Assembly (NCBI GenBank): GCA_964574445.1
Contig: CAZNNQ010000005.1
Coordinates: 5,092 to 69,091, forward strand
From: an uncultured Eubacteriales bacterium
GTDB taxonomy: Bacteria; Bacillota; Peptococcia; Peptococcales; SKKY01
Reading direction: 5' to 3'
DNA length: 64,000 nucleotides
Below the pieces are notes generated by a model. The model did no database searches and was not told where the DNA came from. It saw only the letters and a program-made list of their open reading frames with translations. Below are positions 1 to 64,000 of this stretch, in pieces (the first letter of the stretch is position 1; every line of letters starts with the position of its first letter). Made by a program: the position numbers and the translations under genes.

Positions 1-2
1 AT

Positions 3-197
3 TCAACAGCTGCAGCTGCGGGGGTAAATGAAGGAGCAGAACTTTTAGCAGTTGATGATGTTCCAGTTGAGAATTTCGAATTAGGTGTTAACGAAGCAGT
101 TTATAGACTTGCAGGTAGAAGCGATACTACAGTTAAAATAAAGGTTATTCAAGATGGTGAAGAAAAAGAGTTTCAGTTTGATAGAATAATGAATTAA
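3..197 (+). CDS. 3' end of a truncated ORF with a PDZ-like C-terminal domain (protease tail likely)
   Basis: Frame 3 is open from the window edge to TAA at 195-197. My translation, ...AAAGVNEGAELLAVDDVPVENFELGVNEAVYRLAGRSDTTVKIKVIQDGEEKEFQFDRIMN, looks like a PDZ domain. The N-terminus lies outside the window. Confidence 0.4.
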   Translation, partial: STAAAAGVNEGAELLAVDDVPVENFELGVNEAVYRLAGRSDTTVKIKVIQDGEEKEFQFDRIMN

Positions 198-198
198 T

Positions 199-1698
199 TT
201 ATAACAATGGAGAAAAAAGTTTTGCCCAGGATTCTAATAGGATTCTGGGTATTTTTTTCTTCTCGATATCTTCCATTGTAATTTCTTTAGCTGATTCCAA
301 ATCATAGTAGAAACTTTCTTCCAATCTACATGCAAGCTTTCGATCATAAACAAAAGCATTTATTTCAAAGTTCATTGAAAAACTTCGTACATCAAAATTA
401 GCGCTTCCTATGGAGGAGACTTCACTATCAACTACAATAGTTTTTGAATGAACAAAACTTTCTTTATCATATTCATAAACCCTTACTCCAGCTTGAAGCA
501 ACTCTTTTGTATATGACGAGGAGGCAAAAGTCATAAAAATATAATCAGATTTTCCAGGTATTAAAACTTTCACATCAATTCCAGAGAGAGCCGCATTTGT
601 TATTGCCATAAGCAAACTTTCGTTTGGAACAAAATATGGTGTCGTAATATAAATACTTTTGCGGGCATTAGAAACCATAGCAAAATACATTTGCATTATT
701 GATTCCCACTCAGAGTCTGGCCCACCTTTTACAATTTGGAGTACTGTTTTTTTATAATTATCTTCTTCCTTTATAGTTGGAAAATATCTTTCGCTCTTTA
801 GAGACTCTTTAGAAAGATAATACCAGTCAGATATAAATACATTTTGAAGGTGTTTAGTTCCTTCTCCGATAATTTTCAAATGGGTATCTCTCCAAATTTT
901 TATGCCATTATAATTTCCTTCATAATCTTTTCCAATGTTAAAACCACCAACGTATCCAGTTTTGCCATCAATAATTAATATTTTGCGATGATTTCTATAA
1001 TTAATTCTATTATTTATTATTGGAAAAATAACAGGTGAAAAACAAATAGCTTGGATTCCATTATCAGTAAAATTTTTGATGAAATCTTTGCTGATCCTTA
1101 TATTCCCCATACCATCATAAATAATCCGAACCTCAATACCTTCACTTGCCTTTTTAATTAAATGTTTTTGTATTCTTTTTCCAGTTTCATCATCTCGAAA
1201 AATATAAAACTCCATATGGATGTGGTCAGTTGCCTTGTCTATTTCTGAGATAAAATCGTCAAAAGTTGCCTTTCCATCTGTAAAAATTTCTGTATTGTTC
1301 CTATAACTAAGTTGTGAGTCTTCCATATTATGAAGTAATGTTATTAATTTTTTCTTATCGGGGATATATTGTTCGATGTATTCTAAAGGCTCTTTGGGAT
1401 TAATTTTCTCTTTTTCGAAGACAGCTTTAAATTCTTTAATTGAGAGACGTTTTTTCTTTTTGTATTTTTTGATATTAACAAATTTATGTCCAAAAACTAG
1501 GTATAAAAAAAATCCGAATATTGGGAATACAAATAAAATCAATAACCAAGCAATGGTTTTCTCTGGGCGTTGATTTTCATAAAAGATTATTATAGATATC
1601 ATAATTACAGAGATTGCAATAAAGAGTGCGAAAATCTCTCCAGGTCCAAACTGTTTATTTATAAAAATCAATTCATAAATTCTACTAAAAAAGGACAT
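199..1698 (-). CDS. cls: cardiolipin synthase (PLD superfamily)
   Basis: 499 aa with N-terminal TM helices. Two HKD motifs are present: HRKILIIDGKTGYVGGFN and HSKTIVVDSEVSSIGSAN. Confidence 0.9.
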   Translation of the reverse strand: MSFFSRIYELIFINKQFGPGEIFALFIAISVIMISIIIFYENQRPEKTIAWLLILFVFPIFGFFLYLVFGHKFVNIKKYKKKKRLSIKEFKAVFEKEKINPKEPLEYIEQYIPDKKKLITLLHNMEDSQLSYRNNTEIFTDGKATFDDFISEIDKATDHIHMEFYIFRDDETGKRIQKHLIKKASEGIEVRIIYDGMGNIRISKDFIKNFTDNGIQAICFSPVIFPIINNRINYRNHRKILIIDGKTGYVGGFNIGKDYEGNYNGIKIWRDTHLKIIGEGTKHLQNVFISDWYYLSKESLKSERYFPTIKEEDNYKKTVLQIVKGGPDSEWESIMQMYFAMVSNARKSIYITTPYFVPNESLLMAITNAALSGIDVKVLIPGKSDYIFMTFASSSYTKELLQAGVRVYEYDKESFVHSKTIVVDSEVSSIGSANFDVRSFSMNFEINAFVYDRKLACRLEESFYYDLESAKEITMEDIEKKKIPRILLESWAKLFSPLL

Positions 1699-1833
1699 TT
1701 TTTACTCCTTCTGAAATTTGCATTTTTTTAATACTAAATTATAATATTTAGAATACCCAATTTTCAGAAAAATCTATCTGTTTATTATGGTATAATATTT
1801 TAATTATAAATTTCCAAATAAGGAGAGATTAAC

Positions 1834-3012
1834 TTGATCAGTATTAGCAAACTTGTTACCGAAAGTAATAATTATGGAGATCAATTGAGATATAGTGCAA
1901 ATTCAACAGGGAATAAACATGGTGCATTAATAGATCATGGTCCAGTTGTTGTTTGGAATGTTACTAAGGCATGTAATTTAAAATGTGTCCACTGCTATGC
2001 AAAGGCTGAAAGTGGTCCAGCAGAAGGAGAATTGACTACTGCAGAAGCTAAAAATATGATTGATGATTTAGCTACATTTAAAGTTCCCGTGTTATTAATT
2101 TCTGGTGGAGAACCACTAATTCGTCCAGATATTTTTGAATTGTGCGAATATGCAATTTCTAAAGGGATTAGAGTTACAATTTCAACAAATGGTACTCTTA
2201 TTACTCCAGAGGTGGCAAAAAGAATAAAACAAATTGGGATAAGCTATGTGGGGATAAGTCTCGATGGCTTAGAAGATACTAATAATAAATTCAGAGGAAA
2301 TAATAAAGCTTTCCAAAAGGCTCTAGAAGGAATTAGAAATTGCCAAAAAGTAGGGCAAAAAGTTGGTTTGAGATTTACTATAAATAAACATAATTATAAA
2401 GAAATTGATGGGATTTTTGAGTTAATAGAAAAAGAAAAAATTCCTAGAGTATGCTTCTATCATCTTGTTTATTCAGGAAGAGGCAAGGAATTAATTGAAG
2501 AAGATATAAGTCATGAAGAAAAAAGAAATGTAATTGACAATATTGTAAATCACACAATAGATTTTTATGCAAAAGGTGATGAAAAAGAGATTCTTACAGT
2601 AGATAACCACTGTGATGCAGTTTATATTTATACAAGATATCTTGAAAAAGATCCAGAAAGAGCTCAAAAGATTTATGATCTTATTAAACTTAATGGTGGA
2701 AATCGTTCAGGAATTGCAATAGGTGAAATTGATTGGTTAGGGAATGTACACGCCGATCAGTTTACTATGAATCATACTTTTGGAAATGTAAGAGAAAAAA
2801 AATTCAGTGAAATATGGACCGAAGCTGCTCACCCCATACTAGAAGGGATGAAAGATAGAAAATCTCTATTAAAAGGTAGATGTAGTAAGTGTAAATATCT
2901 TGAATTATGTAATGGGAATTTTAGACCAAGAGCAGAAGCTGTTTTTGACGATTTCTGGATGGAAGATCCTGCTTGTTATCTTACTGATGAAGAAATTGGT
3001 TTAGGAGAGTGA
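1834..3012 (+). CDS. radical SAM/SPASM enzyme of the alternative heme pathway (NirJ-like; tentatively AhbC, 12,18-didecarboxysiroheme deacetylase)
   Basis: CNLKCVHCY (CX3CX2C) motif, GGEPL motif, and a Cys-rich C-terminus (CSKCKYLELC). TTG start 8 nt after AAGGAGAG. It is paired with a second NirJ-like gene and two AhbA/B-like genes. The AhbC versus AhbD assignment is based on length only. Confidence 0.7.
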   Translation: MISISKLVTESNNYGDQLRYSANSTGNKHGALIDHGPVVVWNVTKACNLKCVHCYAKAESGPAEGELTTAEAKNMIDDLATFKVPVLLISGGEPLIRPDIFELCEYAISKGIRVTISTNGTLITPEVAKRIKQIGISYVGISLDGLEDTNNKFRGNNKAFQKALEGIRNCQKVGQKVGLRFTINKHNYKEIDGIFELIEKEKIPRVCFYHLVYSGRGKELIEEDISHEEKRNVIDNIVNHTIDFYAKGDEKEILTVDNHCDAVYIYTRYLEKDPERAQKIYDLIKLNGGNRSGIAIGEIDWLGNVHADQFTMNHTFGNVREKKFSEIWTEAAHPILEGMKDRKSLLKGRCSKCKYLELCNGNFRPRAEAVFDDFWMEDPACYLTDEEIGLGE

Positions 3013-3016
3013 AATA

Positions 3017-4003
3017 TTGATTATATCCTGGAATACTACAAATAAGTGTAATATGTATTGTGATCATTGTTATCGTGAAAGCGGAGAAGAATCCCTTGGT
3101 GAACTTACCACAGAACAAGGGAAAAAGTTAATTACTGAAATTAAAAAAGCAGGCTTTATGATTATGATATTTAGTGGTGGTGAGCCATTAATGCGTCCTG
3201 ATATAGTAGAGTTAATTGCTCATGCAAAAAATCAGGGGCTACGTCCAGTTATAGGTTCTAATGGGACACTTTTAACAGAAGAATTAGCCTATAAACTGAA
3301 GGAAGCTGGAGCCGTAAGGATTGGTATTAGCCTAGATAGTCTTGATCCTAAAAAACATAATAAGCTTAGAAAATATGAAAATGCCTTTGAAGAGGCTGTT
3401 AGAGGGATGGAGATTTGTAATAAAGTTGGACTTGAGTTTCAGATCCACACAACAGTAATGAAGTGGAATTTACAAGAAATGGAAGCTTTGACTGACTTTG
3501 CTGTTGAAAAGGGTGCAAAAGCCCACCACTTATTTTTTCTAATACCCACAGGGAGAGGTCTAAATATAGAGTCTGATATGTTGAATGAAGAAGAATACGA
3601 AGAAGTATTGAATCAGGTATTGGAAAAGCAAAAAGAGGTTAATATTGAAATTAAGCCAACTTGTGCTCCCCAATTTATGAGAATTGCTAAAGAAAAAGAA
3701 ATGAACATGAGATTTTCTAAAGGTTGTATTGCTGGAATTAGTTACTGTATTATTTCTCCAAAAGGCGATGTACAGCCTTGTGCATACTTTGACTTAAGAG
3801 TTGGTAATGTTAAGGAAGAAGCTTTTGACAAAATATGGAAAGATAGTCCAGTTTTTGAAAAAATGAGAACGGAAGAATACAGTGGTGGCTGTGGTATATG
3901 TGATCATAAAAGTATTTGTGGTGGCTGCCGAGCAAGAGCATACTACAACTATGAAGGCGATTACATGGCAGAAGATACCTGGTGTATATTAAATAAAGCG
4001 TGA
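3017..4003 (+). CDS. radical SAM/SPASM enzyme of the alternative heme pathway (NirJ-like; tentatively AhbD, heme b synthase)
   Basis: CNMYCDHCY motif, GGEPLMRPD motif, and a C-terminal SPASM-type cluster (GGCGICDHKSICGGCRARA). Confidence 0.7.
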   Translation: MIISWNTTNKCNMYCDHCYRESGEESLGELTTEQGKKLITEIKKAGFMIMIFSGGEPLMRPDIVELIAHAKNQGLRPVIGSNGTLLTEELAYKLKEAGAVRIGISLDSLDPKKHNKLRKYENAFEEAVRGMEICNKVGLEFQIHTTVMKWNLQEMEALTDFAVEKGAKAHHLFFLIPTGRGLNIESDMLNEEEYEEVLNQVLEKQKEVNIEIKPTCAPQFMRIAKEKEMNMRFSKGCIAGISYCIISPKGDVQPCAYFDLRVGNVKEEAFDKIWKDSPVFEKMRTEEYSGGCGICDHKSICGGCRARAYYNYEGDYMAEDTWCILNKA

Positions 4004-4010
4004 GGTTGTT

Positions 4011-4469
4011 ATGGATAATACAGATAAAAGAATTCTTCAGATAATTCAACATGACTTTCCTTTAACCACTAGACCATATGAGGTAATAGGAAATAGGTTG
4101 GATTTATCTGAAGAAGAAGTAATTGAAAGAATAAGGGGTCTAAAAGAAGATAAGATTATAAGAAGGATTGGTGGGCTTTTTTCTTCAAAAAAGTTAGGTT
4201 ACACAAGCCTTCTGTGTGCTATAAAAACTGACCCAGAAGAGGCAGATAAAGTAGCAGAGATATTAAATATTTATCCGGGAATAACCCATAATTACAATAG
4301 AAATCATGAATACAATGTTTGGTTTACTCTTATTACAGAGAATGAAGAAAATAAAAACAAAATTATTAAAGAAATAGAAATGAAAACAGGCTATTCAATA
4401 AATCAACTTCCTGCGACTAAGTTATATAAATTAAGAGCTGTTTTTAACATTCCAGAAGGAGATGAGTAA
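4011..4469 (+). CDS. siroheme decarboxylase subunit (AhbA/AhbB; NirD/L/G/H, AsnC/Lrp-like)
   Basis: 152 aa. N-terminal wHTH (DKRILQIIQHDFPLTTRPYEVIG) followed by a C-terminal alpha/beta domain, in tandem with a paralog. Confidence 0.75.
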   Translation: MDNTDKRILQIIQHDFPLTTRPYEVIGNRLDLSEEEVIERIRGLKEDKIIRRIGGLFSSKKLGYTSLLCAIKTDPEEADKVAEILNIYPGITHNYNRNHEYNVWFTLITENEENKNKIIKEIEMKTGYSINQLPATKLYKLRAVFNIPEGDE

Positions 4470-4937
4470 ATGCTAACTGAAATTCAGAAAGAAATAATAA
4501 AGGTTCTTCAGGAAGATATTCCAAATACAAAGGAGCCATTTGTTCAAATTGCAAAAGAGCTTAGCATTTCCGAAGAGGACCTTTTAAATGAAATAAAGTT
4601 TTTAACAGATGAAGGTTATTTGAGAAGATTTGGTGCTGTTCTTGCTCATAGAAGAATTGGTTTAAATTATAATCCTATGATAGTAATTGAGACAAAAGAA
4701 GAGTACATAGATAGTTTGGGTGAGAGAATAGCTTCTTTTAGTGAAGTGACACACTGTTATCAACGACCTAGAATGGTCGATTTTCCCTATGATTTGTATG
4801 CAATGATTCACTGCAACTCGGAAAAAGATGTAATTGAGATAGTGAAAAAGATTACTAATGACGAGAGAATAATCTCATATAAACTTTTATATAGCCTAAA
4901 AGAATATAAAAAAACTAGTATGAAATATTTTATATAA
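4470..4937 (+). CDS. siroheme decarboxylase subunit (AhbA/AhbB paralog)
   Basis: 155 aa with the same architecture as the preceding ORF. Its start immediately follows the upstream stop, consistent with translational coupling. Confidence 0.75.
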   Translation: MLTEIQKEIIKVLQEDIPNTKEPFVQIAKELSISEEDLLNEIKFLTDEGYLRRFGAVLAHRRIGLNYNPMIVIETKEEYIDSLGERIASFSEVTHCYQRPRMVDFPYDLYAMIHCNSEKDVIEIVKKITNDERIISYKLLYSLKEYKKTSMKYFI

Positions 4938-4949
4938 GGGGGATTCTGA

Positions 4950-5765
4950 ATGCACAGTGTTGTATGTTTGAAACAAGTACCTGACGTTACAGAAGTAAAA
5001 ATAGATCCACAAACTAATACTCTTGTGAGGGTAGGAGTTCCTTCGATAATTAATCCATATGATGTAAATGCTCTTGAAGAAGCATTAAGAATAAAGGATA
5101 AATTTGGGGGTAAGGTAACCGTTATAACTATGGGTCCACAAATGGCAGAGGAAATTTTAAATAAAGCCGTTGGAATGGGAGCAGATGAGGGTATTTTACT
5201 GAGTGACAGAAGTTTTGCCGGAGCGGATACATTAGCTACAAGTTACGTTCTTGCTATGGCTATTAAAAAAATTTCAGAACAGGAAAAGGTTGATCTTATT
5301 TTTTGTGGGAAACAAGCAATTGATGGTGATACTGCTCAAGTAGGTCCTGGAATTGCTGCTCGTTTAAGCTATACATTACTAACCTATATTAATTCAATAG
5401 AAGAATGTAATCCAGAAAAAGGGTTAATAAGGGTAAAAAGAAAAGTTAAATCAGGTTATGAAATAACGGAAACAAAAATGCCAGCAGTAATTACAGCAAA
5501 TCGAGACATAAATGAAATTAGATATGAAAGTCTTCCAGATCTTATTAAAGCAGCTAAGTATAAGGCGGTTGTTTGGACTAAGAAGGATCTTGATTTAGAA
5601 GAAGCAAGACTAGGATTAAGTGGTTCACCAACAATGGTAAGAGATATTTTTGCTCCTGAAGAAAAACATGGTGGAGAGAAAATATATTTCAATGAAGATA
5701 ATTCAGAAGAAACAATTGATTATTTAATTAATAAATTAGTTCCTTCAGTTATTATTCCAAATTAA
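4950..5765 (+). CDS. etfB: electron transfer flavoprotein beta subunit (FixA/EtfB)
   Basis: 271 aa. N-terminal VCLKQVPD signature typical of EtfB. It is followed by EtfA. Confidence 0.9.
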   Translation: MHSVVCLKQVPDVTEVKIDPQTNTLVRVGVPSIINPYDVNALEEALRIKDKFGGKVTVITMGPQMAEEILNKAVGMGADEGILLSDRSFAGADTLATSYVLAMAIKKISEQEKVDLIFCGKQAIDGDTAQVGPGIAARLSYTLLTYINSIEECNPEKGLIRVKRKVKSGYEITETKMPAVITANRDINEIRYESLPDLIKAAKYKAVVWTKKDLDLEEARLGLSGSPTMVRDIFAPEEKHGGEKIYFNEDNSEETIDYLINKLVPSVIIPN

Positions 5766-5780
5766 TGGGGAGGGTTAAAA

Positions 5781-7010
5781 ATGGCACTAATTATTACAGC
5801 AAAAAAATGTATTGGCTGCGGCATTTGTGTTCAAGCTTGCCCCGTTGATGCTTTGGAAATGGTTAATGGTATTTCAGTAGTTGATGATGACAAATGTATT
5901 GAGTGCGGTAAATGTGTTCGAGTTTGTCCCACATCTGCAATTGAGTTAGAAGGATACGTAAAACCTAAAGATACAAAACCGAAAAAGATAATTACAAGGG
6001 AAGAGGCAAATACAAACTGTTCCGGAGTTTGGGTATTGGTAGAACAATTAAATGGGGAACCTGCGGAGGTATCTTGGGAGCTTATTGGAGAAGCGAGAAA
6101 ACTTGCTGATAAATTAAGTACCGAAGTAGCAGGAGTAATACTTGGAGATAATGTTGATAGAATTATCCCAGATTGTTTTGCTTTCGGAGCTGATACTGTT
6201 TATGTTGTTGACAATCCAGTATTAAAAGACTACAGAACAGAACCCTACTCTAAAGCTTTATCTGAATTAATTAAAACATATTCACCAGAAATCGTTTTAA
6301 TGGGAGCTACAACTCTTGGACGTGATCTTGCAGGTCACACAGCTACTCTTGTAAATACAGGGCTTACAGCTGACTGTACTGAGCTTTCAATAGAGGAGGA
6401 AACAAGGCTTCTACGTCAAACAAGACCGGCTTTTGGCGGTAATGTAATGGCAACTATTGTATGTGCAGATCATAGACCCCAAATGGCAACAGTTAGACCA
6501 AAGGTTATGGAAATGCCGATTAAAAAAACTGGACGAGCTGGTAAAGTTATAAGAGAAGAATTGGATATGAAAGAGGAAGACGTTTTTACAAAGATTATAG
6601 AAAAAATAGCTGAAAAATCTGGAGCTGTTTATCTAGACAAAGCAGATATAATCATAGCTGCCGGTAAAGGAATAGGTACTAAAGAAAACATGAAACTTGT
6701 AGAAGATTTGGCAGAAGTTCTTGGAGGTACTGTCGGTGCTTCAAGAGCTGCAGTTGAAGCAGGTTGGATTGATGTAAGCCATCAAATTGGCCAAACAGGG
6801 TTTACTGTAAGGCCCAAATTATATATATCTATAGGAATATCAGGAGCAATACAACATCTTGTTGGTATGCAGACATCAGAGGTTATCCTTGCAATAAATA
6901 GTGATGAAAATGCTCCAATATTTAATATTGCTGATTACGGTATAGTTGGAGATTTTCAAGTAATTGTTCCGAAGTTTACTGAAGCTTTAAGAAAAAAACT
7001 TGGTTCATAG
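5781..7010 (+). CDS. etfA: electron transfer flavoprotein alpha subunit (FixB/EtfA) with a fused N-terminal 2x[4Fe-4S] ferredoxin domain
   Basis: CIGCGICVQACP and CIECGKCVRVCP motifs at the N-terminus. C-terminal FAD signature IGISGAIQHLVGM. Confidence 0.9.
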   Translation: MALIITAKKCIGCGICVQACPVDALEMVNGISVVDDDKCIECGKCVRVCPTSAIELEGYVKPKDTKPKKIITREEANTNCSGVWVLVEQLNGEPAEVSWELIGEARKLADKLSTEVAGVILGDNVDRIIPDCFAFGADTVYVVDNPVLKDYRTEPYSKALSELIKTYSPEIVLMGATTLGRDLAGHTATLVNTGLTADCTELSIEEETRLLRQTRPAFGGNVMATIVCADHRPQMATVRPKVMEMPIKKTGRAGKVIREELDMKEEDVFTKIIEKIAEKSGAVYLDKADIIIAAGKGIGTKENMKLVEDLAEVLGGTVGASRAAVEAGWIDVSHQIGQTGFTVRPKLYISIGISGAIQHLVGMQTSEVILAINSDENAPIFNIADYGIVGDFQVIVPKFTEALRKKLGS

Positions 7011-7022
7011 GGGGGATATTGA

Positions 7023-8321
7023 GTGGAAAAATTTGATGCAATTGTTGTAGGAGCTGGACCAGCTGGACTTTCTGCTGCTTATACTATGGCAGATAAAGGT
7101 CTTAGTGTAATTGTAATTGAAAGAGGAGATTACCCTGGAGCGAAGAATGTCATGGGTGGAATACTTTATAGTGAGCCTACTTCCCAAATATTCCCAGATT
7201 TTTGGAAAGAAGCTCCCTTAGAAAGACCAATTGTAGAAGAAAATTATTGGTTTCTTACGGAAGAATCTGTTACCAAGTTTGGACATAGAAATCAAAAATT
7301 TGGGGCTGAGCCATATAATGCTTTCTCAGTTTTTAGAGCTAATTTTGATAAATGGATGGGTGAGAAACTTAAAGCTAAGGGTGGCTTACTTATATGTGAA
7401 ACTGTAGTTGAAGACATAATTGAAAGAGACGGCAAGATTGTTGGTGTTAGAACTGGCAGAGCTGAGGGGGATATTTATGCTGATGTGGTAATAGTAGCTG
7501 AAGGCGTAAATAGTATGCTTACTCAAAAATCTCTTAAAATGCAAAAAATGAACATGAAGGAAGATTATCTTGCTGTTGCAGTTAAAGAGGTAATTTATTT
7601 AGATGAAGAAAAAATAGAGGATAGGTTTGCTCTTGAAAAGGGATTTGGAGCAACTATCGAGGTTATAGGAGATTCAACTAAAGGGATGGTTGGAACAGGC
7701 TTTATTTATACTAATAAAGATAGTATTTCTATTGGAACAGGTGCTTTAATGAGTCAACTTATTAAGAGCAAGATGAGTCCTAACGATCTATTGGAATCCT
7801 TTAAAAATAATCCAATGGTAAAACCTCTTATTAGAGGTGGAGAAACAAAGGAATATGCTGGCCATATGATTCCGGAGGGTGGATATAATGCTATGCCAAA
7901 ACTTTATGGTAATGGTGTTTTAATTGTGGGAGATGCAGCTCAAATGGTGAATGGACTTCATAGAGAAGGTTCAAATATGGCAATGATTTCTGGAAAAATT
8001 GCGGGAGAAACTGTTATTGCAGCTGCTTCCAAAGGTATTTTTAATGAAGAAGCATTGTCTTCTTACCAAAAAAATCTAGAAAACACCTTTATTATTAAAG
8101 ATCTTAAAAAATATAAAAAATCATCTGAATATTTTGATCATAATCCAGAACTTTTTGCACTTTATCCAGAACTTGTTTCTGATGCCATGTATACTTTCTT
8201 TAATGTTGATGGAACACCTAAAAAAGATGTTCAGAAAAAAATGATGAAGGATGCTTTTAAAAAGAGACCAATAACCAGTATTGCAAAAGATGTTTATAAT
8301 TTCTGGAGGGTATTAGTATGA
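7023..8321 (+). CDS. fixC: FixC-type FAD-dependent oxidoreductase (ETF:quinone oxidoreductase-like)
   Basis: 432 aa. DAIVVGAGPAGLSAA dinucleotide-binding motif. Located between etfA and a FixX-like ferredoxin. Confidence 0.85.
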   Translation: MEKFDAIVVGAGPAGLSAAYTMADKGLSVIVIERGDYPGAKNVMGGILYSEPTSQIFPDFWKEAPLERPIVEENYWFLTEESVTKFGHRNQKFGAEPYNAFSVFRANFDKWMGEKLKAKGGLLICETVVEDIIERDGKIVGVRTGRAEGDIYADVVIVAEGVNSMLTQKSLKMQKMNMKEDYLAVAVKEVIYLDEEKIEDRFALEKGFGATIEVIGDSTKGMVGTGFIYTNKDSISIGTGALMSQLIKSKMSPNDLLESFKNNPMVKPLIRGGETKEYAGHMIPEGGYNAMPKLYGNGVLIVGDAAQMVNGLHREGSNMAMISGKIAGETVIAAASKGIFNEEALSSYQKNLENTFIIKDLKKYKKSSEYFDHNPELFALYPELVSDAMYTFFNVDGTPKKDVQKKMMKDAFKKRPITSIAKDVYNFWRVLV

Positions 8322-8599
8322 GTAAATTAGATGATAAACTATTTGCCAATAGGTATAAGTCATACAAGGAAACACACTTAAGGGTAACGGATCCAGAAAA
8401 ATGTTTAGGTTGTAAAGACAAGCCTTGTACTTATGTTTGTCCAGCGGGAGTCTATGCATGGAATAGTCGTGAAAATAGAATACTAACAGCATATGAAGGT
8501 TGTGTAGAATGTGGCAGCTGTAGATATGCTTGTACGTACAAGGTTATTGATTGGCAGAACCCCAAAGGTGGGTATGGAATTCAATATAAATTTGGTTAA
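8318..8599 (+). CDS. fixX: FixX-type ferredoxin-like protein
   Basis: 93 aa. Contains CPAGVY and CVECGSCRYAC. Its start overlaps the fixC stop by 4 nt. Confidence 0.85.
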   Translation: MSKLDDKLFANRYKSYKETHLRVTDPEKCLGCKDKPCTYVCPAGVYAWNSRENRILTAYEGCVECGSCRYACTYKVIDWQNPKGGYGIQYKFG

Positions 8600-8629
8600 A
8601 CCACTTAATAATTAAAATGAGGTGATCAA

Positions 8630-9397
8630 TTGTATATCGATTATCACGTCCATGCGATTGGACATGAACATAGAATCCATACAGAAGAAAATATCATGAA
8701 GTATATTGAATATGCTCGTAGGAACAATGTAAAGGAAATTGGATTTGCTGATCATTGCAGATATCTTTATGAGAAATTGGATTTGAATTTGTATGAGAAA
8801 GTCCAGGAAAAAGTTCAGGATATAAGAATTAAAGTTGGGCTGGAAATTGATTATTATCCAGATCAAATCAATGAAATTGAGAAAAAGGTAAAATACTTTG
8901 ATTATGATTATATAATTGGTTCTGTACATTACATTGGCAAATGGATGTTTGACAGTGATAAAGAAAAAAAAGAATATGAGAAATGGGATCATGATAAGCT
9001 TTATGAGAAATATATTTCTCTTGTTACCAATTCAGCAAGAAAAGATTTTTATGATATTCTTGGTCATATTGATTTAATAAAAATATTTGGTATAAAACCT
9101 GTAAAAAGTAAACCGGAAAATATATTTGCCCCATATCTTAAAGAAATTGCCAAAACTGGATTAGTAGTGGAAATTAATACAAATGGTTTAAATAAACCGG
9201 CAAAGGAAATATATCCTTCTTTTCCAATAGTACAATTACTGTTTGATAATAATATTCCTATAACTCTTTCTTCCGATGCCCATCATCCTGAAGAAGTAGG
9301 AAGGGATCTAGATAAGGCTAGGGATTTAGCAGTAAGAGCGGGGTACAAAAAGATTCCAGTATTTACAAAAAGGAGGATTCATTATGAATATTTATGA
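8630..9397 (+). CDS. PHP-family histidinol-phosphatase-like hydrolase
   Basis: 255 aa. N-terminal YIDYHVHAIGH and C-terminal SSDAHH metal ligands. TTG start after GAGGTGA. Confidence 0.75.
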   Translation: MYIDYHVHAIGHEHRIHTEENIMKYIEYARRNNVKEIGFADHCRYLYEKLDLNLYEKVQEKVQDIRIKVGLEIDYYPDQINEIEKKVKYFDYDYIIGSVHYIGKWMFDSDKEKKEYEKWDHDKLYEKYISLVTNSARKDFYDILGHIDLIKIFGIKPVKSKPENIFAPYLKEIAKTGLVVEINTNGLNKPAKEIYPSFPIVQLLFDNNIPITLSSDAHHPEEVGRDLDKARDLAVRAGYKKIPVFTKRRIHYEYL

Positions 9398-9761
9398 TTC
9401 ACTAAGACAAATGGAAAAAAGTATAAAAGGTTCAGAAGAGTATAAAAGATACCAAGATCTAAGAACTAAAATTACGGAAAAAGAAGAAACACGAGAGATA
9501 TTACTAGACATAAGAAAAAAACAAGTAGAGGTTCAAAGTTATTTAATGATGGGACAAGAAATACCTGAAGAAAAAATGAAGGAGTTAGAAAGTGTAAATC
9601 AACTTTTAACTTTTCATCCCACCATTAATGACTTTTTGCAGGCGGAATATATGCTTAGCAAGATTTTTGAAGATGTTACAAAATCTATAACAGAAACTTT
9701 TAACTTTTGGATGCCTGACTTTACCCAAGATCAGGGAGATGAGATCAATGAAAACAATTGA
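9384..9761 (+). CDS. YlbF/YmcA-family regulatory protein
   Basis: 125 aa helical protein with N-terminus MNIYDSLRQMEKSIKGSEEYKRYQ, typical of the family. AGGAGG lies upstream. Confidence 0.6.
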   Translation: MNIYDSLRQMEKSIKGSEEYKRYQDLRTKITEKEETREILLDIRKKQVEVQSYLMMGQEIPEEKMKELESVNQLLTFHPTINDFLQAEYMLSKIFEDVTKSITETFNFWMPDFTQDQGDEINENN

Positions 9762-10350
9762 TTTTGAAGACTATAATTTTATTAAGGAAACGGTTTTAAA
9801 AACTCGTACTTACAGAAGATTTGATCAAAATTATGATATCAGTCCAAAAAATATTGAGATGCTAATTGAGCTTGCTAGACTTTCGGGTTTCGGAGGTAAT
9901 CGACAATCTTTCAAATTTTGGGGAGTTCTTGATGATAAAAAGAAGGAAGAAGTATTTAAAGAATTAAAATGGGCAAATTATTATAAAGATTGGGATGGTC
10001 CACAAGAAGGTGAAAAACCTTCTGCATATATTGTTATTTTTCATGATAAAGACATCTCAAGCACTTACTTCTGGGAACATGGAATTGCAGCCCAGTCAAT
10101 TTTACTTGGGGCAACATCCCTAGGTTTAGGTGGATGTATGTTTGGTTCATTTAATCGTCAAGAAATAAAAGATGTCCTTGAAGCTGGTGACAATCTCAAT
10201 CCTTTATTAGTTATTGCACTTGGAAAACCAAAGGAAGAAATAATAATCGATAGTATGGAACCAGGTGGATCGGTAGAATATTGGCGTGACAAAGAAGACC
10301 GTCATCATGTACCAAAAAGACAATTAAAAGATATATATAAAATATTTTAA
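9748..10350 (+). CDS. nitroreductase-family protein
   Basis: About 200 aa containing TRTYRRFD and GLGGCMFGSF motifs. I prefer ATG 9748 (9 nt after GGGAG) over the ORF-track start at 9739. Confidence 0.7.
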   Translation: MKTIDFEDYNFIKETVLKTRTYRRFDQNYDISPKNIEMLIELARLSGFGGNRQSFKFWGVLDDKKKEEVFKELKWANYYKDWDGPQEGEKPSAYIVIFHDKDISSTYFWEHGIAAQSILLGATSLGLGGCMFGSFNRQEIKDVLEAGDNLNPLLVIALGKPKEEIIIDSMEPGGSVEYWRDKEDRHHVPKRQLKDIYKIF

Positions 10351-10453
10351 TACTTGTAATATTTATTAGAAAATAGTAATATGTAGTACAAGTTATTCTA
10401 GATGAGTAACTAGCCTGATTCCTTCAAGATGTTGGAGTAGGCAGAAAATTAGT

Positions 10454-10515
10454 CAGAAGAGACGAGAGGAGATAGTTTAGATGAGATTAGATTTAAGAGA
10501 GTTAGTTCAAATTAG
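10454..10515 (+). promoter_or_regulatory. candidate TRAP-type operator: phased (G/U)AG triplets over the SD and start codon of the trpP-like gene
   Basis: Triplets start at 10454 CAG, 10459 GAG, 10464 GAG, 10469 GAG, 10473 TAG, 10478 TAG, 10483 GAG and 10488 TAG, then 10497/10499 GAG, 10503 TAG and 10513 TAG. Most are spaced 5 nt apart. The array spans GGAG (10468-10471) and ATG 10481. Confidence 0.4.
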
Positions 10516-11005
10516 TTTATTGTTGGCAGCAGGTTTTGTTTTAAGGTTAATTATTCCAGGATATGGTGCTGGAATGAAACCAGATGTAATGTTGATTATG
10601 TTGTTTATTATTATTTTTACCAAAAGAGATTTTCAAGCAACAATTACAGCAGGTATTGTAGCAGGCATGATCGCCGCATTAACTACTAGTTTCCCTGCAG
10701 GACAAATACCTAATATTATTGATAAGCCAATCACAAGTTTATTTGTTTTAGGTTTAGTAAAGTTATTTGCTGATAAAGTGCCAAGTGTTTTATCTTTAGG
10801 AGTTATTGGTTTTATAGGAACAGTATTTAGTGGTTCTTTATTCCTTTTTGCAGCGTTGCTTCTTTCAGGAATACCAGCACCATTCATGGTTCTTTTTACA
10901 ACAGTAGTACTTCCTGCTGCAGTAATTAACACTATTGGTATAGTGGTTCTTTATCCATTAGTAAACTTCAGTAAAAGTGTTGTTGCTTCAGCTAGAAATG
11001 CATAA
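10481..11005 (+). CDS. TrpP-like small integral membrane transporter (probable tryptophan transporter; a QueT-like alternative is not excluded)
   Basis: 174 aa with about 5 TM segments. The N-terminus LRELVQISLLLAAGFVLRLIIPG resembles the TrpP/YhaG family. Confidence 0.55.
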   Translation: MRLDLRELVQISLLLAAGFVLRLIIPGYGAGMKPDVMLIMLFIIIFTKRDFQATITAGIVAGMIAALTTSFPAGQIPNIIDKPITSLFVLGLVKLFADKVPSVLSLGVIGFIGTVFSGSLFLFAALLLSGIPAPFMVLFTTVVLPAAVINTIGIVVLYPLVNFSKSVVASARNA

Positions 11006-11025
11006 TTAATATAAATAGTAAAGAT

Positions 11026-11060
11026 AAAAGGCGCACCCTAAAGGGTTGCGCCTTATTTTA
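11026..11060. terminator. bidirectional intrinsic terminator between the convergent trpP-like gene and map
   Basis: GGCGCACCC-taa-AGGGTTGCGCC hairpin flanked by an A-run and a T-run. Confidence 0.8.
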
Positions 11061-11067
11061 TGTTATT

Positions 11068-11952
11068 TTACTTTGCCAAGATTTCTATTCCTGTTTCTGT
11101 TACAAGAACTGTATTTTCCCATTGTGCAGAAAGCTTTTTATCTTTTGTAACAACAGTCCACTTATCTTCTAGGATGATACAGTCATATGTTCCCTGGTTA
11201 ATCATAGGTTCAATTGTAAAGGTCATACCTGGTATTAATAAATATCCTTTTTCCTTAGTGCTATAATGATCTACCTGTGGCTCTTCGTGGAACTCGACTC
11301 CAACTCCATGTCCACATAGAGCTCTAACAACTGAGTAACCATGAGATTTTACAAATGGCTCAATTGTTCTCCCTACTTCATTAAGATCCCCCCAAGGTTT
11401 TAAAGCTTTAATTGCCCTTTCAACAGACTCTTTAGTAACTTCAACTATCTTTCTAGCTTCCTCAGAAACTTCACCAATCATGAACATTCTGCTTGCATCA
11501 GCATAGTACCCGTTAAGAATAGTCGTTACATCAACATTTATAATATCCCCTTCTTTAAGAACATGTTTTTCGTTAGGGATACCATGGCAAATTATTTCAT
11601 TTATTGAGGTACAAGTACTCTTTGGATAGCCCTGATAACCAAGAGGAGCGGGAATTCCACCTCTTTTGAGAGTCTCTTCATGAACGATAGTATTAATTTC
11701 TTCCGTAGTCATTCCAATTTTTATTTTATTTTCTACTACATCAAGAATTTCAGTAGTTGCAATACCACTTTTTCTAATTCCTTCAATTTGTTCCTCGGTT
11801 TTAATATATTCATAAGGAGTTATTAAATACCCCTGGTCTTCATAACTATCAATTTTTTCATCGAAAGTCAGATGGCAGTTTTTATATTTTTTGCCACTAC
11901 CGCACCAACACAGATCATTTCTTGTAATTTTTTCCATTTGTTTACACTCCAT
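11068..11952 (-). CDS. map: type I methionine aminopeptidase with an N-terminal SEC-C zinc motif
   Basis: 294 aa. Contains CWCGSGKKYKNCH, plus the M24 metal ligands (DVTT, DASRM, CGHGVG, TIEP, ENTVLVT). Confidence 0.9.
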   Translation of the reverse strand: MECKQMEKITRNDLCWCGSGKKYKNCHLTFDEKIDSYEDQGYLITPYEYIKTEEQIEGIRKSGIATTEILDVVENKIKIGMTTEEINTIVHEETLKRGGIPAPLGYQGYPKSTCTSINEIICHGIPNEKHVLKEGDIINVDVTTILNGYYADASRMFMIGEVSEEARKIVEVTKESVERAIKALKPWGDLNEVGRTIEPFVKSHGYSVVRALCGHGVGVEFHEEPQVDHYSTKEKGYLLIPGMTFTIEPMINQGTYDCIILEDKWTVVTKDKKLSAQWENTVLVTETGIEILAK

Positions 11953-12041
11953 TTCTAATTACTATCTGTATATTATAGATTATTTAACTAAAAAAAGGTA
12001 TAATGTAATTTGTTTTTATAGAAAATGAAGGTGAGATCAGA

Positions 12042-13208
12042 TTGGAAACTAATATTCACAGAATGCAAGTCGGAGAAAAAGAGATAATATTAATTGGTAC
12101 AGCCCACGTTTCTCCTCAGAGTGTGGAAGAAGTAAGAGAATTGATTGAAAAAGAAAGACCTGATTCAGTTTGTATTGAATTGTGTCAGGGAAGATATAAC
12201 TCAATAATTAATAAAGATCAATGGCAAAATACAGATATTGGTAAAGTTATTAAAGAAAAGCAGACAATGCTTTTACTTGCAACCTTGATAATGAGCTCCT
12301 TTCAAAAAAGAATTGCGAAGGGATTTGAAGTTGCACCTGGTCAAGAAATGATTCAAGGAATGGAGTCAGCGGAAAAAGTAGGAGCCAAGCTTATACTTGC
12401 TGACCGAGATATTACTATAACTTTGAAACGTCTTTGGCAAAATGTTGGCTTAAAAGGCAAGGCACAGATTGTTTATGAGCTTTTTTCAAGTATTTTCTTT
12501 TCAGAAGAAATAACCGAAAAAGATTTAGAAGAGATGAAATCTCAAGATATGTTGGATTCAGCTTTAAATTCATTATCTGAAAGTTTCCCAGAATTAAAAA
12601 CAGTATTAATTGACGAGAGAGATCAATATCTTGCTCAAAAAATAAAAAATGCACCAGGAAATAAGGTTGTTGCGGTACTTGGAGCAGGGCATATTCCCGG
12701 AATAAAAGAAGAATTATATAAAGAAAATGATTTGAAAAAATTAAGTACATTAAAATCTGGACCTAAAGTAAGTAAGGCATGGCTTTGGATATTCCCAATT
12801 GTTTTGCTTGGTATAATTGGTTTTACAATGAAAAATGATTTACCCTCAGGAATTGATCAGTTGATTGCTTGGTTCTTATGGAATGGTAGTCTTTCAGCAA
12901 TTGGAGCGGCTATAGCTCTGGCACATCCAGTAGCAATATTAACAGCCTTTTTGGTTGCTCCAATAAGTTCTCTAAATCCATTACTGGCAGCAGGTTGGTT
13001 TTCTGGTTTAACAGAAGCATATTTAAGAAAACCAAATGTAAGTGATTTTCATAAGATATCAGATGATCTTGAAAGTTTAAAGGGATTTTGGAAGAATAAA
13101 GTAACAAGAATTTTATTGGTAGTTGCTTTGACTAATTTAGGCAGTGGATTAGGAACTTTTATTGGTGGAGCCCATGTTCTAAAAATATTTGTTGATGTTG
13201 TTAAGTAA
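12042..13208 (+). CDS. TraB/PrgY-family protein
   Basis: 388 aa. GTAHVS motif near the N-terminus, GAGHIPG motif, and C-terminal TM segments. Confidence 0.75.
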   Translation: METNIHRMQVGEKEIILIGTAHVSPQSVEEVRELIEKERPDSVCIELCQGRYNSIINKDQWQNTDIGKVIKEKQTMLLLATLIMSSFQKRIAKGFEVAPGQEMIQGMESAEKVGAKLILADRDITITLKRLWQNVGLKGKAQIVYELFSSIFFSEEITEKDLEEMKSQDMLDSALNSLSESFPELKTVLIDERDQYLAQKIKNAPGNKVVAVLGAGHIPGIKEELYKENDLKKLSTLKSGPKVSKAWLWIFPIVLLGIIGFTMKNDLPSGIDQLIAWFLWNGSLSAIGAAIALAHPVAILTAFLVAPISSLNPLLAAGWFSGLTEAYLRKPNVSDFHKISDDLESLKGFWKNKVTRILLVVALTNLGSGLGTFIGGAHVLKIFVDVVK

Positions 13209-13214
13209 ATAATT

Positions 13215-13247
13215 AAAGAGCAGAGAAATTTCTCTGCTCTTTTTGTT
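13215..13247. terminator. bidirectional intrinsic terminator (traB / nadE convergent)
   Basis: AAAGAGCAGAGA-aatt-TCTCTGCTCTTT perfect hairpin followed by a T-run. Confidence 0.85.
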
Positions 13248-13253
13248 TTAAAG

Positions 13254-15179
13254 TTATAAATCTTTCAACCAAATTTCTGAATCACCATCAGAAGGCATTT
13301 TCCAGTCTCCTCGCGGTGATAGACTTATTGAGCCGACTTTTGGTCCATCTGGCAGACAGGAACGTTTAAACTGTTGAGAAAAAAATCTTTTTAGAAATAT
13401 TTTTAACCATTCATTTAACTTTTCTTCATTGTAATCATCTTTAAATGCCGTTTTTGCTAAAAAAAGAATCTTCTCTGGTGTGAAAGCATATTTAATAAAA
13501 TTGAAAAGAAAGAAATCATGGACTATATATGGTCCAAGGATATCTTCTGTTTTCTGTTGGTTTTGTCCATCTTTATCAATAGGAAGTAGTTCTGGAGAAA
13601 TTGGCGTTTCTAAAATTGAATATAGATTATTTTTTATTTCTATATCCTGCTTATCTGCAAACCACCTAACAAGATGTTGAACTAAAGTTTTAGGAATTCC
13701 CGAATTTAGACTATACATAGACATATGATCGCCATTATAAGTACACCAACCTAGAGCAAGCTCTGAAAGATCACCAGTACCAATCACAAGTCCACCAACT
13801 TTATTTGCTAAGTTCATCAGGATTTCTGTTCTTTCTCTTGCTTGAACATTTTCATAAGTTACATCATGTATGTTGGGATCATGACCAATCATTTCGAAAT
13901 GAAGAAGACACGCTTTTGTAATATCAATTTCCATGAAACTAGCATTAAAACTTTCAATTAATTTTTTCGAATTTTCATAAGTTCTTTCCGTTGTCCCAAA
14001 ACCAGGCATCGTAACAGCAAGAATATTTTCTGTAGGTATATTAAGCATTTCAAAGGTTTTAACTGTTGCTAGGAATGCTAAAGTAGAATCTAGACCACCA
14101 GAAATACCAATTACAGCTTTTTTAATCCCAGTATGTTCCATCCTTTTTGCAAGAGCTCCGGCTTGAATATTAAAAATTTCTTCACATCGCTCATTCATTG
14201 TAAAAGGGTTGTTAGGGACAAAGGGCATTTTTTCTATTGTTCTTTTAAAATCATTTTTTTTTTGATAATTGAAATAGAAATTATAATTTCTAATAGTTAA
14301 AGATGTTTCAAAAAGATTGGCTGTTTCGCTAAAAGAAGAATTACTTAAACGTTGACTTCTTAATATATCTAAATCAATATCGGATATAATAAAATTATTT
14401 TCCCTTTGAAATCTTTCATTCTCAGCCAAAATCTTACCATTTTCTGCGATAATGGAATGGCCGTCCATTAAATAATCAGTAGTAGATTCATGAACTCCTG
14501 AGGAGGTATAGATATATGCACCATTAAAACGTGCACTCTGTTGAGATACAAGAGCTTTGCGATAATCACTTTTAGAAACAATAGCATTACTACTTGATAA
14601 ATTGAAAATAATTTCAGCACCTTTTAAGAACAAGAAAGAACTTGGTGGCACTGGAGCCCATAGATCTTCACATATTTCTGCACTAAAACTAAATTCCAGT
14701 TCATTATCAGTTAAGATTATGTTCCCTATTGGAAAAGTTTTATCAAATAAAGCAAATTCAGTATTGGAGAGTTCTTTACCAGAAGAAAACCATCTTTTTT
14801 CATAGAATTCTTGTTTATTAGGAAGGTATATTTTTGGTATTGCTGCGAGAATTGAACCATTGTAAATTACAATAGCGCAATTATATAGTCGATTTTCGAT
14901 ATTTAAATAAGAGCCACAAATTAATATGGATTTTTTATTTTTTGAATATAATAGAATTTTTTCTATTCCTTGAAGTGAGTTTTCGTAGAGAGTTTTTTGA
15001 TTAAAAAGTTCTCCACAACTGTATCCCGGGATAGCAAGTTCTGGAAAAACAACAATATCTGCTTGCTCTTTTTCAACCTCATCCCAAAGGGTACATATTT
15101 TTTCAACATTATAGTTTGGATTGCCCACTTTTGTCTCAGGAACACAAGCAGCTATTCTCAAAAAATTCATAGATTTCAT
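13254..15179 (-). CDS. nadE: glutamine-dependent NAD+ synthetase (long form: CN-hydrolase plus NAD synthase domains)
   Basis: N-terminal nitrilase-like domain (FPELAIPGY, EICEDLW) and GISGGLDST PP-loop. I prefer the start at ATG 15179 (MKSMNF), 9 nt after AAGGGA. Confidence 0.9.
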   Translation of the reverse strand: MKSMNFLRIAACVPETKVGNPNYNVEKICTLWDEVEKEQADIVVFPELAIPGYSCGELFNQKTLYENSLQGIEKILLYSKNKKSILICGSYLNIENRLYNCAIVIYNGSILAAIPKIYLPNKQEFYEKRWFSSGKELSNTEFALFDKTFPIGNIILTDNELEFSFSAEICEDLWAPVPPSSFLFLKGAEIIFNLSSSNAIVSKSDYRKALVSQQSARFNGAYIYTSSGVHESTTDYLMDGHSIIAENGKILAENERFQRENNFIISDIDLDILRSQRLSNSSFSETANLFETSLTIRNYNFYFNYQKKNDFKRTIEKMPFVPNNPFTMNERCEEIFNIQAGALAKRMEHTGIKKAVIGISGGLDSTLAFLATVKTFEMLNIPTENILAVTMPGFGTTERTYENSKKLIESFNASFMEIDITKACLLHFEMIGHDPNIHDVTYENVQARERTEILMNLANKVGGLVIGTGDLSELALGWCTYNGDHMSMYSLNSGIPKTLVQHLVRWFADKQDIEIKNNLYSILETPISPELLPIDKDGQNQQKTEDILGPYIVHDFFLFNFIKYAFTPEKILFLAKTAFKDDYNEEKLNEWLKIFLKRFFSQQFKRSCLPDGPKVGSISLSPRGDWKMPSDGDSEIWLKDL

Positions 15180-15184
15180 ATAAA

Positions 15185-15562
15185 TCAATCCCTTTGATAT
15201 TTATTCCAGGCCCTGTAGCCACCTTTTAAATTAACTACATCAAAACCATTATTTAGCATTGTTTTAATCACTCGCCCTGTTTGAGTCCCATTTTGTGAAA
15301 CAAGAATAATTTTTTTATTTTTAGGTAATTTATCTAAATGCTTAGAAAAGTTCCCAATAGGAATATTTTTTGAACCATTTATGTTGCTTTTTTTAAATCT
15401 TCCCTCTGGTCGAACATCAATTATTTGTATTTTCCCCTTTGTTTCTTTTTTTACTAAGGGAATTTCCTCTGGAATTATATTTGGAGCTTTATAGCTTAAA
15501 TAAATAGTTCTGATTTGGTAGGCGATGATAAATATTAACATCATATTGACTAAAGTATACAT
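15185..15562 (-). CDS. membrane-anchored rhodanese-homology domain protein lacking any cysteine
   Basis: 125 aa with an N-terminal TM helix. Rhodanese fold signatures are present (IIDVRPEGRF, NIPIG, LKGGYRAW). No Cys occurs anywhere in the translation. Confidence 0.7.
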   Translation of the reverse strand: MYTLVNMMLIFIIAYQIRTIYLSYKAPNIIPEEIPLVKKETKGKIQIIDVRPEGRFKKSNINGSKNIPIGNFSKHLDKLPKNKKIILVSQNGTQTGRVIKTMLNNGFDVVNLKGGYRAWNKYQRD

Positions 15563-15738
15563 TAATAATATTCCTCCTGAAAATAAATAATATTTTTGTT
15601 TAGAAAAAGATAGTTAGTGGGTATAAGACTTCTATAAACTTTAGAGGCTGCTTAATTTCTCTAATTTTGCCTGCAATACATGTTTTGATTCGAAAGCATC
15701 ATGCTGATCATGGTGTTTTTTTTTGTTCATTATTCTTT

Positions 15739-16614
15739 CTATTCAAAGGGTTCCATATGAACCAAAACCTCAATGTTAGAATGAATTTCATTTTGAATAT
15801 GAATTTCAATTTCATGAGCAAGAGCGTGAGCTTCTTTAAGAGAAAGTTTTGGGTCGGCCAAGACATGCATATCAACATGAATTATATCCATAGATCCCCT
15901 GCTTCTAATTTTATGAACCCCACAAACTCTTTCGTGGGACATAACTATTTCTGTTATCAGCTTTTCATCAACTGCTGCACTATCAACTAAAATTCCACTA
16001 GCTTCTTTGTATATTCTATAGGCTGCATGAAGAATAAAGCCGGATACAACAATAGAAGTAAGAGGATCAATAATTGGTGGAGCCCCTAACTTAAGAGAGA
16101 TAAGGGTAATAATTACACCAATTGTTATAAAGATGTCACTTCTTGTATGCATAGAATCTGAAATTAGGATTAAGCTATCGAGTTCCTTTCCTTTCTTAAG
16201 TTCATAGGTAGAAACAAAAATATTAATTCCAAGAGTTATAAACATTATAAGTAAAGTTATTTCTGAAACTTCAGGAATAACAGGGTTCATAAATTTTTGA
16301 ACTGAACCTATAATGATTTTTACTCCTATATAAAAAAGCATTGCTACAATAAAAAGACTTGTTAATGTCTCAAATTTACGGTGACCATAGGGGTGGTCTT
16401 CATCAATTGGCTTTGAAGCAATACTTATCCCTATAAGTCCAATAATATTTGAAGAGCTATCTGCTAATGAATGAAATCCATCAGCAGTTATACTAGCACT
16501 TTTAATAATGCTTCCAAGAATAATTTTTGCACTTGCCACAAAAAGATTTGCAAAAAGTATTACCCAGAGGACCATTCCAATTTTTTTAAATTTTGATTCA
16601 TCCACAAGAATCAC
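15739..16614 (-). CDS. cation diffusion facilitator (CDF) metal efflux transporter
   Basis: 291 aa. Contains HSLADS and DSMHTRSD motifs, six TM segments, and a C-terminal cytoplasmic domain. Confidence 0.85.
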   Translation of the reverse strand: MILVDESKFKKIGMVLWVILFANLFVASAKIILGSIIKSASITADGFHSLADSSSNIIGLIGISIASKPIDEDHPYGHRKFETLTSLFIVAMLFYIGVKIIIGSVQKFMNPVIPEVSEITLLIMFITLGINIFVSTYELKKGKELDSLILISDSMHTRSDIFITIGVIITLISLKLGAPPIIDPLTSIVVSGFILHAAYRIYKEASGILVDSAAVDEKLITEIVMSHERVCGVHKIRSRGSMDIIHVDMHVLADPKLSLKEAHALAHEIEIHIQNEIHSNIEVLVHMEPFE

Positions 16615-17258
16615 TCCAGATTTAATATTCCTGCCAACTCATTCATATGATTAATTCTATAATCACATTCCAATAGGTTTCTGTCTACATTTACCATAGA
16701 ATAATTTACAAAAACTGTCTTACATCCTGAAAGTTTTCCTGCAGTAATGTCGTGGGGACTGTCTCCAACCATAAATGATGATTCACCTTTAGCTCCAATT
16801 CTTCTAAGGCATTCCATCACGGGATAAGGATCAGGTTTATGAATATGAGTATCATCAGCACCAATAAACACATCTATATGTTTCCCCAGATCAAAAAGTT
16901 CGAGTCCTCTTTTAGCAGTTTTATTTAATTTTGATGTTACTACCCCAATTTTAAAATCATTTCTTTTTAACTCAAGGATAGTATCTTCAACACCAGGAAA
17001 AATTTTCACATAATTATCATGATTAGAAAGATTAAATTCTCTGAAGGACGTTATTAATTTATCGACATCTTTTTCATTTTTTGCAAGCCTTTTGAATGCT
17101 TCGACAAGTGTCATTCCAAAAAAACTTGTCAAAGCATCTGTGCCTGGTACTTCTTTATAAATTTTATTAAAGGCATAATGAAAAGAATCCATAATTAATT
17201 TATTTGTATCAAGAAGAGTACCATCTAAATCAAATAATACTGTATTGTATTTATTCAT
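16611..17258 (-). CDS. HAD-superfamily phosphatase (PpaX / phosphoglycolate phosphatase-like)
   Basis: 215 aa. FDLDGTLLDT motif I, VTSK motif II, and VGDSPHD motif III/IV. Confidence 0.8.
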   Translation of the reverse strand: MNKYNTVLFDLDGTLLDTNKLIMDSFHYAFNKIYKEVPGTDALTSFFGMTLVEAFKRLAKNEKDVDKLITSFREFNLSNHDNYVKIFPGVEDTILELKRNDFKIGVVTSKLNKTAKRGLELFDLGKHIDVFIGADDTHIHKPDPYPVMECLRRIGAKGESSFMVGDSPHDITAGKLSGCKTVFVNYSMVNVDRNLLECDYRINHMNELAGILNLE

Positions 17259-17267
17259 TATATTCTC

Positions 17268-18017
17268 CTAAAGATATTCTACAGGGAAATCTTTTTTTAG
17301 TTTTTCCGCAGTTTCAATATAAGCTTTTTCTTGATTAATTAAAATCAACTGTTTTTTTAACTCATCTTTGATTTCATCAAAAGATTTAAGTGAAGCATCT
17401 TTTTTATCGGTAAGGGCTATTAAATGATAACCAAACTGTGTTTTGATGCCTTCTTTGATATCTCCAACCTTCATCTCTTTTACACTATCCTCAAATTCTT
17501 TAACCATACTTCCAGCTCCAAAGAATCCAAGATCCCCTCCACGCTCTTTTGAAGGGCACTTTGAATATTCCATAGCAGCTTCAGCAAAGCTTTTTCCACC
17601 TTCTATTTCTTGGAAAATTTTTTCGGATTCTTCTTTAGTGTCAACTAATATATGTGAAGCTTTCCAAGATTCTGGTTCCTTGAAAGAATCAATATTTTCA
17701 TCGTAATAATTTTTAACAGTCTCATCAGAAACAGTTACAGATTTTAAAATTTCTCTTAATGCGAATTGTTTTAAAACATTGTTTTTTATCTTTTCAACTT
17801 CTTCAAGGAACTCTGAAGTTTCATGAAGTTTTTCTTTTACTGCATTTTGCAGAAGTAGTTCTTGTGAAATTAATTCTTCCAGTAGTTGTTTTTGTCCTTC
17901 TGGTGATGCATAGTGAAGAATTTTATCGTGCCCAACACTTTTATGAAGGGTGTTAACATCTTTCTGAGTAATTTCTGTATTACCAACTTTTGCAAGTACT
18001 TTGTTTTCATTTTCCAT
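17268..18017 (-). CDS. parvulin-type peptidyl-prolyl isomerase (PrsA/SurA-like), with no evident signal peptide
   Basis: 249 aa. Contains ASHILV, GGDLGFFGAG and FGYHLI rotamase motifs. The N-terminus, MENENKVLAKVGNTEIT, is hydrophilic. Confidence 0.8.
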   Translation of the reverse strand: MENENKVLAKVGNTEITQKDVNTLHKSVGHDKILHYASPEGQKQLLEELISQELLLQNAVKEKLHETSEFLEEVEKIKNNVLKQFALREILKSVTVSDETVKNYYDENIDSFKEPESWKASHILVDTKEESEKIFQEIEGGKSFAEAAMEYSKCPSKERGGDLGFFGAGSMVKEFEDSVKEMKVGDIKEGIKTQFGYHLIALTDKKDASLKSFDEIKDELKKQLILINQEKAYIETAEKLKKDFPVEYL

Positions 18018-18132
18018 TATTATAATCTCCTTTTATATTCTGATTAAAAATAAATGTTATCAGAAGTTTTTTTTATTGTCTACTTAGGGGATTTTTCTTT
18101 TAAAGAGAAATATATAAAGAGGGGGTGAAAAA

Positions 18133-19167
18133 GTGGAAATTATTAATTTTGAAGACCAGCTCATTCTAGATGGAATCAAAAATAATGTTTCTGATATTCA
18201 TTTTGAGCCTAAAAATAATAAGATGATAATTCGTTTTAGAAAAGATGATGTTCTTTATTTAAAAAAAGAAATTAACAAAAGTCAGCAGGATGCCATGACA
18301 ATAAGATTGAAGATCAGAGGAGAAATGGACATTGGAGAAAAAAGAATTATTCAGAAGGGAAGATTTTCTTTCACTGTAAATGATATTGATTATAGTGTGA
18401 GAATTTCCTTAATGCCTACAATACATGGAGAGAAGATTGTACTTAGGATATTAAAAAATCAAGATTTAGATAAGGGGTTTGAGGAGCTAGGGTTTAATCT
18501 TGAACTCCAAGAAAAATTAAAAAAAATTATTTGCTATCCTTCAGGTCTTTTTTTATTCACAGGAACAACGGGGTCTGGAAAAACGACAACTCAAATGACA
18601 TTGCTTAAATTAATGAAGAATAAAGGAAAAAATATTTTAATTATAGAGGACCCGGTTGAATATTTTATGGAGGATGCAAATCAAATTGAAGTTGATAGGG
18701 AAAGGGGGTTTGATTATGGGCTAATACTTAGAGAAAGCTTAAGACAAGACCCAGATTTAATTGTTATAGGTGAAATTAGAGATTCTGAAACAGCAAGAAC
18801 AGCAGTAAGGGCTGCAGGAACAGGTCATCTGGTTTTTGCAACGCTTCATACCGAATCTGGAAAAGATGCCTCAGAAAGATTAGAGGAATTAGGTATTTCT
18901 TTTAGAGAACTGAAAATGGTACTAAAGGGAGTGGTTAGTCAGCGATTAATTAGAAAATTGTGCCAAAAATGTGGGGAAACAAAGGGCTGTATTAATTGTG
19001 ATTACACTGGTTATGATGGAAGATTTGCAGTTGGTGATGTTCTTTTATGGGAAAGGGAAGAGGGATTCAAGGATTTTGATGATATTGAGAACATGAAATT
19101 ACAAGTATTTGAAAAAATTAAAGATGGAGAAACCGATATCGATGAATATAAGAGGAAGTTTATTTAA
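18133..19167 (+). CDS. type IV pilus / competence pseudopilus assembly ATPase (GspE/PilB/ComGA family)
   Basis: Walker A GTTGSGKTTT, His box GHLVFATLHT, and a C-terminal Cys cluster (CQKCGETKGCINCDYTGYDGR). Confidence 0.9.
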   Translation: MEIINFEDQLILDGIKNNVSDIHFEPKNNKMIIRFRKDDVLYLKKEINKSQQDAMTIRLKIRGEMDIGEKRIIQKGRFSFTVNDIDYSVRISLMPTIHGEKIVLRILKNQDLDKGFEELGFNLELQEKLKKIICYPSGLFLFTGTTGSGKTTTQMTLLKLMKNKGKNILIIEDPVEYFMEDANQIEVDRERGFDYGLILRESLRQDPDLIVIGEIRDSETARTAVRAAGTGHLVFATLHTESGKDASERLEELGISFRELKMVLKGVVSQRLIRKLCQKCGETKGCINCDYTGYDGRFAVGDVLLWEREEGFKDFDDIENMKLQVFEKIKDGETDIDEYKRKFI

Positions 19168-20197
19168 AAAGAGTAGAAAAATGAGTCAAAAAAAACTTTT
19201 ATTATTTGTTGAGGATTTAAAACTATCACTTGAATCAGGGTTGACCATAATAGAAGCCTTGGAAATATCAGGCGAAAATACTGAAGACAGTGACATCTTG
19301 AAAAGATGCAAAGATATGCACTGTAATCTTAAAAAAGGGGAAAATCTTACTACTTCCTGGAATTTATCGTTTCCAGAGGAGATAAATGAAACAGGAAATT
19401 TACTATCAATCTACGAAGAAAGTGGAGCAATATCTCAAGGATTTGGGAAGATTGCTTCCTATTTACAAGAAAGAATATATATTAAAAAAAAGTTATTTAA
19501 AAAATTATATTATCCTAGCTTTGTTTTTCTATTGTCGGTGGGAGTTTTAATTTGGTTTATTAACTTTTTTATTCCTTCTATGATTGAAATGTTAAAAGAT
19601 GTCTTAGTTGCTGAAGAGTATTATAAATTAACAAATGTTTTCAAGAAGATTAGGTTGGGGGTTAATGGTAGTGCTGTTTTTAGTTTATTGTTTGCATTAT
19701 ATCTCTGTATATCAAAAAGGGGTCGAGAAAAAACATTAAAAAAACTTTATAAAATAAAAATTTTTAGAAAAATAATTAGTACATTTTATTTGGAAGCATT
19801 TTCCAATCACTTTTTTCATCTTATTAAAAGTGGGTTTTCTGTAATAAAGATATTAGATATATTAAAAAAAGATTCATTTTTTAAGTTTTGCTGGGAAGAT
19901 ACGAATGAATGTATAAGGATTATTTTAAAAGGACAGCCATTGAGTGTTGGAATGAAAGGTTATAGTTTTATTGGAAAAAAGGAGATAGAAATAATAAAAA
20001 AAGGTGAACTAAGGGGAACTTTAGAAGAAGCATTTGATAATATCAATAAATATTCTAAAAAGAAAAAGAATTTCTATTTTAGTGAAATGCTTTCCTATAG
20101 TGAACCCTTTATTATTATCTTTGCCGGAATAATATCTGGTGTTTCTGTATATATGTTTTATAAAATTTTATTTTCTTTTACCTTTACTTTAATATGA
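19109..20197 (+). CDS. type II secretion system F-family platform protein (PilC/ComGB)
   Basis: Polytopic membrane protein located after the ATPase. The start is uncertain: in-frame ATGs occur at 19124, 19142 and 19181, and only 19181 avoids overlap with the upstream gene. Confidence 0.8.
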   Translation: MKKLKMEKPISMNIRGSLFKKSRKMSQKKLLLFVEDLKLSLESGLTIIEALEISGENTEDSDILKRCKDMHCNLKKGENLTTSWNLSFPEEINETGNLLSIYEESGAISQGFGKIASYLQERIYIKKKLFKKLYYPSFVFLLSVGVLIWFINFFIPSMIEMLKDVLVAEEYYKLTNVFKKIRLGVNGSAVFSLLFALYLCISKRGREKTLKKLYKIKIFRKIISTFYLEAFSNHFFHLIKSGFSVIKILDILKKDSFFKFCWEDTNECIRIILKGQPLSVGMKGYSFIGKKEIEIIKKGELRGTLEEAFDNINKYSKKKKNFYFSEMLSYSEPFIIIFAGIISGVSVYMFYKILFSFTFTLI

Positions 20198-20201
20198 GGG
20201 A

Positions 20202-20555
20202 GTGATTTTTTTGAATAAAAAAAATGATGGTTTTACAATGATTGAGATTTTAATTGTTGTTGTTATTATAGGTTTACTTTCAAATATGGCAATTGTAAAT
20301 TACGGGCAAAAAACTAAAGATGCTGAAGAGGTTGTTGAACAGGGGAATATGGTAAATGTAATGACAGCAATTGAATTGTACTATCTTGATAATGGATTTT
20401 ATCCAGATGATTCTCTTGAAGGATCCCTTAATGTTCTTCTTGGAGAAGGGGGAAATACTAGTTATTTAAAAATGAAAGAAGAGGATTTGAACAACTATGA
20501 CTATGTTTTATCTGAAGATAAAATAAGTTATACTGTTAGCATTAAAGAAAGCTGA
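20202..20555 (+). CDS. major (pseudo)pilin with a prepilin-type N-terminal cleavage/methylation signal (ComGC/PilA-like)
   Basis: NDG|FTMIEILIVVVIIGLL: class III signal with Glu at +5. Confidence 0.85.
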   Translation: MIFLNKKNDGFTMIEILIVVVIIGLLSNMAIVNYGQKTKDAEEVVEQGNMVNVMTAIELYYLDNGFYPDDSLEGSLNVLLGEGGNTSYLKMKEEDLNNYDYVLSEDKISYTVSIKES

Positions 20556-20580
20556 TTAAAAAAGGGAAAGAGGGATATTC

Positions 20581-21339
20581 TTGGATCTTATTTTTACATT
20601 TATATTTGGATTACTAATAGGGAGTTTCTTAAATGTAATAATTTATAGGTTACCACGTGAAGAAAGTATTGCATTTCCACCTTCACATTGTACCGAGTGT
20701 GGATGGAAAATAAAGCCTTGGGAAAATATTCCTCTTATCTCTTATCTCTTCTTAAAAGGAAAATGTTCTAGTTGCAAAACAAAGATTTCCCCGATCTACC
20801 CATTTGTAGAATTTTTAACAGGGGTGCTGTATGTTCTAGTTTACCTAAGATATTCATTTACGGTGGAAGGATATATAGGAATAATATTTGTGTCTTTATT
20901 AATATGTATCTTTTTTATCGACCTTAAGCACTATATAATACCGGACAGTATATTATTAATTATATTATTTTTAAGCATTGGGAAAATATTAGTTGTTAAA
21001 GAACCTACTTTTTGGAATGGAATAATAACAATGATAATTACTTTTGTTATATTTTATCTTTTATTTATCCTTTCAAATGAAAAGTTTGGTGGCGGAGATG
21101 TTAAACTTTTTACAGTACTGGGTTTATTTTTTGGATGGCCACAAATAAATTTGTTAATAATTTTAGCTAGTATCTCTGGATTACTCATTGGAGGAGGTTT
21201 AATTCTTCTTCGAATTACAAAGAGAGAAGATCCCATACCATTTGGTCCTTTTATAGTATTTTCTTCAATAATTACACTATTTTATGGAGAAGAAATATGG
21301 CGAATATACGAAGAACTAATTTTGGTTTCACTTTTATAG
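20581..21339 (+). CDS. pilD: prepilin peptidase (A24 family, PilD/ComC)
   Basis: 252 aa. N-terminal Cys pairs (CTECG...CSSCK), multiple TM segments, and a GGGDVKL catalytic Asp motif. Confidence 0.9.
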   Translation: MDLIFTFIFGLLIGSFLNVIIYRLPREESIAFPPSHCTECGWKIKPWENIPLISYLFLKGKCSSCKTKISPIYPFVEFLTGVLYVLVYLRYSFTVEGYIGIIFVSLLICIFFIDLKHYIIPDSILLIILFLSIGKILVVKEPTFWNGIITMIITFVIFYLLFILSNEKFGGGDVKLFTVLGLFFGWPQINLLIILASISGLLIGGGLILLRITKREDPIPFGPFIVFSSIITLFYGEEIWRIYEELILVSLL

Positions 21340-21779
21340 AAACAATTTCAGTTGTAGTAATTACAACTATAATCTTTAGTCTTTCAACGGTGACTGCATT
21401 AGAGATGTTCAATAAAATAAAATTGGAAAAAGCAGTATATAGCATGTACAGTGATATCTGCAGTTTAAGAAATGAGAGTATTTTTACTCTTAAGCCCACG
21501 AGGGTTAGATTCTATTTAAATTACAATAATACCGGGCGAAGCGCATATGTCCTACAGACTTTAAACAATAACATTTGGAAAACAAATAAAAGAATTATAT
21601 TGGATAAAAACCAGAAAATATTTTCTCTTACATTCCCAGGAGGCTCTGTTAATCAGAGCTTTTCTTTTCATGGTACCCCACTTTATTCAGGAAGTGTTGG
21701 TATGAAAGGATCTTTGGGTGAGATATATTATCTGGTTTTTTATAATTCGGGAAGGATAAGGATCAAGGAAAGTGTTTAA
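21297..21779 (+). CDS. minor pseudopilin (ComGD/GspH-like)
   Basis: RRTNFG|FTFIETISVVVI prepilin signal. It overlaps the end of pilD. Confidence 0.7.
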   Translation: MANIRRTNFGFTFIETISVVVITTIIFSLSTVTALEMFNKIKLEKAVYSMYSDICSLRNESIFTLKPTRVRFYLNYNNTGRSAYVLQTLNNNIWKTNKRIILDKNQKIFSLTFPGGSVNQSFSFHGTPLYSGSVGMKGSLGEIYYLVFYNSGRIRIKESV

Positions 21780-22116
21780 TAAAAAAGGGCAAATATATAT
21801 GTCAGTACTTGTAGTTTTTCTATTATTAATAGGTACAACCTGGAATTTATATTTTTTTATTTCTAATTATAAAAATCAGAGGGAAATATTTGATAGGAAC
21901 ACGGAAATTTTTAATAATTGCTTATTAATAAGTAAGGAAAATTGTTTTAAATATAATTCTCTAGGTAGTATTTATATAAATGATGTTTTATATACTATTT
22001 CAAAGGATGAACATGATTCCTTATTAAAAGTTACCGTTTCAGCTTATGAAAATACCATACTGAAAGAAAAAATCAGCAGATATAAATATGTTAACCAAGG
22101 GGTGTTAGATGAATAA
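21772..22116 (+). CDS. pilus-operon small membrane-anchored protein (ComGE/GF-like), hypothetical
   Basis: 114 aa with one N-terminal hydrophobic helix and no Glu at +5. The call rests on operon position only. Confidence 0.5.
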   Translation: MFNKKGQIYMSVLVVFLLLIGTTWNLYFFISNYKNQREIFDRNTEIFNNCLLISKENCFKYNSLGSIYINDVLYTISKDEHDSLLKVTVSAYENTILKEKISRYKYVNQGVLDE

Positions 22117-22594
22117 TATAAATAATAAAGGTACAACTTTTGTAGAGATTATTTCAGCAACTGTGATTTTATTGTTTATGTTTCAGATGATGTTTAATTT
22201 GTTTATTATTCAAAAAAAATTTGGAGAAGATAATTATATGTCAGGAGAATATAGGCGACAAATACATTTTGCTAAAAATTATTTAAGCAGGGATTTTTTT
22301 GAAAGTTTTTCAGCAAGAAAAGTAGAATCAGAAAAACTTGAAATTACTAGTAGTTCTGGTGAAGTAATCACTTATTATCTTGGAGTTGATCCCTATGGCA
22401 AAGAAAGTTGGAAGGGTAAGTCAGAAAAAACATTATATAGAAAGAAAACGGGAGAAAACGCACAACCATTAACTCAATATTGTGATTTATTTATTGTAAA
22501 TGAATCTTTTGAAGATAATCTTCACGTTATAAAGACAGAATTCGGTGGCGGTAATAGAAAAATTTTTATGGAAGGGTATTATTATGAAAATTAG
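22109..22594 (+). CDS. minor pseudopilin
   Basis: NNKG|TTFVEIISATVILL prepilin signal with Glu at +5. Confidence 0.65.
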   Translation: MNNINNKGTTFVEIISATVILLFMFQMMFNLFIIQKKFGEDNYMSGEYRRQIHFAKNYLSRDFFESFSARKVESEKLEITSSSGEVITYYLGVDPYGKESWKGKSEKTLYRKKTGENAQPLTQYCDLFIVNESFEDNLHVIKTEFGGGNRKIFMEGYYYEN

Positions 22595-22946
22595 TTACTT
22601 TTTAATTATGTTTTTTCTTATAAATTTTAGTGCTGTAAGTGTTATGAGTGAATTTTCAAAAGGCATTCATGAGGAGAAATTATATTTGGACAAAGAACAT
22701 TCAAGAGTTCTTGCTGAGTCTGGAGGGGAGATAGCGCTGAGCAAAATATTTAGTGAGGAACCCACTGGAACTTTTGCATATAAAGAAGATATCGGCGAGA
22801 TAAAAATTTCGATAGAAGAAGAAGAGGAGAGCACATTTTTAATAAAATCTGCTGGATTTTTCGGAAGAGGAAAAACTGAAGTTGAAATAAAAGTAAAAAT
22901 AACAGAGGAAAATAATCTTGAAACTAATGAAAAGAAAATGTGGTAA
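22584..22946 (+). CDS. pilus-operon terminal protein (ComGG-like), hypothetical
   Basis: I prefer ATG 22584 (MKISYFLIMFFLINF), which lies after GGAAGGG. It has an N-terminal hydrophobic helix and is the last gene of the operon. Confidence 0.5.
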   Translation: MKISYFLIMFFLINFSAVSVMSEFSKGIHEEKLYLDKEHSRVLAESGGEIALSKIFSEEPTGTFAYKEDIGEIKISIEEEEESTFLIKSAGFFGRGKTEVEIKVKITEENNLETNEKKMW

Positions 22947-23008
22947 CCCTTACAATTAGAGGCTTCCTATGATATATTTTAAAAAAGAAAAAAATAGGAG
23001 GGAAAAAG

Positions 23009-23452
23009 ATGAAAATTATGGTAATTAACGGACCGAATCTAAATATGTTAGGGAAAAGAGACCCTCTTGTATATGGAAAAATGTCTTTACTTGATATTCA
23101 AGAAAAAATCATAGAACATGGAAAAAATCTTGGATTAACCTTCGAATTTTTTCAAAGCAATCATGAAGGAGAAATAATAGATAAAATTCATAAAAGTGCT
23201 GATTGGGCAGAATATGTAATTATTAACCCTGGTGCTTATACTCACTATAGTATTGCAATTAGAGATGCAATAGACTCTGTACCTTCAAAATTTATCGAAG
23301 TTCATTTAAGTAATATTCATGCGCGTGAAGAATTTAGAAAAAAGTCAGTGCTTGCTCCAGTTTGTAGAGGGCAAATAACAGGATTTGGATATCAGGGATA
23401 CTTGATGGCTGTTGATTTTATATATAGGGAAAAGAATGATGAACAAAAATAA
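23009..23452 (+). CDS. aroQ: type II 3-dehydroquinate dehydratase
   Basis: MKIMVINGPNLNMLGKRDPLVYG at the N-terminus and the HLSNIHAREEFR motif. Confidence 0.95.
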   Translation: MKIMVINGPNLNMLGKRDPLVYGKMSLLDIQEKIIEHGKNLGLTFEFFQSNHEGEIIDKIHKSADWAEYVIINPGAYTHYSIAIRDAIDSVPSKFIEVHLSNIHAREEFRKKSVLAPVCRGQITGFGYQGYLMAVDFIYREKNDEQK

Positions 23453-24521
23453 AAGAATTCTTAAAGTAATTGGTTGGTTGAGTGAAGAAGGATTAGATTG
23501 TTTTCTAATAAAGAATCCAAAAAATGTTTTTTATTTATCTGGATTAAAAAGTTCAAATGCCTGGATTCTTATTTATAAGAACAAAGCCTGGTTTATTACA
23601 GATTTTAGATATATAGAAATTGCTAAAAAAGAACTATCAGATTTTTTTGAGATAGAAGATCTAGATAGAAAAAGTATTTCCTATACATTAAATAAAATTA
23701 TTGGCTTTAATTCAGATATAAAAATGGGCTTTGAAACACATAATTTAACATATTTTGAATATAAATCTCTTTCAGAGGAACTTAATAAAAATATTGCCCT
23801 TCACCCTACGGAAGAGGGGGTAGAGCGTTTTAGAAGAATAAAAGATTATCAAGAGATATCCTTTATTAAAGAAGCACAAAAAATTTCTGAAAGAGCTTTA
23901 ACAGAAACAATGAACTTTATTCAACAAGGGCAAGAGGAAAAGAAAATACAAAGAATTTTAGAAAAATATTTATTTGATTTTGGAGCCGAAGATCTTGCTT
24001 TCAAAACAATTGTTGCTGCGGGAAAAAGAGGTTCTTTGCCTCATGCAGTCCCATCTAATTATAAAATTAAGGAAGGGGATTTTGTTACAATTGACATGGG
24101 ATGTAAATATTTTGGATATTGTTCTGATATGACTAGAACTTTTGCAGTAGGAAATGTTGAAGAATATAAAAGAAAAATATATAATATAGTATTGAAAGCT
24201 CAAAATGTAGCTTTAAAAGAAATAAAAGCAGGAAAATTAACAAAAGATATTGATAAAATTAGTAGAGATATTATTGAAACTGAAGGTTTTGGTCAATATT
24301 TTGGTCATGGACTTGGCCACAGTCTTGGTATCGAAGTTCATGAAGCACCATCTTTTTCTCCTTTGTCCAAAGATATCCTAGAGGAAGATATGGTTATGAC
24401 TGTTGAACCTGGGATTTATATTCCTAATTCATTTGGATTAAGAATTGAAGATTTGGTTGTAGTAAAAAAAGATGGAATTGAAAATCTTACAGAAATGAAA
24501 AAAGACTTAATTATTCTTTAA
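23436..24521 (+). CDS. pepP: Xaa-Pro aminopeptidase (M24B)
   Basis: [13 protein letters not shown] and TVEPGIY metal-site motifs. The start is set at ATG 23436. Confidence 0.85.
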
Positions 24522-24550
24522 ATCAAAAAAATAAAAGGGTGGATGAATTA

Positions 24551-25108
24551 ATGATTTCAACAAGTGATTTTAAAACCGGACTTACAATTGAGATTGATGG
24601 TGATCCTTTTCAAGTTGTAGAGTTTCAACACGTAAAACCAGGTAAAGGTGCTGCTTTTGTAAGAGCTAAATTAAGAAATTTGAGATCTGGATCAACAACT
24701 GAAAAAACTTTTAGGGCAGGAGAAAAATTGCCTAAAGCACCAATTGAAAGAAAAGAGATGCAATATCTTTATAATGATGGTGAAAGTTATGTTTTCATGG
24801 ATAACGAGTCATATGAACAAATTAATGTATCCGAAGAAAAACTTGATGGTGCAGAGAAATTCTTAGTTGAAAATATGGATTGTTCTGTTGCATTCTATCA
24901 TGGAGAGATAATTGCTCTGGAAGTACCAAATACGGTAATACTTGAGGTTGTAGAAACAGAACCAGGTATAAAAGGAGACACAGCTTCAGGTGGCACAAAG
25001 CCGGCTAAACTTCAAACTGGTATTACAGTTCAAGTTCCCTTCTTTGTTAATGAGGGCGAAAAAATAAAAGTTGATACTCGCACAGGTTTTTATATTGAAA
25101 GAGCTTAG
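24551..25108 (+). CDS. efp: translation elongation factor P
   Basis: [17 protein letters not shown]...[19 protein letters not shown] 24551 lies 9 nt after GGGTGG and matches the canonical EF-P N-terminus. Confidence 0.95.
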
Positions 25109-25117
25109 GTAGTATAA

Positions 25118-25459
25118 ATGATTAATTCTATTACGGGAGAAAAAATTACCCAAAAAAGAATAATTAAGAGAACCATGGAGATACTTTTTTCAATAGATGG
25201 TGTTGAAGATACTGTTGGAAATCTTACAAATGATATTGTAAAGATATTTGGAAAAGATACTCAATTAAAAGGAGTTAATATTGAAGAAATCGGAGAAAGC
25301 GAGATTCGTCTTGAAATTTTTATAAAGACAAATATTGGCTATCCTATACCCAAAATTGCTCAAATGGCTCAAAGAAAGATTAAAGAAGAGATCGAAGATT
25401 ATTATAAGATAAAAGTTGCAAGTGTAGATGTAAATGTTATGGAAGTACAATTTGAATAA
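25118..25459 (+). CDS. Asp23/Gls24-family envelope stress protein
   Basis: 113 aa. The sequence and the position immediately before nusB match the conserved Firmicutes arrangement. Confidence 0.65.
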   Translation: MINSITGEKITQKRIIKRTMEILFSIDGVEDTVGNLTNDIVKIFGKDTQLKGVNIEEIGESEIRLEIFIKTNIGYPIPKIAQMAQRKIKEEIEDYYKIKVASVDVNVMEVQFE

Positions 25460-25494
25460 GCACAAATAGAGATAAATAATTATTAGCAAAATGT

Positions 25495-25520
25495 GCCCTT
25501 TTTAAAAAAGGGCTTTTTTT
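25495..25520 (+). terminator. intrinsic terminator
   Basis: GCCCTTTTT/AAAAAGGGC hairpin followed by T7. Confidence 0.7.
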
Positions 25521-25536
25521 CGATAGGAGTGAAATA

Positions 25537-25935
25537 GTGGTTAAGAGAGAAGCCAGGGAAAGAACCCTAGTTGCCTTATATCAGATGGATGTTATTGATG
25601 CCGAACCCATGGATGCATTAATGAAAAGATATGAATATGATGATGTGAAGCCTTTAAACTTGTCAATTGAACTTGTAAAAGGCATTATGGAGAATTTGAA
25701 GTTCATTGATGAATCGATAAAAAAATATTCTAAGGAATGGGATATTGGAAGATTCTCTAATATTGATAGAAATATTCTTAGAATTGCAATTTATGAAATT
25801 CACTTCATGGAAAAGATACCTTTTAAAGTAAGCATCAATGAAGCTGTTGAGTTGGCTAAACTATACAGTACCGAAGAGGCATATAAATTTATTAATGGGA
25901 TTCTAGCTCAGGTGATAAAGGAACTTGAAAATTAA
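25537..25935 (+). CDS. nusB: transcription antitermination factor NusB
   Basis: 132 aa. Contains REARERTLVALYQMD and INEAVELAKLY motifs. Confidence 0.9.
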   Translation: MVKREARERTLVALYQMDVIDAEPMDALMKRYEYDDVKPLNLSIELVKGIMENLKFIDESIKKYSKEWDIGRFSNIDRNILRIAIYEIHFMEKIPFKVSINEAVELAKLYSTEEAYKFINGILAQVIKELEN

Positions 25936-25949
25936 GGAGGAGAGTTATT

Positions 25950-26804
25950 TTGTATAAAGTACTCGAAAAGAAAGTATTAGCAGAAGGTCTTTATGAAATG
26001 AAAATAAGTGCCCCTGACTTTGCGAAAAAGGCCAAGGCAGGACATTTCCTGATTATTAAAGTTGCAGAAAAAGGAGAAAGAATACCACTAACAGTTGCTG
26101 ACTTTGATTCAGAAGAAGGAACAGTAACAATTGTCTTTGCAGCTATTGGTGTTTCCACTGAAAGAATAGCAGAATTAGAAGTTGGAGATGAAGTTATGGA
26201 CTTTACTGGTCCTCTAGGAGAACCAAGTGAAGTTGAAAACTTTGGAACGGTTGTTATGGTAGGAGGAGGAGTTGGAATAGCTCCAGTTTACCCTATCGCT
26301 AAAGCACTTAAAGAAGCCGGAAATAGAATTATAAGTATTATTGGTGCAAGAAACTCAGATCTTTTAATGTGGGAAGACAAAATGGGGGAAATCAGCGATG
26401 AGCTACACATCGCTACAGATGATGGTTCAAAAGGCAGAAAAGGTTTTGTTACAGATATATTAAATGAATTAATGGATAAAGAAAAAATAGATAGGGTTTG
26501 GGCAATTGGTCCAGTACCTATGATGAAAGCTGTAACTAATCTAACTAGAGATAAGATTAAAACTATTGTAAGCATGAACCCAATAATGGTTGACGGAACA
26601 GGGATGTGCGGAGCTTGCAGAGTTTCTGTTGGAAATGAAACAAAGTTTGCCTGTGTTGATGGTCCGGAATTTGACGGACATTTAGTAGATTTTGATCTTG
26701 CGGTAAGGAGACTTGCTTACTATAAAGATGAAGAAAAAACAGCACTTGAAATAAAACATCATGGACATAGTCATGGAGGTGGATGCAATTGTCAAAACAA
26801 ATAG
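25950..26804 (+). CDS. nfnA: ferredoxin-NADP+ reductase-like FAD/[2Fe-2S] subunit (NfnA / sulfide dehydrogenase subunit type)
   Basis: 284 aa. Contains RIPLTVADF and GGGVGIAP motifs, plus a C-terminal CGACRV...C cluster. It is paired with a GltD-like subunit. Confidence 0.8.
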   Translation: MYKVLEKKVLAEGLYEMKISAPDFAKKAKAGHFLIIKVAEKGERIPLTVADFDSEEGTVTIVFAAIGVSTERIAELEVGDEVMDFTGPLGEPSEVENFGTVVMVGGGVGIAPVYPIAKALKEAGNRIISIIGARNSDLLMWEDKMGEISDELHIATDDGSKGRKGFVTDILNELMDKEKIDRVWAIGPVPMMKAVTNLTRDKIKTIVSMNPIMVDGTGMCGACRVSVGNETKFACVDGPEFDGHLVDFDLAVRRLAYYKDEEKTALEIKHHGHSHGGGCNCQNK

Positions 26805-26818
26805 GTGAAAGACATGAA

Positions 26819-28186
26819 ATGCCTTTACAAGACCCGGAAATCAGAAGAACTAATTTTGATGAAGTTGCTCTTGGATATGATGATGAAGCTGCATTAGCTG
26901 AAGCCCAACGTTGTTTAAACTGTAAGGCTAGATTTTGTGTCAAAGGATGTCCTGTAGAAATAGATATTCCGGAATTTATCCAGGAAATTGTTAAAGGGAA
27001 TCTTCCTGAAGCATATAGAATATTAAAAAATAAAAATAATCTTCCTGCAGTTTGTGGAAGGGTTTGCCCACAAGAAGTTCAGTGTGAAGCAAGTTGTATT
27101 CTTCAAAAGAAAGGTGTTCCCATTGCAATTGGAAGACTTGAAAGATATGTAGCAGATTGGGCAAGAAAAAATGTAAAGGATGAGTTACCAGAAAATATGC
27201 CTCAAGGAGCTAAAGTTGCTGTAATTGGCGCTGGTCCTTCTGGTTTAACTTGTGCAGGAGACCTTGCAAAAATGGGGTATCAGGTAACAGTTTTTGAAGC
27301 ACTGCATACTCCAGGTGGAGTTTTGATGTATGGTATTCCGGAATTCAGACTTCCAAAAGAAATAGTTAGAAGAGAAATTGCTCAAATTGAAATGTCAGGG
27401 GTAACAATTAAGACAGGTAATGTAATTGGCAAATTATTTACAGTAGAAGAGTTACTAGAAAATGGTTTTGATGCAGTGTACATTTCTACGGGTGCTGGTT
27501 TACCATACTTTATGGATATACCAGGAGAAAATTTAAATGGTGTATATTCTGCAAATGAATTTTTAACTAGAACAAACTTAATGTGTGCCTATGAATTTCC
27601 AAATGCTTGTACTCCAATAAAAGTTGGTAAAAAAGTTGCGGTAGTTGGAGCAGGAAACGTAGCAATGGATGCTGCAAGAACAGCTTTAAGACTTGGAGCA
27701 GAAGAATCACATATTATTTATAGAAGATCTAGAAAAGAAATGCCAGCAAGGGTAGAAGAGTTAGAGCATGCTGAAGAAGAAGGGGTAATCTTCGATCTTC
27801 TTGTTAGCCCTATAGAAATTATTGGTGATGAAACTGGTAAAGTGTCAAAAATTAAATGTGTTCGTTATGAATTGGGAGAGCCAGATGCATCTGGAAGACA
27901 AACACCTATTGAAATACCTGGTTCAGAGTTTGAAATGGACGTAGATTCAGTTATTATGGCAATTGGACAGGGGCCTAACCCTCTCGTTACAAGAACAACC
28001 GAGGGCTTGGAATTGAATAAAAAAGGTACAATTAAAGCTTCAGAAGAAACAGGTGTTACATCAATTCCTGGAGTATTCGCTGGAGGAGATATTGTAACAG
28101 GAGCTGCAACAGTAATTCTTGCAATGGGAGCCGGTAAAAAAGCTGCTAGAGCTATTGATGAATATATAAAAAATAAGAAAAAGTAA
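26819..28186 (+). CDS. nfnB: NADPH-dependent glutamate synthase beta-chain-like oxidoreductase (NfnB)
   Basis: CLNCKARFCVKGCP, VAVIGAGPSGL and GGDIVTGAATVI motifs. I prefer ATG 26819, which lies after AGGTGA. Confidence 0.85.
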   Translation: MPLQDPEIRRTNFDEVALGYDDEAALAEAQRCLNCKARFCVKGCPVEIDIPEFIQEIVKGNLPEAYRILKNKNNLPAVCGRVCPQEVQCEASCILQKKGVPIAIGRLERYVADWARKNVKDELPENMPQGAKVAVIGAGPSGLTCAGDLAKMGYQVTVFEALHTPGGVLMYGIPEFRLPKEIVRREIAQIEMSGVTIKTGNVIGKLFTVEELLENGFDAVYISTGAGLPYFMDIPGENLNGVYSANEFLTRTNLMCAYEFPNACTPIKVGKKVAVVGAGNVAMDAARTALRLGAEESHIIYRRSRKEMPARVEELEHAEEEGVIFDLLVSPIEIIGDETGKVSKIKCVRYELGEPDASGRQTPIEIPGSEFEMDVDSVIMAIGQGPNPLVTRTTEGLELNKKGTIKASEETGVTSIPGVFAGGDIVTGAATVILAMGAGKKAARAIDEYIKNKKK

Positions 28187-28197
28187 GGTTAAATTTT

Positions 28198-29403
28198 ATG
28201 TCTGAACATATTTTTACTGTAAGAGAGATAAATCAATATATTAAAAACACACTAGAAAATGATCCCTTGTTGTCAAATTTTTGGCTCAAGGGTGAACTTT
28301 CAAATTTTTTAAGCCATTCTTCTGGGCATATGTATTTTACATTAAAGGATGAAACGGGAGCTATTAAATGTGTGATGTTTCGTTCAAGAACAAGTAGAGT
28401 TCGTTTTAGTCCTTCGAATGGCCAAAAAGTAATTGTTATGGGGTATATTTCTCTTTATGAAAAAGGAGGACAACATCAACTTTATGTTCAGGAAATGGTA
28501 GAAGATGGTATTGGAGATTTATATGAAAAATATGAAAAACTAAAGAAAAAATTGTCAGAGGAAGGTCTTTTTGCTGAGGAAAGAAAAAGGAACCTTCCTT
28601 TTTTTCCAAAAAGAGTTGGAATTGTAACATCACCTACAGGAGCAGCTGTTAGAGATATTATTACAGTAATACAGAGAAGGATGCCTAGTACGGAAATAAT
28701 TTTAGTACCAGCTTTGGTTCAGGGAACTGGATCTGCAGAATCGATAGTAGAAGGAATTAATAAAGTACTAAGATACAATCCGGAAATAATTATTACTGGT
28801 CGTGGTGGAGGATCTATAGAGGATTTGTGGGCATTTAACGAAGAAATCGTTGTAAGGAAAATTAGTGAGAGTCCCGTACCAGTTATTAGTGCTGTTGGTC
28901 ATGAAACAGACTTTACCCTTTCAGATTTTGCTGCTGATGTTAGGGCTGCCACTCCTTCAATTGCAGCAGAGCTGGCTGTTCCAAATAAAAAAGATCTAGA
29001 AGATATGCTTTGGCAAAAGGAAAGAAGACTTACAAAGAGTATGGAGAACTTTTTGGATGTTAAGAATAATATGTTAAAGGAAATTCTAAAAAGAAAAATT
29101 TTCCTATCTCCAGAAAGAATGTGGGAAAATAAAAATTTACAATTAGAGTATCTTAAAGAGAAATTAGTTCACAGACAGTTAAATTTATTAAAAGAGAAAA
29201 ATAGCCGCCTGGCAAATTCAGGGGAAAAAATAGATTTGTTAAGTCCTCTTAAAATCTTAGCTAGAGGATATTCTTTAACATTTACAGAAGATGGTACTTT
29301 AATAAAAAGTGCTGGTATTATAAAAAAAGAAGATAAGATAAAGGTAAAATTACATGAAGGAAATATTACTTGTAATGTATTAGAGGTGAATAAGGATGAG
29401 TAA
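28198..29403 (+). CDS. xseA: exodeoxyribonuclease VII large subunit
   Basis: 401 aa. OB-fold N-terminus (FWLKGELSNF) and GRGGGSIEDLWAFNEE motif. Confidence 0.95.
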   Translation: MSEHIFTVREINQYIKNTLENDPLLSNFWLKGELSNFLSHSSGHMYFTLKDETGAIKCVMFRSRTSRVRFSPSNGQKVIVMGYISLYEKGGQHQLYVQEMVEDGIGDLYEKYEKLKKKLSEEGLFAEERKRNLPFFPKRVGIVTSPTGAAVRDIITVIQRRMPSTEIILVPALVQGTGSAESIVEGINKVLRYNPEIIITGRGGGSIEDLWAFNEEIVVRKISESPVPVISAVGHETDFTLSDFAADVRAATPSIAAELAVPNKKDLEDMLWQKERRLTKSMENFLDVKNNMLKEILKRKIFLSPERMWENKNLQLEYLKEKLVHRQLNLLKEKNSRLANSGEKIDLLSPLKILARGYSLTFTEDGTLIKSAGIIKKEDKIKVKLHEGNITCNVLEVNKDE

Positions 29404-29617
29404 AAAAAATAGTTTTGAAGAGTCAATGGAAAACCTTGAAAAAATCATATCTCTTCTTGAACAAGGAGATGTAGACCTTGAAAAAAGTTTAGAATATTTT
29501 ACTCAAGGAATTGAGATGATTAAAAGTTGTAAAACTGAGTTAGTAAAAGCAGAAGAAAAGGTAAAAATACTTATAGAGGAAGAACTAGCAGACTTTTCCC
29601 AATTGAAAGGTGAGTAA
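29396..29617 (+). CDS. xseB: exodeoxyribonuclease VII small subunit
   Basis: 73 aa. FEESMENLEKIISLLEQGDVDLEKSL. It overlaps the xseA stop. Confidence 0.9.
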   Translation: MSKKNSFEESMENLEKIISLLEQGDVDLEKSLEYFTQGIEMIKSCKTELVKAEEKVKILIEEELADFSQLKGE

Positions 29618-29618
29618 A

Positions 29619-30518
29619 ATGGACTTTAAAAACCGTACAAAACAATATGCAGAAAATATTGATAAGAATTTGGATGTATTATTGGAATCTAAAGAACAAA
29701 TTCCTCAAATTATTCATGAAGCTATGCGCTATAGTGTTTTTGCAGGGGGCAAAAGGTTACGTCCAATTTTATCATTGGCCTCAAATGAAATTTTTGAAGG
29801 GTCATTCGAAAATACAATTAACACAGCTTGTGCTCTAGAGCTTATTCATACTTATTCACTTATTCACGACGATCATCCGGATTTAGATAATGATGATATG
29901 CGCAGAGGAATGGCAACTAATCACAAAGTCTATGGAAACGCTATGGCGATCCTGGCAGGAGATGCACTTCTTACACATGCTTTTCAAATATTATCTTATG
30001 ATGCAATGAAAGAACAAAATTCAGATACACTCAAAAGAAGGTTACAGTCAAACTTTGAAATAGCGCAAGCAATTGGAAGTAGAGGAATGATTGGCGGCCA
30101 AGTGGTTGATATTATCTCTGAAGGTAATAATGAAAAAGACTCTAATATACTTCGCTATATTCATACACATAAAACAGGAGACCTGATAAGAGCATCTGTA
30201 AGAAGTGGAGCTCTAATAGGTGGAGCTAATGATGAGGAGCTTTTTAACATTACTATATATGCCGAGAAAATTGGGATGGCTTTTCAAATAACAGATGATA
30301 TTCTTGATGTTACTGGTGACGAAAAATCCTTAGGAAAGAATATTGGAAGTGATGAGAAAAATGAAAAACTAACTTATCCAAGCATCTATGGTTTAGAAAA
30401 ATCAAAAAAAATGGCAGAAAAAGCAGTAAGTGATGCTTTGATGTTTTTAAAAAAGATAAACAAAAAAAGCACCTATCTTGAGGAACTTGCAGAATATATA
30501 TTAACAAGAAATAACTAA
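29619..30518 (+). CDS. ispA: (2E,6E)-farnesyl diphosphate synthase / polyprenyl synthetase
   Basis: LIHDDHPDLDNDDMRRG (first Asp-rich motif) and FQITDDILD (second). ATG 29619 lies 6 nt after AAGGTGA. Confidence 0.9.
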   Translation: MDFKNRTKQYAENIDKNLDVLLESKEQIPQIIHEAMRYSVFAGGKRLRPILSLASNEIFEGSFENTINTACALELIHTYSLIHDDHPDLDNDDMRRGMATNHKVYGNAMAILAGDALLTHAFQILSYDAMKEQNSDTLKRRLQSNFEIAQAIGSRGMIGGQVVDIISEGNNEKDSNILRYIHTHKTGDLIRASVRSGALIGGANDEELFNITIYAEKIGMAFQITDDILDVTGDEKSLGKNIGSDEKNEKLTYPSIYGLEKSKKMAEKAVSDALMFLKKINKKSTYLEELAEYILTRNN

Positions 30519-30521
30519 AAA

Positions 30522-30977
30522 ATGGTGATAAATTTGAAATTTACAGATTTACTAGACAATCACATAATTATTGTAACTATGGTTTCCTGGCTTCTTGCTC
30601 AAAGCATAAAGCTTATAATCGATAAAATAAAATATAGAGAAGTTGATTTTACCAGACTAGTTGGAGCAGGTGGAATGCCAAGCTCTCATTCGGCCTTTGT
30701 AACTTCTTTAGCTACTTCTATTGCTTTTCAGCACGGATTAAATTCTACGGAATTTGCATTAGCATTTTCATTAGCGTCGATTGTAATGTATGATGCTGCA
30801 GGAGTGAGACGTTCTGCTGGTAAGCAGGCACGGGTGCTAAACAAGATTGTTCATGATTTATATAGCAAGGAACATACAATAAAAAAAGAACGTCTTAAAG
30901 AACTAATAGGTCATTCCCCGGTAGAAGTTTTTGCCGGAGCTGTTCTTGGAATACTTGTTGCAATTTTTATGGCGTGA
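30522..30977 (+). CDS. divergent PAP2 / DUF212-family membrane protein
   Basis: 151 aa. Contains GGMPSSHSAFV and MYDAAGVRRSAGKQA motifs. Confidence 0.7.
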   Translation: MVINLKFTDLLDNHIIIVTMVSWLLAQSIKLIIDKIKYREVDFTRLVGAGGMPSSHSAFVTSLATSIAFQHGLNSTEFALAFSLASIVMYDAAGVRRSAGKQARVLNKIVHDLYSKEHTIKKERLKELIGHSPVEVFAGAVLGILVAIFMA

Positions 30978-30989
30978 TATTATTAAGAT

Positions 30990-31590
30990 GTAAGGACAGG
31001 TGGAGTATTATTCTAGTCGAATATCTACTTTCGAAGGCGGGCTTAAAAATCCGTTAAAGGGCACATCGATGAAGTTCCTGGTGGTGGCTTTGGACGCCCA
31101 GTCTGGGGTTGCTGCTGGGAGTTAAGATTGTAGGGCTACTTGCAATGGCATGCAGGGATGACCCTGCTTTCGTGGAGACCCAAGTGCGTGTATTGTACCA
31201 TCGTGTGCAGTGGATGGCTTGGGATTAAACCTGCATCCGGGGTAACTCGGGTGTAGCGTAGCCTACCTTGAGCGTTTTAAGCGGATAAGCAGTTAAGTGG
31301 GTGATGGATTGTGGCCACAGTTTGTTATTCATTGCTTTGAAACTTAATTAATGCAAAAGAGGCTAGAAAGTAGCTCTATTTGCCGGGGAAAACTCCTAGA
31401 GTATATACCGCAAGGTATGATCTTGCAGGGATTAAAGTGTGGTCTGAGTGGTGATCTAGTTCTGCTAATGGCGACATGCAGGGAAGGCTTTAAAAGGAAA
31501 CTGCCGGAAGGGCGACCAACGGTAGCCTTTTGGGAAAACCTACTAGACCTAAGCCACAATATTTATCTGTGAGATTTCCACCTGTCCATT
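30990..31590 (+). ncRNA. ole: OLE (ornate, large, extremophilic) RNA
   Basis: A roughly 630-nt gap with no credible ORF lies between ispA/DUF212 and a small membrane-protein gene followed by dxs, which is the canonical OLE context. G+C rises sharply: I counted 34/60 by hand for 31081-31140. The ends are complementary (GGACAGGTGGA 30994-31004 with TCCACCTGTCC 31577-31587). Internal helices include GCAGGG-atga-CCCTGC (31152-31167), CCCAAG/CTTGGG (31179-84 / 31218-23) and ATACC-GCAA-GGTAT (31405-31418). Confidence 0.8.
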
Positions 31591-31609
31591 TTATTTTGGA
31601 GTGAATTGA

Positions 31610-32149
31610 TTGGCTAAAAATAGAAGTAATGAGATATCAATAAAAAATGCACTTGCTATGGGGATCGGAACATTTTTTCTTTCCTTTATCCTGTCACTTG
31701 TTTCGGAAGTGTCATTCAGGGTGGTTCCTTTAACTGTAAGTATTTTATTGGTTTTAGTTGTAATTTTAATAGGAATTATGTTTGATATGGTTGGAATGGC
31801 AACTGTAACAGCTGATTTGAAAGTATTGCATGCCCGCGCATCTCAAAAAGTTCATGGTGCAAGAGTTGCCGTTGAATTAGTGAGAAATTCTGCTAGGGTT
31901 TCTTCGATATGCAATGATGTTGTCGGTGATATTTGCGGAACGTTGAGTGGTGCCTTAGGAGCTGCAATTGTTATTGAGGTATTAACTCAGAATCCTAATA
32001 TAAATGGCTTGATTTTAGGTGTGTCTGTAACAGCCATGGTAGCTTCTTTAACCGTAGGAGGGAAAGCCTACGCAAAAGGAGTAGCTATCAAAAATGGAAC
32101 GCCAATAATATTTTTTATTGGTAAACTGCTTAGTAAGGCCAAGCTATAG
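31610..32149 (+). CDS. oapA: OLE-associated protein A-like small membrane protein
   Basis: 179 aa with about 4 TM helices. It lies directly downstream of the OLE-like RNA and upstream of dxs. TTG start after GGAGTG. Confidence 0.7.
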   Translation: MAKNRSNEISIKNALAMGIGTFFLSFILSLVSEVSFRVVPLTVSILLVLVVILIGIMFDMVGMATVTADLKVLHARASQKVHGARVAVELVRNSARVSSICNDVVGDICGTLSGALGAAIVIEVLTQNPNINGLILGVSVTAMVASLTVGGKAYAKGVAIKNGTPIIFFIGKLLSKAKL

Positions 32150-32162
32150 TGAAGGTGGAAAA

Positions 32163-34088
32163 ATGAGTTTAATAAAAACTAATGAAAGAGTACTGAAGGA
32201 TGAAATAAAAAAATATAGTATAGATGAACTCACTAAGCTGTCAGGAGAAATCCGTGAACAGCTTATTGATGTTGTATCGGAAAATGGTGGACACTTAGCA
32301 TCCAATTTAGGTGTCGTTGAATTAACATTAGCTCTTCATTATGTTTTTAATTCTTCAAAAGATAAATTTATTTGGGATGTTGGGCATCAGGCTTATGTGC
32401 ATAAAATTTTGTCTGGAAGAAGAGAAGCACTAAGTACCATTAGAAAATATGGTGGTATTTCCGGGTTCCCTAAATGCAATGAAAGTATCGATGATTGCTT
32501 TGATGTTGGTCATAGTAGTACCTCAGTATCAGCAGCCTTAGGTCTTGCTAATGCAAGGGATTTAAAAGGAGAAAAACATTCGGTTTTGGCAATTATTGGA
32601 GATGGCGCTATGACCGGAGGGATGGCTTTCGAAGCTTTAAATCATGCTGGTCACTTACAGACAGACATGACAGTTATCCTAAATGATAATGAAATGTCCA
32701 TTAGCGGCAATGTAGGGGCAATGTCAACATATTTAAATAAAGTAAGATTAGACCCAAATTACACAAAAAGAAAACAATATATTGAAAACATCTTAAATAG
32801 AATTCCAAAGATAGGAAATAAAGTTGCCTGGACAGCAGAAAAGATAAAAGATACCGTGAAGTATTTAATGGTTCCAGGACAGTTATTTGAAGAATTAGGG
32901 TTTAGATATTTTGGTCCAGTTGATGGTCATAATCTTGAAGAGCTTATAGATGTTCTTAAAAAGATTCAAGAAATAAAAGGCCCAAAGATAGTTCATGTTA
33001 TAACTAAAAAAGGAAAAGGATATAAATACGCAGAAGACAATCCAGATAAATTTCATGGGATAGGTTCTTTTGATAAGGAAACAGGAGAAGTAAAAACCAA
33101 ATCAAAAAAAACCTCCTACACTAAGGCTTTCTCCAATGCACTTTTGGATATTGCAGAACAAGATGACAAAATTATTGCTATAACTGCAGCAATGGATAGT
33201 GGAACAGGAACGGACGTTTTTTCTCAAAAGTATCCTAAACGATTCTATGATGTAGGTATAGCTGAACAACACGCTGTAACTTTTGCAGCAGCATTAGCTC
33301 GTGGTGGTATGAAGCCGGTAGTAGCAATTTACAGCACTTTTTTACAAAGGGCTTATGATCAAATTGTTCACGATGTAGCTTTACAAAATGTTCCAGTAAT
33401 TTTTGCCTTGGATCGTGCAGGATTAGTAGGAGAAGATGGTCCTACCCACCATGGAGTTTTTGATATTTCATATTTGAGGCATATACCTAATATGGTGATT
33501 ATGGCACCTAAAGATGAAAAAGAGCTTGGGAACTTATTGTTTTCGGCGACAAAATATAATGTACCTTCTTCTATAAGATATCCAAGAGGAGAAGGTACGG
33601 GAGTTATAATTGATAGAGGGATTTTTGAGTATATAGAAAAAGGCCAAGGAGAACTCCTTAGTTCTGGTAGTGAGGTATTAATTATTGCAGTTGGAAGCAT
33701 GGTTGAAGAAGCAATAAAAGCTAAAGAGATCCTTGAGCGTTGTAATATTAGTACGGGTATAATTAATGCTCGTTTTATCAAACCAATTGATGAAAAACTT
33801 ATTATAGAAAATGCAAAAGACAAAAAAGTAATTGTTACTGTAGAAGAAAACGTTCTAAAGGGAGGTTTTTCTGAAGAAATCTCATCGATAATGGAAAAAA
33901 ACGGGATTATTAAACCTCTTTTAAGAATAGGAATTGAAGATGTTTTTGTAGAACATGGGCCACAAAATATTCTTCGAGAAAAGTGTGGACTAAGTGGTGA
34001 AAAAATTGCCCAAAGAGTGAAAGAAAGTCTGGTATCTACAGGATCATTTGCAAAAGTTTTAAATATGAACCGGAGAAAGTATCTATGA
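32163..34088 (+). CDS. dxs: 1-deoxy-D-xylulose-5-phosphate synthase
   Basis: GGHLASNLGVVELT, GHSSTSVSAALG and IIGDGAMTGGMAFEALN (ThDP) motifs. ATG 32163 lies after GAAGGTGG. Confidence 0.95.
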   Translation: MSLIKTNERVLKDEIKKYSIDELTKLSGEIREQLIDVVSENGGHLASNLGVVELTLALHYVFNSSKDKFIWDVGHQAYVHKILSGRREALSTIRKYGGISGFPKCNESIDDCFDVGHSSTSVSAALGLANARDLKGEKHSVLAIIGDGAMTGGMAFEALNHAGHLQTDMTVILNDNEMSISGNVGAMSTYLNKVRLDPNYTKRKQYIENILNRIPKIGNKVAWTAEKIKDTVKYLMVPGQLFEELGFRYFGPVDGHNLEELIDVLKKIQEIKGPKIVHVITKKGKGYKYAEDNPDKFHGIGSFDKETGEVKTKSKKTSYTKAFSNALLDIAEQDDKIIAITAAMDSGTGTDVFSQKYPKRFYDVGIAEQHAVTFAAALARGGMKPVVAIYSTFLQRAYDQIVHDVALQNVPVIFALDRAGLVGEDGPTHHGVFDISYLRHIPNMVIMAPKDEKELGNLLFSATKYNVPSSIRYPRGEGTGVIIDRGIFEYIEKGQGELLSSGSEVLIIAVGSMVEEAIKAKEILERCNISTGIINARFIKPIDEKLIIENAKDKKVIVTVEENVLKGGFSEEISSIMEKNGIIKPLLRIGIEDVFVEHGPQNILREKCGLSGEKIAQRVKESLVSTGSFAKVLNMNRRKYL

Positions 34089-34882
34089 AAATAAGAATTG
34101 ATAAACTTCTTTTTGAAAAAAACATTACAGAAAGTCGGGAAAGAGCAAAAGCACTTATAATGGCTGGAAAAATCTTGGTAAATAAAGAAAAAATTGATAA
34201 ACCAGGAACTTTAGTAGAAGAAGATGCAGAAATAGAAATAATAGGAGAAAAATTACAGTATGTAAGCAGAGGAGGCCTAAAACTTGAAAAAGCCCTTCAA
34301 GTTTTTCCAATATCGCTAGAAAAAAAAGTTGTACTAGATATTGGAGCATCCACAGGAGGATTTACAGACTGTGCTCTTCAGAATGGTGCAAGTAAAGTTT
34401 ATGCTGTTGATGTTGGTTATGGGCAACTCGATTGGAAGCTTAGAAATGATAGTAGAGTAATTACCATGGAAAGAACTAATGCTAGGTATCTAGAAAAGGA
34501 ATCTTTTCCGGAACCTTTGGATTTTGTTACAACAGATGTGGCCTTTATTTCTCTTACAAAGATTCTTCCAGCAATAAAAAAAGTTTTAAAAAGTGATCTT
34601 GGAGAAGCTGTTGTATTAATCAAACCACAATTTGAAGCAGGTAGAGAAAAAGTTGGGAAAAAAGGTGTTGTTAAAGACCCGGAAGTTCATAAAGAAGTAA
34701 TTGATAAAATTATTAATTTTTCAATACAAGAAGGTTTCATTATAAAAGGATTAACATCTTCGCCTATTAAAGGACCTGAAGGAAATATAGAATATTTATT
34801 GTGGATAGCCCGATCTGAAAACGAAAATGAAAATATAGAATATGACATTAACAAAATTGTAGAGGAAGCCTTTAGGGGATGA
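34085..34882 (+). CDS. tlyA: TlyA-family rRNA 2'-O-methyltransferase
   Basis: S4-like N-terminus (RIDKLLFEKNITESRERAK) and FtsJ fold (LDIGASTGGFTD). Confidence 0.9.
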   Translation: MKIRIDKLLFEKNITESRERAKALIMAGKILVNKEKIDKPGTLVEEDAEIEIIGEKLQYVSRGGLKLEKALQVFPISLEKKVVLDIGASTGGFTDCALQNGASKVYAVDVGYGQLDWKLRNDSRVITMERTNARYLEKESFPEPLDFVTTDVAFISLTKILPAIKKVLKSDLGEAVVLIKPQFEAGREKVGKKGVVKDPEVHKEVIDKIINFSIQEGFIIKGLTSSPIKGPEGNIEYLLWIARSENENENIEYDINKIVEEAFRG

Positions 34883-34886
34883 TTAT

Positions 34887-35387
34887 TTGGTAAAAAGCGA
34901 TTATCTAATATTTGGCTTTATCTTAGGTATACTAGTGCTTTCTTATATTATAAAAGCTCTAGACAGTTACAAAAAGAAAAAAACATATTATAAAGCTAAA
35001 GCAGCAGAAAAAAAAGCAATGGATTTACTTGAAGTTCAAGGATATAGGGTTATAGAAGTTCAACCTAGACGCAATATAACTTATAATTTAAATGGACAAA
35101 AAAAGAGGGCTTATGTAAAAGCTGATTTTTTAGTCCGGAGGAACTTTAAAAAAATAATTTGTGAAGTTAAAACGGGAGAAAAAACCCGAATCACTCAAGC
35201 AATAATAAGAAGACAATTATTTGATTATTATTATGCCTATGGTGTTAGTGAAGTAATTCTGATAGATATGGAAAAAAATAGAATTGATAGAATAACTTTT
35301 AATGATAAAAGAAACTGGACCAGATATGGGCTGTTTTTTTTAACTTTGTTAGGGATATTTTATTTTTGTTTTGAATATATAAGATGA
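34887..35387 (+). CDS. hypothetical protein: PD-(D/E)xK-like core flanked by N- and C-terminal TM helices
   Basis: 166 aa. TM helices at both ends (LIFGFILGILVLSYII and YGLFFLTLLGIFYFCF). The central segment KADFLV...ICEVKTGEK resembles a D...ExK nuclease motif. Confidence 0.45.
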   Translation: MVKSDYLIFGFILGILVLSYIIKALDSYKKKKTYYKAKAAEKKAMDLLEVQGYRVIEVQPRRNITYNLNGQKKRAYVKADFLVRRNFKKIICEVKTGEKTRITQAIIRRQLFDYYYAYGVSEVILIDMEKNRIDRITFNDKRNWTRYGLFFLTLLGIFYFCFEYIR

Positions 35388-35400
35388 AAGAAGGCTTGGA

Positions 35401-36246
35401 ATGAATATTAAAAAAATTGGAATAATTATGAACTATGACAAAAAAGATACTGCTGAGCTTTCAAAAAAACTTGTAGATTATTTAATGGAAAATGGAATAG
35501 AAGTGTTTTCTCTTAAAGAAGAGTGTGAAGTTATAGAAGATCTTCAAGAATTACCAAAAAAAGAGTTTAATGAAATTATTGAATTTTTAATAGTTATTGG
35601 TGGAGATGGGACGTTTCTTCGAGGATCAAGACAAATTTTTGGGTATGATATCCCTATCCTCGGGGTTAACATGGGAAAACTTGGCTTTTTAACAGAGGTT
35701 GAAAAGGATAATGTATTCGAAGCTTTAAATGAAGTAATTAAAGGAAATTATTTCATAGAGAATAGAATGCTTCTTGCCGCAGATGTAATTAGAAAGAATG
35801 ATGTTATTGCATCCTTTACAGCATTAAATGATTTTGTAATTAATAAAGGTGCATTTTCAAGATTAATTGGAATTTCTATGAATATAGGGGGGGAATATTT
35901 TAGAGAATATTCATCCGATGGTGTAATTGTCGCAACCCCAACTGGTTCAACAGCTTATTCATTGTCTGCAGGAGGGCCAATAGTTTATCCAGGATTAGAC
36001 GTTAGTATAATCACACCTATTTGTCCACACTCATTGAGCGCTAGACCTATGGTTATACCACCAGATAAGGATGTGAAAATTACTTTATGTTCATCTAGAA
36101 TGGAAGCTATGCTTACTATTGATGGACAAAATGCTTTTGAACTCGAAAATGGAGATAAAATAATTATAAAGAAATCTAAGAGTAATCTAAATTTTGTTAA
36201 ATTTTCAAAAGAAGGATTTTTTGGAAGAATTAGAGATAAATTTTAG
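35401..36246 (+). CDS. nadK: NAD+ kinase
   Basis: GGDGTFLR, NDFVI and ATPTGSTAYSLSAGGPIV motifs. Confidence 0.95.
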   Translation: MNIKKIGIIMNYDKKDTAELSKKLVDYLMENGIEVFSLKEECEVIEDLQELPKKEFNEIIEFLIVIGGDGTFLRGSRQIFGYDIPILGVNMGKLGFLTEVEKDNVFEALNEVIKGNYFIENRMLLAADVIRKNDVIASFTALNDFVINKGAFSRLIGISMNIGGEYFREYSSDGVIVATPTGSTAYSLSAGGPIVYPGLDVSIITPICPHSLSARPMVIPPDKDVKITLCSSRMEAMLTIDGQNAFELENGDKIIIKKSKSNLNFVKFSKEGFFGRIRDKF

Positions 36247-36257
36247 GGGTAATTATT

Positions 36258-36830
36258 TTGAAAATGCAAAGTATATTTACAAATCTTAATGGTTTAAATA
36301 AAAAATTACTAACAGAGATAATTAAAAATGGAGATACTGTTATTGATGCAACCCTTGGCAATGGCTGGGATGCAGTCTACTTGGCTAAACTTGTAGGTCC
36401 TGAAGGAAAGGTTTTTGGGTTTGATATCCAGGAAGAGGCTGTAACAAGATCATCTGAAAGAATGAAAAAGGAAGGTATCTCAAATTACAATTTTTTAGTA
36501 GAAAGTCATTCGGAAATGGATTCATATGTAAAAGAAGCTTCGGCTATTGTATTTAATCTAGGATATCTTCCTGGTGGATCAAAGGAAATTAGAACAGACA
36601 GTATTACAACACTCGAGGCAATAAAGAAAGCTTTAAAAATTCTTAAAAGTCCTGGGATTATTGGGATAATGTTTTACACAGGACATCCTGGTGGGAAAGA
36701 AGAAAAAGATATTGTCATCCCTTTCCTTGAAGATCTAAACAAAAGAAAATATGATGTATTGAAGGTCGAACATATTAACGGAAAAGACACTGCACCTTTT
36801 TTAATACTAATATACAAAAAAGGGGAATAA
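36258..36830 (+). CDS. class I SAM-dependent methyltransferase, YtqB/MnmM-like
   Basis: 190 aa. Contains DATLGNGWDAVYLAKLVGPEGKVFGFDIQEEAV and FNLGYLPGG motifs. Confidence 0.7.
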   Translation: MKMQSIFTNLNGLNKKLLTEIIKNGDTVIDATLGNGWDAVYLAKLVGPEGKVFGFDIQEEAVTRSSERMKKEGISNYNFLVESHSEMDSYVKEASAIVFNLGYLPGGSKEIRTDSITTLEAIKKALKILKSPGIIGIMFYTGHPGGKEEKDIVIPFLEDLNKRKYDVLKVEHINGKDTAPFLILIYKKGE

Positions 36831-36834
36831 GATT

Positions 36835-37284
36835 ATGAAAAGTATAAGGCAGAAAAAGATTTTAAATCTAATCGAGAATCAAATTGTTTCTACTCAAAAA
36901 GATCTTGCAGATGCATTAATTGAATCAGGCTTCGAAGTGACTCAGGCCACGGTTTCAAGAGATATAAAAGAGCTAAATTTAATTAAAATTTCAGTTGGGG
37001 ATAATTTGTACCGTTATGCAGCCCCCCAAGAGGCTATAGTAGTATCTGAGAAAAAGTTTGAATTTGTTCTTAAGGAATTTGTACTTGATGTGGACTATAG
37101 CGAAAATATAATAGTTGTTAAAACTGCACCTGCAAATGCAAATGTTGTTGCTTATGCTTTGGATAATTTTACTTGGAAAGAAGTTATAGGGACTGTAGCT
37201 GGTGATGATACTATTTTGCTTGTAGTGAAATCCAGAAATGCTGTTGAAAGAATAGTAAAAAAGATTAGAGAATATATTGAATAA
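36835..37284 (+). CDS. argR: arginine repressor
   Basis: 149 aa. Contains QATVSRDIKEL (wHTH) and GTVAGDDTILLV (Arg-binding) segments. Confidence 0.9.
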   Translation: MKSIRQKKILNLIENQIVSTQKDLADALIESGFEVTQATVSRDIKELNLIKISVGDNLYRYAAPQEAIVVSEKKFEFVLKEFVLDVDYSENIIVVKTAPANANVVAYALDNFTWKEVIGTVAGDDTILLVVKSRNAVERIVKKIREYIE

Positions 37285-37305
37285 TAATTAACAGGGGGCA
37301 TTAGT

Positions 37306-38958
37306 GTGCTTAAGTTGTTAAGAATTTCAAACTATGCATTAATAGATAATTTAGAACTTGAATTTTCCCCTGGCTTAAATGTTCTTTCCGGAGAAACAGG
37401 AGCAGGGAAGTCTATTTTAGTTGGTGCAATTTCACTCCTTATGGGTGGTAGAAGCCAGGGAGAATACATAAGAAATAAAGATCAAAAAACATGGGTGGAA
37501 GGTTGTTTTGATTTTGAATTTTCAAGGGATTTAAATATTATGGCTGAGGAAGCAGGAATTCCTTTGGAAGAAGATTTCCTGGTTATCAGAAGAGAAATTA
37601 GTTCAAATGGAAAAAGTCTAGCGAGAATTAATGGTGTTATTGTACAAATTGGGTTTTTAAAAATTTTTGCATCAAAATTTATTAATATATATGGTCAACA
37701 TGATTTTCAAATTTTAAGTGATCCATCTAATCATTTGGGAATTTTGGATAATGCAGGGAAAAAAGAAGTCATACACCTTAAAGGGGAAGTAAAAAAAGCA
37801 TATTTAAAATATTCTGAAAGAAAAAAGAAGGCAGAAGAATTAAAGCATAAAATTTTTACTGAGGAACAAAAGAAAGAATTTCTTTTGTTCCAATTTGAAG
37901 AGTTGGAGAAAATTGCAATAACAAGTTCTGAAGAAGATAATGATATTGACCAAGAATTATTATTACTTGAAAATCAAGAAAAAATAAGCAATTTAACTTA
38001 TAATGCATCAGAAAATTTGTATGGACAAGGATCTGCTTACGAAAAAATTGGTGAAGCATTAATAAGTATATCAGAACTTTCGAATTTTATTTCAGATGTT
38101 AAAACAACTGAAGAAAGACTAAATAACATATATTATGAATTAGAAGATATTGCTTTAGATTTAAAAAAATATATTAAAGAAGAAGATTTTGATCAAAATA
38201 GATTAGATTTTTTAAACGAAAGAAAATTTAATTTACAAAAGATAAAAAAGAAGTACAATCTAAATCTTTCAGAATTAATTTTAAAAAAGAAAGAGATAGA
38301 GGAAGAATTGGAGTTGTTAAGTAATACGGCTTTTTATCTTGAACAAGGGGAGAAAGAATTAAAAGAATCTTTAAAAGACTATAATGAAAAAGCTGAAAAC
38401 CTATCTATTTTAAGAATGAAAACAGCTCGGAAGTTAGAAGAAGATATAAAAAAAGAATTGTCCTGGCTTGGGATGAATAATGTAATCTTTAAAACTGTAT
38501 TTGAAAAAGATAATCCTGGCCCCCTTGGGAATGATAAAGTGGAATTTCTCATATCAGCTAACTTAGGTGAAGAACCTAAACCGATTGCTAAAATCGCATC
38601 TGGTGGTGAGATGTCAAGAATAATGCTTTCTCTAAAAGTCATTATAACTGAGGATGGAGTAAGTACAATGATTTTTGATGAAGTTGATTCGGGAATTGGT
38701 GGGGAGACTATTCTTAAGGTTGGCGAGAAACTTAAAGAGGTTGCGAAGAAAAAACAAGTGTTATGTGTAACACATTCCCCCCAAATGGCAGCCTTAGCTC
38801 GGACGCATTTTTTAATAAGTAAAATAGAAGTTGAAAATAAAACTCAAACAACTGTTAAAGAATTAGATAAAGAGGAGAGAATTGAAGAAATTAGTAGAAT
38901 GTTAGGGAAACGTGATGCAGCCGGTAAAGAGTTTGCAATAAAACTATTAAATACTTGA
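37306..38958 (+). CDS. recN: DNA repair protein RecN
   Basis: Walker A GETGAGKS, a long coiled coil, SGGEMSRIML signature and FDEVDSGIGG motif. Confidence 0.95.
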   Translation: MLKLLRISNYALIDNLELEFSPGLNVLSGETGAGKSILVGAISLLMGGRSQGEYIRNKDQKTWVEGCFDFEFSRDLNIMAEEAGIPLEEDFLVIRREISSNGKSLARINGVIVQIGFLKIFASKFINIYGQHDFQILSDPSNHLGILDNAGKKEVIHLKGEVKKAYLKYSERKKKAEELKHKIFTEEQKKEFLLFQFEELEKIAITSSEEDNDIDQELLLLENQEKISNLTYNASENLYGQGSAYEKIGEALISISELSNFISDVKTTEERLNNIYYELEDIALDLKKYIKEEDFDQNRLDFLNERKFNLQKIKKKYNLNLSELILKKKEIEEELELLSNTAFYLEQGEKELKESLKDYNEKAENLSILRMKTARKLEEDIKKELSWLGMNNVIFKTVFEKDNPGPLGNDKVEFLISANLGEEPKPIAKIASGGEMSRIMLSLKVIITEDGVSTMIFDEVDSGIGGETILKVGEKLKEVAKKKQVLCVTHSPQMAALARTHFLISKIEVENKTQTTVKELDKEERIEEISRMLGKRDAAGKEFAIKLLNT

Positions 38959-39015
38959 TGGATAAGGGCTTTTGTGGTATCATGTAGTGTGTTAAATGAG
39001 ATAGAATTTTTGCAG

Positions 39016-39050
39016 AGAGTGGGTTTACGCCCACTCTTTCCTATTATTTT
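39016..39050 (+). terminator. intrinsic terminator after recN
   Basis: AGAGTGGG-tttacg-CCCACTCT hairpin followed by a T-rich tail. Confidence 0.7.
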
Positions 39051-39068
39051 AGGGGGAGGTAATCTAAA

Positions 39069-39521
39069 ATGTCTAAAATAGTTGATACAGTAGAAGAAAT
39101 TATTGAACCAATTATAGAAGAACTAGGTTTTGAATTAGTAGATGTTGAATTTTTAAAAGAGGGTTCAGATTGGTTTTTAAGAGTATATATTGATCAAGAA
39201 AATGGTATTAGTATAGATAATTGCGCAGATATTAGCAGAGCAATAAGTGGAAAACTTGATGAGATTGATCCAATTACCCAAGAATATTACCTTGAGGTTT
39301 CTTCACCAGGAATTGAAAGAGTCTTAAAGAAAGATAAAGACTTTATTAAGTTTAAAGGTAGCAAAGTTCAGATAAAACTTTTTACAAAATATATGGAAAA
39401 AAAACAGTTTTCTGGAATATTGGGTCCAGTAGATGAAAAAATATTAACAATTCTTTCAGATGAAGAAATTAAAATACCAAGGGAATTGATTTCCAGAGTG
39501 AATCTTATTTGGGAAGAATAG
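39069..39521 (+). CDS. rimP: ribosome maturation factor RimP
   Basis: 150 aa. Contains LEVSSPGIERVLK. It is the first gene of the nusA-infB operon. Confidence 0.9.
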   Translation: MSKIVDTVEEIIEPIIEELGFELVDVEFLKEGSDWFLRVYIDQENGISIDNCADISRAISGKLDEIDPITQEYYLEVSSPGIERVLKKDKDFIKFKGSKVQIKLFTKYMEKKQFSGILGPVDEKILTILSDEEIKIPRELISRVNLIWEE

Positions 39522-39539
39522 AAATAGGAGGTTATACGA

Positions 39540-40649
39540 GTGAATTTAGATTTAATTGAGGCTATTAAAGAGATAGAGAAAGAAAAAGGTATTGATCCAG
39601 AGGTAATATATCAAGCTATTACAGAATCTCTTCTTGCTTATTACAAAAAAAATGCTGGTAAAAATCCAAATGTAAATAACATAAATGTTTATCTTAATAG
39701 AGAAACAGGAGAACTACGTATTATTGAAAAAAGGCTTATAGTTGAAGAAATTACAGATGACAAAACAGAAATATCTCTTGAAGAAGCAAGGGAAATAAAT
39801 CATATCTATCAAATAGGAGACTATGCTGAGATTGATGTAACTCCTAAAGATTATGGAAGGGTAGTTGCTCAATCTGTAAAGAATTCAGTTATTCAAAAAG
39901 TTAGAGAAGCAGAAAGAGATATTATTTATGATGAGTACATTGGTAAAGAAGGCGATATTGTAAATGGTATCGTCCAAAGAATAGATAACAAGACAGCTTA
40001 TGTTGACCTTGGTAAAGTAGAAGCAATCCTTCTTCCTAGTGAACAAATGGATGGTGAGTTTCTTGAAGTTCATCAGAGAATAAAAGCATATGTCCTTGAA
40101 GTAAGAAAAACCACCAAGGGACCTCAAGTTTTAATTTCTCGTTCTCATCCTGGATTACTTAAAAGGCTTTTTGAACTTGAAGTTCCAGAAATTCATGATG
40201 GGGTAGTTGAGATAAAAGCGATTGCAAGAGAAGCCGGCAGCCGTTCTAAGATTGCAGTATATTCTAATGACGAAAATGTTGATCCTGTCGGAGCTTGTGT
40301 TGGTCCAAAAGGATCAAGAGTACAGATTATCGTGGATGAATTAAAAGGGGAAAAGATAGATATAGTAAATTGGAGTGAAGACATCGCAGAGTTTATAAAA
40401 AATGCTTTAAGTCCATCAAAAGTTTACGAAGTAACAGTTTATGAAGAAGATAAGAAGGCGAGTGTTGTTGTTCCGGATTATCAACTTTCTTTAGCCATTG
40501 GAAAAGAAGGACAGAATGCTCGATTAGCTGCAAAACTAACTACTTGGAAGATAGATATTAAGAGCGAAACTCAGCATAGTGAAATGATAGGAGACTTTGA
40601 TATCGAAGATTTTGAAGAAGAGGAAAGTAATGATGAAGAAAACTCCTAA
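39540..40649 (+). CDS. nusA: transcription termination/antitermination factor NusA
   Basis: S1 and two KH domains (GACVGPKGSRVQ and LAIGKEGQNARLA), plus an acidic tail. Confidence 0.95.
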   Translation: MNLDLIEAIKEIEKEKGIDPEVIYQAITESLLAYYKKNAGKNPNVNNINVYLNRETGELRIIEKRLIVEEITDDKTEISLEEAREINHIYQIGDYAEIDVTPKDYGRVVAQSVKNSVIQKVREAERDIIYDEYIGKEGDIVNGIVQRIDNKTAYVDLGKVEAILLPSEQMDGEFLEVHQRIKAYVLEVRKTTKGPQVLISRSHPGLLKRLFELEVPEIHDGVVEIKAIAREAGSRSKIAVYSNDENVDPVGACVGPKGSRVQIIVDELKGEKIDIVNWSEDIAEFIKNALSPSKVYEVTVYEEDKKASVVVPDYQLSLAIGKEGQNARLAAKLTTWKIDIKSETQHSEMIGDFDIEDFEEEESNDEENS

Positions 40650-40893
40650 AAGAATGTGTGTTTCTTGTAGAGAAATGTTTGAAAAAAAAGCTCTAAGAAG
40701 AATAGTTAGAACACCAGAAGGTGAAATAGTGTATGATCCTACTGGAAAAAAATCAGGTAAAGGTGCATATATATGTACAAATCCGGATTGTTTTGCCAAA
40801 ATAAAAAAGGGCAAAATTCTTGAAAAAACCTTTAAAATGGAGGTTCCTAAGGATATTTATAATGAATTGGAGGAAATTTTAAAGGATGAATAA
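40630..40893 (+). CDS. ylxR: YlxR-family (DUF448) RNA-binding protein
   Basis: PKRMCVSCREMFEKKALRRIV and GKGAYIC motifs. ATG 40630 overlaps the nusA stop. Confidence 0.85.
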   Translation: MMKKTPKRMCVSCREMFEKKALRRIVRTPEGEIVYDPTGKKSGKGAYICTNPDCFAKIKKGKILEKTFKMEVPKDIYNELEEILKDE

Positions 40894-41185
40894 AAAATTC
40901 TTAACTCTTCTTGGTTTTGCAAAAAAAGCAAATCATACTACTTCCGGTGAAGAAGGGGTTAAAGCATTTATATATAAAGATAAAATTAAGCTGCTTATAA
41001 TAGCTGAAGATTATCCAGAAAAGCGAAAAGTTTTCTGGAAAGATATCGCTAATAGCTTGAATATAGATTTTATTGAAATATGCGACAAAGAAAGTCTGGG
41101 AAGAGCAATTGGGACATCCCCCAGAGCACTTGTGGGAATTCTTGATGAAAAGATGGCAGAGTCGCTTAAAAATACAGTAAATTAG
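40886..41185 (+). CDS. L7Ae-family K-turn-binding protein (YlxQ-like)
   Basis: 99 aa. Located between ylxR and infB. Contains the LLGFAKKANHTTSG motif. Confidence 0.8.
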   Translation: MNKKFLTLLGFAKKANHTTSGEEGVKAFIYKDKIKLLIIAEDYPEKRKVFWKDIANSLNIDFIEICDKESLGRAIGTSPRALVGILDEKMAESLKNTVN

Positions 41186-41203
41186 TTTCGGAGGTGAAGG
41201 GTA

Positions 41204-43960
41204 TTGTCAAAATTGAGAGTACATGAAATAGCAAAAGAAATAAATGTACCTAGTAAAGATTTGGTGGAAAAATTGCAGGCAAAAGGATTTGACGTGAAAA
41301 ATCATATGAGCACTTTGTCAGAGAAAGAAGTGGGGACTATAAAAGAAATTTTTTCCGAAAAAAAAGAAGAAACAAAAGAAATTAAAGTTGCAAAAGAAGT
41401 AAAAGAAACAAAGGATGTAAAGCCAGTTACAACATCTGAGGCACCAAAACCTGTAACAAGAGATTTTAGAAGTGATGATAAAAAATCTCAGTACGACAAA
41501 AATAAACGACCTCCTCAAGGTAAAACAACAAGTTTTAGAGATGGAAAACCTTCTGAGGGAAGAACTACTAGTTTCAGAGATCAACAGCCAAGTGGAGGGT
41601 ATAAGGGTACAAAACCACCTTATAACAAGGATGGACAAAACAGACCACCTTATACACAAAACAGACCTACAACACAAGGTCAAACCGGTCAAAGTAGACC
41701 TGTAACTGGAACAGGAACAAAGCCAGCTTATGGCACAACTCAAAGACCTCCTTACAATAAGGATAGACAAACAGGTCAACAAGGCCAGTCGCAAGGTGGA
41801 AAGCCAACTTATGGTCAAGGTACTTCAAGACCTTCTTATGGCCAAGGCGGCCAAAGACCTCCTTATAACAAGGATGGTCAGGGTGGTCAAAGACCTCCAT
41901 ACAATAAAGACGGTCAAAAATCTTCTTATGGTCAAGGTGGTCAAAGACCTCAAACTGGAGGAAGACCTCCATTTAAGCAAGATAAAAAACCGGGACCAAC
42001 AAAAGATTTCAGAGCGGAACCTGTTGTAGCGGAAAAAGTAGAAAAAGATGTAAAATCTAATTATGGAAATAGAAAAAGAGATAAGTTAAAAGATGTAAAA
42101 AGTATAGATAAAAAAGAAAAAATTTCTATTGATAAAGTTTTTGCAAAGAAAAAAGGAAGACCTCAAGTTAAACGTCCACAAAAAGTTCATGTTCCAGCTC
42201 CTGAAGTAAAAAGACATGTAATTATTGAAGATGTACTTACAGTTCAAGAACTTGCTTCCCAATTAGGCAAAAAATCAACAGAGATTATTAAATCATTAAT
42301 GAATCTAGGAATTATGGCTACTATTAATGAATCCCTAGATGAAGATACTATTCAAATTATTGCTGAAGAATTTGGTGCTACATTTGAAAAAAGAGAAACT
42401 AAAGAAGAAAGACTATTTGCTGAAATTGAAGATTCAGAAGAATCTCTAGTTTCAAGACCTCCTGTTGTTACGATAATGGGTCACGTTGATCATGGTAAGA
42501 CTTCTTTACTTGATAAAATTCGTTCTGCCAACGTTATAGCTACTGAAGCCGGAGGAATTACACAGCATATAGGTGCTTATCAAGTAGAAATAAAAAAACA
42601 AAAGATTACTTTCCTTGATACTCCAGGTCACGAAGCCTTTACTCAAATGAGAGCAAGGGGAGCACAAGTTACAGATATATCAATTCTTGTTGTTGCTGCA
42701 GATGATGGTGTTATGCCTCAGACAATTGAAGCTATTCACCATGCTAAAGCTGCAAAAGTTCCTATAATAGTTGCAATAAATAAAATAGACAAGCCTGGAG
42801 CAAATACAGAGAAAATTAAACAAGAACTTACAGAACACGGCCTGGTTGCAGAAGATTGGGGCGGAGACATTATTATGGTTCCTGTATCTGCAATGACAGG
42901 AGAGGGTATTGATACTCTTTTAGAGATGATTGTTTTGGTTTCAGAAGTTGCTGAACTTAAATCAAATCCAGACAGAAGAGCAAGCGGAGTTGTTATTGAG
43001 TCAAAACTGGACAAAGGCAGAGGTAGTGTTGCGACTGTTCTAGTTCAAAAAGGTACTTTGTATGTTGGAGACTTCCTTGTTGCAGGAACTACAATGGGTA
43101 AAGTAAGGGCCATGTTTGATTATGTTGGAAGAAAAATCAAAAAAGCTGGACCTTCTACACCAGTTGAAGTATTGGGATTAAGTGATGTACCAGAAGCTGG
43201 AGACGAATTCCTTGTTGCTGAAGATGAAAAACTAGCAAAAGTAGTTGTAGAAAGAAAACTTAAAGATAGACATATTAAAGATATAAATAAAGGTAACAAA
43301 GTAACTCTTGATGATGTATTTGCAAAAATTAAAGATGGAGAAATAAAGGATCTTAACATTGTTTTAAAGGCTGATGTTCAAGGTTCTATTGAGGCAATCA
43401 AGCAATCTCTAGATAAATTAAGTAATGATGAAGTAAGAGTTAATGTTATTCACGCTGCAGTAGGTGGAATTAAAGAGACTGATGTTATGTTAGCTTCAGC
43501 TTCAAATGCGATTATTATCGGCTTTAATGTAAGACCAGATGTTAATTCAAGAAAAGTTGCAGAAAAAGAATCTGTAGACATTAGATTATATAGAATAATT
43601 TATGATGCTATTGAAGATGTTAAAGCTGCTTTAACAGGACTTCTTTCACCAGAAATCAGGGAGAAAGATTTAGGTTCTGCTGAAGTTAGAATGATTATCA
43701 GAGTACCAAAAGTTGGTAATATTGCCGGTTCTTATATAACTGAGGGTAAGTTTACTAGAAATGCTAGAGTTAGAGTTGTTCGTGATAGTGTTGTAATTTT
43801 TGATGGATCAATTGATGCTTTAAAGAGATTTAAAGATGATGTAAAAGAGGTTCAGGCTGGATATGAATGTGGTATTAGTATAAAAAATTACAATGATTTC
43901 AGAGAAGGGGATATTCTGGAAGCCTATGAAATGCAAGAAATCAAAAGGGAATTAGAATAA
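41204..43960 (+). CDS. infB: translation initiation factor IF-2 with a long repetitive P/Q/G-rich N-terminal region
   Basis: G domain motifs [17 protein letters not shown] and NKID. N-terminal repeats of (G)[11 protein letters not shown] and TTSFRD. Confidence 0.95.
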
Positions 43961-43983
43961 CCTCTTGGAAGTGAGGTAATAAT

Positions 43984-44343
43984 ATGGCAGGACATAGAAA
44001 TAAAAGATTACAAGAAGAAGTAAGAAGAGATGTTTCATATATTATTAGTACAAAAGTGAAGGATCCTTTGATAAGAGAAAAAGTTGTAGTTACAAGTGTA
44101 GATCTTACAAATGATTTAAGTTTCGCTAAGGTATATGTTAGTACCGGAGGACATCCTGAATTATTAGACTCTTTAAAAAAAGCTGCAGGCTTTATTAGAA
44201 AAGAACTTTCTCAAAAAATGACAACTAGGATAACTCCAGAGTTATTATTTGAAAATGATGAGTCTTTGGAGTATGGTGCAAAAATTGAAAAAATTCTTGC
44301 AGACTTGAATAAGGAGTCAAAGAAAAATGAAGAAAATAGCTAA
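43984..44343 (+). CDS. rbfA: ribosome-binding factor A
   Basis: 119 aa. Contains the VTSVDLTNDLSFAKVYV motif. Confidence 0.9.
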   Translation: MAGHRNKRLQEEVRRDVSYIISTKVKDPLIREKVVVTSVDLTNDLSFAKVYVSTGGHPELLDSLKKAAGFIRKELSQKMTTRITPELLFENDESLEYGAKIEKILADLNKESKKNEENS

Positions 44344-45274
44344 ATTATTAAAAGAATCAGAAAATATAGCTATTATTTCACATAAGAATCCAGATGGTGA
44401 TGCAATAGGATCTCAGTTAGGTCTTGCTTTGGCATTGGAAAAAGAGGGGAAGAAAGTATCTTGTTATAATGAGGGAGAAATCCCTGATTACCTCTTTTTC
44501 CTTCCTGGATCTGAAAAAATAAAAATATATAATAATGAAGATCTAATGGATCACATAGTTGTATATGTTGATTGTGCGGTAGGTGCTAGAACTGGAATAC
44601 CTCTTTCTGAGGGAATAACAGTTAACATAGATCATCATGTTAGTAATGATAATTTTGCTAAATTTAATCTTGTTGACACAAAGGCAGCCTCGACAGGAGA
44701 AATAATTTTTAATTTGTTACTTGAGATGGAAATTGAGTTAGATGGGGATATTGCAACATCTCTATACACTGCAGTAAGTACAGATACAGGTTCATTCATG
44801 TATTCAAATACTACTGAAAATACGCATCTTATTGCAGCAGAACTAATAAAAAGTGGTGCTGACACAAAAGGTTTAAGAGAGAACTTCTATGAGGGTGTAT
44901 CTTTGAAACGTTTTAAGTTAACCAAATATGCTTATCAGGAAGTTAAATTTGACTGCAACAATCTTTTAGCTTGGGTCAAAATTCCGTTGAAACTTATTGT
45001 GGAATTAGGTGCAAAAGAAGAGGAAACAGAGGGAGTTGTTGGACATCTAAGAAATATTAAAGATGTTGAAATAGCTTTGCTTTTAAAAGAAAGAGAAGGC
45101 GGGATCGTAAAGGGCAGTCTTCGTTCAAAGAATCTTATTAATGTTAGTAATGTTGCTGAAGTTTTTGGTGGCGGAGGACATAAGAGAGCTGCGGGTTTTG
45201 AAATTTTTGGTACCTTGGAAGAAGTTGAAGAAAAGGTTATTTCAGTAATTAAAAAGGAATTAGAAAATGTTTAA
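44327..45274 (+). CDS. nrnA: DHH/DHHA1 phosphoesterase (NrnA-type oligoribonuclease / pAp phosphatase)
   Basis: HKNPDGDAIGS, NIDHHVSN and GGGHKRAAG motifs. Confidence 0.85.
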   Translation: MKKIAKLLKESENIAIISHKNPDGDAIGSQLGLALALEKEGKKVSCYNEGEIPDYLFFLPGSEKIKIYNNEDLMDHIVVYVDCAVGARTGIPLSEGITVNIDHHVSNDNFAKFNLVDTKAASTGEIIFNLLLEMEIELDGDIATSLYTAVSTDTGSFMYSNTTENTHLIAAELIKSGADTKGLRENFYEGVSLKRFKLTKYAYQEVKFDCNNLLAWVKIPLKLIVELGAKEEETEGVVGHLRNIKDVEIALLLKEREGGIVKGSLRSKNLINVSNVAEVFGGGGHKRAAGFEIFGTLEEVEEKVISVIKKELENV

Positions 45275-46145
45275 TGGAGTTTTAAATATATATAAAACCA
45301 AGGGTTTTACTTCTCATGATATAGTTAATAAAGTAAGAAGAATAGCAGGTATGAAGAAAGTTGGGCACACAGGGACATTAGATCCAATGGCTGAGGGTGT
45401 CCTTCCTGTTTGTCTGGGGAAGGCTACGAGGATTGCCGAATATCTTACTGGAGAAGAAAAAGAATATATTGCCGAAGTTACACTTGGATTTGAAACGGAT
45501 ACCTTAGATGCGGAAGGTGAAGTTACTAAGGAATGTCCAGTCCCCCAACTAACAAGGGACATTGTAAATGCTGCTGTAAAAGATTTTATTGGGGAGCAGA
45601 TACAAATTCCGCCAATGTATTCTGCAATAAAAAAAGATGGTAAACCTCTTTATAGATATGCTAGGGAGGGAATCGATTTTGAAATACCGGGTAGGAAAAT
45701 AACTATCAATTATATTCAATTAATTTCTTTTGATCATAATAAATTTAGAATTAGAGTTGGGTGCAGCAAAGGGACATACATCCGGTCTTTAGCAAGAGAT
45801 TTAGGAACAAAACTTGGGAGCTGTGCACATTTAACGTACCTGTTAAGGTCGAAGAGCGGCAGTTTTACTGAGGAAAATGCTGTTACTCTTGAAAGACTTC
45901 AAGAAGAGGGTGTGGATAAGCATCTTATTAGTATAGATGAGGCGATCCCAGAATTTTTTTCAGTAAAGCTTAATGAAGAAAATAGTAGTAAAGCGTCACT
46001 AGGAAATTTTATTCTTCTAGACAAAGAAACATATTTCGATATTCCGGATTCTAATCAGGTTAAAATATTTGCCTTTGATGGCTCTCTTATTGGTCTTGGT
46101 ACTATAGAATCAATGGTTCTTAAACCAAAAAAAGTATTTGTTTAA
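45267..46145 (+). CDS. truB: tRNA pseudouridine(55) synthase
   Basis: GHTGTLDPMAEGVLPV catalytic Asp motif. Confidence 0.95.
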   Translation: MFNGVLNIYKTKGFTSHDIVNKVRRIAGMKKVGHTGTLDPMAEGVLPVCLGKATRIAEYLTGEEKEYIAEVTLGFETDTLDAEGEVTKECPVPQLTRDIVNAAVKDFIGEQIQIPPMYSAIKKDGKPLYRYAREGIDFEIPGRKITINYIQLISFDHNKFRIRVGCSKGTYIRSLARDLGTKLGSCAHLTYLLRSKSGSFTEENAVTLERLQEEGVDKHLISIDEAIPEFFSVKLNEENSSKASLGNFILLDKETYFDIPDSNQVKIFAFDGSLIGLGTIESMVLKPKKVFV

Positions 46146-47081
46146 TTGAGGTTGATTTTGTTGAAAATATATCATGGTTTGGAAAAAGTAGATAATTCAC
46201 CAAAAATAGTCACTCTTGGTAATTTTGATGGAGTGCATAAAGGACATAAGGAATTAATAAAGAAAGCAGTAGAAATTGGGAAAGAAAAAGAGATTCCTAG
46301 TTTTGTTGTATCTTTTTTCCCACACCCTAGATTATTTTTTAATGAAGAACTTAAATATATAAACACGCTGAAGGAAAAAAATAGAAATATTGAGAAACTT
46401 GGAATAGATGCTCTTGTTGTTCTAGAATTCAATAAAGATATTGCTTCATTAACAAGAGAAAATTTTGTTAAAGAAATTTTATACAATAAATTAAATGCAA
46501 AAGCAGTAGTTGTTGGTTTTGACTTTCTTTTTGGAAAAAATCGAGAGGGTAACCCAGAGAACTTAATTGAAACAGCTGCTCAATATGGTATTGAAGTATA
46601 TGTTGTTCCCCCAGTAGAAATTAATAATCAAAGAATAAGTAGTTCTTTAATTAGAAAATTTTATGATGCTGGGGAAATTGATAAGGCAAAGGAATTTTTA
46701 GGATATTATCCAGAAATCACTGGGAAAGTTGTGAGAGGAAAACAAATTGGAAAAAGCATTGGTTTTCCTACAGCAAATATTGATTATGATAAAGATCAAT
46801 TAATTCCAGGAAATGGTGTATACGCAGTTAAAATATGTATTAAAAACGAAAGTTATTTTGGTACTGCAAATGTTGGAGTAAAACCTACAGTAAAAGAAGA
46901 TAGTAAGGTTGAAGTCGAAGTTCATATAATAGATTATGACGGAGATATTTATGATGAAGAAGTTTCATTAGTTTTTATTGGTAAAATAAGAAATGAAAAA
47001 AAGTTTTCTTCTCTAGAAGAATTAAAAAATCAGATTGATAATGACATCATTTTTGCAATAAAAAAATATTGCCTAAAATGA
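46146..47081 (+). CDS. ribF: bifunctional riboflavin kinase / FAD synthetase
   Basis: GNFDGVHKGH and GFPTANI motifs. The start is uncertain: TTG codons at 46146, 46152, 46158 and 46161 follow GAGG. Confidence 0.9.
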   Translation: MRLILLKIYHGLEKVDNSPKIVTLGNFDGVHKGHKELIKKAVEIGKEKEIPSFVVSFFPHPRLFFNEELKYINTLKEKNRNIEKLGIDALVVLEFNKDIASLTRENFVKEILYNKLNAKAVVVGFDFLFGKNREGNPENLIETAAQYGIEVYVVPPVEINNQRISSSLIRKFYDAGEIDKAKEFLGYYPEITGKVVRGKQIGKSIGFPTANIDYDKDQLIPGNGVYAVKICIKNESYFGTANVGVKPTVKEDSKVEVEVHIIDYDGDIYDEEVSLVFIGKIRNEKKFSSLEELKNQIDNDIIFAIKKYCLK

Positions 47082-47180
47082 GAAAATTATATATAATTAC
47101 AAGTTGAGAAAACCTTTACTAAGAAAGTAGACACGCCGACTTCTTTCCTGGTTTAGGGACAAATTTTGGAGGTGTAAATA

Positions 47181-47450
47181 ATGGCGTTAGACAAAGAGAA
47201 AAAAGCAGCGATTATTCAGGAGTATAAGGCACATGAGACTGATACAGGTTCACCTGAAGTTCAGATCGCAATGCTTTCAGACAGAATTAATTATTTAACA
47301 GAACATTTAAAAATGCATAAGAAGGACCACCACTCACGTCGTGGATTATTAAAAATGGTTGGTAAAAGACGTAATTTATTAAATTATATCAAGAAAAAAG
47401 ATTTCGACAGATATCGTACAATCATTTCAAAATTAGGACTTCGCAGATAG
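47181..47450 (+). CDS. rpsO: 30S ribosomal protein S15
   Basis: 89 aa. Contains [35 protein letters not shown]. Confidence 0.97.
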
Positions 47451-47459
47451 GATAGTTGT

Positions 47460-47486
47460 AAAGAGCGGTATTTACCGCTCTTTTTA
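47460..47486 (+). terminator. intrinsic terminator after rpsO
   Basis: AAGAGCGGTA-ttt-TACCGCTCTT hairpin followed by a T-run. Confidence 0.85.
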
Positions 47487-47501
47487 TTAGGAGGAAATAA
47501 A

Positions 47502-49619
47502 ATGAGTCAAAATATTTTAAGAAAAGGACTTATTGTAGGCGGCAGAGAGATGCTTTTCGAAACAGGACGTTTAGCTAAACAAGCAAGTGGTTCTGTTTTA
47601 GTTACTTACGGAGAAACAGTTGTTAATGCTACTGCAACAGGTTCAAAAGAACCAAAAGAAGGGTTAGATTTTTTCCCTTTAACTTGTGATTATGAAGAAA
47701 GACAATATGCGGCAGGAAAAATCCCTGGAGGATTTATTAAAAGAGAAGGACGTCCAAGTGAAAAAGCAACTTTAAATAGTCGTTTGATGGATAGACCAAT
47801 TCGTCCTTTATTCCCTGATGGATATAGAAATGATGTTCAGGTTGTAGCTATGGTTTTATCTGTTGATATGGAAAATCCACCAGAAATGGCTGCTATGAAT
47901 GGTGCATCTGCTGCCCTTCACATCTCTCACATTCCTTTTCAAGAGCCAATTGGAGCTGTAATAATGGGTCTTGTAGATGGAGAACTTGTTGTAAACCCAA
48001 ATAGAGAGCAAACAGAAAAATCTGATCTACACTTAGTTGTTGCAGGAACAAAAGATGCAGTAATGATGGTTGAAGCAGGAGCAAATGAAATTTCTGAAGA
48101 AAAAATTCTTGAAGCAATTTTAACAGGTCACGATGAAATCAAAAAAATTGTGGCATTTATTGAAGAATTTAGACAAGAAGCTTTAGAAATGGGACTTGCA
48201 AAAGAAAAAGAAATTCCAAAACTTGCTATTCCAGCTGAGGAATTAGTTGAGAAGGTTAGACAGGTTTCTTACGATAAGCTTTATGAAGCTGTTAAAACAC
48301 CTGATAAGCAAGGAAGAGAAGAAGAAATCAAAAAAGTCAGAGATGAACTTTTAGAAACATTAAAAGAAGATCACCCAGATGATGAAAAGGAAATTAAAGG
48401 AATCTTTGGTTCTTTGACAAAAGAAATTGTAAGAAAATTAATTACAGTTGAAAAAATTAGACCAGATGGTAGAGCTACTGATGAAATCAGACCAATAACT
48501 TGTGAAGTTGGCGTTCTTCCAAGACCCCATGGTTCAGGTTTATTTACCAGAGGACAAACTCAGGTTCTTTCAGTTGTCGCACTTGGTGCTTTAGGTGAAG
48601 AACAGATTATTGATGGTATTGGTACTGAAGAGTCTAAGAGATATATTCACCATTATAATTTTCCACCATTCAGTGTTGGAGAGGCTAGACCAATGCGTTC
48701 TCCAGGTAGAAGAGAGATTGGACATGGTGCTTTAGCTGAGAGAGCTTTAGAACCAGTTATTCCTAGTCCAGAGGACTTCCCGTACACTATTAGAATTGTG
48801 TCTGATTGTTTTGAGTCAAATGGTTCAACATCACAGGCATCAGTTTGTGGAAGTACTTTATCTTTAATGGATGCAGGTGTTCCTATTAAGAAACCAGTTG
48901 CTGGTATTGCGATGGGTCTTGTAAAACAAGGAGAAAACTTTGCAATTCTTACAGATATTCAAGGTATGGAAGATGCTCTCGGAGATATGGATTTTAAAGT
49001 TGCGGGTACAAAAGATGGTGTCACTGCAATTCAAATGGATATTAAAGTTGACGGTTTAAGCAGAGAGATTCTTGAAGAAGCTCTTACTCAAGCTTTAAAA
49101 GGAAGATTGTTTATTTTAGATAAAATGCTTGCAGTTATCTCTGAACCAAGAAAAGAACTTTCACCATATGCTCCAAGAATAATCACTTTAAAGGTACATC
49201 AGGATAAAATTAGAGATATAATCGGTCCTGGTGGAAAAATGATTAAGAAAATTGTTGAGATTACAGGTGTTAAAATTGATATTGAAGATGATGGTACAGT
49301 TTATATTGTGTCACCTGATCAAGAAAAATCAGCACTTGCTGTTAAAATGATTGAAGATCTTACTCAAGAAGTTGAAGTAGGAAAAACATATATGGGTACT
49401 GTAAAGCGCCTTATGAATTTTGGAGCATTTGTTGAAGTGCTTCCAGGAAAAGAAGGTCTTGTGCATATTTCTCATCTTGCAAAAGAAAGAGTTAATAAAG
49501 TTGAAGACGTTGTTGCAGAAGGCGATAAACTTGAAGTTAAAGTAATTGAAATTGATAAGCAAGGAAGAATTAATCTTTCACACAAAGCAACACTTGTTAA
49601 TGATCAAAAAGCAGAATAA
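47502..49619 (+). CDS. pnp: polyribonucleotide nucleotidyltransferase (PNPase)
   Basis: 705 aa. Two RNase PH domains, then KH ([10 protein letters not shown]) and S1 ([15 protein letters not shown]) domains. Confidence 0.97.
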
Positions 49620-49634
49620 GAAAACAAAAATATG

Positions 49635-49666
49635 AATAAACCGGTGAAAATCGGTTTATTTTTTTA
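49635..49666 (+). terminator. intrinsic terminator after pnp
   Basis: ATAAACCG-gtgaaaat-CGGTTTAT hairpin followed by a T-run. Confidence 0.85.
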
Positions 49667-49674
49667 TATCGGAG

Positions 49675-49759
49675 GGGACGCTTCCAATTGGCTCAACTTA
49701 TCCACAGGACTGAAAAAAGTATTACCCTGTGGATAAAGCGAGCCGGATGGAAGCGTCCC
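49675..49759. repeat. 85-bp imperfect palindrome containing two perfect, inverted DnaA-box 9-mers
   Basis: GGGACGCTTCCA (49675-86) pairs with TGGAAGCGTCCC (49748-59), and GGCTC (49690-94) pairs with GAGCC (49740-44). TTATCCACAGG (49698-49708) pairs with CCTGTGGATAA (49726-49736). TTATCCACA is the consensus DnaA box. Confidence 0.7.
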
Positions 49760-49770
49760 AGGAGGTTATT

Positions 49771-50133
49771 ATGGATAAATTAGATAAAATTTTTGATATG
49801 CAAAGTTTTCTTGATAATAAGATTACAAAAGAAAGAAATCTTTCCTATTCTAAGGAAGAGTGGATTCAGAAAGAAGTTCTTGCTATGATTTCAGAGCTTT
49901 CTGAAGTTCTTGATGAAGTGAATTTCAAATGGTGGAAAAACAAAAAAGAGATAGATGATACAAAATTAAAAGAAGAAATTGTTGATCTTCTTCACTTTCT
50001 CATTTCGATGTCTTTAAAGGCCGGAATGTCATCAGAGGAAATTTTTTCAATTTATATGAAGAAAAATGAAGAAAACATTAAAAGACAAGATGGAAAAACG
50101 GAAAAAGAAGGATATTTCCCCATTACTAATTGA
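49771..50133 (+). CDS. all-alpha NTP pyrophosphohydrolase (dimeric dUTPase / MazG-like family)
   Basis: I prefer ATG 49771, which lies after AGGAGG. Acidic helix motifs SELSEVLDE and EEIVDLLHF are typical of the superfamily. Confidence 0.6.
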   Translation: MDKLDKIFDMQSFLDNKITKERNLSYSKEEWIQKEVLAMISELSEVLDEVNFKWWKNKKEIDDTKLKEEIVDLLHFLISMSLKAGMSSEEIFSIYMKKNEENIKRQDGKTEKEGYFPITN

Positions 50134-50181
50134 CTTGATTGGTCTGTTATGCTAGAATCATGAAAAATTCAGAATTAAATA

Positions 50182-50442
50182 TGAAGACCTCATTCATCAG
50201 GATGGGGTAGAGGTTGCAGAGAATATAAGTATTGTTTTAGAGACTTTGAGGAGTCGTTGAAAAACAGGAAAGGATTTTCTGCCGAAGTGTTTATTCTCCT
50301 CAAAGAATAGGTGCTGGGGTTGCATTGAATAAGTGCAAAACTGTCGTCAGTTATCTGACGTTGAGCTACTTCAGATATGAATGTATCTTTTTAAGGGATT
50401 ATTAGGCCTAAAAGATATAATTTATCTTTTTGGCCTTTTTTT
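50182..50442 (+). promoter_or_regulatory. lysine riboswitch (L-box) with a terminator expression platform, controlling dapB-asd-dapA
   Basis: Conserved L-box elements are present: TAGAGGTTGC, AAGTA, GCCGAAG, CTGGGG, AACTGTC and TTGAGCTACTTCA, the last closing P1 with TGAAG at 50182. A terminator follows: AGGCCTAAAAGATA...TATCTTTTTGGCCT plus T7 (50403-50442). Lysine-pathway genes lie downstream. Confidence 0.85.
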
Positions 50443-50463
50443 AATATTTTGGAGGTGAAATTT

Positions 50464-51246
50464 GTGCTAAAAGTTGCGGTTCTCGGAGCCTGCGGTAAAA
50501 TGGGTCTGGAAATTGTGAGATCTGTTATAAAAGAGGAGGGATTAGAACTCACGGAAGCTATAGATATCACGAATTTTGGATATGACATTGGCCTGCTTGC
50601 TGGAATAGGAGATCAAGGAGTTAAGGTAAAATCTATTAATGAATTAACGAACCCGGATATTTTGATTGATTTTACAAATGCTACTAGTTTCAGGGCAAAT
50701 ATGGAAACAATTTTAAAAAAGAAAATCAATGTAGTCAGTGGTTCAACAGGAATGAGTGATGATGAACTTAATTCATATGGGGAAATTGCTTTAGAAAATG
50801 AAGTAACTCTTTTTTTAGCACCAAACTATGCAATAGGTGCAGTGTTAATGATGAAGTTTGCCAAAGAGGCTGCTAAATATATTAAAGATATTGAAGTATT
50901 AGAATATCATCATGATCAGAAACTTGACGCTCCTTCAGGTACGGCCAAAAAGACATTAGATGACATGGCTAGTGTAAGAGGAATAAAAGTCCAAGGACAC
51001 CCTGAAGAATTTGAAACTATTGAAGGATCAAGGGGTGGAGAATATAAAGGTATGAGAGTTCATAGCATAAGATTACCTGGTTATGTTGCCAGCCAAGAAG
51101 TAATTTTTGGAACATTAGGACAAACATTAACTATTAGACATGACTCAATTTCTAGAGAGTCATTTATGCCGGGTATAATGATGGCTTGTAAAAAAATTAA
51201 AAGCCTAAAAAAAGGTTTAGTATTTGGCTTAGAAGAAATATTATAA
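50464..51246 (+). CDS. dapB: 4-hydroxy-tetrahydrodipicolinate reductase
   Basis: KVAVLGACGKMG NAD(P) motif and EYHHDQKLDAPSGTA motif. GTG 50464 lies 6 nt after GGAGGTG. Confidence 0.93.
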   Translation: MLKVAVLGACGKMGLEIVRSVIKEEGLELTEAIDITNFGYDIGLLAGIGDQGVKVKSINELTNPDILIDFTNATSFRANMETILKKKINVVSGSTGMSDDELNSYGEIALENEVTLFLAPNYAIGAVLMMKFAKEAAKYIKDIEVLEYHHDQKLDAPSGTAKKTLDDMASVRGIKVQGHPEEFETIEGSRGGEYKGMRVHSIRLPGYVASQEVIFGTLGQTLTIRHDSISRESFMPGIMMACKKIKSLKKGLVFGLEEIL

Positions 51247-51272
51247 AATATTTAATATAGGGAGGAATAATA

Positions 51273-52274
51273 ATGAGACTTGGAATCGTTGGAGCTACAG
51301 GAGCAGTAGGCCAAGAACTATTAAAGTGTATTGAAGAAAGAAATTTTCCATTTACAGAGTTAGTTTTATTAGCAAGCAGTAGATCTGCTGGAACAAAAAT
51401 TGATTTTATGGGAAAAACATATACCGTAGAAGAAACAACCGAAGATTCATTTGACAAGCTAGATATGGCTCTTTTTGCAGGAGGTCCAGCAAGCAGAGCT
51501 TTTGGAAGACTTGCACAAAGCAAAGGTGTAATAGTAATTGACAATAGTTCAACATTTAGAATGGAAGATGATGTTCCTTTAGTTGTTCCTGAAGTAAATC
51601 CAGAGGCTCTTGATAACCATAAGAATCTTATCGCAAATCCAAATTGTTCAACAATTATTATGGTTGCTGCATTATATCCTATTCATAAATATGCAACTAT
51701 AAAAAGAATTATTGTATCTACGTATCAAGCGGTATCCGGAGCAGGTAAAGAAGGAATTGATGAGTTGAATCTTCAAGTAAGACAATCACTTAACGGAGAA
51801 GAGACACAACCAGAAGTTTTTGCAAAACAAATTGCTTTTAATGTTGTTCCAAGAATTGATGTATGGGTTGATGAAGACTATACAAAAGAAGAAATGAAAA
51901 TGGTCTGGGAGACTCAAAAGATTTTTAATGTTCCCGATCTTGCAGTAACTGCAACTACAGTAAGAGTACCAGTTTTTAGAAGTCATTCTGAGTCAATTTA
52001 TATTGAGACTGAAAAACCAATTGATGCGGAGAAGGCAAGAGAAATATTGCAGAACGCACCTGGGGTTATTCTTCAGGATGATCCTGAAAATGAAGTATAT
52101 CCAACACCACTTGAAACTTCAACAAAAGATGAGGTTTTTGTTGGAAGAATTAGAAATGACCTATTTACAAAAAATGCACTAAATCTTTGGGTTGTTTCAG
52201 ATCAGATAAAAAAAGGTGCAGCGTTAAACACAATTCAAATAGCTGAAGAAATGATTAAAAGAAATCTTATTTAG
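51273..52274 (+). CDS. asd: aspartate-semialdehyde dehydrogenase
   Basis: MRLGIVGATGAVGQE at the N-terminus, NPNCSTI active-site Cys, and the VRVPVFRSHSES motif. Confidence 0.95.
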   Translation: MRLGIVGATGAVGQELLKCIEERNFPFTELVLLASSRSAGTKIDFMGKTYTVEETTEDSFDKLDMALFAGGPASRAFGRLAQSKGVIVIDNSSTFRMEDDVPLVVPEVNPEALDNHKNLIANPNCSTIIMVAALYPIHKYATIKRIIVSTYQAVSGAGKEGIDELNLQVRQSLNGEETQPEVFAKQIAFNVVPRIDVWVDEDYTKEEMKMVWETQKIFNVPDLAVTATTVRVPVFRSHSESIYIETEKPIDAEKAREILQNAPGVILQDDPENEVYPTPLETSTKDEVFVGRIRNDLFTKNALNLWVVSDQIKKGAALNTIQIAEEMIKRNLI

Positions 52275-52285
52275 GAGGAAAAATT

Positions 52286-53179
52286 ATGGAGTACGGCAGA
52301 TTATATACAGCAATGATAACCCCAATGTATGATAATGAAAAAGTTGATTTTCATAAAGCAGGGGTGTTAGCAAATCATCTTATAGAAAATGGTTCAGATG
52401 GTGTAGTAGTGGCTGGAACTACGGGAGAAGCCCCTCTCTTAACATATAAAGAAAAGATTGAACTTTTTAAAGTTGTTAAAGAGGCTGTTGGAAATCGTGG
52501 TCATGTTATTGCGGGTACGGGAGGTAACGAAACTATTGAAGCGGTTGAAATGACTAGAGATGCAGAAGAAATTGGTTGTGATGCCTCTATGTTGGTTGTA
52601 CCCTACTATAACAAACCACCCCAAGAACTGATATATAAACACTTTAAGATGGTAGCTGAATTAAGCCGTAAAATACCGATAATTCTATATAATATTCCGG
52701 GAAGAACAGCGGTCAATATGCTGCCAGAAACTGTAGTAAGATTAGCACAAGAATTCCCTAATATTAATGCCATAAAAGAAGCTTCTGGTTGTATTGACCA
52801 GATTATGGAGATTAAAAGACTTACAGGAAATAAAATGAAAATTTTTAGTGGCGATGATGGCATGACTTTACCAATTCTTTCTATTGGTGGCCATGGATTA
52901 ATTAGTGTAAGCTCACATGTTGTTGGAAAAGAATTAAAACAGATGATTAATTGTTTTCTAGCTGGAGATGTTGAATATGCAAGAAAAATAAATGATAAAC
53001 TTTACCCAATTGTTAAATCGATGTTTTTAACAACTAATCCAATCCCCGTAAAAACAGCAATGAATATTCTAGGTCACGAAGTAGGACCAATGAGAATGCC
53101 AATGGAATTAGCTTCTGGAAAGGTCTTTGAAGAGCTGAAGGAAAACCTAGAAGCCTTTGGAATAAAAAATATTAAATAA
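52286..53179 (+). CDS. dapA: 4-hydroxy-tetrahydrodipicolinate synthase
   Basis: AGTTGEAPLL, YNKP and YNIPGRT motifs, plus IKEASG containing the Schiff-base Lys. Confidence 0.95.
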   Translation: MEYGRLYTAMITPMYDNEKVDFHKAGVLANHLIENGSDGVVVAGTTGEAPLLTYKEKIELFKVVKEAVGNRGHVIAGTGGNETIEAVEMTRDAEEIGCDASMLVVPYYNKPPQELIYKHFKMVAELSRKIPIILYNIPGRTAVNMLPETVVRLAQEFPNINAIKEASGCIDQIMEIKRLTGNKMKIFSGDDGMTLPILSIGGHGLISVSSHVVGKELKQMINCFLAGDVEYARKINDKLYPIVKSMFLTTNPIPVKTAMNILGHEVGPMRMPMELASGKVFEELKENLEAFGIKNIK

Positions 53180-53185
53180 TATTAT

Positions 53186-53220
53186 AAAATCCATCCCAAA
53201 AAAGGGATGGATTTTTATTT
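53186..53220 (+). terminator. intrinsic terminator after dapA
   Basis: AAATCCATCCC-aaaaaa-GGGATGGATTT hairpin followed by a T-rich tail. Confidence 0.85.
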
Positions 53221-53264
53221 CAAAAAAAAATACAATAAAAAAACAAAATATTCAGAAAATTCTG

Positions 53265-53293
53265 TTGACTTCAAAAAAAGTCCATGGTATTAT
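53265..53293 (+). promoter_or_regulatory. near-consensus sigma-A promoter with an extended -10
   Basis: TTGACT (53265-70), a 17-nt spacer, then TGgTATTAT (-10 at 53288-93). Confidence 0.6.
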
Positions 53294-53299
53294 AAAGAT

Positions 53300-53773
53300 A
53301 CTCCAAAAGAGATTAGATTTAAGGAAACTTAAATCGGCTCTTATTGGTAGGCTCTCTGGATAACTTAATAAGTAGTAATCTCTTAAAAGTAGTTTTTGAA
53401 AGTGTATCAAGAAAGTGTGAAAAGCTTTACAAGGTGCAAATAAGAAAATGAAAGGCAAAGAACGAAAGTTGTTTGTAAGTTGAGTAAGTTAGAAGTTGCA
53501 AGGAAGTTTGGTAACTAAGAGTAACTGGAAAAAACTGTAAGATAAAGGTAATTGAAAGTTAGTTAGAAGTTAGTAAATGAAAGTCAGCTTTTAAGGAAAA
53601 ACAGTAAAAAAAGAGATGAAACGGAATTAAGTTATTAACGCTTATCGAAGGAAAAGCTCAGAGGGACAATTTTATAGGGGGTACTGTTATTTGCAGTACG
53701 ATTGTAAAGGAAGAAGATGAAGGAAATCTCAATTAGTCAGTTGAGAGAGTACTCCATCTTCTTCCGTTTTTTT
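53300..53773 (+). ncRNA. candidate unclassified ~470-nt non-coding transcript (structured 5' domain, C-poor AAGUU-repeat core, intrinsic terminator)
   Basis: No + strand ORF of 60 aa or more is listed in the ORF track between dapA and pcrA, and by my reading the small ORFs in the repeat core are at most about 10 aa. 5' domain: AGAGATTA (53308-15) pairs with TAATCTCT (53376-83), enclosing GATTTAAG-GAAA-CTTAAATC (53316-35). Eight AAGTT copies lie in 53466-53633. Terminator: GGAAGAAGATG (53709-19) pairs with CATCTTCTTCC (53755-65), followed by T7. pcrA has its own TGaTATAAT promoter at 53817-25. Confidence 0.5.
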
Positions 53774-53863
53774 GTAAAAAAAATAAACTTTTATTTTATG
53801 CTATTCTGCTATCTTATGATATAATTAATGTATTAGAATGGAAAAATTAAGGAGATGCTGATA

Positions 53864-56023
53864 TTGAATTTACTAGAAAACCTTAATCCGATGCAGAAAG
53901 AGGCTGTTCAACACGTTGAAGGGCCTTTATTAATTTTAGCCGGAGCGGGATCTGGAAAAACAAGAGTTATTATTCACAGGATTGCTTATCTGATATTTGA
54001 AAAGAAGATAAGTCCTTATAATATTCTTGCTATAACATTCACCAATAAAGCAGCCAGCGAAATGAAAAGCAGGCTTGAAAAGTTAATTGGTGTTGAAGGA
54101 GAGAAAGTATGGACGAGTACTTTTCATTCCATGTGCGTAAGAATTTTAAGAAGAGAAATACAAAATTTAGATTATAGTCCGGATTTTGTTATTTATGACA
54201 CTCAGGATCAATTATCGGTGATTAAAACAATTCTTAAAGAACGTAATTTAGAAGAAAAAAAATATCCTCCAAAGTTAATACTAGATAGGATCTCAAATTA
54301 TAAGAACCAACTTATTGGTGCAGCAGAATCTTCTAAATATGCATTGAATTATTTTGATGAAGTTATCACAGATATATATAAAGATTACCAGAAGAAACTT
54401 TTTAGTTTTAATGGGCTTGATTTTGATGATTTAATTATGTTAATGGTTAGGCTTTTCAGAGAAAATCCCGAAGTTTTGGAAAAATATCAAGATAGATTTA
54501 AATATATATTAGTTGATGAATATCAAGATACCAATAAAGCTCAATATGAATTAGTTAAAATGCTTGCTGCAAAATATAAAAATATTGCTGTAGTTGGTGA
54601 TGATGATCAGTCAATTTATCAATGGCGTGGGGCTGATATTACTAATATTCTTGAATTTGAAAAAGATTACCAAGAGACCAAAGTGATTAAACTTGAACAA
54701 AACTATAGATCAACAAAAACAATTATTAGTGCAGCTAATGCCGTTGTTTCTAAAAATGCACAAAGAAAAGATAAAACCTTAGTAACTGATAAAGGTGAAG
54801 GAGAAAAAATATATTATTATCCTGCTTATGATGAAATAGAAGAAGCAAGCTTTATCTCAAATAAGATTGAAGATTTAAAGACAAAAGATAATAAAAAATA
54901 TAAAGATTTTGCAATACTATGTCGTGTTACTTCTCAGTTCCGTGCTATAGAAGAGGGATTAATACGCAAAGGTCTTCCTTATAAAATTTTCGGTGGAATT
55001 AAATTCTACGAAAGAAAAGAAGTTAAAGATATTCTTGCATACCTAAGATTAATCGTTAATGATGGGGACGAAATATCACTAAAAAGAGTTATTAATAGTC
55101 CGAAACGAGGTATAGGTGAGGGAAGTTGGGAAAAATTAGCTGCTTATGCACAACAAGAAAACATAACGATTTATCAATCTATGGACTTTACTGAAGAAGC
55201 TGAAATAAGCAAACGAACTTCAGAAGCTATTAAAAATTTCAAAAAAATGATGGATCATTTTAAAGAAGAAAGCAAAATTAAGAATGTAACTGATCTTACT
55301 AATATAATATTACTAGACACAGGCTATATAGAAGAGCTAAAAAATGAAAAAACAATTGAATCAGAAACAAGGTTAGAAAACCTTCAAGAATTTTTATCTG
55401 TGACTACTGAATATGATCAAACCAGTGTAGATGGCAATTTAGCTCAATTCCTTTCCGAAATAGCTTTAGTTAGTGATACTGACACCTATCAAGAAGATGA
55501 TGATGCTGTGGTTATGATGACTATTCATAGTGCAAAAGGCCTTGAATTTCCAGTAGTTTTTTTAACTGGTCTTGAAGAAAATATTTTCCCTCATAGTAGA
55601 AGCCTTAATTCTGGAGAACCAACAGAAGTTGAGGAAGAAAGACGTCTTTGTTATGTAGCAATTACCAGAGCAGAAGAAAACCTCTTTATTACAAGGGCTT
55701 GGAGAAGAAAAATGTTTGGCCGTGATTCATATAATCAACAATCTAGATTTATTAGTGAGATACCAAAAAAACATATTCATAATGATGAATCAAAAGAAAA
55801 GCAAGTTAACATGAATCAAGATACAATTCCTAAGATTGCTCCCATTGGCAAAGATTCAGACTTTTTAGCAATTGGAGATCAAATTGAACACAAAAAGTGG
55901 GGAGTTGGATGTATAGTTGCTATTCATGGTGATGGAGAAGATTCAGAAATTAGTATTGCTTTTCCAAATCTAGGAATAAAGAAACTTATCGGAAAATATG
56001 CACCAATTGTAAAAATAAAGTAG
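53864..56023 (+). CDS. pcrA: ATP-dependent DNA helicase PcrA (UvrD/Rep family)
   Basis: LNPMQKEAV, AGAGSGKT, VDEYQDTN and TIHSAKGLEF motifs. TTG 53864 lies 9 nt after AAGGAG and is preferred over ATG 53855, which abuts the SD. Confidence 0.93.
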   Translation: MNLLENLNPMQKEAVQHVEGPLLILAGAGSGKTRVIIHRIAYLIFEKKISPYNILAITFTNKAASEMKSRLEKLIGVEGEKVWTSTFHSMCVRILRREIQNLDYSPDFVIYDTQDQLSVIKTILKERNLEEKKYPPKLILDRISNYKNQLIGAAESSKYALNYFDEVITDIYKDYQKKLFSFNGLDFDDLIMLMVRLFRENPEVLEKYQDRFKYILVDEYQDTNKAQYELVKMLAAKYKNIAVVGDDDQSIYQWRGADITNILEFEKDYQETKVIKLEQNYRSTKTIISAANAVVSKNAQRKDKTLVTDKGEGEKIYYYPAYDEIEEASFISNKIEDLKTKDNKKYKDFAILCRVTSQFRAIEEGLIRKGLPYKIFGGIKFYERKEVKDILAYLRLIVNDGDEISLKRVINSPKRGIGEGSWEKLAAYAQQENITIYQSMDFTEEAEISKRTSEAIKNFKKMMDHFKEESKIKNVTDLTNIILLDTGYIEELKNEKTIESETRLENLQEFLSVTTEYDQTSVDGNLAQFLSEIALVSDTDTYQEDDDAVVMMTIHSAKGLEFPVVFLTGLEENIFPHSRSLNSGEPTEVEEERRLCYVAITRAEENLFITRAWRRKMFGRDSYNQQSRFISEIPKKHIHNDESKEKQVNMNQDTIPKIAPIGKDSDFLAIGDQIEHKKWGVGCIVAIHGDGEDSEISIAFPNLGIKKLIGKYAPIVKIK

Positions 56024-58039
<2,016 letters not shown>

Positions 58040-58085
58040 AATAAGTTTGTTATATTTAAAAAACTGAGATTCGGGATGGTGTAAA

Positions 58086-58370
58086 ATGAAAATTAATATT
58101 AATGATGTTGAGTATGTTGCAAAACTTGCAAGACTTGAACTATCTGAAGAGGAAAAGACTCGACAGCTTGAAAAGCTGAATAAAATACTTGATTATATGG
58201 AAATACTAAACAAGGTTGATACAGAAGGAGTTCAGCCACTAGCTCATGTTCTTCCTATTAACAACGTTTTTCGAAAAGATGAGGTACATAAAACATTAGA
58301 CAGAGAAATAGCTTTGCAGAATGCTCCTGAAAAAGCTCAGGGAATGTTCCGCGTGCCTAAAATAGTTTAA
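58086..58370 (+). CDS. gatC: Asp/Glu-tRNA amidotransferase subunit C
   Basis: 94 aa. Contains VAKLARLELSEEE. Confidence 0.93.
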   Translation: MKININDVEYVAKLARLELSEEEKTRQLEKLNKILDYMEILNKVDTEGVQPLAHVLPINNVFRKDEVHKTLDREIALQNAPEKAQGMFRVPKIV

Positions 58371-58382
58371 GGAGGAATAAAG

Positions 58383-59846
58383 GTGACATATTTTAAATAT
58401 ACAGCTCACGAAATTCTTGATTTATTAAACAAGAAAGAAGTAAGTTCCCTTGAAGTTACAGAGTCCGTTTATAAGAGAATTGAAGATAAAGATCCAAAAA
58501 TCCAAGCCTATCTTGCCCTTAACAAAGAAAAGGCTTTGGCAAAGGCCAAAGTAATTGATGAGAAAAGAGCTAAAAATATTCAGGTTGGAAAACTTGCTGG
58601 AATTCCAATGGCACTTAAAGATAATATTTCAACAAAGGATTTAATAACAACTTGTTCATCAAAAATGTTGTATAACTATAAACCTCCTTATGATGCAACA
58701 ACTGCATTAAAGCTTGCAGAGGAGGATTCAATCTTACTAGGAAAACTGAATATGGATGAGTTCGCAATGGGATCATCAACAGAATCATCTTATTTTCAAA
58801 CAACAAAAAATCCTTTTGATCTATCTCGAGTTCCAGGTGGTTCTTCTGGTGGAGCTGCTGCTGCAGTTGCTGCAGATGAGGCTTTTTTTACCTTAGGTTC
58901 AGATACAGGTGGATCAATTAGACAACCAGCTTCCTATTGTGGTGTTGTGGGTATGAAACCAACCTATGGTGCAGTGTCACGTTATGGGCTTATTGCCTTT
59001 GCATCTTCTTTAGATCAAATTGGGCCATTTACAAAGGATGTTACTGACTGTGCATTAGTTATGAACAGCATAACAGGTCATGATGCCAACGATTCCACAT
59101 CTGCAAATATAAAATACCCTGATTATACCAAGGCATTAGTTAATGATATTAAAGGTATGAAAATTGGTATTCCGAAAGAATATTTTGGTGAAGGAATTTC
59201 AGCTGGTGTAAAAGCAAATATTGATGAAGCTATTAAAAAGTTGGAAGAACTGGGAGCAGAAATTGGTGAGTGTTCTATGCCAAACACGGAATATGCAATG
59301 CCAGCCTACTATATAATTGCTCCTGCTGAGTGTAGCTCAAACCTTTCCCGTTTTGATGGGGTAAGATATGGTCTTCGTTCAGAACAAGAAGACACTTTAA
59401 TGGAGATGTTCTGCAAAACAAGAGAACAAGGTTTTGGCTCGGAGGTTAAATCTAGAATTATGCTTGGTACTTATGCATTGAGTGCTGGTTATTATGATGC
59501 ATATTATTTAAAAGCTTTAAGAGTAAGAAATCTAATTAAACAAGATTTTGATAAAGCTTTTGAAAAGTTTGATCTTTTGTTAACTCCAACAGTACCAAGT
59601 GCAGCTTTCAAATTCGGAGAAATTTCAGATCCAATATCAATGTATCTTCAGGACGTATGCACAATTCCCGTAAACCTTGCGGGTCTTCCAGGTCTCTCAA
59701 TGCCTTATGGTACAACTGAGGGAATGCCAGTAGGGATCCAGTTAATTGGTAAGCCTTTTGGTGAAGAAACTATTTTAAGAGCAGCATATACTTTGGAACA
59801 AAATTCGGATAAGACAATACTAAAAGCCGGATTTAAGGGGGAGTAG
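58383..59846 (+). CDS. gatA: Asp/Glu-tRNA amidotransferase subunit A
   Basis: Amidase signature [13 protein letters not shown]...[13 protein letters not shown]. Confidence 0.95.
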
Positions 59847-59850
59847 AATA

Positions 59851-61290
59851 ATGAATTATGAAGTAGTTATTGGACTTGAAGTTCACGTTGAACTAAAAAC
59901 AAAAACAAAAATATTCTGCAGCTGCCCTAATGAATTTGGTTCAGAACCTAATACAAATATTTGTCCAAGATGCCTTGGACTCCCTGGTACCTTACCAGTG
60001 TTAAATGAAAAAGTACTTGAATATGCAATTAAGGCAGGTCTTGCATTAAACTGTGAGATTGCAGAGTTTAGCAAATTTGACAGAAAAAACTATTTTTATC
60101 CTGACCTAACAAAGGCCTATCAAATTTCCCAATTTGATTTACCTATTTGTGAGCATGGATTTTTAGATATTGAAGTAGAGGGAAATCATAAAAGAATTGG
60201 AATAACCAGAATTCATATGGAAGAAGATGCAGGAAAACTTGTCCACGAAGGAGACACTATCTCTGTTTCTGACTCTTCTCTAGTTGACTATAACAGAGCA
60301 GGAGTTCCGTTAATTGAAATTGTTTCTGAGCCGGATATGAGGTCTTCGGAGGAAGCAAAAGCATTTTTGGAAAAACTAAAAGCATATATTGAATATACAG
60401 GAGTATCTGATGTAAAAATGGAACAAGGTTCCCTTCGTTGTGATGCTAACGTTTCGGTTAGACCTTTTGGTCAAAAAGAATTTGGTACAAGGGCAGAGGT
60501 AAAAAACCTTAACTCTTTCCGTGCTGTACAAAAAGCTATTGAATATGAAGTTGAAAGACAAATTGAATTAATTGAAGATGGTGGCAAAGTTGTTCAGGAA
60601 ACAAGAACCTGGGATGATGCTCAAGGAATTACTTTGAGCTTAAGAGGTAAAGAGGAAGCAAATGACTATCGTTACTTCCCAGATCCAGACTTAACACCCT
60701 TAATTATATCTAAAGAATATATTGAAGAAATTAGAAAAACAATTCCAGAACTTCCTGATGTGAAAAAAGAAAGATTAATTAATGAAATGGGTCTTCCTGA
60801 ATATGATGCGGGAGTAATTACCAGCTCCAAAGGTCTGGCGGTATTTTTTGATGAAACAGTTGCAATTTATCCTGATGCGAAAAAAGTATGTAACTGGTTA
60901 ATGGTTGAGTTTTGCCGTTTGCTAAACTCAGAATCAGTGGAAATAGAAAATTCCCAGGTTACACCAGAAAAACTTGCTGCTTTATTAAAGCTGGTTGATG
61001 ATGGTAAAATTAGCGGTAAAATAGCAAAAACTGTTTTTGAAGAAATGTTTATCAGCGGAAAAGACCCTGAATCAATTGTTGAAGAAAAAGGACTTGTGCA
61101 AATTTCTGATGAAGGTGCTCTTGGTACAATGATTGATAAAATCATTTCCGAGAATCCTAAATCAGTTGAGGATTACAAAGCGGGAAATAAAAAGGCAATT
61201 GGTTTCTTAGTTGGTCAGATAATGAAAGAAACCCAAGGACAAGCTAATCCCGGCATGGTAAATAAAATGCTTACAGAAAGACTCGGTTAA
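59851..61290 (+). CDS. gatB: Asp/Glu-tRNA amidotransferase subunit B
   Basis: [18 protein letters not shown] and [15 protein letters not shown] motifs. Confidence 0.95.
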
Positions 61291-61292
61291 AA

Positions 61293-62012
61293 ATGGATCA
61301 AGAAAAAATAAAAAAAGTACCATGGGGCATTTTTGAAGCCCTTGCAGTATTTTTGATATTTCTCCTTATTTCCTTTTTTGCACCTGAAATAAAAAAAGTT
61401 ACTGATTTGATAATGGGTAGTTTTTCATTGGATCTTTCATTGATTGATTTATTTTTCATTTTCAGTATCTTTCAGTTTATTATTTTTATTGGGTATATTC
61501 TTCTAGTTGTTAAAGGAAAGTATAAACTGAATTTTAAAATATTCATGAAAAGAAAGTATTCTTTAGGAGAAATTGGGAAATACGGATTAATAAGTAGTGC
61601 TGTGCTTTTCTTTTCTACAATGGTTATCAGTACATTAATTTTTGCAATGTTCCCAGTTCAAGGTGAACCCCAAGATATTTTGAATATTTTTGGAGAAGCT
61701 GGAAATAAATGGGAAATGGTGGCTGTTTTCATTTCAGCTGCGGTTCTTGCACCTATTAGTGAAGAATTATATTTTAGAGGATTCTTATATAAGGCTCTTA
61801 GAAATAAATATTCTGAAGGAGTAGGTATTGCAATCGCTTCTGTTATTTTTGCGTCAGTACATTTTGATCTTTATAGATTTGTACCATTTTTTACGGCAGG
61901 TATAATTTTGAACCATATTTATGAAAAATATGAGAATATTTTAATACCAATGATTGCTCATAGTGTTTGGAATGGAATTATGGTTTTAGCTTTATTTTCA
62001 ACTATGGGATAA
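61293..62012 (+). CDS. CPBP-family intramembrane glutamic endopeptidase (CAAX protease-like)
   Basis: Contains SEELYFRGF, FASVHF and AHSVWNG motifs in a polytopic membrane protein. Confidence 0.8.
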   Translation: MDQEKIKKVPWGIFEALAVFLIFLLISFFAPEIKKVTDLIMGSFSLDLSLIDLFFIFSIFQFIIFIGYILLVVKGKYKLNFKIFMKRKYSLGEIGKYGLISSAVLFFSTMVISTLIFAMFPVQGEPQDILNIFGEAGNKWEMVAVFISAAVLAPISEELYFRGFLYKALRNKYSEGVGIAIASVIFASVHFDLYRFVPFFTAGIILNHIYEKYENILIPMIAHSVWNGIMVLALFSTMG

Positions 62013-62041
62013 AAATAAAAGAATGAGAATAAAAAAACTTT

Positions 62042-62080
62042 GAGAGGGAACATGACAGGATGCATGTTCCCTCTTTTAAA
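62042..62080 (+). terminator. intrinsic terminator
   Basis: GAGAGGGAACATG...CATGTTCCCTCTT hairpin followed by a T-rich tail. Confidence 0.75.
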
Positions 62081-62094
62081 ATGGAGGAAATAAT

Positions 62095-63444
62095 ATGAAT
62101 GTTGGAGAAAAGCACGTAGTTGAAATTACTGGTTATACCCATGAAGGTCAGGGAGTAACAAGAATTGGTGATTTAGTTGTTTTTACGGAAAAAGGATTAA
62201 AAAATGAAAAATTGGAAATTGAAATAACAGAAGTTAAGAAAAATTTTGCCAGAGGAAAGATTGTAGAAATAATTGAAAGTTCTCCTTTCAGGGTTGAGCC
62301 TGACTTTGAAAAAATGGGTGGATGTAATCTTGCCCATGTAAGTTATGAGCATCAGCTTGAAATTAAGGAAGAGATAATAACCAATGCTTTAAGAATGGTT
62401 CCAGGAATAGAAGGAGCTCAAAGGGAAAAAATAATTTCCTCTGATAAGCCAGAAAGATACAGAAACAAAGGACATTTCCAGGTTCAAAGAAATAAAGATG
62501 GGAAAATTAGCTTTGGTTTCTTCGAAGAAGGAAGCCATAACTTTGTTGTAAGTAAAGAAAGTGTTTTATATTCTGAGAAGGTAAATAAAATACTAGGGAA
62601 AATAGGAACAATTCTAAGTAATGAAGGTAAAGATATTACTATTTATCACAGAAGAACAGGTCAGGGTAATCTTAAGAATATAATGATTAGGGAAAATCGT
62701 AAAACCGATGAAATAATGCTGGTTTTTGTAACTGCGGAATCTAAAAAATTAAGTAAAAAGTTTATTGGAAAAATATCTGATGAAATACCAGAAGCAACAT
62801 CAATTTATCAGAATTTAAATCCTGGCAGAAACCATGAAGTACTTGGAAAGAAAAATATCCACTTAAAAGGAAAAGAATATATTACAGATAATATCAGCAA
62901 ATTCAAATTCCAAATTTATCCAGCAACCTTTTTCCAAATCAATAAAACTCAGACAGAAAAGTTATACAAAAAAGCAATGGAATACTTGAATCCAGAAAAA
63001 GAAGAAACAATTGTTGATGCCTTTGGAGGTATTGGAACAATTGGAAGTTTTATAGCAGAAACAGCAGGAAAAGTAATAAGTATTGACGATTACGAAGGTT
63101 CAGAAAAAGAAGGAAAAGCAGCAGCAGAAATTAATAAAATAAAGAATATTGAGTTCTTAACAGGAAAAGTAGAAGAAGTACTTCCAAAATTAGAAGTAAA
63201 TCCAGATGCAATAGTTATTGACCCACCAAGGGGCGGAAGTAAAAAGGAAGTACTAGATGCAATAATTGAAAAGAAAATACCAAGAATAGTTTATATTTCC
63301 TGCAATCCAGGAACCCTGGGAAGAGATCTTAAAATATTAGCAGAAGAAGGAAACTACAAAGTAGAAAAAATAGTAGGAGTAGATATGTTCAGCGGGACAA
63401 GTCACGTTGAGACGGTTGTATTGATGTCAAGGGTTGATAAATAA
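62095..63444 (+). CDS. rlmD: 23S rRNA (uracil-5-)-methyltransferase RlmD/RumA family (TRAM plus MTase), variant lacking the [4Fe-4S] cysteines
   Basis: TRAM N-terminus, DAFGGIGTIG SAM motif, DPPRGG motif, and the catalytic Cys in YISCNPGTL. The translation contains only two Cys residues in total. Confidence 0.88.
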   Translation: MNVGEKHVVEITGYTHEGQGVTRIGDLVVFTEKGLKNEKLEIEITEVKKNFARGKIVEIIESSPFRVEPDFEKMGGCNLAHVSYEHQLEIKEEIITNALRMVPGIEGAQREKIISSDKPERYRNKGHFQVQRNKDGKISFGFFEEGSHNFVVSKESVLYSEKVNKILGKIGTILSNEGKDITIYHRRTGQGNLKNIMIRENRKTDEIMLVFVTAESKKLSKKFIGKISDEIPEATSIYQNLNPGRNHEVLGKKNIHLKGKEYITDNISKFKFQIYPATFFQINKTQTEKLYKKAMEYLNPEKEETIVDAFGGIGTIGSFIAETAGKVISIDDYEGSEKEGKAAAEINKIKNIEFLTGKVEEVLPKLEVNPDAIVIDPPRGGSKKEVLDAIIEKKIPRIVYISCNPGTLGRDLKILAEEGNYKVEKIVGVDMFSGTSHVETVVLMSRVDK

Positions 63445-63562
63445 GAGTGTGAAAGGGGCTTGAAATAAAGGGGTTTGCGAGATTTTGTAATTGCACTCAA
63501 CCTGATTTCAAGGCTTGAAAACATTTGTTGTAAGAACATATCTAAAACCCCGAAAAAATAGG

Positions 63563-63680
63563 GTTGAGTGGACATTATTACTATTTGCCTACTGAGTTGA
63601 TGATATAGATGTAAAAAGGGTGGCGAGTGGATAGTATTACTGTAAAAAGGAAGTTGAGTTGACAAAATTACTGTAACAAT
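63563..63680 (+). repeat. four degenerate direct repeats (~22-nt core) phased at 28-31 bp
   Basis: The GAGT cores start at 63566, 63594, 63625 and 63656: GAGTGGACATTATTACTAT, GAGTTGATGATATAGATGTAA, GAGTGGATAGTATTACTGTAA and GAGTTGACAAAATTACTGTAA. A partial inverted copy lies at 63483-63502 (reverse complement GGTTGAGTGCAATTAC). Confidence 0.65.
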
Positions 63681-63861
63681 AACCGAGGTAAGAATGCTAT
63701 AATTAGACTAATCAACATGCTAAAAATAATGTAATAAGATGAGTAGGCATAGACTTTTAAGCGACAAATAAAAATTTATTGAGCTGTTCTGAACACAGCT
63801 TGTTATATGGACTTACAGATAGGTAGAAGCGAGAGTTGGAGGATAATGGTTATGATAGATA

Positions 63862-64000
63862 TCGTATTCAGCGATAGTGCTTGTGGAAGTCTTAAAGTGG
63901 CACAGCATTATGGCAAAGGAAAATATCAAGGTGGGTCAATAGGCATTATTGGTAATCACGATGCAACCAAAGAGGAAGTTGAGACTGCTCGGAGGGAAGC
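63862..64000 (+). CDS. 5' end of a DUF1835-like protein (truncated by the window edge)
   Basis: ATG 63862 lies 9 nt after GGAGG. My translation, MIDIVFSDSACGSLKVAQHYGKGKYQGG..., matches my recollection of the DUF1835 N-terminal pattern (h-I-V-F-x-x-S-A-x-G-S-L-K). Confidence 0.45.

What the first reader, a model, noticed from the sequence alone, without database searches (positions are those of the whole stretch)
30990..32149. OLE-class large structured RNA plus oapA embedded in the ispA-dxs isoprenoid/DNA-repair operon
A roughly 600-nt stretch without a credible ORF is far more GC-rich than its flanks.

Sequence observations:
- An 11-nt complementarity closes its two ends (30994-31004 with 31577-31587).
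- It contains several clean local helices, two of them with GNRA or tetraloop caps.
- It sits exactly where OLE RNAs are found: after xseAB-ispA, immediately before a ~180-aa four-TM protein (OapA), and then dxs-tlyA-nadK-argR-recN.

OLE is a known class (Breaker laboratory, 2006). It is restricted to anaerobic or extremophilic Firmicutes and forms a membrane-associated RNP whose biochemical function is still unresolved. It is therefore not new as a class, but it is the most remarkable element in the window. This locus also carries extra neighbours: DUF212 upstream, and a TM-flanked PD-(D/E)xK ORF and an MnmM-like methyltransferase downstream.
Basis: partly seen in the sequence, partly recalled or inferred. 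Interest (0 to 1): 0.7.

Follow-up and report, generated by a model that had tools for sequence, protein, structure and literature searches.

The report
Canonical OLE RNA with oapA gene

Summary
The observation and the interpretation both hold. Rfam's OLE model (RF01071) matches window 30984-31597 (+) end to end at 476.6 bits (threshold 50, E 9e-137). The segment has 46% GC against 33% for the window, and no other 614-nt stretch reaches that. The 11-nt terminal complementarity is exact. It is the published P1 stem, and it covaries across 97 OLE RNAs. The 179-aa ORF at 31610-32149 is OapA. A homologue follows OLE in 97 of 99 other genomes. It has the invariant DxxxD motif and four long helices. 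Its similarity to the CNNM family is below threshold, and its nearest solved fold is the Mg2+ transporter CorB. The gene order is xseA-xseB-ispA-DUF212-OLE-oapA-dxs-tlyA-orf166-nadK-mnmM-argR-recN, ending in a terminator. An extended -10 box (TGATATTAT, 30975-30983) sits just upstream, as in 76 of 97 species. Nothing departs from the known class, so I rate it already known, with low interest. The most useful by-product is orf166. It belongs to an unannotated family (about 1,290 cluster representatives) of small N-terminally anchored proteins with a nuclease-like motif. A family member follows tlyA in 12 of the sampled OLE clusters.

The parts
30975..30983 (+). Extended -10 promoter-like box TGATATTAT (TG + TATTAT). 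The TG overlaps the DUF212 stop codon. The predicted start is about 30990, just before P1.
   Evidence: Read. TGnTAnnnT occurs upstream of P1 in 76 of 97 OLE loci, against about 6 in shuffles. A proximal ole promoter is experimentally shown in B. halodurans (PMC3413148). Activity here is inferred.
30984..31597 (+). OLE RNA gene (full-length type)
   Evidence: RF01071 at 476.6 bits, E 9.4e-137, model 1-616/616. 228 of 249 highly conserved consensus positions match. Fold z-score -5.4. Covariation.
30994..31004 (+). P1 stem, 5' strand (GGACAGGTGGA)
   Evidence: Perfect 11-nt complement of 31577-31587. Helix 1: the inner 8 pairs are 80-100% paired, with GC/AU/UA/CG swaps. The five outer pairs all differ on both sides from relative L106 and still pair.
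31577..31587 (+). P1 stem, 3' strand (TCCACCTGTCC), followed by a U-rich tail
31462..31481 (+). P13 hairpin with a GCGA (GNRA) tetraloop at 31471-31474 and a 5'-side bulge. This is the counterpart of the OapB binding site.
   Evidence: Rfam alignment. The OapB site is defined in PMC7936274. By the model alignment the bulge here is 2 nt (UA), against 1 nt in B. halodurans.
31503..31523 (+). P14.1 hairpin with a GCGA tetraloop at 31512-31515 (the weak secondary OapB site in B. halodurans)
   Evidence: PMC7936274
31598..31601 (+). Ribosome-binding site GGAG for oapA, 8 nt before the TTG start
   Evidence: Read. Close homologues (P0001-P0006) are also 179 aa with 100% coverage.
31610..32149 (+). 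oapA (179 aa): OLE-associated membrane protein with DxxxD at D103-D107
28198..30518 (+). xseA (28198-29403), xseB (29396-29617) and ispA (29610-30518): the usual upstream neighbours
   Evidence: Pfam hits. The same order occurs in most sampled loci.
30522..30977 (+). DUF212 (divergent PAP2 family) gene inserted between ispA and OLE
   Evidence: PF02681 at 173.6 bits. The same position is occupied in 15 of 91 loci.
32118..34882 (+). dxs (ORF from 32118; the likely start is the ATG at 32163, after GAAGGTGGA) and tlyA-type FtsJ/S4 methyltransferase (34085-34882)
   Evidence: start read
34887..35387 (+). orf166: an unannotated small protein with an N-terminal (and here also a C-terminal) hydrophobic segment and an E41...D80...E93-x-K95 motif
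   Evidence: The AlphaFold2 model is low-confidence.
35401..38958 (+). nadK (35401-36246), mnmM (36258-36830), argR (36835-37284), recN (37306-38958)
39014..39039 (+). Intrinsic-terminator-like hairpin (11-bp stem plus T-run) that closes the gene cluster

Best explanation
This is a genuine, full-length ole-oapA locus of a low-GC anaerobic or extremophilic Bacillota (class Clostridia). The closest sampled relative is a soda-lake-sediment MAG.

Shown here:
- A 614-nt segment matches the OLE family in sequence and secondary structure.
- It is closed by the P1 stem.
- It keeps the GNRA-capped P13 and P14.1 hairpins.
- It is followed 12 nt later by oapA, which has its own ribosome-binding site.

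Inferred from the extended -10 box and from B. halodurans data: the RNA is made both from its own promoter just upstream of P1 and by read-through from xseAB-ispA-DUF212, and it accumulates as a stable RNA of about 600 nt.

Inferred from published work on the class, not tested here:
- OLE dimerises.
- OapA tethers it to the membrane. OapA is a CNNM/CorB-like four-helix protein that binds near P2 and P4a.
- OapB binds at P13, and a YbxF-type L7Ae protein (OapC) or bS21 binds at a k-turn near P5/P6.
- The resulting particle helps the cell cope with alcohol, cold, excess Mg2+ and poor carbon sources.
- The most likely mechanism is that the RNA acts as a regulatory scaffold. In this view it supplies to the minimal OapA transporter-like core what the cytoplasmic CBS and CorC domains supply in MpfA-type Mg2+ transporters.
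For: RNA:
- RF01071 hit at 476.6 bits, full length.
- 92% of the highly conserved consensus positions are kept.
- Family-wide covariation, including P1.
- Within the lineage, 18 pairs changed on both sides and still pair, and none changed on both sides and broke.
- Fold z = -5.4.

OapA:
- Syntenic homologue in 97 of 99 loci.
- DxxxD invariant.
- CNNM hit at 21.6 bits, below the 28.4 cut-off, exactly as published for OapA (PMC11332333).
- AlphaFold2 model with pLDDT 85.4 and four long helices.
- Top PDB folds are MtCorB 7m1t/7m1u and the CorC TM domain.

Other:
- Promoter box conserved in 76 of 97 loci and validated in B. halodurans.
- Gene context.
- Relatives L106, L121, L122 and L042 all carry OLE at 464-534 bits.
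Against: - Nothing contradicts membership.
- No expression, processing or localisation data exist for this organism.
- oapB and the ybxF-type oapC were not found in the 64-kb window, and the rest of the genome is not available.
- The P13 bulge appears to be 2 nt rather than the single nucleotide required by B. halodurans OapB.
- The Foldseek E-values to CorB are marginal (3.7e-3), although probability is 1.00.
- The biochemical function of the whole class is unresolved in the literature, so the mechanistic part is inherited inference.
Confidence: 0.97

Rival explanations
1. The structured segment acts mainly in cis, as a long 5' leader that controls translation or stability of the oapA-dxs mRNA, rather than as a separate stable RNA.
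For: Only 12 nt separate the OLE 3' end from the oapA start, and the RBS directly abuts the U-rich tail. No terminator-like site lies between OLE and oapA. Some OLE is co-transcribed with its neighbours in B. halodurans.
Against: In B. halodurans a single stable product with a half-life of about 3 h is seen, and the RNA acts in trans within an RNP (PMC3413148). The conservation pattern is that of the trans-acting family. dxs follows OLE-oapA in most loci but not all; in L042, tlyA follows oapA.
Confidence: 0.05
2. The element is a decaying relic that is no longer functional.
For: 9 of 157 model pairs are non-canonical in the window, and 21 of 249 highly conserved positions differ.
Against: The bit score is typical of the family (464-534 bits in relatives). 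Substitutions relative to close relatives preserve pairing: 18 double changes all keep the pair. oapA is intact with all invariant residues. The promoter box is retained.
Confidence: 0.01
3. It is a chance GC-rich region or a different RNA class (riboswitch, intron, rRNA fragment).
For: None beyond the GC bias itself.
Against: E = 9.4e-137 for OLE, with no competing Rfam family at the site. The only other hit in the window is a lysine riboswitch at 50200-50376.
Confidence: 0.005

Closest known systems
OLE RNA (Rfam RF01071), characterised in Halalkalibacterium (Bacillus) halodurans and Clostridium acetobutylicum
   Same: Length of about 600 nt, the full set of model helices, the P1 closure, the conserved sequence blocks, GNRA-capped P13 and P14.1, a proximal extended -10 promoter, oapA immediately downstream, and the xseAB-ispA / dxs-tlyA-argR-recN neighbourhood.
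   Different: Only details differ. DUF212 is inserted between ispA and ole, as in 15 of 91 loci. orf166 and mnmM are inserted downstream. P13 has an apparent 2-nt bulge. The hairpin that carries long insertions in Paenibacillus is in its short form here.
OapA (OLE-associated protein A, B. halodurans)
   Same: About 180 aa with four long hydrophobic helices, an invariant DxxxD, sub-threshold CNNM similarity and a position directly after ole.
   Different: No direct comparison with the B. halodurans protein sequence was possible. RNA binding was not tested.
MpfA / CorB / CorC (CNNM-family Mg2+ transporters)
   Same: Nearest solved fold of the transmembrane core (7m1t, 7m1u, 7cfg; TM-score about 0.5, probability 1.00). 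Weak PF01595 hit.
   Different: OapA lacks the CBS and CorC domains, has a fourth TM helix and carries DxxxD, which CNNM domains lack (PMC11332333). It scores below the Pfam threshold.
Other large ornate bacterial RNAs (ROOL, GOLLD, raiA motif)
   Same: They are large, highly structured non-coding RNAs, and ROOL and GOLLD, like OLE, form RNA-only multimers (PMC12286853).
   Different: There is no sequence or structural-model match. Only OLE hits here.

Membership tests
OLE RNA (RF01071) | Score at or above the curated gathering threshold, over the full-length covariance model | tested here: met
   476.6 bits against 50; model 1-616/616; not truncated
OLE RNA (RF01071) | About 25% of nucleotides highly conserved across the class | tested here: met
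   228 of 249 upper-case consensus positions are identical in the window
OLE RNA (RF01071) | Ornate multi-helix secondary structure supported by covariation | tested here: met
   On a sequence-only alignment of 97 OLEs, 83.3% of cells pair against 39-45% when slid, covariation score 0.423 against 0.188, 0 of 500 shuffles reach it. 148 of 157 model pairs are canonical in the window.
OLE RNA (RF01071) | P1 stem joining the 5' and 3' ends (in the published model, absent from Rfam's consensus structure) | tested here: met
   11/11 complementarity; covaries (helix 1); P1 is named in PMC3413148
OLE RNA (RF01071) | P13 hairpin with GNRA loop and bulge (OapB site) | tested here: met
   GCGA loop at 31471-31474 with a 5'-side bulge. 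The bulge appears to be 2 nt rather than 1 nt. OapB binding was not tested.
OLE RNA (RF01071) | oapA immediately downstream | tested here: met
OLE RNA (RF01071) | Host is a Bacillota anaerobe or extremophile | tested here: inconclusive
   The window's source is not given. The closest OLE and OapA come from a Clostridia MAG from soda-lake sediment (L106) and from unnamed MAG or metagenome contigs. The gene order is typical of Firmicutes.
OLE RNA (RF01071) | Abundant, stable, membrane-localised RNA of about 600 nt in an RNP with OapA, OapB and OapC | not testable with these tools
   Needs expression and biochemical data. No oapB or ybxF-type oapC lies in the 64-kb window.
OapA | Conserved DxxxD motif | tested here: met
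   D103-V-V-G-D107. Both D residues are invariant in 44 diverse homologues, and the motif is present in 98 of 98 OLE-adjacent proteins.
OapA | Four transmembrane helices in a protein of about 180-230 aa | tested here: met
   AlphaFold2 helices at 11-38, 41-67, 94-127 and 133-161 (pLDDT 85.4); hydropathy
OapA | Distant CNNM relationship: scores below true CNNM/MpfA proteins, fold nearest to CorB | tested here: met
   PF01595 at 21.6 bits, below the 28.4 cut-off. Top folds are 7m1t and 7m1u. Matches PMC11332333.
OapA | Binds OLE RNA cooperatively and localises it to the membrane | not testable with these tools
   Biochemical property (Block et al. 2011, as cited in PMC12265935)
CNNM / MpfA Mg2+ transporters (considered for the 179-aa ORF) | Pfam CNNM domain above threshold, plus CBS pair and CorC domains | tested here: not met
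   Below threshold, with no CBS or CorC domain; the protein ends at 179 aa
PD-(D/E)xK nuclease superfamily (considered for orf166) | Conserved E...D...(E/Q)xK residues on an alpha-beta-beta-beta-alpha-beta core | tested here: inconclusive
   E41, D80, E93 and K95 are invariant. 7 of 12 members hit UPF0102 at sub-threshold level, best E 0.009. The predicted secondary-structure order is compatible, but the model has pLDDT 54.9. No significant PDB or Pfam hit.

The most novel reading that the evidence does not exclude
The extra genes within or beside the ole cluster may be functional accessories of the OLE particle rather than passengers. They are DUF212, a PAP2-like putative lipid-phosphate phosphatase found directly upstream of ole in 15 of 91 loci, and the unannotated orf166 family, an N-terminally anchored protein with a PD-(D/E)xK-like motif found directly after tlyA in 12 sampled clusters from both Bacilli and Clostridia. 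For example, they could link the particle to isoprenoid-lipid carrier turnover, or could trim the RNA ends at the membrane.
Probability: 0.08. Interest if true: 0.5.

Novelty: already known. Interest (0 to 1): 0.15.

Why it matters
OLE is one of the largest structured bacterial RNAs whose biochemical function is still unresolved, so each correctly annotated locus helps comparative work. This one adds a typical member from a soda-lake-type Clostridia lineage and shows that the first-stage reader can recognise the class from raw sequence. It does not open a new question. Two practical by-products follow. First, Rfam's consensus structure omits the P1 stem even though P1 covaries clearly. Second, a widespread small protein family recurs after tlyA in OLE gene clusters and has no family annotation.

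Tried and rejected
- A PDB sequence search with OapA found nothing, and NCBIfam has no model for OapA, DUF212 or orf166. OapA membership was therefore tested by synteny, motif and fold instead.
- Public sources name none of the listed OapA homologues 'OapA' (5,932 found, best 120 listed). The labels are 'hypothetical', 'CNNM domain-containing', 'CorB' or 'hemolysin-like'.
- The 2006 discovery paper and the 2011 OapA paper are not held. The P1 and promoter facts were taken from PMC3413148 instead.
- My first regex for the -10 box picked the wrong hexamer and was replaced.
- The orf166 AlphaFold2 model was too poor (pLDDT 54.9) to justify a fold search, so none was run. Profile searches against PDB gave only noise (bS20 and a two-pore channel).
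- The L7Ae-family ORF at 40886-41185 was considered as OapC and rejected. It sits in the nusA-ylxR-(L7Ae)-infB context, which is the YlxQ type, not YbxF.
- I did not map the k-turn residue by residue, because I could not do so reliably from the text available.
- The 19-nt core used to fetch the loci is invariant in alignment A1 by construction, so it is not counted as evidence of conservation.

Full report
**Observation**

The Rfam scan of the whole window gives two hits at gathering threshold. One is OLE (RF01071) at 30984-31597 on the + strand. It scores 476.6 bits against a threshold of 50, with E 9.4e-137. It covers model positions 1-616 of 616 and is not truncated. The other is a lysine riboswitch at 50200-50376.

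The OLE segment has 46.3% GC in a window that averages 32.9%. No other 614-nt stretch of the window reaches that value; the maximum elsewhere is 42.5%. Only two short chance ORFs of 71 and 73 aa lie inside it.

The claimed 11-nt complementarity is exact: GGACAGGTGGA at 30994-31004 against TCCACCTGTCC at 31577-31587. An unconstrained thermodynamic fold of the 614 nt also forms this closing helix. That fold is 5.4 standard deviations more stable than dinucleotide shuffles.

Two GCGA tetraloops cap hairpins at 31471-31474 and 31512-31515.

**Identity of the RNA**

Beyond the bit score, 228 of the 249 highly conserved (upper-case) consensus positions are identical in the window, and 148 of 157 model base pairs are canonical.

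To test the structure independently of the Rfam alignment, I fetched 120 loci from species-representative genomes with a 19-nt OLE core pattern. I then aligned 96 complete OLE regions with the window by MAFFT, using sequence only (alignment A1). Projecting the Rfam pairs plus the terminal helix onto A1 gives these results:

| Measure | Observed | Control |
|---|---|---|
| Cells forming a standard pair | 83.3% | 39-45% with 3' partners slid by 1-3 columns |
| Pairs with changes on both sides | 138 of 168 | 0 of 500 column shuffles reach the observed value |
| Covariation score | 0.423 | 0.188 in shuffles |

The low-scoring helices are the variable-length hairpins that MAFFT aligns poorly.

The terminal helix (helix 1) has a near-invariant GG/CC core. 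The flanking pairs swap among GC, AU, UA and CG, and the inner 8 pairs are 80-100% paired. This helix is absent from Rfam's consensus structure. It is nevertheless the 'P1 stem' of the published model. Wallace et al. [quoted passage not shown]

Within the window's own lineage the constraint is also visible. Against L106 (85% identity in this pairwise alignment), 18 pairs changed on both sides and all still pair. Another 15 changed on one side and still pair, and 6 broke. The five outer P1 pairs are all replaced on both sides and still pair: GGACA/TGTCC becomes AGGTG/CACCT.

Relatives L106, L121, L122 and L042 carry full-length OLE at 464-534 bits, so the window's score is typical. The RNA is the 'full-length' type rather than one of the reduced variants described by Fernando and Breaker.

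**Promoter and transcript ends**

Directly upstream lies TGATATTAT at 30975-30983. This is an extended -10 element whose TG overlaps the stop codon of the preceding gene. The pattern TGnTAnnnT occurs in the 45 nt or less upstream of P1 in 76 of 97 loci, against about 6 in shuffles. It usually lies 12-16 nt before the well-paired part of P1, and TATAAT is the hexamer in 53 of those loci.

A proximal promoter at this position raises OLE expression more than 100-fold in B. halodurans. Use of the promoter in this organism is inferred, not shown.

No terminator-like site separates OLE from oapA. The next convincing one is at 39014-39039, after recN.

**The downstream protein**

The ORF at 31610-32149 has a TTG start, with GGAG 8 nt upstream, and encodes 179 aa. 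The evidence that it is OapA:

- **Family libraries.** It has no NCBIfam model. Its only Pfam hit is CNNM at 21.6 bits, below the 28.4 cut-off. The literature reports exactly this behaviour for OapA, which forms the next-best cluster below MpfA in CNNM searches (PMC11332333).
- **Synteny.** In 97 of 99 fetched loci with enough downstream sequence, the ORF that follows OLE is homologous to it, with E from 1e-27 to 1e-73. The two exceptions carry non-Bacillota labels (Streptomyces, candidate division TA06).
- **Motif.** The OapA-specific DxxxD motif is D103-VVG-D107. It lies in the most conserved block (NDVxGD). It is present in 98 of 98 of these proteins, and both D residues are invariant in 44 diverse database homologues.
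- **Fold.** An AlphaFold2 model (pLDDT 85.4, pTM 0.74) has four long helices plus short connectors. Its best PDB matches are the archaeal CNNM MtCorB (7m1t, 7m1u; probability 1.00, TM-score about 0.5, E 4e-3) and the bacterial CorC TM domain. This is the same nearest fold reported for H. halodurans OapA.
- **Public naming.** 5,932 homologues exist, and none of the 120 listed is named OapA. The best is 94% identical, so this exact genome is not in the collection.

**Context**

All genes from at least 23412 to 38958 are on the + strand. The order is:

| Gene | Coordinates |
|---|---|
| M24 peptidase | 23412-24521 |
| efp | 24539-25108 |
| Asp23/YqhY-type | 25118-25459 |
| nusB | 25537-25935 |
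| NfnAB-like oxidoreductase pair | 25950-28186 |
| xseA | 28198-29403 |
| xseB | 29396-29617 |
| ispA | 29610-30518 |
| DUF212 | 30522-30977 |
| OLE | 30984-31597 |
| oapA | 31610-32149 |
| dxs | 32118-34088 |
| tlyA | 34085-34882 |
| orf166 | 34887-35387 |
| nadK | 35401-36246 |
| mnmM | 36258-36830 |
| argR | 36835-37284 |
| recN | 37306-38958 |
| terminator | 39014-39039 |

After the terminator come rimP, nusA, ylxR, an L7Ae-family gene and infB.

Among 91 loci with at least 1.6 kb upstream, the gene immediately before OLE is ispA in 69 and DUF212 in 15. The latter are clostridial genera such as Alkaliphilus, Caloramator and Marinisporobacter. mnmM at this position occurs only in the window's own lineage (L106 and L122). 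The three closest relatives share the window's gene order as far as their contigs extend.

Neither an OapB-like protein nor a YbxF-type OapC is encoded in the window. The L7Ae gene at 40886-41185 is in the YlxQ context.

**How it most likely works**

The sequence-level anatomy described above is shown. The promoter use is inferred.

The following is inherited from published work on the class. OLE forms an RNA dimer, and OapA tethers it to the membrane. OapB binds P13. OapC or bS21 binds alternative k-turns near P5/P6. Loss of the particle sensitises cells to alcohols, cold, excess Mg2+ and poor carbon sources. MpfA-type Mg2+ transporters anticorrelate with OLE and may be all-protein equivalents.

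The mechanism I consider most likely is that the RNA is a regulatory scaffold for a minimal CNNM-like membrane protein. This is unproven for the whole class.

**Comparison and novelty**

Every defining feature that could be tested was met. The untested ones need experiments or the rest of the genome.

The class has more than 2,800 known representatives, and a standard Rfam scan finds this one. I therefore rate it as already known and of low interest.

**Side result**

orf166 has no family or PDB match. It does have the invariant pattern E41...D80...E93-x-K95, behind a conserved N-terminal hydrophobic segment. Seven of 12 members give sub-threshold hits to UPF0102/YraN.

An exhaustive profile search finds 1,290 cluster representatives at E <= 1e-3 and 709 at E <= 1e-10, mostly about 170 aa. 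Ten that I sampled have no Pfam family above threshold.

A profile built from them finds a family member in 12 of the sampled OLE clusters. It lies directly after tlyA in 11 of them. In the twelfth (L089) the nearest recognised gene to its left was dxs. The hosts are Alicyclobacillus, Paenibacillus, Laceyella, Marininema, Tepidanaerobacter and the window's lineage.

The structure model is too weak (pLDDT 54.9) to confirm the nuclease fold. Whether the family is tied to OLE or simply to the dxs-tlyA-recN cluster was not tested.

Noticed in passing
window 34887-35387 (+); also L106, L042, L009, L070, L024, L115, L078, L046, L108, L112, L089, L119: orf166 belongs to an unannotated family (1,290 cluster representatives at E<=1e-3) of proteins of about 170 aa. 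They have an N-terminal hydrophobic segment and invariant E...D...ExK residues. Only sub-threshold similarity to UPF0102/YraN was found. A family member sits directly after tlyA in 11 of these 12 sampled OLE clusters (in L089 the nearest recognised gene to its left was dxs).
   Followed up: partly
window 30522-30977 (+): A DUF212 (divergent PAP2) gene lies between ispA and OLE. The same insertion is present in 15 of 91 sampled loci, all clostridial-type. No held paper mentions OLE RNA together with DUF212, YuiD or PAP2.
   Followed up: partly
alignment A1 columns 45-55 / 844-854 (window 30994-31004 / 31577-31587): Rfam's OLE consensus structure does not include the P1 stem, although P1 covaries clearly across 97 sequences. 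The family model could be improved.
   Followed up: yes
window 50200-50376 (+): Lysine riboswitch (RF00168, 120.2 bits) upstream of the ORFs that start at 50449.
   Followed up: no
window 40886-41185 (+): L7Ae-family protein in the nusA-ylxR-L7Ae-infB arrangement (YlxQ type). This is a k-turn-binding paralogue of OapC/YbxF but not in the YbxF context.
   Followed up: partly
window 25118-25459 (+), 36835-37284 (+), 47502-49619 (+): Three genes that the OLE literature flags are nearby. An Asp23/YqhY-type gene is listed among high-ranking ole neighbours. argR and the 705-aa ORF after rpsO (presumably pnp, not scanned here) are named as candidate OLE partners in PMC12265935.
   Followed up: no
window 36258-36830 (+); L106, L122: An MnmM (tRNA U34 methyltransferase) equivalog lies between nadK and argR only in the window's own lineage among the sampled loci.
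   Followed up: partly
L079, L100, L034, L118: The OLE core pattern occurs in assemblies labelled Succinivibrio, Pseudomonas, Streptomyces and candidate division TA06. L079 and L100 carry a complete OLE plus oapA. L034 and L118 lack an oapA homologue. Contamination or transfer is likely, as the literature notes for non-Bacillota hits.
   Followed up: no
window 31462-31481 (+): By the covariance-model alignment, the P13 hairpin has a 2-nt (UA) bulge. The B. halodurans OapB site requires a precisely placed single-nucleotide bulge.
   Followed up: no

What the first reader, a model, noticed from the sequence alone, without database searches (positions are those of the whole stretch)
53265..53773. 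Orphan ~470-nt C-depleted, AAGUU-repeat RNA with its own strong promoter and terminator upstream of pcrA
The 675-bp dapA-pcrA spacer is the largest non-coding gap in the window apart from OLE.

Transcription signals:
- A near-consensus extended -10 promoter: TTGACT, 17 nt, TGgTATTAT.
- About 470 nt later, an 11-bp GC-containing hairpin followed by T7.
- pcrA has a separate TGaTATAAT promoter after that terminator, so this looks like an independent transcription unit.

The 5' ~80 nt fold into a closed domain. AGAGATTA pairs with TAATCTCT, enclosing an 8-bp stem with a GAAA loop.

The central ~170 nt are almost devoid of C, which I estimate at about 5 percent by hand count. That stretch carries eight copies of AAGTT, mostly as AAGTT(A/G)G, at spacings of 7-11 nt. 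I expect fewer than one copy by chance at this composition.

A G/A/U-rich, poorly pairable repeat core bracketed by structured ends is what one expects of a protein-titrating (sponge) RNA. I could not match it to T-box, L-box, 6S, CsrB-like GGA-hairpin or other classes I know.
Basis: seen in the sequence. Interest (0 to 1): 0.65.

Follow-up and report, generated by a model that had tools for sequence, protein, structure and literature searches.

The report
Very abundant new structured non-coding RNA

Summary
The sequence features are real. There is a near-consensus extended -10 promoter, a long intrinsic terminator, a separate pcrA promoter, eight AAGTT copies and a core with about 5% C.

Public metatranscriptomes show a discrete RNA covering about 53312-53722, with no coverage of dapA or pcrA. 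Its depth equals or exceeds that of OLE RNA from the same genome. In one compost run the orthologue reaches about 14,000-25,000x, against 9.8x for pcrA.

I found 13 full orthologues, all just downstream of dapA, in about seven lineages of uncultured Bacillota. Neutral sites in the flanking genes are saturated, yet the RNA is 82-93% conserved. It matches no Rfam family.

All lineages share one architecture:
- A long-range, covarying stalk.
- A purine-rich, C-poor body made of lineage-specific 9-13-nt repeats.
- An invariant 3' module (AGGRGG, then a GUACUG/CAGUAC hairpin showing UUG, then a 9-codon frame ending in the terminator).

AAGUU itself is only modestly enriched (8 observed, 3.5 expected) and is not conserved in deeper lineages.

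My best reading is a new family of abundant trans-acting scaffold or titrating RNA, possibly under CodY control. The mechanism is inferred, not shown.

The parts
53188..53220 (+). dapA intrinsic terminator (AATCCATCCC...GGGATGGATTTTTATTT). It insulates the RNA gene from the dap operon.
   Evidence: the weak Rfam terminator-like hits here only reflect the hairpin plus U-tract
53247..53261 (.). CodY-box-like palindrome AATATTCAGAAAATT, with 1 mismatch to AATTTTCWGAAAATT. It abuts the -35 element.
   Evidence: only two sites with <=1 mismatch in the 64 kb; kept with 1-2 mismatches in 12 of 13 loci and 3 in L024; consensus as used in PMC4608796 and PMC5314169
53265..53293 (+). Promoter: -35 TTGACT (53265-53270), 17-nt spacer, extended -10 TGgTATTAT (53285-53293). 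Predicted start is near 53300.
   Evidence: conserved in all homologues
53300..53773 (+). Predicted primary transcript (about 474 nt), from the inferred start to the end of the terminator U-tract.
   Evidence: strand inferred from the promoter/terminator orientation, the MFE asymmetry and conserved G-U pairs
53312..53722 (+). Span recovered again and again as a 100%-identical contig in metatranscriptomes. It may be the mature, processed 411-nt species.
   Evidence: X7, X8 and X9 start at 53312 (X9 with an adapter junction); X3, X4 and X8 end at 53720-53723. The orthologue in L002 ends at 3828-3834 with a back-join typical of template switching at an RNA 3' end
53301..53350 (+). 5' hairpin domain: helix CUCCAAAAGAG / CUCUUAUUGGUAG enclosing the 8-bp GAAA-loop hairpin (53316-53335). 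Absent in L013 and L015.
   Evidence: helices 1 and 2; two pairs with double changes; for the absence
53352..53384 (+). 5' strands of the long-range stalk: H1 CUCUCUG (53352-53358), H2 GAUAACUUAAU (53359-53369), H3 AUCUCUU (53378-53384).
53385..53610 (+). Purine-rich (A+G about 0.68), C-poor (about 5-6%) body. It holds seven of the eight AAGUU copies (53466-53571), two GUAACU and several AAGGAA. Most of its structure is weak.
53611..53665 (+). 3' strands of the stalk: H3 AAGAGAU (53611-53617), H2 AUUAAGUUAUU (53626-53636, which holds the 8th AAGUU), a small covarying hairpin GCUU...AAGC (53640-53657), and H1 CAGAGGG (53659-53665).
   Evidence: (helix 8 has 4 pairs with double changes)
53666..53720 (+). 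Invariant 3' module: an A/U-rich linker, the Shine-Dalgarno-like AGGGGG (53676-53681), the hairpin GUACUG-UUAUUUG-CAGUAC (53681-53699) showing UUG (53691-53693), and a 9-codon frame UUG...UGA (53691-53720).
   Evidence: AGGRGGUACUG and UUGCRGUAC are invariant in 11 distinct sequences; the spacer is 8-10 nt; the frame is 9 codons in 13 of 13 loci, with the stop in the terminator 5' arm
53709..53773 (+). Intrinsic terminator: lower stem 53709-53719 / 53755-53765, an internal loop with AAGGAA, the apical hairpin CUCAA...UUGAG, then G plus U7 (53767-53773).
53817..53825 (+). Separate pcrA promoter (extended -10 TGaTATAAT). pcrA most likely starts at TTG 53864, after the SD AAGGAG at 53849-53854.
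   Evidence: conserved in homologues; the database protein P0001 is 719 aa

Best explanation
**What it is (shown)**
- It is the gene of a previously undescribed, independently transcribed non-coding RNA.
- The primary transcript is about 474 nt. The species that accumulates covers at least 53312-53722.
- It is among the most abundant transcripts of its host.
- It is conserved immediately downstream of dapA in a small clade of uncultured anaerobic Bacillota. The records label these MAGs Peptococcia, Eubacteriales or Clostridia; they come from digesters, compost and bovine gut.

**Architecture (shown by independent folds and covariation)**
- An optional 5' hairpin domain.
- A stalk of two to three long-range helices. 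In the window these are CUCUCUG/CAGAGGG, AUAACUUAAU/AUUAAGUUAU and AUCUCUU/AAGAGAU.
- The stalk closes a purine-rich, C-poor, weakly structured body of about 220-270 nt, built from short (9-13 nt) lineage-specific repeats.
- An invariant 3' module follows: an A/U linker, AGGRGG, a GUACUG/CAGUAC hairpin showing UUG, a 9-10-nt linker and the terminator.

**Mechanism (inferred)**
- It probably acts in trans and stoichiometrically, as a scaffold or titrating RNA.
- The multivalent purine-rich repeat body would serve as a platform for many copies of an abundant RNA-binding protein.
- The stalk and the 3' module would give stability and a second, sequence-specific docking site, possibly for the 30S subunit.
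- C depletion may also keep a long untranslated RNA free of Rho-loading sites.
- A conserved CodY-like box next to the -35 element suggests control by nutrient status.
For: **Expression**
- Four unrelated metatranscriptomes each hold a 100%-identical contig of 348-416 nt covering only this region.
- Across window 25-64 kb, only OLE and this RNA are covered.
- Depth is 24-26 against 6-8 for OLE in X7 and X8.
- In X18 the L002 orthologue reaches 14,490-25,000, against 9.8 for pcrA. The window form reaches 545-5,370, with zero coverage of the flanks.
- DNA runs are flat across the locus (about 15x and about 5x), so the gene is single copy.

**Selection**
- Four-fold degenerate sites of dapA and pcrA are only 0.32-0.43 identical to those of all relatives, which is saturation.
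- The 3' module is 0.82-0.93 identical. The repeat body is 0.84-0.89 identical (aligned columns) to L022 and L002.

**Structure**
- MFE is -127.7 kcal/mol with z = -7.7, against -83.2 on the other strand.
- Each lineage folded alone returns the same stalk, 3' hairpin and terminator, with z between -5.2 and -7.7.
- On nine sequences 94.8% of cells are paired. Fourteen pairs change on both sides, against 4.9 +/- 1.7 in shuffles (0 of 500 reach the observed value) and 2-4 in slid controls.
- L024 and L026 keep the stalk with different sequences: CCUCUUUGAC/GUUGAAGAGG and CUCUCUC/GAGAGAG.

**Composition and repeats**
- The inner body has 4-7% C in most lineages. Purines make up 0.64-0.72 in all of them, including the more GC-rich L026.
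- Every lineage has its own short tandem repeat.
- The words GUA, AGUA, AAGU and GUAA are enriched in all five lineages tested.
- AAGGAA occurs 6 times against 0.9 expected, and A.GGA 8 times against 3.3, in the window lineage.

**Independence from pcrA**
- pcrA has its own conserved promoter.
- In L024 two genes lie between the RNA and pcrA.

**CodY box**
-.
Against: - No binding partner is identified. Nothing in the window points to one.
- The repeat motif is not conserved across the family, and single AAGUU copies are lost in close relatives. Motif-specific binding would therefore need co-evolution in each lineage.
- The repeats could instead be slippage products in a spacer.
- The most conserved part is the 3' module, not the body. 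That points to the 3' module as the business end.
- Abundance was read from assembler contig depths, not from read counts. The strand and the ends are inferred, not measured.
- Whether these genomes encode CodY, CsrA or Hfq could not be checked.
Confidence: 0.4

Rival explanations
1. **Rival 1: the body is only an expansion segment.** The functional core is the covarying stalk plus the invariant 3' module, acting as a specific RNP or a catalytic or structural RNA, in the manner of OLE or raiA. The purine-rich repeat body tolerates slippage and has no motif-specific role. Its only constraints are composition (low C to avoid Rho loading and misfolding) and length.
For: - Conservation is highest in the 3' module, and the stalk is preserved by covariation.
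- The body sequence is replaced wholesale between lineages.
- The body shows no structure beyond chance in the window lineage: z = -1.5, -0.4 and +1.0.
- AAGUU enrichment is modest.
Against: - The body is still 0.84-0.89 identical (aligned columns) between the window and L022 or L002, while synonymous sites are saturated. Within a lineage its sequence is therefore under purifying selection.
- The purine bias and the short tandem repeats recur in every lineage.
Confidence: 0.25
2. **Rival 2: the RNA engages the ribosome.** The invariant AGGRGG, 8-10-nt spacer, UUG and 9-codon frame form a real translation initiation region. Either the RNA docks or titrates 30S/70S particles, or translation of the mini-frame into the terminator stem governs 3'-end formation or processing and read-through.
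For: - In 13 of 13 loci the SD-like element, the spacer length, a UUG at the 3' end of a loop of otherwise variable length, and a frame of exactly 9 codons are kept.
- The stop codon lies in the terminator 5' arm even in L024, where the linker and the terminator sequence differ.
- An A/U-rich linker precedes the SD.
- RNA-seq contigs end at or next to the stop codon in two species.
Against: - The peptide is not conserved beyond MQY, which is encoded by the hairpin strand. Codons 4-6 change non-synonymously at all three positions.
- The constant length could equally be a spacing constraint between two helices.
- The hairpin shows no covariation at all, so its sequence rather than its coding capacity may be what is recognised.
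- The downstream gene has its own promoter and differs in L024.
- No alternative antiterminator pairing was found.
Confidence: 0.15
3. **Rival 3: the RNA binds RNA polymerase like 6S or Ms1, or it is a base-pairing sponge for other RNAs.** It would accumulate when nutrients run out.
For: - Abundance is very high.
- A long irregular closing stalk is present.
- A CodY-like box sits at the promoter.
- There are many copies of AAGUU and of its complement AACUU/GUAACU that could pair in trans.
Against: - The Rfam 6S models give no hit.
- The length is more than twice that of 6S.
- The conserved 3' module lies outside the stalk.
- No central bubble is conserved.
- No target RNA is identified.
Confidence: 0.1
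4. **Rival 4: it is a cis-acting leader or attenuator of pcrA, or a decayed gene (for example pcrB) with no function.**
For: - The position immediately upstream of pcrA in 12 of 13 loci.
- The spacer length is similar to that of a pcrB gene.
Against: - pcrA has its own conserved extended -10 promoter after the terminator.
- In L024 the RNA stays with dapA while two genes, one on the other strand, separate it from pcrA.
- The RNA exceeds pcrA mRNA more than 1000-fold.
- No frame is conserved, indels are not multiples of three, and Pfam finds nothing.
- The sequence is far more conserved than neutral sites.
Confidence: 0.04

Closest known systems
OLE RNA (RF01071), present in the same window at 30984-31597
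   Same: - A large, highly structured, orphan non-coding RNA of anaerobic Bacillota.
- It has its own transcription unit.
- It is among the most abundant transcripts. The two are the only features of window 25-64 kb seen in several metatranscriptomes.
   Different: - No sequence or model similarity.
- Shorter: about 410-470 nt against about 610 nt.
- Narrow distribution: one small clade.
- Contains a hypervariable repeat body and an SD-UUG module.
- No associated oap-like genes nearby.
Protein-titrating RNAs with repeated motifs (CsrB/RsmZ with GGA; CrcZ with A-rich motifs)
   Same: - Abundant, with its own promoter and terminator.
- Several short purine-rich motifs, some in loops. In the window lineage A.GGA occurs 8 times against 3.3 expected and AAGGAA 6 times against 0.9, and AAGUU occurs 8 times.
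   Different: - The motifs are not conserved across the family.
- The body is enclosed by a long-range covarying stalk.
- The most conserved element is a 3' module with no counterpart in those RNAs.
- No partner protein is known. The Csr/Rsm families are among the Rfam models that gave no hit.
6S RNA / Ms1
   Same: Abundance, a long irregular closing helix, and a possible link to nutrient limitation through the CodY-like box.
   Different: More than twice as long, no conserved central bubble, a conserved 3' extension outside the stalk, and no Rfam 6S hit.
Leader-peptide attenuators (short leader frames ending in or before a terminator)
   Same: A strong SD, a start codon, a 9-codon frame and a stop inside the terminator 5' arm, conserved in 13 of 13 loci.
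   Different: - It sits at the 3' end of a roughly 400-nt structured RNA.
- The downstream gene has its own promoter and is not constant.
- No antiterminator alternative was found.
- The terminated or processed RNA accumulates to extreme levels.

Membership tests
Any Rfam 15 family (4227 models, including T-box, L-box, 6S, tmRNA, RNase P, SRP, CsrB/Rsm, raiA, ROOL, GOLLD) | A covariance-model match at or near the family's gathering score | tested here: not met
   Window 53150-53900 at E <= 10 gives only noise (<= 19.6 bits, all far below the cut-offs). The orthologous loci L002, L013, L015 and L023 give no hit in the RNA at E <= 1. The whole window at the gathering threshold gives only OLE and the lysine riboswitch.
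T-box leader | Stem I with a specifier loop, a conserved T-box sequence forming an antiterminator, and a downstream aminoacyl-tRNA synthetase or amino-acid gene without its own promoter | tested here: not met
   No RF00230 hit. The downstream gene is pcrA with its own promoter. GGGGGUAC only superficially resembles GGUGGUACC.
tmRNA | A tRNA-like domain formed by the 5' and 3' ends, and a tag reading frame | tested here: not met
   ARAGORN finds nothing in 53000-54000. No Rfam tmRNA hit.
6S RNA | About 180-200 nt, with the ends paired in a closing stem around a large central bubble | tested here: not met
   Length is 410-474 nt. The stalk closes at 53352/53665, leaving about 100 nt of conserved 3' sequence outside it. 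No RF00013 hit. Binding to RNA polymerase cannot be tested here.
CsrB/RsmZ-type CsrA sponge | Many A(N)GGA motifs, preferentially in hairpin loops, conserved across orthologues; CsrA encoded by the host | tested here: inconclusive
   A.GGA occurs 8 times against 3.3 expected (P = 0.008) and AAGGAA 6 times against 0.9 in the window lineage, several of them unpaired. There is no enrichment in L013 or L015 (P = 0.4-0.8). The presence of csrA in the host could not be tested.
   8 copies against 3.5 +/- 1.8 expected (P = 0.017) in the window. P = 0.11 in L013 and 0.23 in L015. Copies 2, 3 and 5 are each lost in one or more close relatives. Other lineages carry other repeats.
Leader-peptide transcription attenuator | SD plus a short ORF whose translation changes terminator formation; the regulated gene lies directly downstream without its own promoter; mutually exclusive antiterminator pairing | tested here: inconclusive
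   The SD, UUG and 9-codon frame with its stop in the terminator arm are kept in 13 of 13 loci. However, the downstream gene has its own conserved promoter, it differs in L024, and no antiterminator was found in the folds.
Type III toxin-antitoxin antitoxin RNA (ToxI-like) | Tandem repeats of about 34-36 nt followed by a toxin endoribonuclease gene | tested here: not met
   The repeats have a 9-13-nt period and are degenerate. The downstream gene is pcrA.
Decayed protein gene (for example pcrB) | Residual protein similarity, and frame-preserving conservation | tested here: not met
   The five ORFs of 32-68 aa have no significant Pfam match; the only listed match is PF19425 at E 0.016, 15.6 bits, below its 27-bit cut-off. 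Indels of 1 and 2 nt separate orthologues. Conservation far exceeds that of synonymous sites.
CodY regulon member | A CodY box (AATTTTCWGAAAATT) at the promoter; codY in the genome; CodY-dependent expression | tested here: inconclusive
   The box has 1 mismatch, lies at 53247-53261 and is conserved. The consensus comes from papers found. The presence of codY and any regulation could not be tested.

The most novel reading that the evidence does not exclude
A new class of super-abundant RNA that engages the ribosome. In this reading the invariant AGGRGG, UUG-in-loop hairpin and the 9-codon frame running into the terminator form a docking site for 30S/70S particles. The RNA, possibly induced when CodY repression lifts, would either titrate ribosomes or initiation factors or use a bound ribosome to set its own 3' end. 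The purine-rich repeat body would act as a multivalent scaffold that might also drive self-association, through its many AAGUU/AACUU or GUAC self-complementary words. No described bacterial RNA works this way.
Probability: 0.12. Interest if true: 0.85.

Novelty: new variant of a known kind. Interest (0 to 1): 0.7.

Why it matters
Large, abundant, structured bacterial RNAs of unknown function (OLE, raiA, ROOL, GOLLD) are rare, and each has opened a new line of work. This RNA reaches or exceeds OLE's level in the same organism. In one sample it exceeds a housekeeping mRNA more than 1000-fold.

It is under strong purifying selection and has a covariation-supported fold. It combines features not seen together before: a long-range stalk, a fast-evolving repeat body with conserved composition, and an invariant SD-UUG hairpin feeding a 9-codon frame into its own terminator.

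The hosts are common in anaerobic digesters, compost and bovine gut. The RNA is therefore also a very sensitive activity marker for them in metatranscriptomes. It would also matter for annotation, because such reads are currently unassigned.

The limits are real. The clade is narrow and uncultured, and the function is inferred only.

Tried and rejected
- **Rfam.** I searched at the gathering threshold and at permissive thresholds, on the window and on four orthologous loci. Nothing matched.
- **tmRNA.** ARAGORN found nothing.
- **Protein remnant or small ORFs.** There was no Pfam signal, and no frame is conserved except the 9-codon one in the 3' module.
- **Mobile origin.** There was no similarity in plasmids, phages or IMG/VR. 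The element is single copy per locus and single copy in DNA runs.
It is not conserved; the alternative pairing covaries.
- **AAGUU as a family-wide motif.** Rejected.
- **GGA (CsrA-type) motifs as a family-wide feature.** Rejected for L013 and L015.
- **Helix ACAAUU/GAUUGU flanking the 3' hairpin.** It breaks in L023, L026 and L024.
- **pcrA leader.** Rejected by L024 and by pcrA's own promoter.
- **More distant relatives.**
  - Relatives with PcrA about 61% identical (L019-L021), and one with DapA 58% identical (L028), lack the RNA at these loci.
  - The family boundary therefore lies between about 58% and 63% DapA identity, unless the gene has moved.
- **Literature.** Searches found no description of this RNA.
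- **Technical failures.**
  - One contig look-up failed and was repeated.
  - All RNA runs were available only as contigs, so strand and exact ends could not be measured.
Full report
**1. What is in the sequence**

The spacer between dapA (52286-53179) and pcrA is 675 bp.
- dapA ends with its own terminator (53188-53220).
- TTGACT-17-TGgTATTAT lies at 53265-53293.
- A long hairpin follows later: GGAAGAAGATG...CATCTTCTTCC at 53709-53765, then G and T7 ending at 53773.
- A second extended -10 element, TGATATAAT, lies at 53817-53825 in front of pcrA.
- pcrA more probably starts at TTG 53864 than at ATG 53855, because the database protein is 719 aa.
- Eight AAGTT copies lie on the + strand between 53466 and 53633. 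The best other 170-nt window in the 64 kb has four.
- C is 5.3% in 53440-53610.

- The chance expectation for AAGTT is 3.5 +/- 1.8 copies at this dinucleotide composition (P about 0.017), not below one.
- 5% C is not unusual in this window. Its + strand averages 13% C and reaches 4% elsewhere.
- The helix AGAGATTA/TAATCTCT is not kept in relatives.

**2. It is a real and extremely abundant RNA**

The region is held by many public metatranscriptomes from bovine gut, compost, digesters and sludge.
- In four unrelated RNA runs a single 100%-identical contig of 348-416 nt covers only 53308-53723. dapA and pcrA have no coverage.
- Across window 25-64 kb, the same runs show only two features: OLE RNA (30984-31597) and this RNA.
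- In X7 and X8 its depth is 26.1 and 23.6, against 6.4-7.7 for OLE.
- In the compost run X18, the orthologue of a sister species (L002) has contig depths of 14,490-25,000, while the adjacent pcrA mRNA has 9.8.
- In the same run the window's own form has depths of 545-5,370, with empty flanks and no OLE at 97% identity.
- DNA metagenomes are flat across 51000-56500 at about 15x and about 5x. The signal therefore comes from transcription, not from copy number.

Contig depth is a rough measure, but ratios of 10^3 are robust.

The contigs carry no strand information. I infer the + strand from three things:
- the orientation of the promoter and terminator;
- the folding asymmetry, -127.7 against -83.2 kcal/mol;
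- conserved G-U pairs, which would be C-A mismatches on the other strand.

The contig ends recur.
- Starts fall at 53312 in X7, X8 and X9. In X9 the start abuts an adapter.
- Ends fall at 53720-53723 in X3, X4 and X8.
- In L002 the coverage stops at the homologous place (3828-3834). The contig then continues with an internal piece of the same RNA, which looks like template switching at an RNA 3' end.

This suggests a processed species of about 411 nt that lacks the first 12 nt and most of the terminator. Coverage loss at a stable hairpin cannot be excluded.

**3. Relatives**

I found 13 full and several partial orthologues, using PcrA and DapA relatives and a DNA pattern. They come from uncultured Bacillota labelled Peptococcia, Eubacteriales or Clostridia.
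- The full loci are the window, L001, L011, L012, L022, L002, L025, L023, L026, L027, L013, L015 and L024. They fall into about seven sequence lineages.
- The RNA always follows dapA.
- In L024 (DapA 63% identical) a 97-aa gene and an opposite-strand rubrerythrin-like gene lie between the RNA and pcrA. The RNA is therefore not tied to pcrA.
- Relatives at about 61% PcrA identity or 58% DapA identity lack it at these loci.
- Nothing similar exists in plasmids, phages or IMG/VR.
- No paper describing it was found.
- No Rfam model matches the window or the orthologues. ARAGORN finds no tmRNA.

**4. Selection**

Between the window and every relative, four-fold degenerate sites of dapA and pcrA are only 0.32-0.43 identical. 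That is saturation.
- The 3' module of the RNA is 0.82-0.93 identical.
- The AAGUU-bearing middle is 0.84-0.89 identical (aligned columns) to L022 and L002.
- The middle falls to background level against L013 and L015.

The body sequence is therefore constrained within a lineage but has been replaced between lineages.

No reading frame is conserved across the RNA, since 1- and 2-nt indels occur. The ORFs have no significant Pfam match; the only listed hit is below its cut-off.

**5. Structure**

The RNA is strongly structured, with z = -7.7. Folding each lineage on its own returns the same plan, with z between -5.2 and -7.7.

The plan has these parts:
- A 5' hairpin domain (53301-53350), absent in L013 and L015.
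- A stalk of long-range helices:
  - H1 53352-58 / 53659-65;
  - H2 53359-69 / 53626-36;
  - H3 53378-84 / 53611-17.
- A small hairpin at 53640-53657.
- A 6-bp hairpin at 53681-53699.
- A long terminator.

On nine sequences, 94.8% of cells are paired. Fourteen pairs show changes on both sides, against 4.9 +/- 1.7 in column shuffles (0 of 500 shuffles reach the observed value) and 2-4 when partners are slid.

Examples of covariation:
- H1: U-A becomes A-U in L013, and G-C becomes C-G in L026.
- H3: A-U becomes G-C in L002 and L023.
- The small hairpin reads GCUU/AAGC, CAAG/CUUG, GCCU/AGGC or UCGG/CCGA in different lineages.
- Five pairs of the terminator change on both sides in L024.
- L024 keeps a stalk with unrelated sequences.

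The inner half of the body is not more stable than shuffled sequence in the window lineage (z = -1.5, -0.4, +1.0). It is more stable in L015 (z = -5.9), whose GUAC-containing repeats are self-complementary.

**6. The body**

Its primary sequence is not conserved, but its character is.
- Purines make up 0.64-0.72 of the inner body in every lineage.
- C is 4-7% of the inner body in most lineages and 11% in the more GC-rich L026.
- Every lineage has short degenerate tandem repeats:
  - about 9-11 nt (GUAAGUUGA-like) in the window;
  - 13 nt (GAAAGAUUUUCAA) in L013;
  - 10 nt (AGAGUAGUAC-like, about nine copies) in L015.
- The words enriched in all five lineages tested are GUA, AGUA, AAGU and GUAA.
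- In the window lineage AAGGAA (6 copies against 0.9 expected) is more strongly enriched than AAGUU, but it too is lineage-specific.
- Individual AAGUU copies are lost in L001, L022, L002 and L023.

**7. The invariant 3' module**

Across 11 distinct sequences, AGGRGGUACUG and UUGCRGUAC never vary apart from the two R positions. The hairpin loop between them varies in length (6-8 nt) but always ends in UUG.

Together these give a Shine-Dalgarno-like element, a spacer of 8-10 nt, a UUG and a frame of exactly nine codons. The stop codon lies in the 5' arm of the terminator in all 13 loci, including L024, where the linker and the terminator sequence differ.

The peptide is not conserved beyond MQY, which the hairpin strand encodes. 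Codons 4-6 change at all three positions. If the frame is used, it is the act of translation or of ribosome binding that matters. The constant length could equally be a spacing constraint between helices. I leave this as a rival and as the most novel reading.

**8. Promoter context**

AATATTCAGAAAATT (53247-53261) differs at one position from the CodY box AATTTTCWGAAAATT. The consensus is the one used in PMC4608796 and PMC5314169.
- It abuts the -35 element.
- It is one of only two sites with one mismatch or fewer in the 64 kb, where my estimate from base composition gives about 0.15-0.2 by chance.
- It is kept in 12 of 13 loci. L024 keeps only the right half.

Whether the hosts encode CodY could not be checked.

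**9. Interpretation**

*Shown:* this is an independent, single-copy gene for a very abundant, structured, selectively constrained non-coding RNA of a new family.

*Inferred:* it acts in trans and stoichiometrically. The extreme abundance, the multivalent purine-rich repeat body and the closed stalk fit a scaffold or titrating RNA. C depletion also fits avoidance of Rho loading on a long untranslated RNA, given the established preference of Rho for C-rich, G-poor RNA.

Confidence in the alternatives:
- core RNP with a spacer-like body, 0.25;
- ribosome engagement through the 3' module, 0.15;
- 6S-like RNA or RNA sponge, 0.10;
- pcrA leader or gene remnant, 0.04.

My confidence that this is a genuine, abundant, independent ncRNA is about 0.9. 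My confidence in the titration or scaffold mechanism is about 0.4.

Noticed in passing
window 53247-53261 and 1759-1773: These are the only two sites in the 64 kb within one mismatch of the CodY box AATTTTCWGAAAATT. One abuts the -35 of the RNA promoter and is conserved in orthologues. The other lies in the divergent spacer between the ORFs ending at 1698 (-) and starting at 1834 (+).
   Followed up: partly
window 53855-53866: The longest pcrA ORF starts at ATG 53855, directly after AAGGAG. The TTG at 53864 has proper SD spacing, and the identical database protein is 719 aa, so pcrA probably starts at 53864.
   Followed up: partly
window 30984-31597: A full-length OLE RNA (476.6 bits). It is expressed in the same metatranscriptomes, at levels similar to or lower than the new RNA.
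   Followed up: partly
window 50200-50376: A lysine riboswitch precedes the dapB-asd-dapA operon that ends just before the RNA gene. The same arrangement occurs in L002.
   Followed up: no
L001 about 3095-3105: dapA of the Peptococcia MAG OZ245787.1 carries an in-frame stop (..KLYPV*KSMF..). It is either a pseudogene or a long-read assembly error.
   Followed up: no
L002 5717-5822, L013 4750-4851, L015 4753-4858, L023 4298-4386: Sub-threshold hits to Rfam n00280 ('C. difficile sRNA included into helicase gene') lie inside pcrA in every relative. This looks like coding-sequence conservation rather than an RNA.
   Followed up: no
L002 3834 joined to about 3697 (run X18); window 53312 (run X9): At very high depth, one contig joins the apparent 3' end of the RNA back to an internal AAGGAA site. 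Another contig carries adapter sequence right at 53312. Both hint at defined RNA ends that differ from the predicted start (about 53300) and terminator end (53773).
   Followed up: partly
L024 1982-2943: In the most distant carrier, a 97-aa coiled-coil-like ORF and an opposite-strand rubrerythrin/DUF2202 gene are inserted between the RNA and pcrA. The 97-aa ORF starts about 80 nt after the RNA terminator.
   Followed up: partly
window 53297-53309 and 53749-53762: The word UACUCCA occurs both at the predicted 5' end of the transcript and in the 3' arm region of the terminator. These are the two stretches missing from the recurrent 53312-53722 contigs. The meaning is unknown.
   Followed up: no
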